The position numbers and the translations under genes were made by a program. A DNA stretch of 64,000 bases from Lytechinus pictus (Eukaryota): assembly GCF_037042905.1 (NCBI RefSeq), contig NC_087251.1:28336001-28400000 (forward strand), read 5' to 3'. The notes under the pieces are model-generated. The model worked only from the letters and a program-made list of their open reading frames with translations, ran no database searches and was not told the origin of the DNA. Below are positions 1 through 64,000 of this stretch, piece after piece. Positions within the stretch are counted from its first letter, which is position 1, and every line of letters starts with the position of its first letter.

Positions 1-1055
1 ACAAATTTCATCTCGCGCTAAGGAATAATAGGAAGATAGTCATAATTTTCATAAATGATGACAAAATGTCCTTAGAATGTCCCGGTCCTAGGTCAAAATA
101 ATAATTAAAAAATAAAGCTAGCGTTTCTCGCTCGCATCATTTAGTATGATCCACATCCACTTCACTATTTTCCTATACACATTGCTTGAAATATTGCTTA
201 AATTGGCCCTTTTTTTCAGATCGGAATATAATTTTTTCAGCTCGCGCTTCGAGCTGATATTATATAGATCTTCATGAGTAAAAAATGTATACAGAATATC
301 CAGATTCTAGGTCTAAATCTAAAACAGGCGCTCGCATGTTTATTGATATAGGTCGCTTGTTCTTTATTTAAAACGTGCACAAATTATCCAGTTTCAGATC
401 AAAATATCAATAATTTTCTGCTCGCGCTTCACACTCGCAATATTAATGTAAGAATATACCCAATTACCCTTCTTTTCCTTGATTTACAAATCATGAGTGT
501 CCCGTTATTAGGTCTAAAATCTAGATTTTCTTCCGCTCGCGCTTCGCGCTCGCATCAGTTGTTTACATACTGATCCCTTTCATGATTACGAAAAGTGCTT
601 AGAATTAATTTTTTTCAGGTCGGAATGCCAGAAATTTTCAGCTCACGCTTCGCGCTCGTATTATTTAATTGTTTAAAGATGTACGATCTTCATGGGTAGT
701 GCAAACAGTCCTCAACAGGTCCCTTTTCGATCAGGCCAGAATGTTTATTAAAAATTTCTGCTGGCGCTTGCGGTAATTATATAGTTACATACGCATCTCG
801 TTCAGGATTACAAACATTGCCCATATTGTTGAATTTTCAGGACAAAATGCATGAAAGTTAGACGAAAAAAATTAACTCGCGCTTCGCACTCGCACTTTTT
901 ATATGGGACTTATAAGAGATCATTTCATATTTTTGTTGTTTTTTAAGAATAAAGCTGAGAAGTGACTGTGAGGACTATCCCTTCAAACAAAGAAAAATCA
1001 ACTTGAGCGGCCGATCGGCCCCACCCCCTATTGGCGAAAGCTGGATCCGCCCCTG
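1..1055. mobile_element. Right part of a hAT-like non-autonomous element with degenerate internal repeats (CTCGCGCTTCGCGCTCGC core)
   Basis: CGCGCTTCGCGCTCG-like motif recurs about every 60-120 bp; ends in GGATCCGCCCCTG (1043-1055), the same terminus as TSD-flanked copies elsewhere (e.g. 22081). Left end lies outside the window. Confidence 0.6.
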
Positions 1056-1836
1056 TGACACATGCACACACAGAAAAAATTGTCTCCCATTAAAAGGCAA
1101 AGACCCCCAGTGCTCCCAGGGATAAAATCCTAGCTACGCCACTGGCTATGGGAAACATAATCAGCCTGGATTAGCTCTATCGAGAAAAAAAAATCTAAAA
1201 GAAGACCATGGGTTTGTAGATCGGTAGTGCAGTCTTCGATAAATAAAAACGAATCATTAGTTTATAGTTCATTCCTTTATGAATTTTAGTTTTATCACAC
1301 ATTAGAAAATCGCAACTTGATTTTTTTTAAATAGTATAATGTAACATAATAGTGCCGTCACTTATCAACAGAAATACGTTTGGTCAATTTTCATTTTCAT
1401 TTGTTCTGAATCGCGCCCCCACGCTTTGAAAAAAAAAGAACACCCTCAGATTATTCTTTAAAATAACCATGTCAATACCTTCGTTTCATTTAATTGCTCC
1501 ACTTGATAAACTCCACAATAATATTTGATCTAGGGAAAATTCAATTCAACATTTATTTTCTTCCAATGGACATTACACAGGTTACATCCAATTTTATATA
1601 ACAATGAATGTAAATGCAATACATAGGAGAAGGCGTAAAAGCCCAGAAAGCAGCAGGCGGTGCTTGTGTTGGGATACGCCTACATAAGAGTATACAACTT
1701 AACAACAAATACCAAAAGAAAAGAAAAGAAAAGGCTAAGGAAAGGTAAAGAAAGAGAGGAGAAGAAATTAGAGGGGGAGAGAAAGTAGACATGGTAGAAT
1801 AAGAAAAGCGGGCATGTCTTCCATCGCATGATACAT

Positions 1837-2172
1837 GACCCGTTCCAGAAAAAACTCTGTTAACTAGCTACCAGCTTACATTGGCTGCGGAGCTCTGTTA
1901 CCATAGTATTAAGTTGCCATATAGGGGCCGCGGAACCGGACCGGGGAACGGTTTTGAAAGTGGGGGAGGGGGGCTGAGCCGAAAGTGGAGCCGGGCTGAC
2001 CGTGCAAAAAATACAATCAAACGGTCATTTTTCTTTACGTTTTGGTACACGGATTTTTTTTTTAAATGGGGAGGGTTGAAGCCCTTCCCCCAGCCCCCCC
2101 CCCCCCCCGCCTCGGTTCCGCGGCCCCTGCATAATAATGACAAACCATCGTAATAACCCTTTATGAAACGGA
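1837..2172. mobile_element. Degenerate MITE (related to 24135-24280) interrupted by a GC-rich MITE at 1922-2129
   Basis: Inner element has TIRs AGGGGCCGCGGAACC / GGTTCCGCGGCCCCTG; outer ends GACCCGTTCCAGAAA / TTTATGAAACGGAT. Confidence 0.5.
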
Positions 2173-2572
2173 TCGACCCATGAACTCCCCCTCCGTATCC
2201 ACAGTGAGCTGGGGTGCCGGTGTCGTGTGTAGTATTATTGAGTTTAAAACATACATGAATGGATTAATCATTAACAGAGATGTTCTTCTGTGGGGGTCAT
2301 TGTTTACCTAAACTGTCGAAGAAAAAATGTGAATGTTTGAATTAATGGGGATTTGTTCTCAAGTTTTACTATAATTGGGTCTAGGTCAACACTGTCCGAG
2401 AGGGTACAACATTTTATTGGCGGGGGGTGGGGGTCAACCCTACAGTCGCTCTATATGGTTATGTTTGTTTGTTTTCGTGGAGCACACGGACTTTTTTCTT
2501 GCGAAAATAAAGTGGTGAACATGCGGGGGCGGCAATATCAAATGATATCTTTAATAATATGCCTGCATATAA

Positions 2573-2807
2573 AGGCCTGGTCCCACTGGCCGACGGACAC
2601 AAAAACATATTCTTAACGGATAAGGCGGAAAAGCAAAATTTTTGGGCTCCATCCGTTTACATCCGCTTTGACAGGCAATGTACAAAGAGGATTTGAAAGA
2701 CGTATGCGAAGAGTACGCAACGGATACATAACGTTTTCCAACCGATGGCAAGATTGTCTTCCGTTTTACATCCTCTCTGCATCCGTAAGTGCAGTGGGAC
2801 CAAGCCT
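2573..2807. mobile_element. MITE, PIF/Harbinger-like
   Basis: TIRs AGGCCTGGTCCCACTG / CAGTGGGACCAAGCCT flanked by TAA and TTA. Confidence 0.65.
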
Positions 2808-5800
2808 TTAGCATGTTAAGTGAGGAGGCGAAACGATTGTGCTGAAAATGAGGACATTAATTTGAATTTCATTTAATGATCTGGTGCGCTCTTTTGGTAG
2901 AATTTTGTGGCATTTGCCATTGAAGAATAGGCTTTGAAAATCTTGGAGAGGGGCAAGAGTCCCTCACCCCACCCCCCCCCCTTCATACGACAATGTTAAC
3001 GAAATCCACCTGAATTATGCGTCGAAGAATCACCAAACTGAAAAGCAGATTATGCAATGTATACTTGTATAGTTTAAGTGTTTGTGGGATGCAAAAATCA
3101 TTCGCAAGATTTTTTTTTCAGTTTTAAATGCTGAGCTAAAGATACAGCCTTTAAAACCTGCGCATTTTTGGGGGGTGCGAACTTTAGAGATCATTTAGTT
3201 TTATTTTTCAATACCAACATCTTTCGGAACGCTTCTATGCCGAACACACCTTTCCCGTGAGGAAGTGCACATTTTTGCTGCAAATCAACAAAAATGTACA
3301 AGATAGTTTGTCGATTCCACCATTAAATATTTGATCTTTTGAAACTGACTCGAGAGTTAGATTTCTTGATTTAGATTTCAATATTCTTTGACAATACCTG
3401 TATAAGAGATTTCTATGTCTCGATTGAATCAAGGTCAAGTTGTGCCAGCCCCCCCCCCCCCAAAAAAAAAAAAAAAAAATCCTTCCCCATCAAAATTATC
3501 GAAAATGTTATTTAAACCATTGTCTGTTGATATTGTTTGCTTGAAAAAAAATAATGAAATACTCTTAACATCCCTAAATGACCGTCATGACAATAAGCGT
3601 CTATAATATGCTATCTGGCCACCCCCTTTTTTTTAAACCAAAATCCCCTTTTTACTTCAGTTAAAGGCCAAGTCCATCTCAACAAATAAGATGAGTTGAA
3701 TAAAGTTTTGCTGAACCAAAATGCCAACCCCCTGGAAAATTCTGGATAATTTGAAATCAGATAATCAAATACATATACTGCCAATATCTTTTCAAGTTTT
3801 AGCATAAAAGGGTATTTCTTGGGCAACTTCCCTACATCCTCCCCCCCCCCTCCTCCCATCTGTGTACTGCCTGTAACAAAGTTTATCAAATTTCATCTTA
3901 CTCTATGATACCACTCGTATCGAAAGATTGAATTGCCCATTATCAAATATGAAATCTTATATTTGATTTTCACAGAGTCTTTGAATAACACCCCCTCGAG
4001 ATAAGTGTGAAGTCGAGATTGTTTGCTTTGAAACCTGGATTAGTCGTCTGACTCAGAGAAGAAATGACTCATACCCAGTGGCGTAACAGGCGGGGGGCAG
4101 GGGGGCAAGCTGCCACCCTGGCGGATTTCACCGGGAAAATAAAGAAAACCGGGAAAAAGAGAAAAAGGAAGGAGAAAGAAAGGGGAAAAAGAATGGAAGA
4201 AAGGAAAGGGAAAAGGGAAAAGAAAACGAAGAAATTTTTTTTAATGGAAAAGGAACGAAAGCGGGGAAAGGAACGAAAGAAAGAACAAATCATTCCGAAA
4301 TAGGCCTATGTAATGCAATAGCATGATTGGAAATAAATTAAAAGATGACAAAGTGGCAAACAATAGCGGGAAGCGAAGGTAGAATGGAATTGGACAAGCT
4401 AAATTGGAAAACAAAGAAAAGGGACAAGAAAAAAAATCTTAATAACACAACCGGGCTGCCGAGGATTGAAAATTTAAAAAAAAACGGGAAGAAAGATGAA
4501 CAGCATATACAACATTGTGCTATAAGCTTGCTAAATTTTATGCAAATAAGCTACCGGGGATTTGTCCCAGACCCCACGCAATAGGGGCTCTTTATCTATA
4601 ACCTTCAAATGGCTCTATAACACCCCCACCCCTGTAGGGACCCTTCCTACATTAAGCTTTACGTTCAATCACTGGCGTACAGGCGGGGGTGTCTTGGTTC
4701 CACATCCAAGAGGAAATAAAAGAAAATTATAGGAGACAACGTATAATGAAATGAATGGAAACAATAAAATGTATTATTTGCTGAATATAATGGAAAAAAC
4801 TATCACATAATTATAATTCAATTTCATTAGGCAATTTTATTTTAAGCTCGCTTTGCTCGCTGGAGACTTCTTTTACAAATTTTCCCACATTGTTATGTTT
4901 TACCCCCCAACTTTGGTTCATTACGCATCTGGGTTGAATAAAATAAGATTTGATTAAAAATAGCGGCAATCTGCGAGGTTTAAGTGGCTTTGATAGCAGA
5001 AGTTCCGGGGGCTCCGCCCCAGACCCCAACCGCATAGCACTGCCGTATATGAGTTTGGAAGGTTTTGGCCATGGTCCCCAAAAGTTCCACAAACAAGAAC
5101 AAAAAAAGGAGGAAAGAAAGCAAAGGAAAAGTGTAGGATATGATTTTATTTACTGAATATAATGTAAAGTTAGATTCTCATGAAGAGGTGATTTTTTTTC
5201 TCGCTCGCTTCGCTCGCTCGGGACTTATATTAAGCAGCTTTTTAGCACATACACCATACTGCGCCCCTTGTTTTTTTGTTATTTTTGTACTCTTCACGCT
5301 ACTGTCCAAAGAATCCTGTTCACAGTGGCGTACAGACCACAAAAAAGGAATATATTATTTTCTGGATATCATGTCAAAGTCTATCACAAAATTGGATTTT
5401 TGTATTAAAAATGTCAAAATTTTTGGTCGCTCGCTCGCAACTTTAAAAAAAAAAGATAAATTCTGCCCGATACGCAATATCTAACCCTCTCAAAATCGTC
5501 TCCTCATTACACCATTACGCCTGTTCATACCATGAAATGACCGGAAAATTTTTGGCTCTTGCTCCCCCCTGGCCATAGTCTAGTTCTAGACGATATTAAA
5601 CGAATTTGTTTTCACCGATATATACGTTCTATTCCGTGCGTACGCCCCGCCGAGTGTGCGCGCAAAACCGAGAACCTGTACTCCGAGAAAAATATCGTCT
5701 AGAACAGTTGCTCAGCGGTGACGTCACTCCCTCAGATTTTTGAGGGAAAGTCGTTAAAAGTGGACACGCCTCCCGTTCAGCCGCTAGTCTTTGTTAACAG

Positions 5801-6685
5801 CAGGGAAGATTACTGGGTTGAGAAATATGGTGTGATCTACCGATAAAATGAATATTAATTACCTAAGAAAGGACTTTTTGTTGTAAATAATTTATAAAAG
5901 AAATCAAATTAAACACACAAAAACATCATAAATGAATCGGATCGTGTATGTTTCCCCTGATACCTACAATAAGGTTTTTGAGCGTAGACTATCGTATATA
6001 GATTACATATACAATACACACACACACATAATCAATCGGATCGCACAAAGCAGCACAACATTAGCCATAGACTTGTGTACTGTACCGTCTGCCGTGATGT
6101 TGTATCAGGGAGACTCCCAACTCCCTGGTTGTATTGTGTACTGTAGGCCTATACATAATTATACAGCGCGCGGTTTCCAAATTCAGTTTCTTGCGTGTTT
6201 ACCAAATCAGACAAGTCTTGATCACTTATATCTTCGTTTTTTTCATATATGGTGTGATGGCGACGGGTAATTAACGTCATTCTATCAGAGATTCCATCCT
6301 GCATATGTCCAAACAGTTGGGAACAACGACTTTGAAGATCCAACAGAACAAAGCTCTCGAAAGTTTCCTCCGAGGCCACGATGTCTTCTTGAATATACCT
6401 ACTGGGTATATATGGAAAGAGGGTAGCAACTTTATATCCTTCAAAATTGACACTCCCCTTGATTTGGGTTAATTATGTAATTTCTTCATGATGCCAGTTT
6501 AATTGAAGTCACATGGCCCCAAGTTTCCTAAATGGAGTCACTTAAAAAGCAAGAAATTCTATATTTCCACATGTAAAATGACAATGACAATTTTACACAT
6601 TTCCTCATAAACTTGTTCCACAGAATTGCTTCTTTTGTTCGCATGACAATAATATATAGCAGGAAAATAATGTCAAAGTCATTAA

Positions 6686-7272
6686 AGGTCAAGTCCACCC
6701 CAGAAAAAATGATTTGAATAAATAGAGACAAATCAAACATGAATAATGGTGAAAATTTCATCAAAACCGGATGTAAAATAAGAGAGTTATGACATTTTAA
6801 AATTTGGCTTATTTTTCACAAAACAGTTCTATACTCAACTCGGTGATATGCAAATGAGAGAGACGATGATGTCACTCACTCACTATTTCTTTTGTTTTTG
6901 TTTGAATAATACAATATTTCAATTTTTACGAATTCGATAATATTAGTGCCCCTTTGCTCGAACCACAAAATGTTAGAATAATGGAATTACATGTGTTCAG
7001 GGAGGAATGAAACTTTTTTAACAGACAATGACGAGAAAATCAAAATATTTCATAAAATAAAATACAAAAGAAATAGTAAGTGAATGATGTCATCGGTCCC
7101 CTCATTTGCATGCTGACTAAGATGTGCATATAACTGTTTTGAAAAATTAAGCGAAACTTGAAATTGTTATAACTTTCTTATTTTACATCCAATTTTGATG
7201 AAATTTTCAGAGTTATGTTTGTTTGATTTTTCTTTATCTATTCAAGTCAGTTTGTTGGGGTGGACTTGTCCT
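6686..7272. mobile_element. TTAA-targeting MITE (Kolobok-like)
   Basis: TIRs AGGTCAAGTCCACCCC / GGGGTGGACTTGTCCT; TTAA on both sides (6682-6685, 7273-7276); truncated relative at ~25725-25830. Confidence 0.85.
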
Positions 7273-7496
7273 TTAACTGGCAAGTTTGATCTGAAATGTA
7301 CTGTTCTTTCATAATATGGCTGACCAAACAATAATTGGAATTTGCAGTAGAACAAGAATACAGTAATTGTCTCCCTTTTGCATTTATTGAAGTTGACTGA
7401 GTAAACTCTCTCTGGAACAAAAAAATCCTAAAGAACCATGACCAAAACAAAACTCACAAGTCGGTCATATTTGTACGTACAGTATAGCACTTTAAA

Positions 7497-8353
7497 CAGT
7501 GGCGTACCTGGAATTTTCCACAGGGGGGGGGGGGGGCAAAACCGTCCGCCAAAAAAATTGACAAGCAAAAAAAAAAGTCTTCAATCACAAATAAAGGACT
7601 TCGTACCTGGAAAAAAAATTGACAAGCAAAACAAAAAAAAGGTCTTCAAGCTCGTCAGGGGGCAAAAAAGGCTTTTTTTTTCAAGCTCGTCAGGGGGCCA
7701 AGATAGTCCTTCGCCCCACCAATAGAAATAATTGGGGGGGGGGGGCAAACATATCGTTTTGCCCCCCCCCCTCCAATAATTCCGCATGTACAAAAATAAA
7801 ATAAGATGGTAATGTTACACAGAAATCAGCAAGCGATATTGAGCTACACGACTCGTTCTTTGTTTAAAATCGTGCTCAAATTGTCCGCTTTTCAGATTGG
7901 AATACAAAAATTTTCAGCACGCGCTTCGCGCTCGCACCATTTCTGTAGCAAAACCCCATACTTTTCATGATTAAATAGGTGAATAGAATGTCCCGTTCTC
8001 AGTTCTAAACCTCAAAAGAAGTCCCGCTTCGATTTGCAATAATCTTTTGTTGGATATAATCTTGTTCTTTATTAAAAACGTCCATTAAACTGTCATTTTT
8101 TTTTCAGATCGAAATTTTAAGCTCGCGCTTTGCGCTCGCATGTTTTGTCTTTTTTAGATACCCATCTTAATCATAGGTACCAAAATGCAGAGGATATCAA
8201 GCTTTCTGGTCAGAATATAAAGAAATTTCAGCTCGCCCTCGGCACTCGCATTATCTGTGTAGTGAGATATGTATTCTCCTCATGAGTTACTACAAACAGT
8301 CTTTAAAAGGCACCTTTTTCCTATTTTCAGGTCAGTTTACTAAAAAATTTCAG

Positions 8354-8389
<36 letters not shown>

Positions 8390-8494
8390 GAGTGTGTGTG
8401 AGTTTGTTTGTTTTGTGTGATCGAGCGCCGTTGGAAAGTTGATTTATGATTTTGCCCCCCCCCCCCAATGTGAAAAAAAGGATCGACGCCCCTG
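7497..8494. mobile_element. Composite hAT-like MITE fragments with CGCGCTTCGCGCTCG repeats and a (TA)n tract
   Basis: Starts CAGTGGCGTACC, ends GATCGACGCCCCTG; no matching TSD; (TA)n at ~8355-8388. Confidence 0.5.
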
Positions 8495-9344
8495 TGTATA
8501 TATAGTAAAAAAAATTGCATCTCAATTAATATACACAAGTATTGGCCTCATCGCAATAAAAGGGTTGGGACACGAGATTTTGAAATCGCACATAACATGC
8601 ATAATTTGTGTTACTTTTTGCTTGTTTCTTTCTTTAATAAGTTTTTCAATCTCTCTCTATATATGTCTAAGAAAGATTATATGTCTAAATTCATGTATAT
8701 TTTATGTTGTAATGATATATGTTTAAGTGGATTTCAGGGAATGGTCGTACGCAGCAAGGGGGAAGGGGGGGGGGGGCAAATTCCCGATCAGTTGTTGTGA
8801 AAACACATTTTTTCCCTTAACATTTCATGAAAACTATGAAAAATGTGCAAATGTGAGATGTGTACCAAATACTTTTATTACACTTTATAAAAAAAATAAT
8901 CGCCGCATGAGCAGCTCGGTCCGTTTACTCTATCGTTTTTATTTTTATTTTTCAAAAATATGTTCGAGTTTTGCCCCCCCCCCCCCCCGGAAATATTATC
9001 TGCGTGTGGTCATGCAAAATGGCATGACTGGAAATCCTACATTTTGAAAAGAGCATTTGACAGGGTCAGACTTTACCCCTTTTTCAACATTTTCTTTTAT
9101 GGTGCAAAAATATGTGCGCCGCTCGGCGGTGCCCCCCCCCCCCCCTTTCGCCAAAAGCTGGATCCGCCTATGCAAACTAAATGTAAAAGTTACACTGCAA
9201 ACGAATAGTTACTAGCGATTTAATTAACTGGCAAGGTACATGTAGATCTGAACATAACGCTCTTTCATAATGGCTGCAAAAAATATATTTCATAAATACT
9301 GTACTTCAAAGGTAATGAGAAAATGTGCCTTCAAGTTTATTTAT

Positions 9345-10166
9345 AGATCCAGACCGGACCCGAAATGAAATTGATAAATTATATACCAATCGAAAGCTTA
9401 TAAGCTACTAAATACAGCAAGGTATGCTATATTAATTTTCACCGCTTCCCAGCTGAGTAATTTGCTTAAGAATATTCCAATTATCGGCCTTCGAACCCCG
9501 CTTAGAAAATAGGCTTTATTGTGCTTTTCACCTGCCTCGAGACCGTGACGTCACGTTGTGTAAGAAGCGTTGTGATTCCATAGGTTTGTACACAGAAAAA
9601 CAGGGTGATTTTTTTGCTTTCCAGATAACGCATTTCATTCTCTTCACTTCTATCACAGAGGGATATCACATATATTTTTACCCACAAGCTTGAAATTATG
9701 AAATCTACAGTTTTGAACTAGTTTTTGCCATATTTATTTCCTGCTTACTTGGCGCAAATTTCAATTCTATCTGCATTTAGATTATGTATAATAACTTTTC
9801 CTGACATAGCAATTTAGGCCCAATAAGAGCCAAAAAAAGAAATCACAAAAAAGGTAGTGAATAGTTGTAGGTTTACAACAATTTGAACAGTGAATAATTT
9901 TGAGTGCCATTTTCATCTGAAAACGAAAAAAAAATGGATTCATAACATGGAAATGGAAGAAAATACCCAATGCTTTTGTACACAAACCTACAGAATCACA
10001 ACCCTCCTGACCACGTGACGTCATCATTTCCAGGCGACATGGGGGTGCTCAATCGAAGCGTACTTTGGAGGAGTAGTTTCTTTGATTTTTGTTTAATATT
10101 TTTAACTATTGGAAGAATCATTACCTTTATTTTAATATATGATTGTTTTTACACCGGTCAGGGTCT
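9345..10166. mobile_element. Kolobok-like non-autonomous element, inverted copy of 31889-32753
   Basis: TIRs AGATCCAGACCGG / CCGGTCAGGGTCT; 4-bp TSD TTAT (9341-9344, 10167-10170); high identity to the reverse complement of 31889-32753. Confidence 0.9.
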
Positions 10167-13100
10167 TTATCGAAGAGGCTTCGTGTACATCATTGGCAAT
10201 ATCATTTCCTGGCTACCTGCATGTAGCTAGATAATAATGTAGCTGAACAACAAAAAATAATTGTACGCATTATCTATATGTCCATGTAAAGTAAATAAAT
10301 AAACTAAAAGTTCCAAGGACAATTGCAAAGATTTTCTTCCAAAATCTGATGCACGCATCAAAATCCGCATTTGTGAGATTAATCTACTTTTAAAAATCAA
10401 TAATGATTTTTATTCTGTTTTCCTTATCCCTTTCACAGCTCTGTACTAATCTGTACAAAGTACATGTACTTCTCAACCCTTTTTGTCATACTCTCTGCCC
10501 ATGGGTGTCGATCGGTATTCTTGGTTGGGGGGGGGGGTGATTGACACAAATGTTCTTGTGGATGGGGATCTTTCAACATTACCCCCACTAAAATCACAAG
10601 TTAGGACATTTGAGAGTGGTTGATATGCATGGTGTTCTTGGAAATTGCTTAATTGTTGCAGTGTACTTTACTTATATAATTTTTTTTTTAATTCAATTTG
10701 TGTTACAAGTAAGCTTATTATAAACCCATACGAAAGAAAAATGACAAAAAATGTCTGGACCATGTACAAAGTGATATGTTTATTGAGCATAATGTATACA
10801 ACTTCTCTCTTAAATCTAACCCGACTGGCAATATCTTTTTTCTTCTTAATGCATGATGATAAAATGCACATTCGGACAAAAAATATAAGATTAGCACAAA
10901 TTACAAACTGTGTGGCTTCTCGTGTGCCATCGGGCTTACCGTCATTCCTTAGACGATTTTAACCCTGGATTTTAACATGTTTTAAATACTTTATAAGTGC
11001 ATGAAACAAAAACAAACATTAAAACAATCAAAACTCAACTGTCATGTCATGATATTTCTCCAACATTTTCTTGAACCATCAGCATGATCAGTGTGTAATA
11101 TCAGCTAATATACATTATGTGTTACAATGAAATTTACGTACCGCATGAGTGTGCTCATATAGAATGTAAAACTGCCATCCTTTTCCAAACTCAAAAGATA
11201 TTTCTTTTTGCCAAAATAAGAAAAAAATAATCAAGTTTAGTTATTCAAGTCCATAACAATAACAAGAATAACATGAAAAAAAAACATCCGATGTTCATAT
11301 CCTCATATCCGCTTTAGAGAGAATGAATGATTATTCTTTCTGAAACCATCAATTGATTTCACTTATTAAAACATTTGTAAAAATATGATCATATTATATT
11401 GAGCTCACTGAACCTCAATATTTTCATGAGAGGTATCTGATGGGGTCACATGATAAAATGTTTTAATATCAATTACATCCAACCGCATACAACAAAGGCA
11501 CCATATATAAGCTACTGATCACCAAACGACTATATATTATGACTTTTTTAAAGTGAAATTTTTGCATTTGATGTGGGCTCACTCTTTCATGACTATAGGC
11601 ACCTCATTTCCACATAGATAGATAATGAGGACATCGATGCTCTCCTGCAAAATATTATTGACCAAAAGTTATCGTTCAAGCATGGACCTACTAGGTCCAT
11701 GGTTCAAGTCAAGGTATTTGGATATACAAGTAGGGGTGACTTTCGTTTTGTGCACATCTTGCTTTTGGTATATTTTCTTGTTCAAAGGTTTACTGAATGC
11801 CGAACTTAATATATAACTAACATGACATACATCGGTAAAGTGTGTATAACCAGGCAAATAAATGAAGTGATAAGCCTATACTCTATAGAAACGCAAAGGT
11901 ATTTTTCTTTTTCTCTGAATTTTCTGGGAATGAATAAGAAAAAGGGTGAAATAGAACAACATCTATTTCAGGTAGTCTCAATAATGTCCGAAAATCTTTC
12001 GCCTCATGTCAGACCTCATTGCAAATAACTTTTTATGAGCGGCGATCCCTGGCGATTTACTTATTTTACATAACAAAAAGGAAGTGATATTCAAAAGGGT
12101 TGTAGATTAAATGGAACAAACATCATGCACTTGGATGTGGGAGGGGTAAATCTGAGAAAAGTTATTTGTACTTTTTCAAAATTTACCCCTCTGGGATTTA
12201 CGTCCATGGGGTTTTCCCTGTTTATCTTGCCACCCTTTTACTCCCGTTTATTTTTCCACCCGTTTATTTTTCCACCCTTTTGAATTAATTGATTTATTAA
12301 AATGTATTTATTCACCACTACCTGGTGGGATAGAACACCCTATCAACAAAAGTTGTTTTTAGTTCGTCGGGGTCCTTTTATGTCATGTGTTAAAACTTAC
12401 ATAAACATTTAATTTTTTGTCATCTTGAACCTCCACCCATCTGTTTTAAAGTCCTGGAAAATAATGTTTTTATTTAATAACAATATACACACATTGCGAC
12501 GGAAACAAACTGATTGATGGCATACTATAATCATCACTATAATTATCATGATCATACTTTTTCATTTTTCATCATCATTATTATAATTTTTCTACCCTAA
12601 ATTATTGGGGGGGGATGATAATACAGGCCATCCCCCACTTGAAATATTAGGGGGGGATATATCCCCCCATCCCCCCCCCCCCCCCCGTGATCGACACCCA
12701 TGTCTTTGACAGTGAAATATGTGAAGAAGACTTTGAAAATGATATATTTACAAGTGCCCACAGTAAAATGTACCGTGATGTGATCCATTCACAAGAATGA
12801 GAGTTTAATTACATGTATGAGTCTGAATTTTCAATACCCATACTAAGACAAAATGCCTTTATGTAATTACATGTGTAGATGAAGAAGAATATAAAATATA
12901 TCATTCAAACATGTACATTAATTATTCCATCTGAGTAAAGTGGAAAAACTATAGTCTGTATTGTTTTGAAGTTTGAAATTTGGTACATTAGCACCTTCTT
13001 TCATATATCATGATGGTAACATCATACCCACAGATTTAACCAAGATATGCACATAGAGTGAAATAACTATTATGCATGTAACAGTAATTTCCCAACAATG

Positions 13101-16100
13101 AAATTTCTATTTGTAGCCTTAAAAGTAATGAACTATCTCAAACTGTCGTATGATACATGTACATGTATTTACATCACATAGATCACGGACGCTCACGTCC
13201 CTGCATAGATATACTACATCAATCCCACGTGCACAATGTATGCAAATAACGAGTGCAAAACGTAAACAACGGTTCGGCGCAGCGAGATTGACAAGTAACT
13301 CATGCATATTCATGAGCACTCGTCCGTTGACCTTTGACCTCTGACGTCACCGCTGAGCAACTGTTCTAGACGATATTTTTCTCGGAGTACAGGTTCTCGG
13401 TTTTGCGCGCACACTCGGCGGGGCGTACGCACGGAATAGAACGTATATATCGGTGAAAACAAGTTCGTTTAATATCGTCTAGAACTAGACTACCCTGGCC
13501 ACCGACCCCTGTTACGCCGCTGCTCATACCTCGTTCAAAAACTCTTTGAAGCTGGATCGGCATTGTAGTACGTTTAGAGAGAATGGAGTGATTAGTGAGA
13601 GAATTGGAGAGGGCAAAAAAAGTGTGAGTGCATGGGGGGCATGGGGCGAGAAATGAACATACGTATCAACCAGATATTACAAGAAATGTGATGAAAAATG
13701 ATTGTTTGAGATGAACAATACAATCATGAAGCTCTCAAACATCTTTTTCAAATAAATAATGGATGTCGTGGTAACCGACCACAGCCCCCTCCCCCGTATC
13801 GAAACTTGTTTGAATTTTGTCTGTAAATTTTACTTTTCAACAATGACAAAGAATATTCAGTCAAAAGGGTGTTTTTGCTTTAATTATTTAATTGAAAGGA
13901 AATTCAGTCAAAAGGGTGTTTTTGCTTTAATTATTTTATTGAAAGGAAATTCGCGCTCATCTTATCGGTCTGTCTTGTGATATTATGTTTCCGACTATAA
14001 AGAATGATCGGTAACGTAACCACGATTTCCACTTTTCAGGAGACAATGGCCAGTGATATGTATCCGATATGATACTAAATAAGGAAGGTATACCTATAAT
14101 TCATTTGATATCATGATAATGGATAAACATTACGATGTATTGTTAATTGTTTTCATTATTTGAAGCATTATTATGTTATTTTCTCTCATAAAATTAAGAT
14201 ACAATAATTAATAGTCATTTTAGCTAAAGCTCGATCACCTCACAGGATTTTGATTGAACTTAAATTTGTAATACACTGACCTGAAACAGAAAAAAGGAGG
14301 GACTTGTTGATGACTCATTGGGAGGATACCTATCTCGTCAACCAAATTATGCATTTTTTACAAGCTAATCTGAAAAGTTGACATTCCAACCTTTTTTGTA
14401 ACCATGACCAAAATAAGTATCTTGGAACTCGAATACAGGAACTCGAGTGAGTTATCCTCTGGAGCAAAATATTATCACACTCAAGGCATCGTTAGCGCGA
14501 AGCGCCAACCATTTTTTTCTAAAATATAATGACCTGAGAGTTTTTATCACTATTATTCCCCGTCCTTGTGTCATTCACTTCTCTTCCTTTTCTTTTTTTT
14601 TTCTTCTTTTCGTCCTCTCCTTCCCCCTTTCCTTTTTTTTTTTTTTGGGGGGGGGGGGGGGTTGGTTCCATAGAAAAGAAAGGCTATGTAGGGAGAGATC
14701 TTTAGACGAGCCAGACCCAAATTTGGTGGACACTTATTGTAATGAATTACATTAGATATAAAAAAAAATATTGGAAAGAAAGAATAACTTGAACTCCTTT
14801 CTCCTTAAAATTGCATGTGAGAAATTCTATCAGACACGAAACAATGAAACAGGCATAATGAAATGTAGCATTCACTTCTTAGAAGGTAAATCTATCGTCT
14901 TAAAACTAAAAATAGTCACCTTAAATCTTTCGATTCATGAATGACATTCACACTGTCTTACAAGAGTTTATAGCACCTCGGGTATCATTCAAATATAATA
15001 TTTTGTGTGTATTTATGTATCATTTCAATAGTGAAGTGCATAGTCAATATTTCAAATTGATCATAGTCATAATATTCTTTCATAAATTAAATCAAACGTG
15101 ATTTTCAAGAGGACCAGATTTGTTACGAGCTTATCAAATGGAAATGAGTGCTTTAGAATATCTTGTTTAAACATTTAGCTCAAGTCAAAATAAACCAAGA
15201 CTGCTGAAGTAGGATTTCTCAACACCTAACTGATAAATTGTGTTTGTTTCAAATGATAATGGTTGTTAAACCTTATACTTTATACCGTGCAACGGCCGAT
15301 AGCGAAGTTGGTCGAGAATATAACTGCGAACGTTTTCATTCTCCCAGTAACCTTTCAGCAAGGATGGATGACGTAACCAAACCCCAACCAAACTCGACTG
15401 AAGGTTCTCAAGTCTGGTGATAATTTATTTATAACAGATGATTAATTAGTCTAAATGGCTTATTTTGGAATGTAAATTCAATCATTTTGCTACAAGTTTA
15501 TACCAATGGTACTTAGGAAACATATATGTCTATACAACAACGATTGGCAGGCAAAGGAACAAAATGTAAATTGGAAATGGTTGCCAACAATTTCTTTTTT
15601 GTTAATCAAGCATAGATATCGACAAAAATGTAACTTCTATTTAAAAGAAGGGGGAGAAAGAAAAAATTCTTAGCCAGAAAAAATGACAAAAAAAACTCCA
15701 TAAACATGCCACACTTGTCATATGACTTTTTCCCTATTTCCTAGCACATGAACTTTGTAAGCACATCTGAATAGTGATGAAATAATTTACGTCACACCCT
15801 ATTGTCATGGAATACAAGCTTTCATTCTTCTATGCATAATGCATACATGTATAATAAACGTTACATGGTGACACGCCCCCTCCAAAACAAACAAAATTAT
15901 ATTTGAATCCCAGGGAGAAAATGATTAGATATAGTGCGATAAAACGAGGGCAGGGAGAAAGTAAAAAAAGGACAGAAAAAACCCACAGAGACAGAAAGGA
16001 AGACGCAATGAAAGAAAACGAGAGAAAGGTGAATAAGAATAGGAAGAGACGGGGGAGGGGGGGGGTGTCATTTAGTTTGCATGCTGTTTGATCTATATAC

Positions 16101-18000
16101 CCACCAGTGAATGAAAGCTGTAACATAATCACAAACTTGTTGAATTTACACGAAATTTGAAGAGCAGATGCTCATTATAGCTGCATGTCGAATTATTTTC
16201 AAAAGTTTTTAAATTGTCAATAAATGTTGCTTGGTAAGCTCCTATCGCGTTCCTGGGCGACCAAACTACGATCCCCCAAATCCTGGACATGATACTGATG
16301 ATATTTCGTTTATTATCATTATTGTCTTTTGACCAAGAATTAGTTGTTAATGTTAATTATTGTTATTCATCATCATATTCATATTCCAATATGCTTTAAT
16401 GTTAAAGTTTACGGTCGTGTATGTAACGTCACCATGGAAATACAAATGTGTATACTTAATAGACTTTTTGTTTTTGTTTCATTTCCGAAACAGTCGTTTA
16501 TGTATCTCTGTAATAAAATTACATTTAAAAATATTGTAAATAGGTTGTACTTTAACTAATTTGCGAAGGTTTCATTCTAAAATCCTTGGTGACCAAAACT
16601 AGATCACTGAAGGTTTCAATATTGATGACCTGGTAAAAATTTGTTTGCAGACGTGTCTAGCAAAACAGTTCGATCCAAATGTTCTGTATATCAGAATAAA
16701 CTACATAAAATTTGTATAGCGTGATATTGTACGAATTTAGATAATGAACATCCGCATTATCGTTATATTCGTGAATAAGAAATTAAAATAAGGTGACGAG
16801 GTGTAAAGCCAGTAGCTCGAAAGTTTCGACCCTTTTTTTAAACGAGGAACCATACCTTTCTTAACTCATGAGCAGAGGGCTGGATCCAAGGGGAGACGGG
16901 CCTCGTCCCTATTTTTTATTCTGCTTGTCAATTTTTTTTGTGGGGGAGATTGCGCCTTCTTTGGTGGTGACCTTCGACCTCTTTGGGGGATGGGGATTGG
17001 CAGAAATGGGGAAACCACTGGACATCCCACTCCTCAGTCAATCCTGGTTCTGCCTGTGCTTATTTATAGTGATAGCGTACAAGATAATTGATTTATTTAC
17101 ATGAATACATGCACAGAACATGGGGTAGTTCAGTCTTACTCTTTTTTTTTATTTCCAGCATTCATCGGGGATTAGACTGGTAGAACAATTTTGTCTTGGA
17201 TTTCAGAACTTTAATCACACTAAATAAGTGCCCTGTAACATTTCCCGATTCTTTCGTCGTCATCGACTCATCGTTGCTGACATGCTACAAACCATAAAGA
17301 TCTTTCGATTTTTCGAGGGACGTGTAATCACAGTTCTCTAGAGTAAATATTGAATGTCTGAGTGTCAAAACGAAATACAAACCATGCAGAAAATCAGGGA
17401 CCGACGGAACAAAAGAAGATAATATTTTCTTTCTCATATACTGTACATGGATATATGCACCATTGTCTCCTTACCGTCAAATTGTAATAGTAGTCGTGCG
17501 TTTTTAAACAACTGAAACAAACACGAATAATAAAGCAGACCATCATAAGGTAATGCGGATGGGAGTCCAGAGATAAACAGCATTGTCATTTTACAATTTC
17601 TTCATCAATTTTGAATGTCAGGTAATAATGGGAACATATGCATGATGGTTGGGTAAAAAGATACGCAATATTTTGTAAATTGTATACGTAATGTTGCGTT
17701 GAAATACCCTAATATGGGTTTCAAAAAAAATACCCAGCAAACATGCATGTTCCCTTTCTACCCAATATTGGGTAAAATTTTACTCAGTGTTTTTAGAGTG
17801 TATTTTTTGGAAGGGGGGGGGGGTTAAGGACTGAAAATGACGCAATTTAAATGTTCGGAAAAAATATACCATGAAACATTACTGGGTCTCCTCCACCCCT
17901 TGCCCTATACCCATCCCCCAATCACCACCACCTTGTGAATCACGTTTCAAACTCTTCGGTCTAGAAACCAATAATCAATTTCAAGAGGCTTATATATACC

Positions 18001-18157
18001 AGATCAAAGGTGAATTTTGGTGAGAGCTATGCACTCTTGTGTTGGTTATCTTGTGGCTTTGTTAATCACGTTCCTTGATTATGACTTCGAGGACCAACGC
18101 TTCCCTGTTTGCCTGGACCCTGGACCAATAGGAAAGAAGACTGGAACTCGATAAATA
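18001..18157 (+). promoter_or_regulatory. Probable FABP promoter: DR1-like nuclear-receptor sites, CCAAT box, TATA-like box
   Basis: AGATCA-A-AGGTGA (18001-18013), TGGACC-C-TGGACC (18114-18126), CCAAT (18125-18129), GATAAATA (18150-18157), about 25-30 bp upstream of a short exon ending in a strong donor. Confidence 0.5.
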
Positions 18158-18179
18158 CTTGCCTCGCAGAGAGCTCGTC

Positions 18180-18235
18180 CCCACACCTCCAACAAACGGT
18201 CCAGCCTTCATCATCTCTTCTCATCTTTCTCCCAG
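18180..18235 (+). other. Probable non-coding first exon of the FABP gene (start approximate)
   Basis: Consensus donor CAG|GTAAGA at 18235/18236; matching acceptor TTCTTCTTATTTCCAG ending at 19506, 25 nt before the ATG. Confidence 0.6.
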
Positions 18236-19531
18236 GTAAGATCAACTATTCAATAAATGTCGCACGGGTACCGCTGATTCTGATATATCATTTTTATATT
18301 GAAAAAATCTCTATCTTTTCAATTTTCCCTTTCCATCTTCTCCTTTCACCTCAGTTTACTTTCTTGTTTGTCTCGGTCTTAATTATCTTTTCCCTAGTTC
18401 CATTTTCTTTCCTATTTCTTTAATTAGTTTGCACTTTTGGTCTTCTGGATCACAAGCTTTCTTAATGTGTTGTCTCTTACTTGGCCTTACGCGACAGGAA
18501 GCAGAAGGATTGTTGTCACCTCCTTAATTTATTCAACAAAATTTCGAAGGAAGTCTGCACTTAGATCGTTCAATTTAATATTTTGTTTGCTGCTAAATAC
18601 CTCCCCCCCCCCCCCTCCCCCTGATGAGCTTGTTCGTTTTGCTCACTCTATTGCTTTCAAAAGTACATTATTTTTTTTTAGTGAACATTGGAGAAATTCC
18701 TTTGTAATGCCATGCCTTTTTTGTTGATAATTTTGTTTCCATGAAGAGTTCCGAAGCGTGATATATACAAGCTAAAGCATTACTTATTTGTGTTAAGTTC
18801 TATAATTCACAATTTCTTGTACTTTTTCATTTCATTTCCTTTTACGGATGCTTAAACACTATGTCTTTATAAAAGTTTTATTAGGCGAATACGAAATATT
18901 AATATTCATACTTTAAAAGATGCTCACGAGAAATGAAAAAAAAATTAATCTGCCTATTTTGACCTCTTTACCAACTTTAAAACTGACCTCTTCAGTTCCA
19001 GGAGTGCTTTCAATAAATAAGACATTTTTGTTGGAAGGCATTTTGGAGAGATCAAAGTAGACACCCCCCCCCCCCCCGTTCCCTGTTAGATCTTTTATCT
19101 TGTGATTTGGTTTAATTTTCATAGTTCAGTTCACCATTATGATTTGAATAAAAAAAAATAATTGCGATATATTTCTGGTCAAATAAGTTTAAAAGTGAAC
19201 AGTTGGTCTTTTCTTTATACAAAAAAAAATCAATTTTATTTTGGCATTTCACAATTTGCAAAATATGTATCTTTTTCATCATTTATTTATGCAAATATAT
19301 GACATTACTAATTTCTTATCTAATATTTTCAGAGATGTTACAGAAGTTTAGAGATTTTCGCTAGAATTTCAGTGACATGCCTTTGTATTTTCTGTTTTTG
19401 TTATACGGCAGTAAGCTCAGATTGCTCTCTAGATAAGAGATAAAATATTGCGCTAAGTCCGTCAGAGAAGGAATAATTAATGATGAATATTTCTTCTTAT
19501 TTCCAGTTGATTAAGAATCCATTCATTCACC

Positions 19532-19777
19532 ATGCCTAGCTTCGCTGGAAAATGGAAACTCGCCAACCACGATTCCTTGGATGCTGTCCTCGACAAGCTT
19601 CAGATTCCCGCCGACAAGCGCCCTCCCGGTCAAATCCCACAGCTGGACATCAGCATCAAACAGGATGGTGACAACTTCGAGATCAGCACCACGGCACAAC
19701 GTGGAACACGCACGACCTCTTTCGCCGTAGGATCACAGTTCGAGACAGAGCTCCTAATGGGCACCGTGACCGTCAAG
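19532..19777 (+). CDS. Fatty-acid-binding protein (iLBP/FABP family), coding exon 1 (aa 1-82)
   Basis: MPSFAGKWKL (family GxW motif), ISIKQDGDNFEIST, TTSFAVGSQFE; start context CACCATG; phase-0 donor AAG|GTTTGT. Confidence 0.93.
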
Positions 19778-20741
19778 GTTTGTAATCAATGTCTTTGATA
19801 TCTTTAAGTTTGGAGTTTCGCGAGTCGAAATCAATTATCAACCAGTCAATTAACTTTACTTCGGACCTACATTAGAAATTAGTCATTCAGTTAACCATTT
19901 GAGCAATCATGTATACACAAAGAAGCAGAACCATTGCAATTAATCATTAATAGAATCAGGAAATAAATCAGTTGATTGACCAATCAATCAATTAGTAAAC
20001 CTATTTGCATCATCCGGTAAAGGTCACTCATCACCAGATGGATACATAGGTATGACCAAACATAAATGAAGCAATCGAGTATTTAAATTAATCGAATAAT
20101 CAGCCAACTTACAGTTGTTATGATAAGTCAATCATTTCAATCAGCAATAGGACAACCCATAAATATATAAATGAATCAATCATTCAATCAATAATCTGTA
20201 GATCAATCAATATTTTTGGTATACTAGCCGTATTAAAATTTCAGCCTTCGTCACTTCAAAATAGGTATAAACGTAGACTTACAAACTCAAATTTCTCATA
20301 AATTTAATATAAAGAAAAGAGTTCCATTTACGATTTTTGGGACACTAAATGATTGTGTCGAATAGAATTCCACCATAGATCATCATCACTGTCATGGGGC
20401 CGCGGAACAGTTTTGAAGGGGGGGACTGGCCATGCAAAAAAATCCCTATCCGAAGGGCATTTTCACGTTTTTGTAGACGATTTTGGGGGAAAAAAAGTTG
20501 GGGGGGGGGGGACTGAAGCCCCGTCAGCCTCCCATGGCCCTGGCGTCATCACTATACCTATATCTCCGTATTCACCACCATCATTATTACGTTAATACTA
20601 GATCATCGTCATCATCACCATCATTGTCATCAATAACAACATTGATAAGTGTTACCTTCTATTACTAAATTTACTTCTGTTTAATGTTGTCGTCGTGAAT
20701 ATGATTATAATTATCAATTTTCTTATCATTTTTTTTTACAG

Positions 20742-20885
20742 GTAACTGCATCATGGGATGGTGATAGTCTGGTCCTTACCGGCGAGAAGGGCGCCAAGCT
20801 CATCCGCCAGATCGTCGGAAGTCAACTCGTCTCAACCATCGACGTCGGCGGGACCGTCGCCAAATTCTACTTCAACAAAGCTTAA
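20742..20885 (+). CDS. Fatty-acid-binding protein, coding exon 2 (aa 83-129 plus stop)
   Basis: Acceptor TTTTTTTTTACAG; in-frame VTASWDGDSLVLTGEKGAKLIRQIVGSQLVSTIDVGGTVAKFYFNKA*; total 129 aa, typical FABP length. Confidence 0.93.
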   Translation, partial: VTASWDGDSLVLTGEKGAKLIRQIVGSQLVSTIDVGGTVAKFYFNKA

Positions 20886-21113
20886 CTTGATAGACATCAT
20901 GTCGTCTGCAATATGCCTTTGATGAACAAAGACTGTATATAATTGTAAAAATCATCTCATCTCACGAATTTAAAATTATCAGCACTATTTTTGACTGAAT
21001 TCTCGACAACCTCTCAAGGTTATACCAATATTTCAGCATCTTACCACATGCTGGACAGCTTTCCGGGATCTCAACATAACTATCATCATTAATACTTGAA
21101 TGGACCGTTTGTA

Positions 21114-21119
21114 AATAAA
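21114..21119 (+). terminator. Polyadenylation signal of the FABP gene
   Basis: AATAAA ~230 nt after the stop, followed by a GT-rich tract (~21165-21185). Confidence 0.6.
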
Positions 21120-21569
21120 TTAGCAATATAAAGTTAATGTCCTCGTGATATTAGTCGTGATATATGTCCGTGTTTTGTGTCTGTAGGTTAAATATGACTT
21201 TAATTATCTTCAAACTCAATACCTTGTCTTTAAACGATATAACAAATGATATAAAATGATTTAAACTACAATGTCAAAACAGAGGCTATGCGAACAGAAG
21301 AAAAGAATGATGAAAAAGGAAGTAAAAGAAAATTGTATCCAAAAGAGGGGTCACGCGAAGAAGAAAAGAAAAAGAGGAGAGAAGAGGGATGATTTGAAAA
21401 GATAACAAATCGGATTGAAGGAGGGAAGAGAGAGAGAGAGAGAAAGTATAGGAATAGGAGGGATTCACAGACAAAATGAAGGAGAGAGAGAGGAAGAAAG
21501 AAAGAAGGAAGGAAGGAAAGAAAGAAAGAAAAGAGAGGTTGGTAAAGACAAGGGACGGGAAGGCCCGTG

Positions 21570-22500
21570 AGGTTCACTGCGATTCGACATCTCGTAAACT
21601 TAACTTTTGGTATCCGAGTCAACAGATTTGAAATTTGTCGATTTCATAATTTTGGTCAGGCCAATGAAGACAAGATTCGAAATCTCGTGAACTCTACCTT
21701 TTATTTTGATAGGCTTTGATAATGCCAACAAGATTTAATTTTGTTCCTAGAAGATGAGTTTCGTAATTTCGTCAACCCGATGTTCTTGAGTTAATAAAAA
21801 GGAGCTGAGTTTAATCATCTCGTCCACTGGCGGATCCAGGGGGGCACGGGCCGGCTGCCCCCTTGAGGCACAATTAAAATTTGTAATGCAAAATGCCGTT
21901 AAAACAGAAGTGTGCGCCCCCCCCCCTTTGAAAGTGGAGACATTTCTTTTTTGTCACAATTTTTCGTGGACGAAATGTCATTATTTTTTGGTTGAAAGCA
22001 TTATTATTATTTTTTTTTGCTTGTCAAATTTTTCCTCGTAAAAATGTGACCCTTTTTTGGAAAATCCTGGATCCGCCCCTGATCTCGTCCACTTGAATGT
22101 TTGTTACAATAGAATGAGAGCCAACATTTTTGCAATTCGACGGTTGGGCACCGTATCATCTTGGGGGTTTTCGGTCAAAGAAGTCGAGATGTGGCATCTA
22201 GTCCACCCGAGCATTTTGCGTCTAATAGGACAAGATTTGGCATTTCGTCAACTCGACCTCTTTGGTCCAAAAAAGGCGAATTTCGGCATCTCGTCAACTC
22301 AATCTTTACGCCATTGACGAAGTTCGGTATCTTGTCAAATCAACGTTTATGGTCTAAGACAACAAAATTCAGAATGTCGTCAACTCGACCTATTTGACCC
22401 AAAATAAACGAAATACGGCATCTCATTAACTTGATCTTTTGGCTAAAAAATGCATCTCCTCAAAGGCAATCTCTTTGGTAAAAGAAGACGAAATTAAAAG
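21570..22500. repeat. Degenerate ~40-bp tandem repeat region (GAAATTCGGCATCTCGTCAACT-like unit)
   Basis: Recurrent CATCTCGTCAACT / TTTCGTCAAC motifs; interrupted by the MITE at 21825-22081. Confidence 0.55.
21825..22081. mobile_element. hAT-like MITE
   Basis: TIRs CACTGGCGGATCCAGG / CCTGGATCCGCCCCTG; perfect 8-bp TSD ATCTCGTC (21817-21824, 22082-22089). Confidence 0.85.
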
Positions 22501-22589
22501 AACTAATAGCACAAAGTTTCTAAACAAACTTCTTGAATTTAAGTATAAAGCCAAAAAAAAAATAATTTCTTACGATTACACTTTTATCT

Positions 22590-22738
22590 TTATTGAATTC
22601 ATCACACAGCCAATATTTAGAAGGATTTTCAAATGTATAGAAAGTATCGTTTAGGTATAAATTGTTGATATATCTCGAATCAAGATCATCAAAGAGTTCA
22701 TCAGGAGTAGTATCGGCTTCATTGCTAAGTAGGGAGGG
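22590..22738 (-). mobile_element. Possible CR1/L2-type LINE fragment (region upstream of the ORF2 endonuclease)
   Basis: LSNEADTTPDELFDDLDSRYINNLY...SKYWLCDEFNK resembles the acidic D-x-D-P-D...YY..DEFN leader seen in such LINEs; recognition by eye only. Confidence 0.35.
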
Positions 22739-23698
22739 CAGCGTTGCCATTTGGGAATTTCCAAATTTTCAAAATGTTGGAATTGTTAGGAGCTTTTGGG
22801 GATGAATAAAAATTGGGGGGTTAAGATAAATTTGGGGGTTTGTCCATTTTAGGGGATTTTTGAAGGTTTTGGTGAAAAACAGTAAAGTTCACTATTTTTC
22901 AGTAAAAAGGCGCTAATGATATACGATCTACTGTAGATAGTTAATGCATACAATGTCCATTAGCCCACATGTCTTCTGCATATGGGCGGAAGTCACAAGG
23001 GGGACAGGGGGACGCGTCCCCCCCCCCCTGCCCAAAATAGTAGGGGGGGACACAATATCAAATGTCCCCCTACTATTTTTATGATGGAAAGAAATACATC
23101 ATTCAAAATCGAAATAAATTATCTATTTTGGACGAAATGACCTTACATTTTGGGTGATAACCTTTTTTTTTTGCTTGTCAAATTTATTTTGGTTGAAATG
23201 ACCTGACATTTGGGGTGATAGCCTTTTTTTTTCCTTTTCAAATTTTCCAGCCCCTGGTCCCCCTACCTTTGGGGAGAGATTTCCGCCCTTGCTTATGCAA
23301 ATCAGAATTCAGTAAACTGAACTTAGTTGTACAATACAATGGTAGAAGTGCCAATCTACATTGCATCGGAATCTGCAGCGATGTAAACAAACGAGCTACA
23401 TTAACTAGTTTGGGCGCAACAACCATGATAACAGTCCTTACTTTTCAGAAATGATTGTAATTTGAATTTTTTTGGATTTTGGGTCCAATTAGGGAAATTT
23501 TCAAGTACCTTATCTTCAGCTTGGACCTGGCAACACTGTTGAACAAACGAGCTACAGTTTTGGGGCGATAACCGCGATAACAGTAATGACTTTTTCAGAA
23601 ATTATTGCGATTTGAAAAAAAATGGGATTTTGGGTCCAATTTGGGGGGTTTTCAAGTGCCTTATGGGGATTTTGTTCAGCTTGGACCGAGCAACACTG
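22739..23698. mobile_element. hAT-like element with tandemly duplicated right end and a nested MITE
   Basis: Ends CAGCGTTGCC / AGCAACACTG; 8-bp TSD AGGGAGGG / AAGGAGGG; right end present twice (ending 23538 and 23698). Confidence 0.7.
22981..23291. mobile_element. hAT-like MITE nested in 22739-23698
   Basis: TIRs TATGGGCGGAAGTC / GATTTCCGCCCTTG; TSD CTTCTGCA / CTTATGCA. Confidence 0.7.
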
Positions 23699-24134
23699 AA
23701 GGAGGGGTCATAATTATGTTGACACTGTCAATCACATGCAAATACACACATATACACAAATTGTATATCATAATATTCCAAAATAAATTTTAGTCTATCA
23801 TATCTTCTGAGTATGCAGTCCCATGTGAATCTACATGGCCTTTGTTTTTACACATTTATTTTCAAGATTGTTGGTGTAAAAAATTACTAGTGTGTAGAAA
23901 AATGACAATTATTTGACGTCACATCCACTCAATAAGAAATCCTATATCGCAAGGAAATCTTGAATCCTATAATAATAAACCCATCCCCAGTGCGTATACA
24001 GAGTCACTGTATAATTCTTATGAATTTAAAATTACCTTGGTATGAAGTAGCAATGGATATTGGAAAATGTCCATTCACACCTGATTTTGTCACATCCGCA
24101 TAAGCAATAAATTCTTAAAGCAAATAAGATCACA

Positions 24135-24280
24135 GGCCCGTTTCATAAAGAACTGTTGTAACTTTGCCGTTATGGCAAATATCATGGCAACAGTTGCACA
24201 GCAGCCAATCACAATCAAGGTTTCCATGGTAGTTGCCATAATGGCAAAGTCTCAACAGTTGCAACTCTTTAAATCGGGCC
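24135..24280. mobile_element. Short MITE (Harbinger-like)
   Basis: TIRs GGCCCGTTTCATAAAG / CTTTAAATCGGGCC; internal palindromic TTGCCATAATGGCAA. Confidence 0.55.
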
Positions 24281-25884
24281 CCTGGTGAGCATAATACTTG
24301 TGCTCTTACAAGTGGGTACATGGTTTGGTAATATCACCAAATATAATCCTCAGTTTCTGTGTGAAAGCACTCAATAATGAAATTGCTTGTCCGCTATGTC
24401 GCATCCGCACCACTGGCTATATTGGCAATGGAAATTAAAATGTTTAGGGAAGAAAATTAGTTTTTGTGAATGGCGATTTGTTTTATGCTTACTGTTCATT
24501 TGATTATAATGTCAATTTGGACTTAATAGATAGTTCTCAATCAAATTTCCGTTCACATCAGTATTTTGTCACTGTAAATACAAACTTGAAAGGTATAAGC
24601 AAAGTTGGCATTATGTATAGGTATATCACTGGAAACAAAAATCGTGTAAATGAAATATCATACATCCTATAAGAGGGAATTGCCAAACAGGAAAAGCTAT
24701 ATCAAGTACTCTATTTTTACCCTTTTTCCCTTCAGAGTAGCACATATTTTAGCCAAAATACAGATAAACTCTCAAAATTTGGAACGATAGCTTGAAGACT
24801 AACTAATCATTGAGACAATTTAAAATTATTACATTCCAAAAGGTAATTAAACTACTTCTATTGGAATGGTATGGTGTTTTCATTGAAAATTGATTAAAAT
24901 TCTAAAAGAGCCATTATATTTTTTGATTTCATAGAATGAATTAAGGCTTGGTATTTTTTCTTCATAACATTCACTCTCATAGGAATGATAAAGATGCTGT
25001 ACATTGAAATTAACATTTGACTGCCTAGGTTGTCAAAAAGTGGCGACTAACTGTGAAACAGTCCATATACATGTATGTAGACGACTATTACTCCTATAAC
25101 AATCCCAAGAATGTCATATTATTATTCAAAACCAAATTTGATGGAACCAATTTTGAAAAGAAAATTAAATCAATTTTGATTTGAAAACCTTTTATAACCT
25201 GGTTTAAAAAATGAGGGTTAAACTATCTTGGGCAAAATTAAATTTTCATGAAAACAGAGGATCAGATAATACAGAGAAGCAAGTACATTGCAATTTTTTT
25301 CTTTAAAAAAATAGAATGGTAGCCCTATAATTGGCAATATTGCTTCAGAGTGTCAGGCTATGAAGTGGTACAACTCTCGATTAAATTTTGTCACAAATAT
25401 AACACCCCTATTACATTTCTCATTGCAGCTTATCTCCTTAGCTAACAATATTAAAGAAATTTGTATTTGACATAACACATGTTGAGTTCACAAAAAGAGA
25501 AGTAACATCATGAGAGATATGATATTCTGTGTACAAAATATGTGATAGCGCTGCTACGAAACCAGATATTTTGTAGCACAATTGCTAATTTGAGGTCACT
25601 ATTGAAAGTTCATTGACTTTCATAACTTTGTTTTATAACCAATTTTGATACAACCTATTTTGGAAAAGAAAAATCAATTTAATCAATATAAATTAAAATA
25701 CCTTTTCTCTTTCCTCTATTTTCATTAAAGGACAAGTCCACCCCAACGATAAGTTGATTTGAATAAAAAGAGAAAAATCCAACAAGCATAACACTCAAAA
25801 TTTCATCAAAATCGGATGTAAAATAAGATAGGCCTAAGCAGCCACCAGGGCCTCGACAAGAGGCTACCAATATATAGGCCTTAT

Positions 25885-26123
25885 CTCTAAATTACAGGGA
25901 TTTAAAATTAGTCCACATGGACTGTAGTTAGGGACCAATCGAATTCCGGATTTAATTGAATCCTTCAGATTCCTTTTTTAAATCTCGAAAGATTTAAATT
26001 TAATTTAAATTTAAATCATTTGAGATTTAAATTTAAGTCTTTAGGATTAAAACAAAATCCAGAAATCGATTGGTCCCTAACTACAATCCATCTAGACTTA
26101 TTTTAAATCCCTGTAATTTAGAG
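25885..26123. mobile_element. Fold-back (near-palindromic) MITE
   Basis: Arms CTCTAAATTACAGGGATTTAAAA...TAGTTAGGGACCAATCG and their reverse complement; nearly the whole 239 bp is self-complementary. Confidence 0.8.
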
Positions 26124-26984
26124 TGGATGGGGAGTGAGACACGCCCACCCCAATCCTATCAACCAGTTAAAAAGGGATTAATCCACGCTATATAGCCAAC
26201 AGTAAGAAAGAACTATTATTGCTTGGTAATGAGGTAAAACGTGTTTTTGTGGGATATGTATATTTTGATAATTGTGATTATCTTGTTTTAATTCTGCCTA
26301 CTTTTCATTTACAATCAAAATAACAAGTGAGATAAGATTTTGTTTTAACCACAAATGCTCTGAAAATAGTGACTATGTTAATCCGATTATCCGAAAACAC
26401 GAAAATGTGTTTAGTTATCCAACTATGACGTCATGTTGATTTCGATGAAAGACCAAAAGGTAGGTTAGTTTGAAATATTTAGTACGCGAACAGCTATATA
26501 ACTTCGTAATGCCATTTAATATAAACATGGATGCATGCTTTACAGTGCAACTTTCTCAAAATTTATTATTCCTTAAATTATTTAATAGACTTTCACTACA
26601 ACTTTTTTCCATGAGTTAAAATAATATAATCCAACTTGAAGGCAGTTCCCTCTAAGGATTGGCACTATGAACTACAGTATAATGTCGGGCTAGAATGATT
26701 TTGATTAAGGGCAAGTCCACCTCGGCAAAAAGTTTATTCAAAGGGTGAGTGAAACCTTTGGAAGAAGTGGGCTTGTGTGGAAACAGAAAAAAATTAGATC
26801 AAAGAAAGTTTGAGAAAAATCGGACAAATAATAAGAAAGTTATGAGCATTTGAATATTGCGATCTCTAATGCTATGGAAATCCTCCTATTGGCAATGCGA
26901 CAAAGATGTGTGATGTCACATAATTATGTGAACAACTTTCCCTTTGATGTTTTATGTAAAGGTTCAAAACAGGTCCCTTGGAAC

Positions 26985-27265
26985 CAGGGGCGGATCGATG
27001 ATTTCCCAAAAGGGGAGGCACATTTTCCCAAAAGGGGAGGCACTTTTTCCCAATGAAAATTTGACAAGCAAAAACAAAAGAAAAAAAAAGGTTTCGCCTA
27101 GAATTGAAGGTCATTTGACACCCCCCCCAAAAAAAAGGTCCTCACTTTTTAAGGGGGGGGGGACACTTGGGTAAAGACGGCATATTTACATTATGAATTT
27201 CATTATGGCTCTCAAGGGGGGGGGGGGCACAGGCCGGATGTGCCCCCCCCCCCGATCCGCCACTG
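26985..27265. mobile_element. hAT-like MITE
   Basis: TIRs CAGGGGCGGATCG / CGATCCGCCACTG; TSD CTTGGAAC / TTTGGAAC. Confidence 0.8.
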
Positions 27266-28256
27266 TTTGGAACAATTTTTGAAGAGAATTCTTGAAATAA
27301 AGGGAGCCGCAAAAAAATGTTTTCGCTCAAAAATGAAGGCGATATTGGTAAAATTTCGACATTTTAGCATACCCATGCGGGGCCATGCAACAAAACGGAC
27401 TCCAAACCGACCAATAATAATTATGCCATTGGAAATAACTTAAAAGCTTTGATCAGTCTGAAGCCTCTTTGTTGGTGTGACTGTGATGTTAGCCGTCGTG
27501 GCAATTATGAGGAAAGCTAATTTTCTTTTTATTATCTCGTTCGTAGAAACAGACCCAGTGCAAATTTATATCATAAATATTTGATGAGACACAGGCCGAA
27601 ATCAACAAATGGGCGATTTGGAGATTGGTTATTACAATGTTTAAATTTCATTTCATTTCCATCAACAATCGGGGATGTATAGTCGAGGCTGAATATCGCG
27701 AACCCCCATAATCAGCTTTGAAAGCCCCCCCCCCCCACAAAAAAAGAAATAAAAATAAAAAGGAACCTTTTATGCTTTCATCTTTAATTCACACGCCTTG
27801 GTCGGTTCACAATCACTTATAATACATGTATAGGCCTATCCTGAAAACAATATAGAATTAAATTCACTTAATGGATATGTGGTCATGATTGATTGCTTAC
27901 AACAATGACAAGGGCAAAAGCGTGACACCGCAATTTTCATTTCTTGTATCGTCATGGAATATTTTATTAATCTAATTTCTGTTTCCAAGATATTATTGCT
28001 ATATATCGAATGATTGATTGATTACAATAAAGAAAGCAAAGAGCTGTTTTATATATATATAGCCCCTGTGTACTTTTCAAAAAATTGCGCACCACCCCCC
28101 CCCCCGCCACAGGCAAACATAGGTGTCTTAAATGCATGTTGAATTATCATATTTTATAATCACATAAAACAAGACAATTGGGGACCATTTATTTTGATAA
28201 TGTGTTTATACAACAAATCCATGAATATAATGTAATACCTCTTGAAAAAAATAATT

Positions 28257-30320
28257 ACGAGCGCGAAGCGCGAGTGATTTCTGTTTAATGTACTTCACGG
28301 CCAGAGAGCATAGAATTTTAAGCACTTTGGGCTTTCAATTTCGTTTAACTTTTCATCAGACTAGGCCCTACTAGAAGTATGTGTGCGGGAGCTGCAATTT
28401 CTTTACTAGTCGTCTTAGAGTATCCTTCAAGAATATTATTGATAACCTCTTGGAAATGATGCGACCCCGAAGGCGATCTAATCAATCTCCTTTGTTTTTG
28501 TGATAGTCCTACAAACCGATTTTAAGAAAATTTCAAAAACACGATGAGGTATCTCACAAGGCCTAAATAAATAATGCGAGCAAGAGTGTCGCTTGGCATT
28601 TTCCAGAAGGGGGGGAGGGGGTGGAGGCCCTTGATGTCGGTACCACAGAATAAAAGGAATTATTTCTGAGGTTGGTACCGATTACCGACGTCCGAAGACC
28701 AGAAGTGTTTCACATTCTCATCAGTCACATTTTCTTTCGTCATACCCATGCAGGGGCAGTTCCAGATGTCACTGATATAGGAGGGGCTTGAAAAAAATAT
28801 TTCCATTCACATTTACCCGAATTGGCGGCCAAAATCTAATTTTGTTTTGTTGTTCTTTATTAATATTATTTTTTATTCAGGCTTTGTCTTAACTAAAAAT
28901 AGAAGTTATAAGTTAAATCTTATCTTTACTCTTGCAAAAAAAATAAAGCATCTCGTGAGGTCTAAATATATCTTGTGAGCGCGAAACACGAGTTTATTTT
29001 TTTTAATGACCTGAAATTTAAGATTCTGGGCATTTTTTATAAATATGAACAAGATGCGTATCTAACTAAACAATAATGCGAGCGCTAAGTGCGAGGTGAA
29101 TTTTTCAATATACTGACCCGCAAAGCACTCATTTGCAGTGACCCATGAATAGAAAATATATAAATCATCAATCGAATATCACGAGCGCGAAGCGCGAGTT
29201 GAAATTTTTCAATATCTCGATATAAACTGGATATTCTAAGTACATTTTAACCATGAATAGGATGGGTGCATATGCCTAACTTATTGATTCCAAAACGATG
29301 CGCGAACTGAAATTTTGATTTTCCGAACTGAAACCTGGACATTCTTAGCACTTTTTGTCATCGTAAACAATATGTATATCTAACTAAATATGCGAGCGCG
29401 AAGCGCGAGCTGAAGTTATACTGACCTGAAAAGGGACCTATTACATGGACAGAATCTATATCTCACCAATCAAATAATGCGAGCACGAAGTGCGAGCTGA
29501 ACATATTTTAGATTCTGATTGATAACTGAACAGGTTAACCACTTTCTGCAATTATAGATATGATGGTTATCTAATCAAACAATTAATACGAGCGCGAATC
29601 GCGAGCTGATTTTATTTTATATTGATACCTAAAAAGTGAACAGTTCAAGCACGTTTTTAATAAGAACATGGTATTAGAGCGCTAAGTGTGACTTTTTTAT
29701 ACTTAGATTTAGACCTAAAAAAGGACATTAAAAGCAATGTAACCATGAACAGGATGGGTATAATAATGTCTAAACAATTATTGATGCGAGCGAGAGGCGC
29801 GAGCTGAAGATATTTTATTTTCAGACACGAAAACTGAACATTCTTAGCATGTTTTGCAATCAAGAACAGGATGGGTAAATAACTTGAAAATCGATGCGAG
29901 CGTGAAGCGCCAGCTAAAAATTTTGATTTTTTTATCTCTGGACACGAGGCACATTTTGTAATCATAAATAATATGCGTATCTAACTAAACATTTCATGCG
30001 AGCTCGTAGAGAGATAAGATATTTTTGATATATTGCACTGAGTCAGAATGAGTATCATTTGAAAAGATAACATATTTCACCAATCAAATAATGCGAGAGC
30101 GAAGCGCGAGCTGAATTTAAAAAAAATTATTTTCCGTTATGAAAACTGGATATTCAAAGCACTTTATGCAATTCTGAACAAAATGGGTAAGTAATGAAAC
30201 TAGCGCAAAATGTTGATACTCCTATACGGAAAAACTGACATTTTCAGTATAGTTTTTGTAATGAACATGATAGGTATATCTAACTAAACAACTAATGCGA
30301 GCACGAAGGGCGAGCTGATT
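28257..30320. repeat. Degenerate array with GCGAGCGCGAAGCGCGAGC core, ~90-120 bp period
   Basis: Core recurs at about 28258, 28977, 29078, 29182, 29392, 29479, 29589, 29786, 29896, 30093 and 30297; reverse complement of the motif in 1-900 and 7920-8250. Confidence 0.75.
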
Positions 30321-30797
30321 TTTTTGTTTTATTTTTCGACGTTTAAACTGGATATTTTTAGCACTTTTTGTAACCACGTACAGGACAGGGGCGTAACAGG
30401 GGTCGGTGGTGGGGGAGGGAGGGGGGGGGGGGGCAAGAGCCCCCGAAATTTCCCGGACATATTATGATGTGAACTGGATTTTTGTGGTGTGTGTATACGC
30501 GAGCGTTGGCACGAAGCTCTATGCGGGAGCAACGTGATGAGTAAAAAAAAAGAATAAATAAATTTAAAAAAATGAGGGGGCACAGTATGGCGCGTGTGGC
30601 AGTAGTTTCTTTATTAAAGTCCCAAGCGAGCGATAATTTAAAAAAAAATCTTACTTAGTATTAGATTTTGACTTGATATGAAAATATCATTATATCTTAC
30701 ACGTTTCCGATAATTTTTTTTGTTTTGAAACAAAAATAATAATTTTTTGATAAAATTCTTTCTTTTCTTCTTTTGGCGCCCTCCTAAGTTTAAGGTC

Positions 30798-31070
30798 AAT
30801 TTGATGCCCCCTCATTTTATGTAAATTTGACCCCCCCCCCGGTCGAATCTCGAATTGACGTACCAATAACGATGAAACAATAACTCGGCGCCCCCTATCA
30901 ATTTTGAGACCCCCTGCAGGTTACCATCAAATTGGCGCACACGCCCCAAGGTTTAACATCAACACGAATAGTGCAGTAGGTTCTTAACGTGCAAAGGTGG
31001 TGATTCTCCTCTACACGGGGCCTCCATATATATATATATATATAAAGGAAGAGGGCCCTATGCATAACTT

Positions 31071-31151
<81 letters not shown>

Positions 31152-31320
31152 TGAAAGAAATTGATGCCCCCCTCATTTTATGTCAATTTGACCCCCCCGG
31201 TCGAATCTCGAATTGACGTACCAATAACGATGAAACAATAACTCGGCGCCCCCTATCAATTTTGAGACCCCCTGCAGGTTACCATCAAATTGGCGCACAC
31301 GCCCCAAGGTTTAACATCAA
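30798..31320. repeat. Near-identical ~160-bp direct duplication around a (CA)n(TA)n microsatellite
   Basis: Copies at ~30798-30962 and ~31159-31320; microsatellite at ~31071-31148. Confidence 0.85.
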
Positions 31321-31418
31321 TTCGGCACCCCTTAGGTTTAACATTGATTTGGTGCCCCCGGCCGAATATCAAATTGGCGCCCCAAAGGTCGAACATCAAT
31401 TTAGTGACCCCAGGTCAC

Positions 31419-31462
<44 letters not shown>

Positions 31463-32972
31463 GAGTTCTATTCCAAAAACGAGCTAAATTCTATTTTAAC
31501 ATTTTTCCGTAAATAAAGGTTTTTTAATTTACCACTTTCCCTTATCCACAGCTGCTTTATTTTGATATATAATGATAGTAGATAGTACTTTCGTTTTAGA
31601 TTAATCAAATAATGTTTTTAAAAATTTAGCATCCAAAATCAATTTTTAAGAATTTTATGAAATTTTAATTTTGTATGGATTTAGCTCCTTATGGAATAAA
31701 GCCATAGTTGAAGGTCCATTTTTGTCAATTTAAACATGTTTAATATTGGAAATTGAACACACAATATTGCTAGAAGAGTACATTTGCATCATATCTGATT
31801 TTTATTCATTAAAAATTTTAAAAAGAATAAAATTATATTTTTTCAACTTTTCTAAGGACTGTCACCTTTTGATGTTGAATGAGCTTAAAGACCCTGACCG
31901 GTGTAAAAACAGTCATATATCAAAATAAAGGTAATGATTCATACAATACAAGTATACCAAAAATATTACATATATCTCCTTCCATTTCTGACAAATATTA
32001 AATAAAAATCAAAGAAACTGCTCCTCCAAAGTACGCTTCGATTGAGCACCCCCACGTCGCCTGGAAATGATGACGTCACGTTGTGTCAGGAGGGTTGTGA
32101 TTCCATAGGTTTGTGTACAAAAGCATTGGGTATTTTCTTCCATTTCCATGTTATGAATCCATATTTTGTTTCGTTTTCAGATGAAAATGGCACTCAAAAT
32201 TATTCACTGTTCAAATTGTTGTAAACCTACAACTATTCACTACCTTTTTTGTGATTTCTTTGTTTGGCTCTTATTGGGCCTAAATTGCTATGTCAGGAAA
32301 AGTTGTTATACATAATCTAAATGCAGATAGAATTGAAATCTGCGCCAAATAAGCAGGAAATAAAATATGGCAAAAAATAGTTCAAAACTGTAGATTTCAT
32401 AAATTCAAGCTTGTGGGTAAAAATATATGTGATATCCCTCTGTGATAGAAGTGAAGAGAATGAAATGCGTTATCTGGAAAGCAAAAAATCACCCAGTTTT
32501 TCTGTGTACAAACCTATGGAATCACGACGCTTCTTACACAACGTGACGTCACGGTCTCGAGGCAGGTGAAAAGCACAATAAAGCATATTTTCTAAGCGGG
32601 GTTCGAAGCCCGATAATTGGAATATTCACAAGCAAAATACTCAGCTGGGAAGCGGTGAAAATGCATAAAGCATACCTTGCTGTATTTAGTAGCTTATAAG
32701 CTTTCGAGTGGTATATAATTTATCAATTTCATTTTCGGGTCCGGTCTGGATCTTTAATCTAATTTTTTTCGTAAAAATAGTAAAATTATGTTATTTTCAT
32801 CAAGATGTGCACATATGGTGTGAACTTGTATCCACAGCGTATACCTAAATAAAATGAATTAATAACTCTATATCAAGTAGTAAAATTAAACAAATTTACA
32901 TGACCCGGTAGTGGATTTAGCTCCGTTTAGAATAAAACTATTTGGGATTTAGCTTCTTTCGGAACAAAACTC
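31463..32972. mobile_element. TIR element with GAG...CTC termini, hosting a Kolobok-like insertion
   Basis: GAGTTCTATTCCAAAAACGAGCTAAAT vs ATTTAGCTTCTTTCGGAACAAAACTC; GATTTAGCTCC motif repeated internally; no clear TSD. Confidence 0.5.
31889..32753. mobile_element. Kolobok-like non-autonomous element
   Basis: TIRs AGACCCTGACCGG / CCGGTCTGGATCT; TTAA TSD (31885-31888, 32754-32757); second copy at 9345-10166. Confidence 0.9.
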
Positions 32973-33529
32973 AAATTTTGAATTAATTTTTACTTACCAC
33001 CCCCCAAAAAAAATCAAATTCCCTCAAGGAAGAAAATAATTGAAGAGAATTCAAAGAAAATTAAGTTGAACTAGTTTCAATTTATTCTTCATATTTTTGT
33101 ATGATTTTTTTTCTTTATGTCACTTTCTGAAGAATGAATTGAAACCAGTTAAAGTTAAATTTTCTTCGAATTTTCTTCGATCATTTTGTCATTGAAAAGA
33201 AAAAAAAATTGTTTACAGTTAATCAAAATTTTACTTACAATTTGGATTATGAAATCAAATGACTTCTTAAAATGATTTCATCAATTATTCTTCAAATCAA
33301 ATCAATATATTATTTCTATTCCTCTTTTCTCTTCGAGAATGCCCTGATGCATAAAATGAGTTCTGATCATCTGAGTAATTTCAGCACTCATTATTTACCA
33401 AGTAATAAAAGAAAATAATCATTACACATGTAGCTTCCGTTGAATTTTCCACGGGCTCTGCTAGTATATGTATGATTTTGGTTTTGAATAAATAAACTTG
33501 AACTTGAACCTCCATCCTTAGTTCAATGA

Positions 33530-33963
33530 AGGCCGCCATGATAAATGGGCTTCTGTGTAAAGTATCAATAGCTCCACCTTTTGATAGCTTCATGACACCG
33601 CGCGAACTTGTAAATAACTCATCAGTCACAAATCGATGCTCTGAAAACGGGGGCCCCTTGTCTCCAGCTGATTTGCGTGAAGAGTCGGCACACGCCGCAG
33701 GACCGCACACAGCAGGTGCATGCTTTTCTTGCTCAACCACTCACAAATGCTGCATGCAGCGAAGGAGACAGCATCACCATCTATTTATTTATAATGAGAT
33801 GCGACTCTGTGAAATATTCGCGTCATTTGCAAATTATGATCTTGCAATTAAATCGTGTGGATATTCAACACATTTCGACGTCTTTTGGAATTATATATTG
33901 AGGAATATATCAGGAATATAACTGCGAATATATGAGGACAGCACGAAGTGGTGGTTTCTATTG
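33530..33963 (+). promoter_or_regulatory. Probable promoter and first exon of a second transcription unit
   Basis: Non-repetitive CpG-rich patch, YY1-like GCCGCCAT near 33532, consensus donor TTG|GTGAGT at 33963/33964; CpG becomes scarce in unique sequence downstream, as expected of a methylated gene body. Confidence 0.45.
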
Positions 33964-35041
33964 GTGAGTGATTGATTTTTCTTTCAAATCTCCTTTTCCT
34001 CCCAGATGACCTCGAGAGCTGACCCAATTGTCATTGTTATCATATCGTCTCTGGCCGTGAACTGACCGAGCAAACTGTCAGTGTGAAGACAAGAGAGTCC
34101 AGTCCATGCAGATTGCAGGAATTGTACGTCTTTTACGGGGGAATTGTTTGTTTAAATTCTGTTACCCTTCAATCATATATATATATATATATATGTAAAT
34201 GCGCCGATGCAGCTGGAAAACACCAATTGCATGGGTTGAATTTAAGAAATATTGCAATTACCATGATTAATATGCCTTCTCTCTATACTGTCTCTGTGAG
34301 ATTGTTCAAACAAGAATGATGCATGGGATGGGGCGAGGAGTGATTAAATTAATTTGTGAAAAAGAAAAAAAAGAATGTCTGAGGAGGGAATGCAGGATAA
34401 CCTCCCCAAAGCAATTGCCCATTTGATCTGTACTGGACTGCAAGCCACTCCATTTTATTACCCTTTCTTCCTTGGAATCTGGTCAATAGTCATATATTTT
34501 TGTGTAATTTCAGTGAAATGAAATTGAAGATTTAATTCAGATTGTAAAAAAAAATCCATCCCAAATGAAATGAATTTCAGGTAATTTTGATTAGAATGAG
34601 ACAGCAAATGAAACAGTTGCAGAGTTCAGTTTGTCAAACTTGTTTGAAATGAGCTTGAAACTCCTATGTGGAAATAATTCAAGTAGGCTATGACAATGGA
34701 GTGAATACCTGTCTATTTGGGCTGTGATTGACATATGACCTATGAAAAAATTGCCTCAATTGCTTCTAAGTTATGCTTTATACAGTCTTTTCAATCTACT
34801 GTTCACCCCATGGTAGAGGTCACAGAAGTATTCAAATCAATAATGTTAATTGGTTTTGTAGAGAAAGCCCTAGCTTGCTATGTAGCTTTTATCCAACTTG
34901 CACCACAAAAATTATCTATTTCAACTTTCACTTTATCCAGAGAATCTATACATATAGATCCTAGGACCATTTAATCATGGACATATTGTCCATGATTTAA
35001 TAAATAAAATCTGTAAATTATATGATGGATAATAAGAATGA

Positions 35042-35250
35042 TTCATTTTAATGGTTGTGATTGTTTTACCTGATTGCTAAGAAAGCATGAATGCTTGTAA
35101 GCAAGCAACCAGAGGACCGACGGCTTAAGGTCCTCTCCGAAGGACCTGGTACTGAGGATTAATGCCTTACCAAAGGGCACTAGCGCACCAAGTGGGAATC
35201 GAACCGGGGTCACCGGAATACGAATCCCCCGCTCTACCGACTGAGCTGTC
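35042..35250 (-). mobile_element. tRNA-derived SINE
   Basis: Minus strand: A box AGCTCAGTCGGTAGAGC, B box GGTTCGATTCC, then non-tRNA body CCCTTTGGTAAGGCATT...GGTCCTTCGGAGAGGACCTTAAGCCGTCGGTCC and an A-rich tail. Confidence 0.85.
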
Positions 35251-36279
35251 AATGATCAATGGGTCAATTATTCAACAATTAGCAGACATTTTTATAAAAT
35301 CTAAAAAGAAAAAAAGGAACACCTTCCGGAGCACCTCTCTGTAGAAACAAATTAAAACATACTTGACAAATCATCCTAATAAGAGAGCATTTACTCCCCT
35401 TGCTTTCATGGTTCACTTTAGCATGATTCATCCATACTCCAGACCTGTGGTAATGAAGTCCTATTTTAGAAAGCTTCTATGAAAGGAATGTCTAATAGAT
35501 TTTATTATTGACTGCTGGAGAAGATTTTGTTTCATATTGATCTATTCTTTGTGTGTCTTCTTTTGTAGTAGAAATAATACCACCCTGTCTCCAGCTGACC
35601 ATAGCTTGTTGACAAGATGGGAAATACATTAAAGATTTATCTTTTATTATGCTGAAAAGCATGTCTGTAGAAATTATTTACTTGGATATATTAGATAAGT
35701 ATTGCAAGGTACTTTCATTTTCAAATGATGGTTTTGAGAATGAACATTGTTTTGATATATGAGTTGAATGCAATATTTGAACTTATGTTAGTTATAGTAA
35801 ACACACAGAAAGTTTACTACTTCTGTGTAAAAATTATAATTTGTGATCAATTACATATATACTGTGCTAGTGTTTTTCACCTTTTATTTTTACAACTAAA
35901 ACAAAGATTGATGAAGGCAGAACTAGATGATGGTGATTTATAACAATCAGTCTATGAATTTGTTAATCAGGGAAAATCATTGAAGCAACAACAGAGAGAT
36001 GAAGTTTAAAAAAAGTATGAATTATGCTGTTTCCATTTATTTTTATTTTTTATGTTTATTTTTCATCATGTCTTAAGGTAAAAGTAATTAAGAAAAACAA
36101 TTCTATGTGTAGTTACTTAATAAAGCTTTCATTTGCTTTTCTACTACTACTATATTTTCATTCTTTCAGAAAGTTCAGTAACCAAAAATGGGATACTCAG
36201 CTATCATTCTGTCTGATAGCTGCACATTTGTAGATTTATCTTCAAACACCTAACCAAAGCAATTTGATAAAATCAAGAG

Positions 36280-36376
36280 ATGGCATCGAGGAGATTGAAT
36301 CGAGGATTTGGAAGCCCCCAAGGTTTCACTGGTTTGAGAGATGCAGAAATTGCAAAGACAATCAAGAAGCTTGCCG
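36280..36376 (+). CDS. Candidate coding exon of an unidentified small protein (MASRRLNRGFGSPQGFTGLRDAEIAKTIKKLA)
   Basis: Exon bounded by acceptor TTTTCATTCTTTCAG (36169) and consensus donor CCG|GTAAGT (36376); ATG in GAGATGG context; could instead be a uORF or UTR exon. Confidence 0.4.
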
Positions 36377-39300
36377 GTAAGTTTTTTATATCAAATTTGA
36401 TTTAGCACTCATCACGATTGTTTCAAAATACTTTTACTTCATTCAAGAGAAGATTTCTGAATGATTTCTCACACCTTGAATTTAATTGGGCAACATTATA
36501 TATCAACAAGAATGATATATTACTTAGAAACGAAACATAAACATGAAATTAATTATGCCTAAATTAAATTCTGCTCAATGTAAGAAAAACCTTTACAAAA
36601 TAATTTGCCACAAGAAGTACATCAATGCCTCATTATTTTTTTTCTTGTTAATCAATATACATACATGCTGTAGCTATATGCTTTTACTCTACATGCTTAG
36701 TCATCCAACCTCTTTATCAATAATCAATATACCATCTATTTCCAATATGTCAATGGGTTGCTATTTCCATAACTTTATCATATCTACAAATAATTATGGA
36801 TCAATTCTAGTAGGATCCATGTAAAAATTGATGCATCATAGTGTGGTCTGACTCTATTCTAATCTTGATGACAATGAGATAGATTACCTATATTGATAAT
36901 AACTCGAAAGTATTATACATCATGCACTAAACATGCATACATTAATTATTTTTTGAGAAATGTGTACAATGGTGAACTTATAAATCAAAGTAAATGAATG
37001 TTAACAATAAGTGATGATAATTTGAAATACGACAGACATATTAGAATATGCACAGGAATATGAAAATGAAATACCATTATGGTTAATTTGTGTATGATAG
37101 GTCTAGCCTGTCCCTAACTAGGTATTTCTATGAAGACATAAATGTCAACTTCGCTGTATTCACTGGACTATGAAGAGATGCATTAGAACTTGATAGGCCA
37201 GCAGGCCAGTGTTAGTGATGACATTTGAGCCGGTGTGTTGTTGTACTATGAGATGGCTCTTGATGGATAACATATACTGTCTCCATCTCATTAGAATCCT
37301 TCCCCATGTTCAGACTATTGTCCAAGGGGAGGAGCATTTCTGATGCCTTGGAGAATTCTCCTCCAATCTTGTAGTCTGAATAGTTGGTTTCCCTTCTTTC
37401 TCTCAATTGATGGATTGATTCAAAATGAAAATGAGAGAGAGAGAGAGAGAGAGCAAATTTTGGTGTGATCTGATGGGTACAGCTATTTTTATTGAATGCG
37501 GGCATGTGCGAAATGTGTAGAAATGATGTGCCATTCACAGCCATTGCAGCATACATCATCCTCACACCATGCAGTGAAGAGGGAGTTTATACACACATTG
37601 GTGATTTGTAAAAAGGATGATACCACTTTATCTGTTTGTTGTAAGAGTTTGATATTTTAAGCTTTTGTTATCTTTTAACTTTTTTATGTATATCTATATT
37701 TGTTGTTACACTATTGTATTTCTTCCATGCCCCTGAAGGGGCCATATAAGAAATAAAAATCACTGTATCACTATCACTGTATCACTGTATCACTTGGGAG
37801 AGACTGTCCCTTCCCCTCTGACATTAGTCTGAACAAGGAGATGAAGGTGATACATCTCCTTGGTCTGAACGAGGAGCTTGTTGTATTTATAAGGTTGATG
37901 CAGACAGGTCAACCATTTCATATGCCCTACATAATTCGTTGAGTGATGGCTTTATGAAAGATGAGACTGAAGGTAATAAAAGGAGGAGAATTCTGGTTCC
38001 AAAATATGTTGCTTCCAATAAATACTTTTGTGTGAAATAAAACACCATTAATTCTTCTCCAGCATAAAATCATTGGTAGGCCTACATGTAAGCTATATGA
38101 TAAGATTTTTAGGAGCTGATTAACTGATTTACTCAGAATTCAACTTGATGGCTATAGACTTCGTTCTCAAGCATTGATTTCACAAACAGTCGCTGATGCG
38201 GCTATACAAATGTAGAACATGCACAATGCATTGGGCACAGCAAGAGTTTATGAAAACAGCTTTTGAATGCCCTTTTCTTATGTCTGTAGTGCAATCTTAT
38301 GCCTGGTGAGACCCAGGATAGGTCATGTAAAATGAAGGTCACGATGAGATACCAAGTTACAACCATTCAGGCTTATTCATAGGTTTATACACACTTCTCA
38401 CCAGAGGAAATATTGGAAGGGGGTGATAAGCTTTCCCTATTTTTTAGAATGATTATTTCGCAGTGGCGGATCCAGGCAGGGGATGGTGCGGCCTCTACTT
38501 TGAGAATCACACAGAATTTATATAAATCTAAGAAAATTGTCATCTGTGCCCCTCTGTATTCAAATTTGCTGTTGTAGCCCTCTTTTTTGAAGTCCTGGAT
38601 ATACCTCTTTCATTAAGTAGCCTATTTGGTTGTCTATTCCTTCTGAGATTGACATATATACCTTGAACAAAATATATAAACTGCATTAGTGCTATAAGGT
38701 TGAGTTGAATGTCGTGCCGTTTAGGGTTTACATTGCATTGGGTTGATTGACTTGGGTTGGACCAAGTTTAACTGATAATCCATAATTAATGACTTTACCA
38801 ATGGCAATTTATCTGGATGAAAATTCAAAATTGGCCATAAATTTGAAACAGAGGTTTCTCTGAGGTATATAGTCATTCCAAAATCCGAAGTATTCTGTAC
38901 TAAAAGGTTGCAGACCATGATACAAATGTTGCATTACATTTTTATTGCAGGATAAGTAATGGAATAACCATCTTATGAACACAATTCATGACTACTAAAT
39001 CTACCCTCCATCATTTTCAGTGGCATTAACTCAATCTGAATTGAATGAGGGATAGAAAATTATTAAGTATTATCATGAAGCTATTACGAGATAATAGCTT
39101 CATGGTATTATAAAGTAAGTTCTAACAGATTTGCATTTCCTCAAAATATAAGGAAAATAAAGAACATGCAAAGTAAATGTATGAGGAATGTTTTTCTCTA
39201 ATATTATCATGCTTGATTGCATACAGACTTTGAAGCAATTCAAGCAAGCAATATGTAATCCTATATCTAGTCAGAAAACACTGACTGGATTGTTTGGCTA

Positions 39301-40351
39301 TTGTGTGAAAATCCACAGGGCAAGAAAAATAAGATGAACAAAATTCCACTCTGGATCAGATATCACAAAAGTAATTTCAAAGTCTTCCTGGTGCTTCAAG
39401 GTAGATAAAGGACGTTAGTTGTGATAAAATGCAGACAACAAATGTTTCTCTTCATTTTTGCTATTTTTTCTTTCTTCCTCTAACTGTTCAGTTTAGTTGT
39501 CTCCTGATTGTGGAGTTTAGGATTTTTGAAATTATTTCGAAAGCAAATTGATTGATAATAGACATACAACATGAAGTTGAATGGCACCGTCCTCCCCTCT
39601 TCTTTGAAATAAAAAGCATGAAACAGTGGTTTCCATTCATAGTAATAAAAAACAGTGATCTTTATTCAATGGTTATTACCTTTTTTTAAAAACGTGTTTG
39701 TCCAATTAAATTTGCATGTATCGTAGAGGCCTGTGAGAAGATGGACATCGACAGATATAAATAGTTGCCCTTGTACTAATTGCTATCACTACCCTGGGCC
39801 ATTCAATCACTATACAAAAACATTTAACATTGAGAGACGACACCTCTTGTATTTACACACTAAGAAGTCAAGGCCATTATCTTTTTTTGTCCCAGTTAGT
39901 ACTTGGGAATATTATATTCAGAGAGGGTAATTTTCTATCTCCTTGGTTTGATTACTGTCTGGCTTTCAGACAATATTCACTCATGCGTGGCCTTCCATTG
40001 AGGTTTTAATGAATATCATATTTAGTTCATAACGACTTTTTGTGTACTTTGTGGAAGAATAATCTGTCAGACATATACTCTTTCAATTTCTATTAGAAAT
40101 CTCCTTGAATTTCAGCTTGAATGGTTGTCTGATCAACCATGTAAAAATACTAAAATCTGTGAATTTAAAGGTCGTCTAGGGTATAATTTATCTGTCAAAG
40201 AAATTCAGAAACACAAAATGTTGATGTTTGTAGAAAGCAATTTTATTCCCAATATACCCTTTTGGTAGTCTTTTTACCAATGCACATGTATAATTATATG
40301 CAATGAAATTTATGCTTTCTGTTTTGTTTTTGTCTTTTGTTTTTTTACCAG

Positions 40352-40443
40352 AGAAGCTAACTGATATTGCTAATGAGCTGACATTGATAGGTCTATCTAA
40401 TAGAATAAATTACCAATATCTAATCGCTCAGATCATACAGTGA
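40352..40443 (+). CDS. Candidate second coding exon (EKLTDIANELTLIGLSNRINYQYLIAQIIQ*)
   Basis: Strong acceptor (long T-rich tract plus ACCAG at 40351); phase-1 compatible with the 36376 donor; stop TGA at 40441-40443. Confidence 0.35.
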
Positions 40444-41207
40444 GAGCTATTAAAATAGATATAAGGACAATTGTCATTTTTTCTCTCTCAAAATGTATAC
40501 AGCATACATACATTCAGATATTTTTAGCATTCTAATTCCTTTGAAGAATGCAATTTTAATCTTTAAACAGTGCAAGTTTTTGAGATTTTATTTTTGGTGC
40601 ATTTAATTTGATATTCACTTTGAATATGTTACGTTTTGTACTTATTAATTTAGATATTGTTAAGGCTCGCAATAGGTTAACTTAGTAATTATTATTTGCT
40701 CCATGATTTAACTATGAATAACATTCAACTATAATTGATTGATTATTATTTAACAATTATTCAGAGTTGAATTACATGTATTTTATACACTTCTGTTATA
40801 TGTTTTTGGAAGAAACAAATTCAAGTTGATGACATGGGGCAGTACAATTGATGGCATGCCACGTTACAGACATGTAGGATGATTGCGCAATCATCATGAC
40901 TAACATACAGTTGACAGATACATCATGTGACTAATGTCCCTGGAGAGAACATGCTGCCTGATCAGGGCCAGAAGGATGTCTAAACTGTCAACTTTGTAAA
41001 TTTGACTTAAAAGCCCTGCTGCCACCATACAAACTGAAGTACACATGGTGCTCAGACTCTTAAGCTGGCATTTGTTCAAAACAAGATGGGATAATTTGTT
41101 CTTCCTTGTTTCTTAAAAACTTTTCAAGGGACTCATGAAAAAAGTGCGTATAACTGTTGATATGACATTTCTAGGAAATGTAGCTCAAGTGAACAAATCA
41201 CATTATA

Positions 41208-41423
41208 GGGTGTTGCAAGAAGCTTGCCATCAATCGAAAGTCTATCTTTGGTCCCTAAATCAATCATAAGTCTTGCAGTTAATTGCAAATTAGTGATTGA
41301 TTGCTAATTTGCTCCTTGAAGCATGAAGTTTAATCTGATTTGCTACAGCTAACGCTGATCTATCATTTGTAAAACTGCAACAGAATATTTGCAATTGATC
41401 GCAAATATTTTCTTGCAACACCC
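41208..41423. mobile_element. MITE
   Basis: TIRs GGGTGTTGCAAGAA / TTCTTGCAACACCC. Confidence 0.65.
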
Positions 41424-41483
41424 CCTCAGTGTGAATTATTTATAACAAACAATCACCGTCTAACCAGACAGGGAAAACACATT

Positions 41484-41916
41484 AGGTGGTTTCAGACCGC
41501 CTCAAAGTTCGTCAGTTCCAGGTATTTTGGTAATGTGAAAGCAAACTACGCGTAATTTCCCCGATAGAAAATACCCGCTAAATAGTAGGTACTTGGCGAA
41601 ATTACGAGAACTTTCGCAGGGATTTTTCCAAGGTCGCAGGTATTTTGGCAATGTGAAAGCAATTTACGGGAACTTTTAGCCCAGCGTGTCGTTGGGCACG
41701 GGCGCCGTGGGTGGCTGCTGGGCTAGTGATTTTGAATCTCGCGCCTTGCCTGCTTATCAGACCATACTGCGCATGCTCGTAACTTCAGGAACTTATCCCG
41801 AAGAGTATGTTTCGGGGCGGTGTGAATGCAGGAATAATTAATGGGTATTTTTTAGCCTAAAAAAGTTCTCGTAATTTAACGGGGATTCTTATGATCGAGG
41901 CGGTTTGAAACCACCT
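41484..41916. mobile_element. PIF/Harbinger (PHIS)-like MITE
   Basis: TIRs AGGTGGTTTCAGACCGCCTC / GAGGCGGTTTGAAACCACCT; 3-bp TSD ATT; second copy inverted at 53303-53778. Confidence 0.9.
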
Positions 41917-44699
41917 ATTGCTTGATTTGTCTCGCATACAATCCACATGGAATTGTAAGACACAAGCTACATGTAGTCAAGTTTGTTATGTCTGTACATT
42001 GGCGCCAGTGTTATGACAGTGCTTTATCTGAGGACAATGTAATCTTCACGGATTAGAATGGCATGTTATGTTGTGAGATGCCTTATACTATGAGATGCTA
42101 CGCAATCTCGATGCTTTGCTCTACAGCAGAGCAACATCCACTCTAAATTTAGTTCCTAATAGAAAATGTATACATGTCAGCAACACATTTTTTTTATTTG
42201 CATGGTTTATTGAATCATAAACATGAAAAACATTAACATCTAATTGTGAGAGATTGGAAGTGTTGAGGTTTGAGATGTAAAGCAAATGAAGTTTGTCGTG
42301 TTTGCATATAGTTTACAGTTCATATTTCAGGCTTAATCTGATTCTTTTGTTTAAGTTTTGATCAATAATGAAGTGCATTTACTCTCATGATAGATATTTT
42401 GGAATATTACCAATTGGAGTTGTCAAGGCCAGTAAATCCTATTGAGAAGTGTGGTAGAGTACTTGTTTGGTGCCATTCTAAAAACAACTCTTCTCTTCTA
42501 TTTCCCTCTTTTTTTCATAAAGTGAATCCATGTAAAATCTGTAAAATCTGTGTGAATATCTTAGTCATTCACTGTACTTTGATTTTGAACATTTAGAAGC
42601 AAAAGGTGTTTAAGAATATTCTTGCCATTTTCAAATCATCTCTATTGTTATTATACACTATAAAAAAGTAAATTTCTGTAAAGTGTAAACCCTTTTGTGA
42701 TACCTGCATTGTGGGTATATCCATGTATATTTTGCAGGTCCATTTTAATGAAACAATTTTTTTCATGGACAATGATTGATCAGTGATGCATTTGGTTATT
42801 TCATACAGATAACAAGTATCCCAAAGCTTGAATTGGTTTCTTTTGAGTGTTGTGCAATTAATATGTACCTGTACAAAGAGCAAGAAGGCCTACTTCATTT
42901 GATTGGAATCATTGGCTTTGTCACGGTTATGATAATGAAGATCAGCCGCAAAGGGAAAATGATTGGACTTGTCCAGATGGATTATCAATACTTGACAATA
43001 TTGATGGGTTTAAGGGCTGGAGGATAGAACTCATGTATGTGCTCATAGTACCATTGTTGTAGTAGGTCCATGCTCATACTCGGCTCAGTATGCTAATGAG
43101 CTGCAGAGTGCAAACTTTGTGCAGTATGTTCCAGGAATTGTACTGTGATTGTAATATTAGATTTTTAAAATGTTTTTACTACATGGAAAGTATACATAAA
43201 ATTCATGTTATTTTTAGAATGATATTTTGAAACATACTGAATTAGAAAATGTTCAATATATTCTATTACACTTTGCAGATTAATGACATCCAGCCACTCA
43301 TATTCATTGATTGTTTGGGGGAAATGTGTATATACCAGGCTCAAAGATATTTATTTTTACAATTTCCTTTGTATAATTTCATTTTTATTTTAACAATATT
43401 TGCTGGTCTACCAGTACTTAGTTTTAACCATGAAAAGACTACAAAAGAACTCTCCATAAGGTAAAGCTAAAATATCATTAAAAAGTGTCATTTTCAAATA
43501 CAAAATATTCTTATCAGTACATGTATATCACGAAATGTGAATGAAACTAAGTTTATACAACTTTCTGTAAAGGAGATGATGAGGAGAGGAGATAAAAAAA
43601 TTTATGGATATTTGAAACCATCTCAGCTGTTTTGAAACAGTTTTTTCTTAAATCTTCATCTTTCAAACCAATTTACCTTGTGATGTGGTAGCACCATTGA
43701 GCTCTTGTAGATTTTTAAAGTAAAATACCTCTGTATTTTTAATTGACTGATACTACAATTAATCCTTAATAATTGAGTATAGAGGAGTGTCATATACAAT
43801 GAATTCACCCATCTTTAGAGTTGTGATGAACACAGGGGTATGGGTCCACTTCTTTGTCCATGATTCCACATTTATAGTCCAGTCAATCTAGCCAGAATAG
43901 GGGGGTAACCCACCACTAATTGCAACACGAGATATTCCAATGAAATGCTTTCCAGGAAGGTCCCCTTAAAAACATATTAAAAGTCCCAAGAAATCCAAGC
44001 AGTGGAAATTAATGAAATTTGCATATTATGCAAATTAGCCATGAAAAAATAGAAAAAGAAGGGAAATAGTCCAAAGATTACAAATTAAATGTCCAAAACA
44101 ATTTAATTTGAACGGAAATTCATGATAAACAACTGAATTCAATGTTTTTAATCAAAAGTGTAAAAATTTCTACCTCATTTGCATATTATGCAAATAAGCA
44201 TCCTTATATGGAAAAAATGTCAAGATATTGTGATTTTTCTCATATAGACTGCTTGAAAACATTTCATTAATGTTGACATTAATATGCTACTATATCACTA
44301 AGCATGATAATTCATCCCAATGCCTGAAAATTAATTTGCATATTATGCAAATTAGCCATTTAAAAAAAAAATGAGGAAATTAATCCAAAGATTACAAATT
44401 AAATGTCCACAGCAAGTAATTTTGAACAAAAGTTCATGATGAATAAATAAGTTCAATGTTTTTATTTAAAAAAGCTAGCAAATCTGCCTCATTTGCATAT
44501 TATGCAAAAAAGTATCCTTATATGGAAAATGTCAAGAAATTTTGATTTTTATCACATTGACTGCAGTGAAAACATATCAGTTTTTCAAATTAATATGCTG
44601 CTATCACTAAGTATTCAAATCTATCCTAATATGATTTATATTCAAGGAAAAATACTGGAAATATGTTCTTCGCTTCCTAAGCCGCGTTGTTAGTCTGAC

Positions 44700-46400
44700 A
44701 AGATGATGGGATCAGCAAGAACAAAGCACATTATTTGAACTGGTGTGTAGTTTGTGAGAGTTGACAACCCTTTCTTATATGGATGGGAACGACTTATATC
44801 TTGTTGAAAATTCACCGTATAAACATGCTAAAGGGAGGCCAGGAAAAGCAAACTTATGGCAGGTAAGATATGATGAGTAGTCTCATTAAGAAGTGTAGCA
44901 GAGATTCCGTCTGGCCTAGTAGCTTCATGCAGGATGTTTTCTTTAACAATTTCTTAACAATATGTTATCTGGCCATATCTGGGTCAGGACTGGGTCCCAG
45001 GACTTGTAGAGCAGCGTCATCATCATCATCTTCATGATCAGTGGTGAATACTAAGACTAAAAATCGTTTCCTTCCTTTAATAATGATATTCCAATGTAGT
45101 CATAGCTATTAATATTATGGGCTCCCAACATGCTAATTGTTACAGCCTGGATCATTGTCAATCCGGTCAACAAAATATGTATTATAGGCTTGTCTACAAA
45201 CCCTCTTATGGTCCTCTTTAATGCATTGTAGCAATTCTGAGCTTTACCTTACTGATGCTTTTGGAGCTCTTAAAATAATGTGCAAGCCTTCCTAGCCTTT
45301 CTCTAAAACTCTTGACATCTTCCGACACAACTTATGTCCATTGTCCATTGAGGCAACTTGTGTCGGAAGAAGACATGGTTAACGGTGTGTTCTTGTTAAA
45401 GTCCTCTTGATTGGCATTCAGTCTTCTATGCTCGACTTGTCGGATTTCAGTACAGAGAGTTGTATGATTGTCCAAAGTACATCTGCATGACACTATTAAA
45501 GTCAGCATTCCTCCAGAAGAACATCCTTAGTCGTACCATAATTGCTAAAAGGTTTATTCCTCTGGATAACCTCACAGTATACCCATGAGTAACACATTGT
45601 GGCAAATAAATCCTGGAAGTGGTACACACTGTCTAATCAATGTTGGATGGTATTTGATGGTGATGTTAAGGGTGTTCCATTGTGTTGTGTCCTCTTGTTG
45701 GAAAGGCAATAATCTGGCTTAGTCCTCCATCTGGTTTGTTCATTGTCTCACTGAGGAATTTCTGTTTACCATAAATATCAGGACATTAATATTATTAGTT
45801 GCATACGACTTACTTAGAAACTATAGCTTTAATATTTGGAGATGGTTGCCATAGGAGATTTATCAAAGAGGAAAGAACAGAAAATGGATGCTTCATCATG
45901 AAGCAGCAACTGGATTCAGCATCACGATTCCTGTATCTGAGAAAGATGCCTATAATGCACTTTAAAGTGATCATTTCACTTTGTTCTGATTTAAAAAATT
46001 CTCCTTTTGGTTCCTGAAAATGGGCTAAACATTAGGCTTATAGTGTAAAAATACCATCCCAAAAGTTTCAAAGTATTATATTTACAGGATCAATTTTAAA
46101 ACCTTGGAGAAGTAAACCAAAGTTTAAAAATAATTGGGAGTTGGTTTCAATGACTATGTGTATACAGGGAATCTGTTTCACCACAACACATTAATTCTAG
46201 AAGAACACAGCATGACCTACAGTGTGTACAAGGTATACACTGAATGTACAGTGCAGCTAATAGCGTGTGTATAGGAGATACACACAACAGAAGGCAGTCA
46301 AAATAGCCAACGGACTTTTTGAATTGGAGAAAACTGGTCATAAGCTGAACCCGTCTACTAGACGGTTCTCAAAATCAGGCTAATAAATTGCTACTTATAT
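44700..46400 (-). pseudogene. Heavily decayed transposase-like remnants of the Academ-like element
   Basis: Minus-strand fragments LFDKSPMATISK (~45870-45835), FGQSYNS...VEHRRL (~45476-45419) and FNKNTPLTMS resemble Academ transposase motifs SLFD..MR...K and VFDxY..S.K..E..RR; many stops and frameshifts. Confidence 0.35.
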
Positions 46401-46668
46401 CTAAATTAGAGTTTTTCATCCTATATTGTGGTCTGTTTCAGGGTTTTTGAGGACAAATACAGGCACTCATACACACGTTTCAACTCAGTTTGAGAATTTT
46501 TTTAATCAGCTGCTCACAAAGTTAAACGATCCCTTTAAGCCTTCATCATGATTTTTTGAATGGCTTTCATGTCGCTCGTATAGGCAAATGCCCATTGTTA
46601 CTCTTATTAAGCATGCCCAGAGATCTTGTGATCCAAGCAAGTACTCATATTCACCACCAAGAAAAGTG

Positions 46669-47073
46669 ATGATGATGATGATGGGTTCTTGTAAAGCGCC
46701 GGTATCCGCCTCAGCTGGGCGCTCATGGCGCTTGCTCAAAAATAGGAAATATCTCACAAATTTCAATGTCTTCAAACAGTGCTTAGGATCATCATTCAGT
46801 TCAAGTACTGTTCTAGTAATGCTACAATTGAGTTATTCTTGGGATAATGTTGGAGTGGGGAACAGGAAGGTACGACTCAAAAGTTGATTGGGTCTCTGCT
46901 CTCCTGATAAATTGGGGAAGGCTATTCCACAGCTTTGGTCCAGAGATGTAGAAGGCTCTGTCACCCCAGGTTGTGTAGCTGAGAGATTCCCTCAGCAATG
47001 CTTGATCTGCTGATCTGAGACTGCATGTTGGTCTATGCTGAGCTAAGAGCTCTGATATGTAGGGTGGAGATTT
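46669..47073 (-). mobile_element. L2/CR1-type LINE 3' fragment nested in the Academ-like element
   Basis: Minus strand KSPPYISELLAQHRPTCSLRSADQALL...TTWGDRAFYISGPKLWNSLPQFIR, the typical L2 ORF2 C-terminus; (CAT)n tail at ~46669-46683. Confidence 0.85.
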
Positions 47074-49921
47074 AAGACCCCAAGGTTATAAGCTAAGTGG
47101 TGTGCTACAAGGACCAAATATTCGAAGCTAATGGGCTTTTATTTGTACGGGTGTCACATCTTGTGCTGATCACTTGGCAATCCAGGAGCTTGCTAGCGTG
47201 GACTATACTCGCAAGAAACGCAAAGTCTCTACAAAGTCAAGAAGAGAGCGAGACTTGGATGGAAATAATGAAGCATTCAAGTAGTGGGATCCATGTAGAA
47301 TGGACTCATCATTGTACAATATGAGTGGGATAAATGCTCGTGACAAAAGTCAATATCAAGCAAGCAAGAAGTGTAGGGAAGGTCATCATGGTTAATACAC
47401 ATAATCTACATGGAATTTTAGAGGAAAGTATCACTATGTGTTTCCTTGATTATTTATAACATGTCGGATGCTTATTTGCATACTATGTAAATTACACTTC
47501 AGATATTAAGCTGATTATTAATGTTTTTGCCATTCTTAGTGATCACATCATATTGATCTAGACTGAAATGTTTTCATAACTGTTTTTGTGAGAAAAGTCA
47601 AAATTTCTGGATTTTTTTTCAAATAAAAATGCTCATATATATGCAAATGAGGTAGATTTATTTACGATTTCTTATTTAAAAAATAACTAAATTTGTAAAA
47701 CTTATCATGGGCTTCACTTCAATTCGTATTGTTTTCTGCACTTGATTTCCAATATTTGGATTATTTTCCTTATTTGTAATTTATTATGGCTAATTTGCAT
47801 AAAATGCAAATTTTGTGATTTTTCTATATGCTTGTATATTTAAGGACTTTTAATATGGTGTTTAGGAAACCTTCCTGTAAGGTATTGCCATATTCCAATT
47901 TCAATAAATAATCTACTTGCAATTTTTGAGGGATGTATCACCAGTGTGTTTTCTTGAATATTTATAACATGTTAGATACTTTTATTTGCATAATATGCAA
48001 ATTACACTACAGACACTAAGCTTAATACAAATGTCTTCAACGTCCTTAGTGATAGCAGCATGTAAATTTCAATATTAATGAAATTTTCAAGCAGTTAATG
48101 AGAGAAAAATCACAATACCTTTACATTTCTCCATATAAGGATGTTTATTTGCATATTATGCAAATGAGGTAGATTTTTTTGCACTTTTGACAAAGAACAT
48201 TGAATACAGTTATTTATCATGGATTTTCGCTCAAAATAAATTGTTTTGGACACTAAATTTGTAATCTTTGGGCTATTTTCCTTAATTTTCTTACTTTTTA
48301 TGGCTAATTTGCATAATATGCAAATTTCATAAATTTCCACTGCTTGGATTTCTTGGGACTTTTAGTATGTTATTTAGGGGACCTTCTTTGAAATAATTGC
48401 AGTGGAATATTTCGTGTTGCAATTAGTGGTGGGTCAAACTCTATATTGACTGGACTATTAGAACTGCTTCAATTCCAACTTTTCCAACCAAACAGTTTTC
48501 AAATCTTATGTGCCTTTTCCATGTTACAGAATACAGAATAAACATCACTTGTAAGGATTGTAATATCTAGTCTACACATATTATTACAATTAATGACAGT
48601 AGGATATCTTCTTTGACTGATTTAATCCAACTATATACCCTCAAATTGTAACAAATAATGTAATTTTCTTTGCATTTGAAAGATATTTTTTTAAGTAAAA
48701 AAAACAGTAACAACAATAGTTAGCCTTCTTGAACATCATCTGGGATTTTATTATTATGGTTAATATGGTCGAAACTCTGAAGGTCAGATAAATAATTGAT
48801 AAGATTAAACTATTCACAGAAATATCTTGTACATGTGGGTATACTTTCAGGCAGTGAATATGTTTTTTTGATGGATCTTCATTCATTGCCATCCTATTCA
48901 GTCCAAGTTATGAATATTTCTCACCTTCCAGATTTGGCAGATGTTTCTTTGAAACTAAAAACCCAACTTGACTGTCTAGGATATTGATTTGATGATGATC
49001 TGCATTTTTTAATACATGTGACTGTGAGTGTGTTGACAGGGGGAACACTTCCTGGCAACCGTTCACCCTAGCAACAATACCAAACAGTCTGACTTCCTGT
49101 GGAGGCCCTCCAATTTAATCCATATCATCCCAAGCCAGATATAGCTCAGACAAGAGCTTACATTCACATGTTAAACTTAAATTGGACTGGCATTTGAGTT
49201 TATAAAGGAGTATAGAAGATAATTCTAATATTCTACCATTGGGTCTACTAATATGCAGGGAGTTATTAATGAACAAGCACATTTCAAAGAAACTACTGAT
49301 TTAAGTGAACTACTAGTATCACCAAGTTGAATTGATTTCAATGCTATTACAGTCAGAAAAGATTTGCTGAAAAGAAATAAGCAATAGTTACTATCTCTAA
49401 TAGTTTTAATTGTAGAAAGAAATGTGCCATAAATCTGCTTTTTTGTTCGAATAGCCCTATGACTAAAGATAAATAATATTTTAATTTTTAAATAATATTT
49501 TAACAAGATTTGAAAATATTTATATAAAATGAATGTTTATGAATATCTGAACAATGTATGACAGTATCCTTACTATGCTACAGTATATGAGACAGAGTAT
49601 TTTAATTTTTGACAAAAATTTTCTCAAATTTTGAAATTGATAATAATATAACTCAAACTAAAATTTTCTCAAATTTTGAAATTAATAATATAACCCTTGT
49701 TACCCAGGATAGCCCACTTCAGATGTGAGCTGTTCTTCTCATGGGCGTGTCAAAATTTATGTTACCCTTCTCAATTCTAGTATGCTCATTGCCTGGCAAG
49801 CGGCAAAAGGTACAAGTTTTATGGTAATGTTTTAGGACCAAGAGCACATGTCGGATATAATGAACTTGAAAAGGCAGGATTACTTCATGTAGATCACAGG
49901 TCACAACAATTAGTATTACAC

Positions 49922-50558
49922 CACGTGCATAAAATATTCTATTCGGATAAATTAGATCATTATATAGCAAATAATTTCACCCGGGTATCAAATATCCATA
50001 GGTACGATACTCGAAATAGTAATTTTAATTTCGTATTACCAAAACGTGAAGGACATATTGGAAACACTTTTTATTTTAATGGCATCCAATCTTGGAATGC
50101 TCTTCCTGATAAAATAAAAGCCGTTAAATTCTTTTGTCAATTTAAGAGTGCATTAAAAAATCACCTAAAACTGGAAACTGCCCGAGAACAGCATTACCAG
50201 TAAAATAACACATTTTGTACAGTTGGTTTCTAGTATTGTAGATAATGTATACATTAGGGTATGTTAAAATATAATCTTGTTTTACATATTAGGAAGATTA
50301 TTGTTTGCTTCAGATGTTTGCAAATTATATGACTGATGGATATGTTTGTATGTATTTTATTTTTTTTCCCCAATATTCCAGTACTTGTCGTAGTTTATAT
50401 TTTTTGTTACAATATGTTAATGTTTTATACTAACTATAGGACCCCATTGGAAATAAGCCTTTCGGCTTTCATGGGCTATCCTGTCAAGGTATTTCCTCAA
50501 TTTCATTGTAATCTCCTGTGATATTCTTGACGAATAAAATCAATCAATCAATCAATCA
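49922..50558 (+). mobile_element. 5'-truncated LINE (CR1/L2/Crack type): ORF2 C-terminus, 3' UTR and tail
   Basis: HRYDTRNSNFNFVLP...TFYFNGIQSWNALPDKIK...FKSALKNHL; AATAAA followed by an (ATCA)n tail at 50533-50558. Confidence 0.85.
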
Positions 50559-51239
50559 TAAGTATTTTGATACTACTGACCAGGATCAAACTCCCAACCT
50601 CCATCCTATTCCCAAAGTGGGTGCTGAAACCACAGCCATGAACCATCATGAGAACATTATTTGCATGTAAACTCAAATTGTAAGTGACTGTCCAGTAATC
50701 CTGTTATCTCTTTACATTTAAAAAGCTTCAGTCACTTGTAGAAATAAGATGAATTTGTGGTTAGACAGGAACAGAAGAATTAAACAAGTGTTTGAGAAAC
50801 AGTTTGTAAACATTGCAAGAATCTTAAAGAGACTCTATTTTACTGTCATGTTTGTAGTAGAGATAAGCATTAGTAGTAAGAAGTTATGGCTTGTTGGTAA
50901 GGAAGAAGGCCTATGACAGTGGTGACTTTTCTTATCATTCCTTTAGCTATCTTTCAAGACTTAGTTTTCACAGTTTTTTTTAATTTTACACAGTTTATGA
51001 TGGTTTATAATATGGCTACCTGCTCTGTTTTGCCATGATTACCCATTTGAAAGTTCATACTATCCTTTGTCTTCGTCGTCCCTGAAGACTGGGTGTATAG
51101 CGGCATTGATTTACATGAATGGTCTTCACATATTCTATAAAATTTTAAGTTCAGATCCTGTAATTATTGGTTGCTGAGGAATCAAAAGCAAGACCACCCT
51201 CTAAACACTTTCCAGACTTCCTGAAGTTGATCTCTCCAT

Positions 51240-51553
51240 GGCCCGTATTCTGAAGTCAGGTTTAACTTAGACCACAGTCTAACTCGGTGCCAAAATTATG
51301 GGGAGCCAAAAGTTAAAAAATTTTGTTTAAATTGTATATTTCTTATGTTTACTATTTCGTTTCCTTTTGCTTTCAGAATGAAGAAAATATACTTCAGTTA
51401 TCATTCCCAGACAATTATGAACAAATTGGGTGTCATATGAGTTAATAAATTTGAATGTGTACTGTTGGGGATTTTTGCTCCAATTGGCTCTCCATAGTTA
51501 AACCACAACTTTAAACCAGGGTTTAATTTAAACCCGAGTTCAGAATACGGGCC
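51240..51553. mobile_element. MITE (Harbinger-like)
   Basis: TIRs GGCCCGTATTCTGAA / TTCAGAATACGGGCC with further subterminal complementarity. Confidence 0.75.
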
Positions 51554-53090
51554 TCTGTATTTTCACTTAAAAGATCTACAAAATTATATTTAATTTGTTT
51601 CATGACTTCTGATTCAAAGGATCAAAGACAACAGATGAAGTTGTGTCTTCAGCTTATAAAAAGATGACCCAATCATTTTCCAGAATGTAATGGAGATAGA
51701 TGGTATCAATTAGAGGCTGTGTATAATGATCTATGATTTTCCCCATGGGTAGCAATTATTCATCAACATAATATTAATTCTGTCTTTGTGAGACTTTTTT
51801 CCTACATTTTGTACCATGGGAATAAATGATGATTTGTCTGTTAAGAAGCATGTTCTAAAAAGAGAGCTTCTTTGTCACCATGGAGACAATTGTTTGGGCT
51901 TCAACTTGAATTGTGTACACAGGAGGCTTTACAAGCTGCTTGTTTGAACAGATTTACAGTGGATATATTCACACCAGCCTCATCGTGAAAATATCTGTAA
52001 ATAAGAATTTGCTCAGGTCTCAAAATACCAGGGCTCATATGAATAAAATCTGAAATAGTCTGATTATATCTTATTACTCCTGCAACAAAACAAAATAGGT
52101 TGATTATTAGGCTTTTACATCTTTTATGAATATGGACCCAAATTCACACCTACATAAATCAGATAAAGTTCTCTTTTTTATCAACCAGTGACAGCACTGT
52201 CATCCCTATAAACAAACTTTTCTTGCCTTATATCAAAATTTCTTGTAAATCCCTATTTTTCACACTCAAATTGGCTACCTTGGATAATTGCTTGCGAGAG
52301 TTCTAATTGTTGAAATCATCCGGATATAACTTGTGTTATTCTCTGTTGGCGTTAGGATTTTACTTTTCTAATTGTTCTTGCATGAGATCTGCATCAGAAG
52401 AAATATAGGTTATTTTTGTAATTGGACAGGTGTGAAACTGAATGCGACTACATCCTGGTTGTCATTAGGCATTCATTCAAATACTAGTTTCATTCTCTAA
52501 GTTTTATTACTTTGGCACTAGTCAATATTGAGTAATGCCTTTTCTTCTACAAAGATGAATATACTTCTGGCAAATATTTAAAAGAGTTAAAGGGGAATCC
52601 AGCCCTGGCCATTTAATGTTGTGATGGGAAGGAGAAAAATGAATTAAACAGAATGGTGAAAGTTTGAAAGAAATCGGACAAGCAATAAGAAAGATATAGC
52701 TGCTTTAAAATTGAGATCACTAATATCGTTAAAGTCAATATATTAATAGCTCATTGACTTCACAAAAAATGATCATGATGGGACCTTTGAGTTTTACTTT
52801 TTATTAGTACACAGAACTGTTACAGCTCGAACTGGGACTTGGTGTGAGCATTATTAAAAAAAAATTGAGCCCTTGAAATAAAATGTTTGAAATTAGCCTC
52901 TTTAAATTCAGTTTGTCTTTATATGCATGACAGTTTGCCTAAGAAAGATGAAGTGGTTCTTTATATAATGGAGTGTCATGAATGATATACGGTATAACTT
53001 CCCTGTCAATGCCATAAATTACAGCTCTGAAAATTGATGGAATGTATGCAAGCCAGATTAAAATCAGAGGGCCTATTTTGCTATATCTAT

Positions 53091-53245
53091 AGGTGGTTTC
53101 AGACCGCCTCGAAGTTCGCCAGTTCCAGGTATTCTCTGATCGGGAAATTTACCCCGATCAGAAAATACCAGGTATTTTGGCGGTGTGAAAGCAAACTACG
53201 CGTAATATCCCCGAAAGAAAATACCCGATAAATAGTAGGTACTTG
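53091..53245. mobile_element. Truncated copy of the 41484-family MITE
   Basis: Begins AGGTGGTTTCAGACCGCCTCG and stops at AGTAGGTACTTG; inverted relative to the adjacent full copy. Confidence 0.85.
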
Positions 53246-53302
53246 TAATGGCTCTATTATAAGATCAGTAATGGCCTGGTGGTAGAGTCACTGAGTGACA
53301 AA

Positions 53303-53778
53303 AGGCGGTTTCAAACCGCCTCGATCACAAGAATCCTAGTTAAATTACGAGAACATTTTTAGGCTAAAAAATACCCATTAATTATTCCTGCATTCACACC
53401 GCCCCGAAACATACCCTTCGGGATAAATTCCTGAAGTTAGGAGCATGCGCAGTATGGTCTAATAAGCAGGCAAGGCGCGAGATTCAAAACCACTAGCCCA
53501 GCAGCCACCCACGGCGCCCGCGCCCAACGACACGCTGGGCTAAAAGTTCCCGTAAATTGCTTTCACATTGCCAAAATACCTGCGACCTTGGAAAAATCCC
53601 CGCGAAAGTTCTCGTAATTTCGCCAAGTACCTACTATTTAGTGGGTATTTTCTTTCGGGGAAATTACGCGTAGTTTGCTTTCACATTACCAAAATACCTG
53701 GTATTTTCTGATCGGGGTAAATTTCCCGATCAGAGAATACCTGGAACTGACGAACTTCGAGGCGGTCTGAAACCACCT
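53303..53778. mobile_element. Full copy of the 41484-family MITE, opposite orientation
   Basis: AGGCGGTTTCAAACCGCCTC ... GAGGCGGTCTGAAACCACCT; near-identical to the reverse complement of 41484-41916. Confidence 0.9.
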
Positions 53779-55250
53779 AATCTGTAGATGATGGATTTAA
53801 ATCCTGCTGGTTCCAATATTATTTCTGATTTATTTTTCTGATCAAAATCATCATATATGTGGTCTTAGTCAGTGGGTGATAGCCCAAAATATCTGTATAT
53901 TATCACAATTATAGACATGTCTGTCAATGAAACCTTGCAATATTTCTAGGTCTATCATTTAGATATATACTATTGCCATCTTGAAGATGCAATCCAAGCC
54001 ATATATATATACGTTCACAAATTTGTAATTTTTTAGTAATAAGCATGTTCAGGCAATATTATTACAACCACGGCTAAACAAACTTTGACTGTTATACCTG
54101 GAGTATATCATAGTCATGTTCAAACATTATTGGCAAGTCCAAACAATCCATCATAATAATGACTCCTACAGCCATGATCCATCATACATGTAGCTAAGTG
54201 CAAATAAGAGAAAATAGCATACAGTGCATGAGTCAGTGGTGTATATTATAGATAATATTTATAGAAATGTGCCTGTATTAGGCAGTTTCTAAATTATAGA
54301 TAACTTTTATTTGAGAATAATTAGTTTCTTGTAGGGTAGAATAATATCTGTTGTGCGTTGTTAGTCCATTTTGCTTTGTACATGTGTAGACTTCATGTAA
54401 TTGCAAGCTTGGACTAAAATGTGGTGTTTCTAAGGTGTAAATATTTATTTAATTTGTTTACATTCACAATAAAAAAATGTTATCTGTTTTGCAATATTTA
54501 TTATGTTTGTTATTGATGTTCGGTATATCTTTATTGGTCCCTCATTCTCATAAATATGTTTTTCTATGCTGTGATAATGTTTACTTATGTAAATTATACA
54601 TATATTTTCATGTTTTTTTTATTGAGAATGTAAATAAATTAAATTGAATATTATCACTCTATTTAATTTGCTATCAGGTTCTTGTGATTATTATTCTCAT
54701 TTAGTTTAATAAATATACATTGTTTCATCATTTAAGCTCACATGACTATAAGATTGCTCTTGATGCTAAACTTTAACATTTATTACTTATTGGGGTACGG
54801 TAAACAATAGACATTTCTCTGAATCTGAAAGGTCAGGTATATATAGGTCCATGGACATATACTATATACCTTATAATGTCAAGCATACTAGAACACATGG
54901 ATGTGCTGAAATTGGAAGGTCATGGTGAGAAAAAATGGCAATGTTCCGAGCACCCAGCCTCAACGGCACATTTGATGCGTGAGGTACGCGCAATGTCTTT
55001 GTGTGGTATACAATGGGGCAGATGGTTGATTGGGACTCCCTGTGTGCGTATTAAAGGATGAATGCAACCAATTGATGCAGGCACCTTCCAGGGGGTGTGG
55101 TTGGATATTAATTCATCAATTGGATTGATAATACTTAGGCCATAAATCTTTATGCAGCAATTCACTGGAAATTTGCATGTACTGTAGGAGATAGGCTGTT
55201 AGCCTGTATAGAATATGCAATATTTATATACAAAGCGTAATCCATATATA

Positions 55251-57321
55251 CACAACAAAAAAAGTAAGTCCCCCCTAAATCAAATTGCTGTAACTTTTGA
55301 GCGGAATTATTTCGAGATATGATATTTCGTAGGTGGTTTTGTACACTCATTAAACAACTCCTGATGAAAAATGAGATTGATCGGTTGAGTCATACATGAG
55401 TAATTAAAGATTGAATTGAAAATGACCATTTTTGAAAGTCACAAGAGTCGTTTTTCAGATTGTGCAAATACAAAGTTGGGCAAAAGTTGTTTTTAGGTGA
55501 ATTTTATGGTGTTATGCTGTTTTACTATCCATCATTTAGCCACTCCACACACAATTTTGATATCGTATGTTCATAGTTGAATGAGCACAATGTATTGCAG
55601 GGGCCACGGAAGCGGGGGGGGGGCTGGGGCGGGAGGGCTTCAGCCTCAAGCATGTACAAAAATGTAAAAATTACCATACGATTGTGATTTTTTGCATGGT
55701 CAGCCCCCCACTTTTGGCTCAGTCCCCCCCCCTTTGAAAACCATTCCGCGGCCCCTGTATTGTGACGTATCATCATAGGGGTTTATGGTAGTATCTCTAC
55801 AACTTGTTAGATCATGTTAAAATTTGAAAATGTTGGTGGCTCCCCCGATTATAGGCCCCTCCCCCATTTTAACATTCTGGGTCCACCACTGATTTGTCCA
55901 TAAGTTAAACTGATCATGAGAAATTGTTAGGAAAAGAATACATTTATGCAGTGTAAAGAGTATTCATTCCGAATGTGCTCGCTCAACCATGAAAATGTTT
56001 TAAGTTCGGAAAGTGTGTGGTGATAGAAATGATGGATGATAAAAACAACAGCAATTAAAGTCACATTTGAAACCGAATTTGCCCCCAATATTCACTTTAT
56101 TACCCTTTAAAATGAGTCTGTGACGTTGAAAATAAAAATTTTTCCCACTTTGATGCGTGCTCACTCATCCATGAATAAACAAATCGATTTCATTTTTGCA
56201 CAGAATTCTGCCCATAGGTTGATAAACATTACTGCCAAATTACATTGCTAAAGACAGCCTTGGAAAAAAGTTCCACTATATTGAATAAGGGGTTACTTAT
56301 TCTTAAACATATGCACCCATAATGTACACAAGTCTATGAGAGAGGAAGTCAAAATTTTAACAAATATGAAATGAGGGTTTGTTTCATGGACGGTTTTTGT
56401 TACTTCTGCCAACAGTTATTTCATGAAACTTCGCACATGGCTTTAGAGTAACACTATCCAAAAGGCGCGTACACCAAAATAACCATTCGATACGGCACAG
56501 AGTGGGGCCAAGTCCTTTACCTTTCTTCTCATTTGCATAATTTTCGAATATTGTGTGCCCACTGATGCATTAAACATCAGGATTTTCATAAAAATCTAAT
56601 CAAATGAACTATGCAAGGAGGTTTGTGACAGATATCCATAGTTACAAATTGCATTTTTTCCAATAACGTAAAAAAGAGCTGATCACATTCCACATGTTCA
56701 TTCAAGCGTGAATGTTTAATTAAACGCCTTTGAATCATTGAAGCATGTTAATTGGTCATGAACATTACGAAAAAGTTGAGGAAAGATCATTTCAGTTACC
56801 AAAATGAAATAATACTTGTCTATGATATTTGAAAATCATATTTTTTGTTTTCAATAAATGTTTATTGAACCATGAAATTATGAATATTGTTGAAGATACT
56901 CTTCCCAGAAATAACTGTCATCATATTCTATCATTTTTATTGATAGAAATGTGTAAAAAATCTAATTATAGCAAATTTGGACTTGTGTTTATTCAACCAT
57001 GAAATTTAGCCAAAAAAGTTGTATCGTCTTTTAGAAAGTACCTTTTACAAGCCTTCTGACTATTTTTCATGATGAGAATGTGGAATTAGTTCCAATAAAA
57101 TGGAATCAAATTCATGATATTTGGCTTGTGACTTTTGAAAAGTGACATTTTTGCCTTCTGACGGTGCTCACTGAAGCATGACGTAAAATACATCCAAAAC
57201 ATTTACTCAGAGGGTAGCTTATAAAATTACCTACATGCTCATGTAAAAATATATTAAAAACTAGCATTGGTTCGGAAATTATGGATGTTTGTTTGAGGGG
57301 GGACTTACTTTTTTTGTTGTG
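55251..57321. mobile_element. 2.1-kb non-autonomous TIR element in a TA-rich target
   Basis: TIRs CACAACAAAAAAAGTAAGTCCCCCC / GGGGGGACTTACTTTTTTTGTTGTG flanked by TATATA on both sides; no coding capacity recognised. Confidence 0.8.
55598..55757. mobile_element. GC-rich MITE nested in 55251-57321
   Basis: TIRs CAGGGGCCACGGAA / TTCCGCGGCCCCTG; TATTG repeated on both flanks; relatives at 1922-2129 and ~20393-20542. Confidence 0.75.
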
Positions 57322-58153
57322 TATATATGATTACTTTAATGATAATATTGTGGGGCTTAAATCAATTGAAGGCCATTAAGTCTATGGCCTTGGATGTCAA
57401 ATTTGTTAGCGTGAATGGCCCTTTAATTGGCTTTTGGTATTTAGTTCCCTGCTGAATTTTCTTCTTTGCGCTGTAAAATAGAAATGTGCCCCTTCTAGAA
57501 ACCTATGGCTTTGCCTAGACAAAATATTGTGATTTAAGGCTTGATATTGGTAAGGAGCATTATTTCAGACCTCAAATTGTGGAGATATAGGCCTACAGTT
57601 TGATGTTCTATTATTTATTACTATTACATGACTCAGTACAATTGCTTATTACTTAGTAGTAGATATGTGGCGTGTAAACATAGACCGAACACTCAATGTC
57701 CAATGTACAATGTTGTAAAAAGAGAAATGGTATGATATCAACACTCTTTATTTATTACCCATTTATTGCATTTCTATTTATACTCGTTATTTCATCCACT
57801 CTAATGTTTGAATGAAGCCCTGCATTTAAAGTAATTATAATGCCTGAATAAGCCATGTGAATGAGGCAAATAAGCAATTATATTGGGTAAACTGTAATAA
57901 TTACTGACCATCCTACATTATTTTAAGTGATTTCCATTAGTGCTGAACCAATATTCAATGTTGAATGCAATACCTGAAGGATGTAACTTGCTTCTTTAAT
58001 TATTCAAAAAAACAAATCAACAATTTAATGTGTATGTGATTTTGTACCTTTCCCAAAGTATACAATTTAATCAGACAACCACATTTAGGATAAGTTGCCC
58101 CTCAGTAATAATAGTTCACATCAGATAAGGTGACAGACATGTAGGTTTACAAT

Positions 58154-58930
58154 AGATTCCAATTCTCGCTACCCCAAATAGGAACAAAAATCTCATAATG
58201 CGCGAGACGAGATAATTTTCACTCCGTTGGGTCGTCAATACCACTTCCGGTTCAGAGTCATGCTCGCGCGAGGTTCGCGATCACTGAGGAGAGAGATCAG
58301 TGTTCGCGATACTGAGTTTTCCACCACGCTGAAAGGATGCCAATCAGCGTAGTATGTACAGATTATAATACTTTTTATTTAATTTGGTCAGTTTTTATTC
58401 CATTTGAATTATAAATAAAAAATATATTTCACGTGAAAATAATTTTTATTCATGTTTTTTTTTTATAAAAAAATTTAACAAAAAATGAATATCTTAAAAT
58501 TTTGCATTTAGCGACCGGCCTGACATCACGATCGTATTCCACTAGACGCTAAATATATACAGCATTCATTCCGTTCAATTTTTCGTCGACCACAAAATGG
58601 AAAAAAAATCAGTTTCGGAACTTAAAAAAATCTTAACTGACAGAGGTATACCGTGCAATGGAAAGCGTCAGGCAGAATTAGTGACTTTAGCCGAAAAGGC
58701 CGTTAAACTGTATCGTGAAAGAGAGGGTTGTGATCACGAACTTTCCGAGCGAAAGCGACGTTGTGTTGTTGTGCATGACGGCACTGTTGATCTGAATGGC
58801 AAAACAGTGCATTGGACTTCCGAACAGGAAGTTGTAATACCGAAAAGCTATCCCATAATGCAATGCGCGTTACAGGGATTTTCCCCGATCTCGGCGAAAT
58901 CGCTATTTGGGGTAGCGAGAATTAACATCC
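58154..58930 (+). mobile_element. 777-bp internally deleted TIR element (PHIS/ISL2EU-like) carrying a SAP-domain ORF start
   Basis: Perfect 21-bp inverted core AATTCTCGCTACCCCAAATAG (58161-58181, 58903-58923); AAT on both flanks (58151-58153, 58931-58933); CpG-rich interior. Confidence 0.75.
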
Positions 58931-58947
58931 AATGCAATTCTTTGTGA
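58597..58947 (+). pseudogene. Truncated SAP-domain ORF; C-terminus reads through the right TIR
   Basis: KSVSELKKILTDRGIPCNGKRQAELVTLA fits the SAP consensus (V.ELK..L..RGL...G.K..LV..L); start context AAAATGG. Confidence 0.65.
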
Positions 58948-59804
58948 CCAGACTTTGTATTACTTTTTATAGTATGATCAATAATCAAATGTATTCAAAG
59001 CCAACATCTTTTTAAAAGAGAAAACCAATAAATTATTCACATCAATATTTTGATGCACACTTTTATGGTGGGAATTTCCCACCTGTTGTGTTGTCTGTAA
59101 CCTAAAGAGAACAGTTTGTACAGGTACTTCTCCTGTCTGCATTTGCTTTAGTGACAATACCTCCTGTCTAAGTTTTGTGGAAAACCATCTTTTTGTTAAA
59201 ATCACAAGATAATCTATCACATCTCAGCTCTTTGTCTGGAAAATGAAGCTGCCCTGTGAAATTGGACAATGTAGTGTACCATTGGATACAACGTTGTAAT
59301 GTTGGCCATGATATGTTTTCAGTTTTAACCCTTAGTTTCTAAACATCGTACTTCTTGAGATACAAAGTTTTGTTCCTTGTTCTTCTTTTAATTACTTGAT
59401 AATCTATCAAATTATATCCTGCCCACATTTTGCTCTATTCCACTGCAAAGAGAAGAGTACCATGTTGAAATAGTTTTACTCTTATTTTTGCAAAGTTCTA
59501 TTTGTTTTGTTTATCTTTCATTTTCTGAGAATTTGATATCTTTTGAGATAGGAGGTTTGGCATTTCAAGCTGTTGATGTATTCATACAAAGGTATAGTTT
59601 GTCAATGGAACAACCAGATGCCTCTTCTGAAATTAGAATGAAAACCTTGAAATAACTAGAATAATGTTTATGATGTGCTGTCTATTCACATAGAGGGCAG
59701 CAGAGCATATCTCTTTCATATTGGCACAGCCTTCCTTCCTTGAGACATTGACTATACTCCTAGTCTAGAATCACAGACTCAATATTGACATTTTACGAGT
59801 GTGG

Positions 59805-60021
59805 CAGTGACGTAATGAGCCAAATATTTTGGAGGGGCAAGATAGGGTGTATCAGGAAAAATTTATAAAAAGTTGCGAGTGAGCAAAATTTTGACATTTT
59901 CGTTCCAAAAATCAAATTTTGTGATAGATTTTTACATACTGATTTTTTCCAGAAATAATGTCATTTTTTGCCCTTATCTCTTTCCTTTTCTTTTCTTTTT
60001 TTTTGGTCAAGTATGCCACTG
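59805..60021. mobile_element. Degenerate hAT-like MITE
   Basis: CAGTGACGTA / TATGCCACTG; flanks GAGTGTGG / GAGTGTAC. Confidence 0.55.
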
Positions 60022-60314
60022 GAGTGTACAGTGTAGTATGATGAAAAAAGTTTGACTTTTGCTTTGATGTCTGTATCATTGACATAATAGGCCCTGTCTT
60101 CTTCATCTCATTTAGATATATCTAAACTTTTTTAGAAGTTGAAATGAAGGATTTTCTTTTTTCTGATTATGAAAATAACATTCTGAGTTTCTACACTCTT
60201 GCTGTAACATTTTATGGACTCATGATAAGTGACTGGTCTTTATATGGTGTAAGTACGAATAAAATCTATTTTTGAGTCTGTTGACATGCAACCAAAGCTG
60301 ATATTTATCTTTAA

Positions 60315-60806
60315 AGGGGAAGTTGACAAAACAGTTTATTGTAAAAATAGCAGAAAAAATAATAAAAGATGTTGGCGAAGGTTTAAGGAAAATCCATCAA
60401 AGAATATAGAAGTTATTAGAGTTTTAATAATTTGATTTGTGACGTCATATGTGAGAAGCTTCCCTACATATCGTATGGTAGAAAATCAATAAAATTTCAT
60501 TTTCTCAGAAAATCGAAAATGGTTTTTACTGCACCTTCAACAGACAAATCATTTCACACCCGTTCCTAAAAAGAAAACATGAATATGTCATCACGAACCA
60601 TCAAAAAATTAAAATTATGCATTTTATATTACCGGTACATAACATATGGGACAGCTGCTTGTTTATGACGTCACAAATTCTAAATTTACAAATCTAATAA
60701 ATTTCTTAATCTTTAATGGATTTTCCTCAAACCTTCACCAATTTTTTTCAAATACAATTTTTCTGCTATTTTTACAACAAACATTTCTTCAGGGTGAACT
60801 TCCCCT
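60315..60806. mobile_element. TTAA-targeting MITE (Kolobok-like)
   Basis: TIRs AGGGGAAGTT / AACTTCCCCT plus long subterminal complementarity; TTAA on both sides. Confidence 0.85.
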
Positions 60807-61608
60807 TTAAATACTATCTTGTACCTCTGTATGTGAAAATGGAAATGGTGTGGGAGGGTGATTTAGGATAGAGTGGGGAGATGAAAATGTCATTGATGTA
60901 TGCCTATTGCTGTCACCTGTCAGCTCCATGTAAATAGGCAAATTGTCAGCATCTGAAGTTCATAATTTGTGGACCTTTAGTTTTAGTAGTTTTTGGGTCA
61001 ACATATCAATCTATTTAGAGTTTCACTGAATATGAAAGTGGGAGTCCTATTCCATATGTAGTGATGAGAGGTTTTAAATTTCTAAGATATGAAAATATTT
61101 TCAACACAAGAACACTATCCAATACATTATCAAAATATCCACTCTCCATTGGAAATGTGTACTTTCACAAAGCAATACGATGACTTAGCACATTTAATGT
61201 GCAAATCAGTTTTGTAATGTGCCATCGGTGACAAGACGCTTCGGATGACCGCAGGTAAAACCCTTGGTAAATTTGGGTAAATTTTGGTATGGAGTGTCTG
61301 ATGAATCTGTTCCAATTCATTAGTACACTATACAAATACCTATGTCCTAACACTTGTGGTACTGATGATTTTTCAATTCAATTTCAATTAATTGTATTTT
61401 CAATTTCAGATAATGAACATAACAACAAACAATACATAATATACAAAGCAGAATAAATGCTATAATAGATACTTCAGTTACAAATAATATTGTAGGAAAG
61501 TGGTTGGTAAATGAATAAGTCATTGTTTTAATACTCATTTTGATAGTGAACTAATTACAGGTTATAAGTAACATATGAAAATGAAAATAAGGGACCAATT
61601 TGTCCAAT

Positions 61609-61954
61609 TGCCAACTCGTCTACTATCATTTGGTCCACCACCCGTTCGTCCACTCACCACATGGTCTACTTTCATTTAGTGTAATGCCACTTCATCTAAT
61701 AACCAGTTGGTCCAATAGCCATTTAGTCCATATACCATTTGGTCTATATAATTAAACTAAAGTGTTAATTGTGCAAAATGAACGAAAAGAAAATGGGCAT
61801 TAGACCAACTGGTAATTAGACAAAATGGTAAAAGACGAACTGGTGATTAGATAAAGTGATGATTGGACCAAATGGTTGTTAGACGAAATGTTGATGGACG
61901 GAATGGCATTAGACTCAATGAACTTAGACTATGTGGTGAGTGGACGAGTTGGCA
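61609..61954. repeat. Fold-back element with internally repetitive arms
   Basis: TGCCAACTCGTCTACT / AGTGGACGAGTTGGCA; arms built of short GGTCCA/GTCTA-type subrepeats and their complements. Confidence 0.65.
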
Positions 61955-64000
61955 TTTACTGGCGAAACAGAGGGGATTGAAAAAGCCCACCCCCCATTTA
62001 ACTTTGATTAAAGGTTCCTCAATAAAAATATAAGATGTTCACCAATCACCCAGTCATTGGCAAATACATAAAAAAAACTCAGAATGCTCAGAGAGGTACA
62101 TGTAAAACTAGTGCATTTTCGTTTGCTTTTCTCAATATTGTCAGTATGCCAATTCATAAAACCTTCGACTCGGCATAAGATGCATATATAAATATTGTTA
62201 TTACCTTTATCCTTGTTTGAAGGAATTTATTAGTGTCAATAGTCCACTTGTTCATAACACATTCACAATCTCTCTGCTCATGCGGCAGGTTTATTTTACT
62301 GATATAATGCTATGAATGGACTGGCTAAGTTGCTAATATTTGTATTTGAATAGTATTGTTTGCCCTTTCAAAGTTCAACATTTTTGTGTTTTCTGTATAA
62401 ATCCAGGTATTTAAAATGTAGTTTTGACCATATATCCTCCAATATCCTCCAATATCATTGACTTTAATAAGCATACATGTATGATTCTAAGTCTATTAGA
62501 TATACTCAGGGGCCATAGTTCAAAAAGATTTTCTTCTTTTTAGGGAGGAGGTGGGGACAATTTTAAAACTATGTTTAGGGGAAGAATTAATACCCCTTCA
62601 AAACTGTAGTTTCTTGTTCTGTAGGTATTTTAAAACTTTGTGAAATCTATTTGAGAAATTTTAGAAGTGTAATAGTATCTGATATTTCTTTAGAAATTTG
62701 ACAGAATATGTGTATGTGGAGGGGGGAGGGTAGAGCTCCCCTCTCTTATGCCTCAGAAATCATTTTTTTACAGGAGTGGCACCAAAGTAGTTTGATCAAG
62801 GGGGGACGGAAATTGGACCTTAATATGACATTCTCCACCCCCCAAAAAATACTTTGACATAGCCATTCCTTTTTTTCGCCACTTTTCCCCCTTTGTTTAC
62901 TTTTAATCATGGGGAAAATGGTTGGGGAGCCTTCTCCGCACCCCCCCCCCCATATCCAAATGCTAAAAGAGGTACAGTGTAGGAGTTAGTGATTAGCTTT
63001 GACCTAATAATGTGACCATTATCTTCAATTAGCATCTATACTAGAATTCCTTTGCTTAGGTGTCATAGATCAAACAATTTGGTAACGACTAATATCAAAT
63101 GTCTTTATGAAGTAATCGTTCATGAGCAATATGCAGTGAAAATGTGAAGTCATAATGTGTTTATTGAGTCACTACTACCTCTAGAATAAGGTGTACAAGT
63201 CAGATGCAACCATCTTTAACCTTAGTACTGTTTTGTAATGGAAATCAAATTTAGATGATCAATCCTTTCTTGGAATGCTCTATAAAAATATTGATTGAAG
63301 ATTTATACGCATATACAAATGGTAGCCTTTGTTAACAGGGGGTTCACAATCTTAAAATTGATTCAGGAATTAAATAATGGTCAAAGATCAATATTTTGAT
63401 ACCTTTTTATGAAAGTTGATTGAACTTAAGGTAGTCACTCTAAAAATAGAAACTTAAATCCCATCTTTTATTCAGTGGCTATCATTAACACTCATATGAA
63501 CTTTGCAAACTCTTCAGCTCCTGTTTCTGTTTTTTTTAAAGCATTTGAACTACCTTTTGTCAAATGGAAAGTAGAGTCTATTTTGCTTTGCGAAGATGAT
63601 TATTTATCACGACAATACACTATTGTAATGACAAATGAAAGGTTTGAATATAAAAATGATATTTGGCTATGCTGTGGGTCCACCATTTATATCATCTTTA
63701 TATCATTGATAGAGGTTTATTCGGCCTTGAAATCCTGAAGCTTGTAGTTGTGACCATTCACCTTAAAGCTATATTTAATTACAGTAAGACCAGACATGCA
63801 TGACACTTTATTATGTTTGGTGTATGGTGATCAATACATGCTTAACAATACCCTCGATGGGGTTACATTTGGTATCTCAGTGGAGAAATGTCAATGGTGT
63901 CAGAAGTTACTGAAGCTATTCTCTTACCCAAAGCAAACATGATCTAGCATTCAGAGATGTTTGAGGTCCCAACGCCTCCTCACTTGGCTCTGGTAACGCC

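Follow-up and report, generated by a model that had tools for sequence, protein, structure and literature searches.

An internally deleted, MITE-laden AcademH-type transposon in a sea urchin, probably mobilised in trans and recently amplified

Academ elements end in TAG..CTA, and their AcademH lineage was reportedly described by Kojima in 2020 in Mob DNA 11:15. To our knowledge, AcademH transposition has never been reconstituted. The group is little studied, and mobilisation of a gutted derivative in trans is behaviour of a known kind; non-autonomous derivatives with nested insertions are ordinary in themselves. AcademH is a lineage of the Academ superfamily (PMC10045372, PMC10799480) and makes target-site duplications (TSDs) of 9-10 bp. 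In AcademX the TSD has 3-4 bp and a nuclease takes the place of the helicase; for the helicase and the 9-10-bp TSD only a correlation is given (PMC10045372). Kolobok elements follow the rule of a TTAA TSD and RR..YY termini, and KolobokH encodes a RecQ helicase and is reported from fungi alone (PMC9587614). Mosaic families such as SVA/LAVA are recognised to arise when a transposable element inserts into an active one and travels with it (PMC9025800).

The element reported here lies in the window, i.e. the entire stretch of 64,000 nucleotides of Lytechinus DNA that was analysed, and occupies ~7.9 kb including its TSDs (5567..13501), as delimited by terminal inverted repeats (TIRs), TSD and termini. 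We assign a probability of about 0.6 to the reading that it is a non-autonomous, internally deleted and MITE-laden AcademH-type cut-and-paste transposon, which was mobilised in trans and recently amplified. Its left TIR (5576..5726, plus strand) starts with TAG and its right TIR (13342..13492, minus strand) ends with CTA; in an inverted-repeat comparison, 150 of the 151 positions were identical, i.e. a mismatch rate of 1/151 (95% CI 0.02-3.6%). Both TIRs are flanked by the 9-bp word CCCTGGCCA (5567..5575 and 13493..13501), which matches at 9/9 positions, the chance of this word being ~6e-7. The 151-bp TIRs with one difference, the TAG/CTA termini and the perfect 9-bp TSD had been claimed in a preliminary description of this DNA and were all confirmed. 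However, its picture of young ends around an old interior is overstated: the TIRs are indeed near-identical, but their mismatch rate is indistinguishable from the 1.1-1.7% divergence of the left arm from contigs of sequencing run X1. The left TIR, whose folding signal is weak (z -2.0), contains three GTCTAG/CTAGAC motifs and, in its interior, an inverted pair of 15 bp (positions 8-22 and 116-130 of the TIR). Inward of the TIRs lie two non-coding subterminal arms, the left one (5727..6256, plus strand) being element-specific as judged by contig depth in four runs (X1, X2, X6 and X11, out of 21 runs), whose contigs were compared with the window. The right arm (12703..13341) showed no similarity to the left one beyond the TIRs (best local score 20).

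The locus resembles AcademH in its 9-bp TSD, helicase gene, TIRs and TAG..CTA termini. It differs from AcademH in that no transposase remnant was found, the helicase is reduced to ~55 codons and nested elements make up 64% of the element length. AcademX belongs to the same superfamily and has the terminal TAG, but instead of its 3-4-bp TSD and nuclease gene the present element has a 9-bp TSD and a helicase remnant. KolobokH shares the RecQ helicase; its TTAA TSD and RR..YY termini are replaced here by the 9-bp TSD and TA..TA ends. SVA/LAVA are retroelements, whereas the present carrier would be a derivative of a helicase-type DNA transposon. The TSD and the RecQ-like remnant support the AcademH-like assignment made in the preliminary description.

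Its claim of a badly decayed coding interior did not hold. The interior shows deletion rather than decay, and the sole coding trace found is the 5' end of a RecQ-like SF2 helicase gene (6257..6425, plus strand), whose 3' limit near 6425 was judged by eye. The remnant points inward and extends to motif I; its frame is broken by a stop at codon 6 and shifts after PTGY, and the remaining gene is absent. It has no DEAD match in Pfam and was identified solely by the full phmmer search, which gave 11 matches (9 with DEAD, 2 unrelated), among them the RecQ-like Lytechinus DEAD-domain protein P0001 (XP_041453184.1; E 8.6e-9, 67% over 42 aa). Both tblastn and an HMM built from 36 relatives matched solely at 6272-6409 (iE 1.9e-11), with no further helicase exon in the 64-kb window. 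With the 45-aa remnant, a word search confirmed 0 of 10 candidates and a PDB search returned nothing. Regarding the DDD/E transposase of autonomous AcademH members, the look-up used Pfam families: among 118 stop-to-stop frames of >=36 aa, there was one match at E<=0.01, a weak GPCR below its cut-off, and no transposase family, although a short decayed remnant could escape this search. The lack of a transposase rules out an autonomous element and still allows a non-autonomous derivative. No Rfam family was found in 4000-14700.

The preliminary description had proposed nested MITEs at 6686, 7497, 9345 and 10500/12702, three of which were verified with a TSD (one of them 6/8), while the one at 7497 has TIR-like ends but no clean TSD. 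MITE-1 (6686..7272, 587 bp) is of the Kolobok type, with AG..CT ends and a TTAA TSD (4/4), and reaches ~30,000-40,000 copies as estimated from contig depth in run X6. The high-copy MITE-2 (7497..8494, 998 bp) has TIR-like CAG(T/G)GGCG ends (76%), and none of the TSD lengths tried, 2 to 12, gave a clean match. Probably, a further decayed element lies at 8737..9172 with uncertain limits, as indicated by end match and depth; its ends agree in a G tract alone, without TSD, and its depth in X6 corresponds to ~110 copies. MITE-3 (9345..10166, 822 bp) has a TTAT TSD (4/4) and differs by 2.3% from X1 contigs; a second copy flanked by TTAA is present at 31886-32757, the pair being 96.7% identical without gaps, with 46 gap columns. 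The nested 2.2-kb element (10500..12702), which we take to be hAT-like from the length of its TSD, has perfect 14-bp TIRs and an 8-bp TSD decayed to 6/8; deletion forms of it exist elsewhere (joints 10941-10953 to 12221 in X2 and X6), and part of it is 5.2% from an X1 contig. Hence, compared to the 9/9 outer TSD, this element (6/8 TSD and the 5.2% part) and MITE-2 (without TSD) look older than the outer AcademH-type insertion.

The entire composite is itself inserted in an outer hAT-like host element (4076..13522; 1521 bp without the insert), 21 bp away from the right end of the latter. The outer element has 15-bp TIRs matching at 14/15 positions, a perfect 8-bp TSD CTCATACC and ~500 copies by contig depth in X6. 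It was missed in the preliminary description. In X2 and X6, i.e. in at least two of the four runs among the joints listed, a joint from 5569 to 13496 skips 7926 nucleotides, which equals the element (7917) plus one TSD (9). The empty target sequence that the preliminary description proposed to look for therefore exists, but in paralogous copies of the outer element: the joint is seen at depths of 194 (3 contigs) and 390 (2 contigs), and its short side of 21 letters equals the distance to the right end of the outer element, so that the joint was rejected as proof of an orthologous empty allele.

Contig depth is a rough measure and not a copy number, the library types being guessed ('DNA?' for X1 and '?' for X11). 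X1 and X11 are low-coverage runs, with a single-copy depth calibrated against another organism label, and X2 and X6 are deep runs of a diverged relative. In the left-arm bin (5955-6305) depths were 13.7 in X11, 4.8 in X1, 5.9 in X2 and 14.9 in X6; in the right-arm bin (12975-13325) they were 60, 3.9, 31.5 and 167, respectively. The left arm is multi-copy in X1 and X11. In X2 and X6 it stays under the single-copy level, and its absence there is a lack of cover without a contig joining across and hence a hint only. In X1, three element-specific bins had depths of 3.9-6.7 versus 0-0.19 in three unique-flank bins, with an implied single-copy depth, from 22 high-copy bins, of 0.05 (median; maximum 1.15). 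The same three element bins in X11 had 13.7-60 versus 0-2.0 in the flank (implied single-copy median 1.0, maximum 9.4). As the arms are several-fold deeper than the unique flank in both runs, we infer roughly 5-100 copies of the element in X1 and X11; no second copy occurs in the 64-kb window. Four X1 contigs along the composite are 97.7-98.9% identical (depth 4.6-7.8); one of 5622-6034 has 7 differences in 412 (depth 7.84), and two in the 2.2-kb element (11440-11785 and 11771-12114) have a depth of 4.6 and 98-99% identity. Another of the four X1 contigs (6429-6709, depth 5.55) enters MITE-1 by 24-28 nt, below the bridging criterion of 31 letters on both sides, and on this basis the junction between left arm and MITE-1 would belong to the common form in X1. 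Hence, the arm depth excess together with the 98-99% X1 contigs entering MITE-1 points to a likely young non-autonomous family, amplified after at least one MITE had inserted. Horizontal transfer into organism A was set aside, as X1 also has host repeats outside the element.

We propose that an ancestral AcademH-type element lost its transposase and its helicase except for the first ~55 codons, and that it gathered MITEs of several unrelated families. Its intact TIRs would have let the transposase, probably together with the helicase, of a related autonomous element excise and reinsert it in trans. In this way its copy number in the X1/X11 lineage may have risen to about ten or some tens, the amplified unit having at least MITE-1 aboard and probably being the entire 7.9-kb unit. 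One copy would have inserted into the hAT-like element, 21 bp short of its right end, duplicating 9 bp of target. The earlier suggestion of an active autonomous AcademH holds only in the weak sense that such an element was active no more than 1-2% of sequence divergence ago.

Other readings have to be weighed against this proposal. The MITE-1 junction is the sole nested junction with contig support among the contigs listed, none of which spans MITE-2, MITE-3 or the 2.2-kb element, which would also fit a mobile family consisting of a shorter scaffold of arms and MITE-1, most other nested elements having inserted later at the present locus. The region is indeed MITE-dense, the TSD of MITE-3 is perfect at 2.3% from the X1 contigs, and the arm depths in X11 are far apart (14-15 on the left, 60 on the right). 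We regard this reading as rather unlikely, because the 2.2-kb element has a 6/8 TSD and MITE-2 none, yet the outer TSD is perfect, and the X1 contigs in the 2.2-kb element are arm-like in depth. The longest left-arm contigs of X11 are 96.7% and 92% identical, which together with the uneven arms is better explained by several related families than by one unit. Moreover, X6 is without the left arm and carries ~30-36 copies of the 11.2-11.9 kb stretch, and the X1 contigs in this stretch may come from an independent family of the X6 type.

A (near) single-copy element is clearly improbable, although no further copy is seen in the window: depth in X1 and X11 would then stem from library enrichment or transcription, the library types not being on record, and the TIR match from end-to-end copying. 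The arm depth excess occurs, however, in two runs that differ in organism label and in study, and on generic repeats X1 gives few, long, consensus-like contigs (612 versus ~55,000 in the deep runs), a pattern that fits trace genomic DNA. In our view, it is very improbable that the outer hAT-like element or a segmental duplication spread the copies and that the AcademH-type element, having inserted once, was passive cargo. The TIRs and TSD of the outer element as well as its uninterrupted last 21 bp would allow it, and the depth data cannot separate both carriers, the unique flank being outside the outer element. But hAT transposases usually need the subterminal region, from which the insert splits the outer TIR, and the left-arm contigs of X1 and X11 begin inside the AcademH-type TIR (5622 and 5662), without continuing into host sequence.

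If the trans-mobilised family is as young as proposed, a matching transposase would have been active recently in the sea-urchin lineage, and the present element supplies ready-made ends for a transposition test. Old MITE copies could re-disperse as passengers and thereby confuse repeat dating. More doubtful is the stronger version, in which the gene-less 7.9-kb derivative, with its two identical 151-bp ends, burst recently in one urchin lineage as a whole unit, ferrying four to five unrelated MITE families, and continues to be moved by a living element that has both transposase and helicase. If true, AcademH would be a long-cargo carrier in an animal and would offer an experimental handle on the role of the helicase.

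The relatives closest to the helicase remnant are RecQ-like animal proteins, in particular those of urchins, which stand apart from canonical RecQ. A quick tree of animal proteins and canonical RecQs separated a 23-protein animal group from 11 RecQs bearing RQC/HRDC/SRI (SH-aLRT 99); the remnant itself was assigned to the animal group by BLAST score only. In metagenome and viral contigs, 0/71 and 0/21 pattern matches were confirmed by helicase alignment, and the exact TIR-start pattern had 0 matches in metagenome contigs. Lytechinus also has two intact helicases of 582 aa (P0018 and P0136), and their 49% identity to the remnant does not support them as direct partner of the element. They are identical to each other at 553/583 positions between two species, which could equally mark a domesticated gene.

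The AcademH-type element at 5576-13492 has a length of 7917 bp, starts with TAG and ends with CTA, which we take to be the mark of Academ elements. Its TIRs (5576-5726 and 13342-13492, 151 nt each) differ at one position, and the same 9-bp sequence, CCCTGGCCA, is found on both sides (chance approximately 6e-7), exactly as the preliminary description had it. The left and right ends are identical over these 151 bp apart from the one mismatch, with no similarity further in, and a self-comparison of the 64-kb window revealed no second copy of the TIRs or of the arms, i.e. the element-specific subterminal stretches inside the TIRs (left 5727-6685, right 12703-13341). Within each TIR there are three GTCTAG-type motifs and one inverted pair of 15 bp, which are candidate transposase sites. 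The inverted pair is perfect (5583-5597 / 5691-5705, mirror positions in the right TIR) and encloses 93 nt. The first 18 nt of the TIR can form an imperfect hairpin (fold z-score only -2.0). A CRE-like TGACGTCA closes both TIRs; at the right one it neighbours TGACCTTTGACCT (13329-13349), presumably a nuclear-receptor DR1-like repeat, which abuts the TIR. Furthermore, the left arm has an internal pair, TAGTCT...AGACTA (5785-5991, at a distance of 207 bp), that resembles the element's own termini, with no TSD seen by eye.

Of coding sequence, only one trace was found in the element, the beginning of a helicase gene (6257 to ~6425), which is directed inward, contains a stop at codon 6 and is frameshifted in motif I. 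Searched by phmmer against 1.84 billion proteins, this remnant had 11 matches, 9 of them with a DEAD domain; the top match, a RecQ-like protein, comes from Lytechinus variegatus (E 8.6e-9, 67% over 42 aa). Homologues with a named source belong to Lytechinus and Diadema. The 36 relatives (animal or unnamed eukaryote-like) and their HMM matched the window only at 6272-6409, and Pfam gave one weak and unrelated match in 118 frames; no transposase remnant was found in these frames, a search without an Academ transposase query, which a short remnant could escape. Hence, one short trace and a near-empty Pfam result indicate that the gene was deleted and not slowly decayed, so that the badly decayed coding interior proposed earlier has to be given up. 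In a tree of 34 proteins, based on a quick search only, 23 animal relatives were split from 11 RecQs with RQC, HRDC or SRI (SH-aLRT 99). Several animal relatives fall into clusters with more than one member from a single genus, a pattern to be expected if the genes belong to transposons. Two Lytechinus species have a full-length helicase of 582 aa that contains motifs I, II, III and VI (P0018, XP_054758518.1, and P0136, XP_041462853.1; 553/583 identical); placed in the transposon-like group, they represent either a young family common to both species or an AcademH helicase that was domesticated. At only 49% identity to the remnant, they are not supported as the element's partner.

According to excerpts of PMC10045372, AcademH elements have 9-10-bp TSDs and a helicase, matched here by the 9-bp TSD and the helicase remnant, whereas AcademX elements have 3-4-bp TSDs and a nuclease, the TSD difference being linked to helicase versus nuclease. 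AcademH helicases are also mentioned in an excerpt of PMC10799480. KolobokH shares the RecQ helicase, but its TSD is TTAA and not 9 bp, and the passages of PMC9587614 at hand report it only from fungi. The element is certainly not autonomous and probably works like AcademH, as a non-autonomous member.

It is inserted into an outer element (4076-13522), missed in the preliminary description, with 15-bp TIRs matching at 14/15 positions and a perfect 8-bp TSD, a hAT-like length. Without the insert, this host measures 1521 bp; the insertion point lies 21 bp from its right end, and the depth in run X6 corresponds to about 500 copies. More CAGTGGCG-type starts occur at 4670 and 5323, and the host may be nested itself. 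In contigs of two of the four runs (X2 and X6), position 5569 is joined directly to 13496, leaving out 7926 bp, i.e. the element plus one TSD, which confirms that the target carried one copy of the 9-mer before insertion. An orthologous empty allele was rejected, since the short side of the joint comprises 21 letters and the depths are 194 and 390; the empty sites seen are those of paralogous host copies.

Copy numbers were estimated from contigs of four out of 21 public runs, with the caveats that the depth of a contig does not equal a copy number and that the library types are guesses. The two runs of organism B, X6 and X2, have high coverage (median long-contig depth 51 and 31, respectively); the right-flank contig in X6 differs by 7% from the window, hence organism B is a diverged relative. 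In both runs the left arm (5955-6656) has a depth of 6-15, below single copy, and the TIR bins reach 180-620; the TIR family is thus present in organism B, apparently with other interiors, of which the low left-arm cover is no more than a hint. The runs X1 (organism A) and X11 (organism C) have low coverage: compared to X6, 22 high-copy bins imply a single-copy depth of 0.05 (median; maximum 1.15) in X1 and 1.0 (maximum 9.4) in X11. Three unique-flank bins have depths of 0-0.19 and 0-2.0, and three element-specific bins 3.9-6.7 and 13.7-60, respectively. With generous bounds, we infer about 7-110 copies in X1, and in X11 5-15 by the left and 20-60 by the right arm.

The nested MITEs announced earlier are present: five nested TIR elements make up 5046 of the 7917 bp (64%). 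MITE-1 (6686-7272) has a TTAA TSD and is Kolobok-type by the rule in the excerpt of PMC9587614, MITE-2 (7497-8494) has no clean TSD, the element at 8737-9172 is poorly bounded, MITE-3 (9345-10166) has a TTAT TSD, and a 2.2-kb element (10500-12702) a decayed one (6/8). A second copy of MITE-3 at 31886-32757 has TTAA flanks. As joints within 10941-12221 show, forms of the 2.2-kb element with internal deletions are abundant in X2 and X6; its long form has only ~30-36 copies in X6. Elsewhere in the window, self-comparison revealed a MITE pair (41477-41920 and 53090-53785, 96% identical), an inverted 450-bp tandem family (43908-48434) and another TTAA-flanked MITE (60310-60811).

We favour, with a probability of roughly 0.6, an AcademH derivative that would have lost its genes by deletion but retained its TIRs, gathered MITEs inside, and been cut and pasted in trans by the transposase of a related element, a staggered cut at the target giving the 9-bp duplication. 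Four X1 contigs (5622-6034, 6429-6709, 11440-11785 and 11771-12114) are 1.1-2.3% off the window at a depth of 4.6-7.8. One of them, 6429-6709, enters MITE-1 by 24-28 nt, below the 31-letter bridging rule, and stops where a 31-mer assembly (k = 31 being our assumption for the run contigs) would split on entering a repeat of 40,000 copies; as it does so at arm-like depth, the common family form appears to carry MITE-1. The relative ages also fit movement as a unit: the 2.2-kb element with its decayed TSD is in one part 5.2% from an X1 contig, and MITE-2 is without TSD, in contrast to the perfect outer 9-bp TSD. However, no other nested junction is bridged among the contigs shown, the X11 arms are unequal in depth and less identical to the window (96.7% and 92%), and the 11.2-11.9 kb stretch has 30-36 copies in X6, a run without the left arm, all of which counts against whole-unit movement. 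A shorter mobile scaffold that received further insertions later and locally is an explanation that we regard as unlikely.

Less probable still is an element close to single copy whose ends were converted and whose depth misleads; the element-specific bins exceed the unique flanks in both shallow runs. Least of all do we expect a spread via the outer hAT-like element or a segmental duplication. The TIR mismatch of 1/151 (CI 0.02-3.6%) matches the left-arm divergence of 1.1-1.7%, so that the supposed contrast of young ends and old interior largely dissolves; the unit is young as a copy, and its old look is the founder's history. The idea of recent movement in trans is partly supported; its key step, movement of the whole unit to other sites, is a proposal. 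Neither the family nor any urchin AcademH with MITEs on board was described in the literature searched, with Repbase reports outside it. Inserted TEs carried along by an active element are a recognised pattern in the portion of PMC9025800 consulted.
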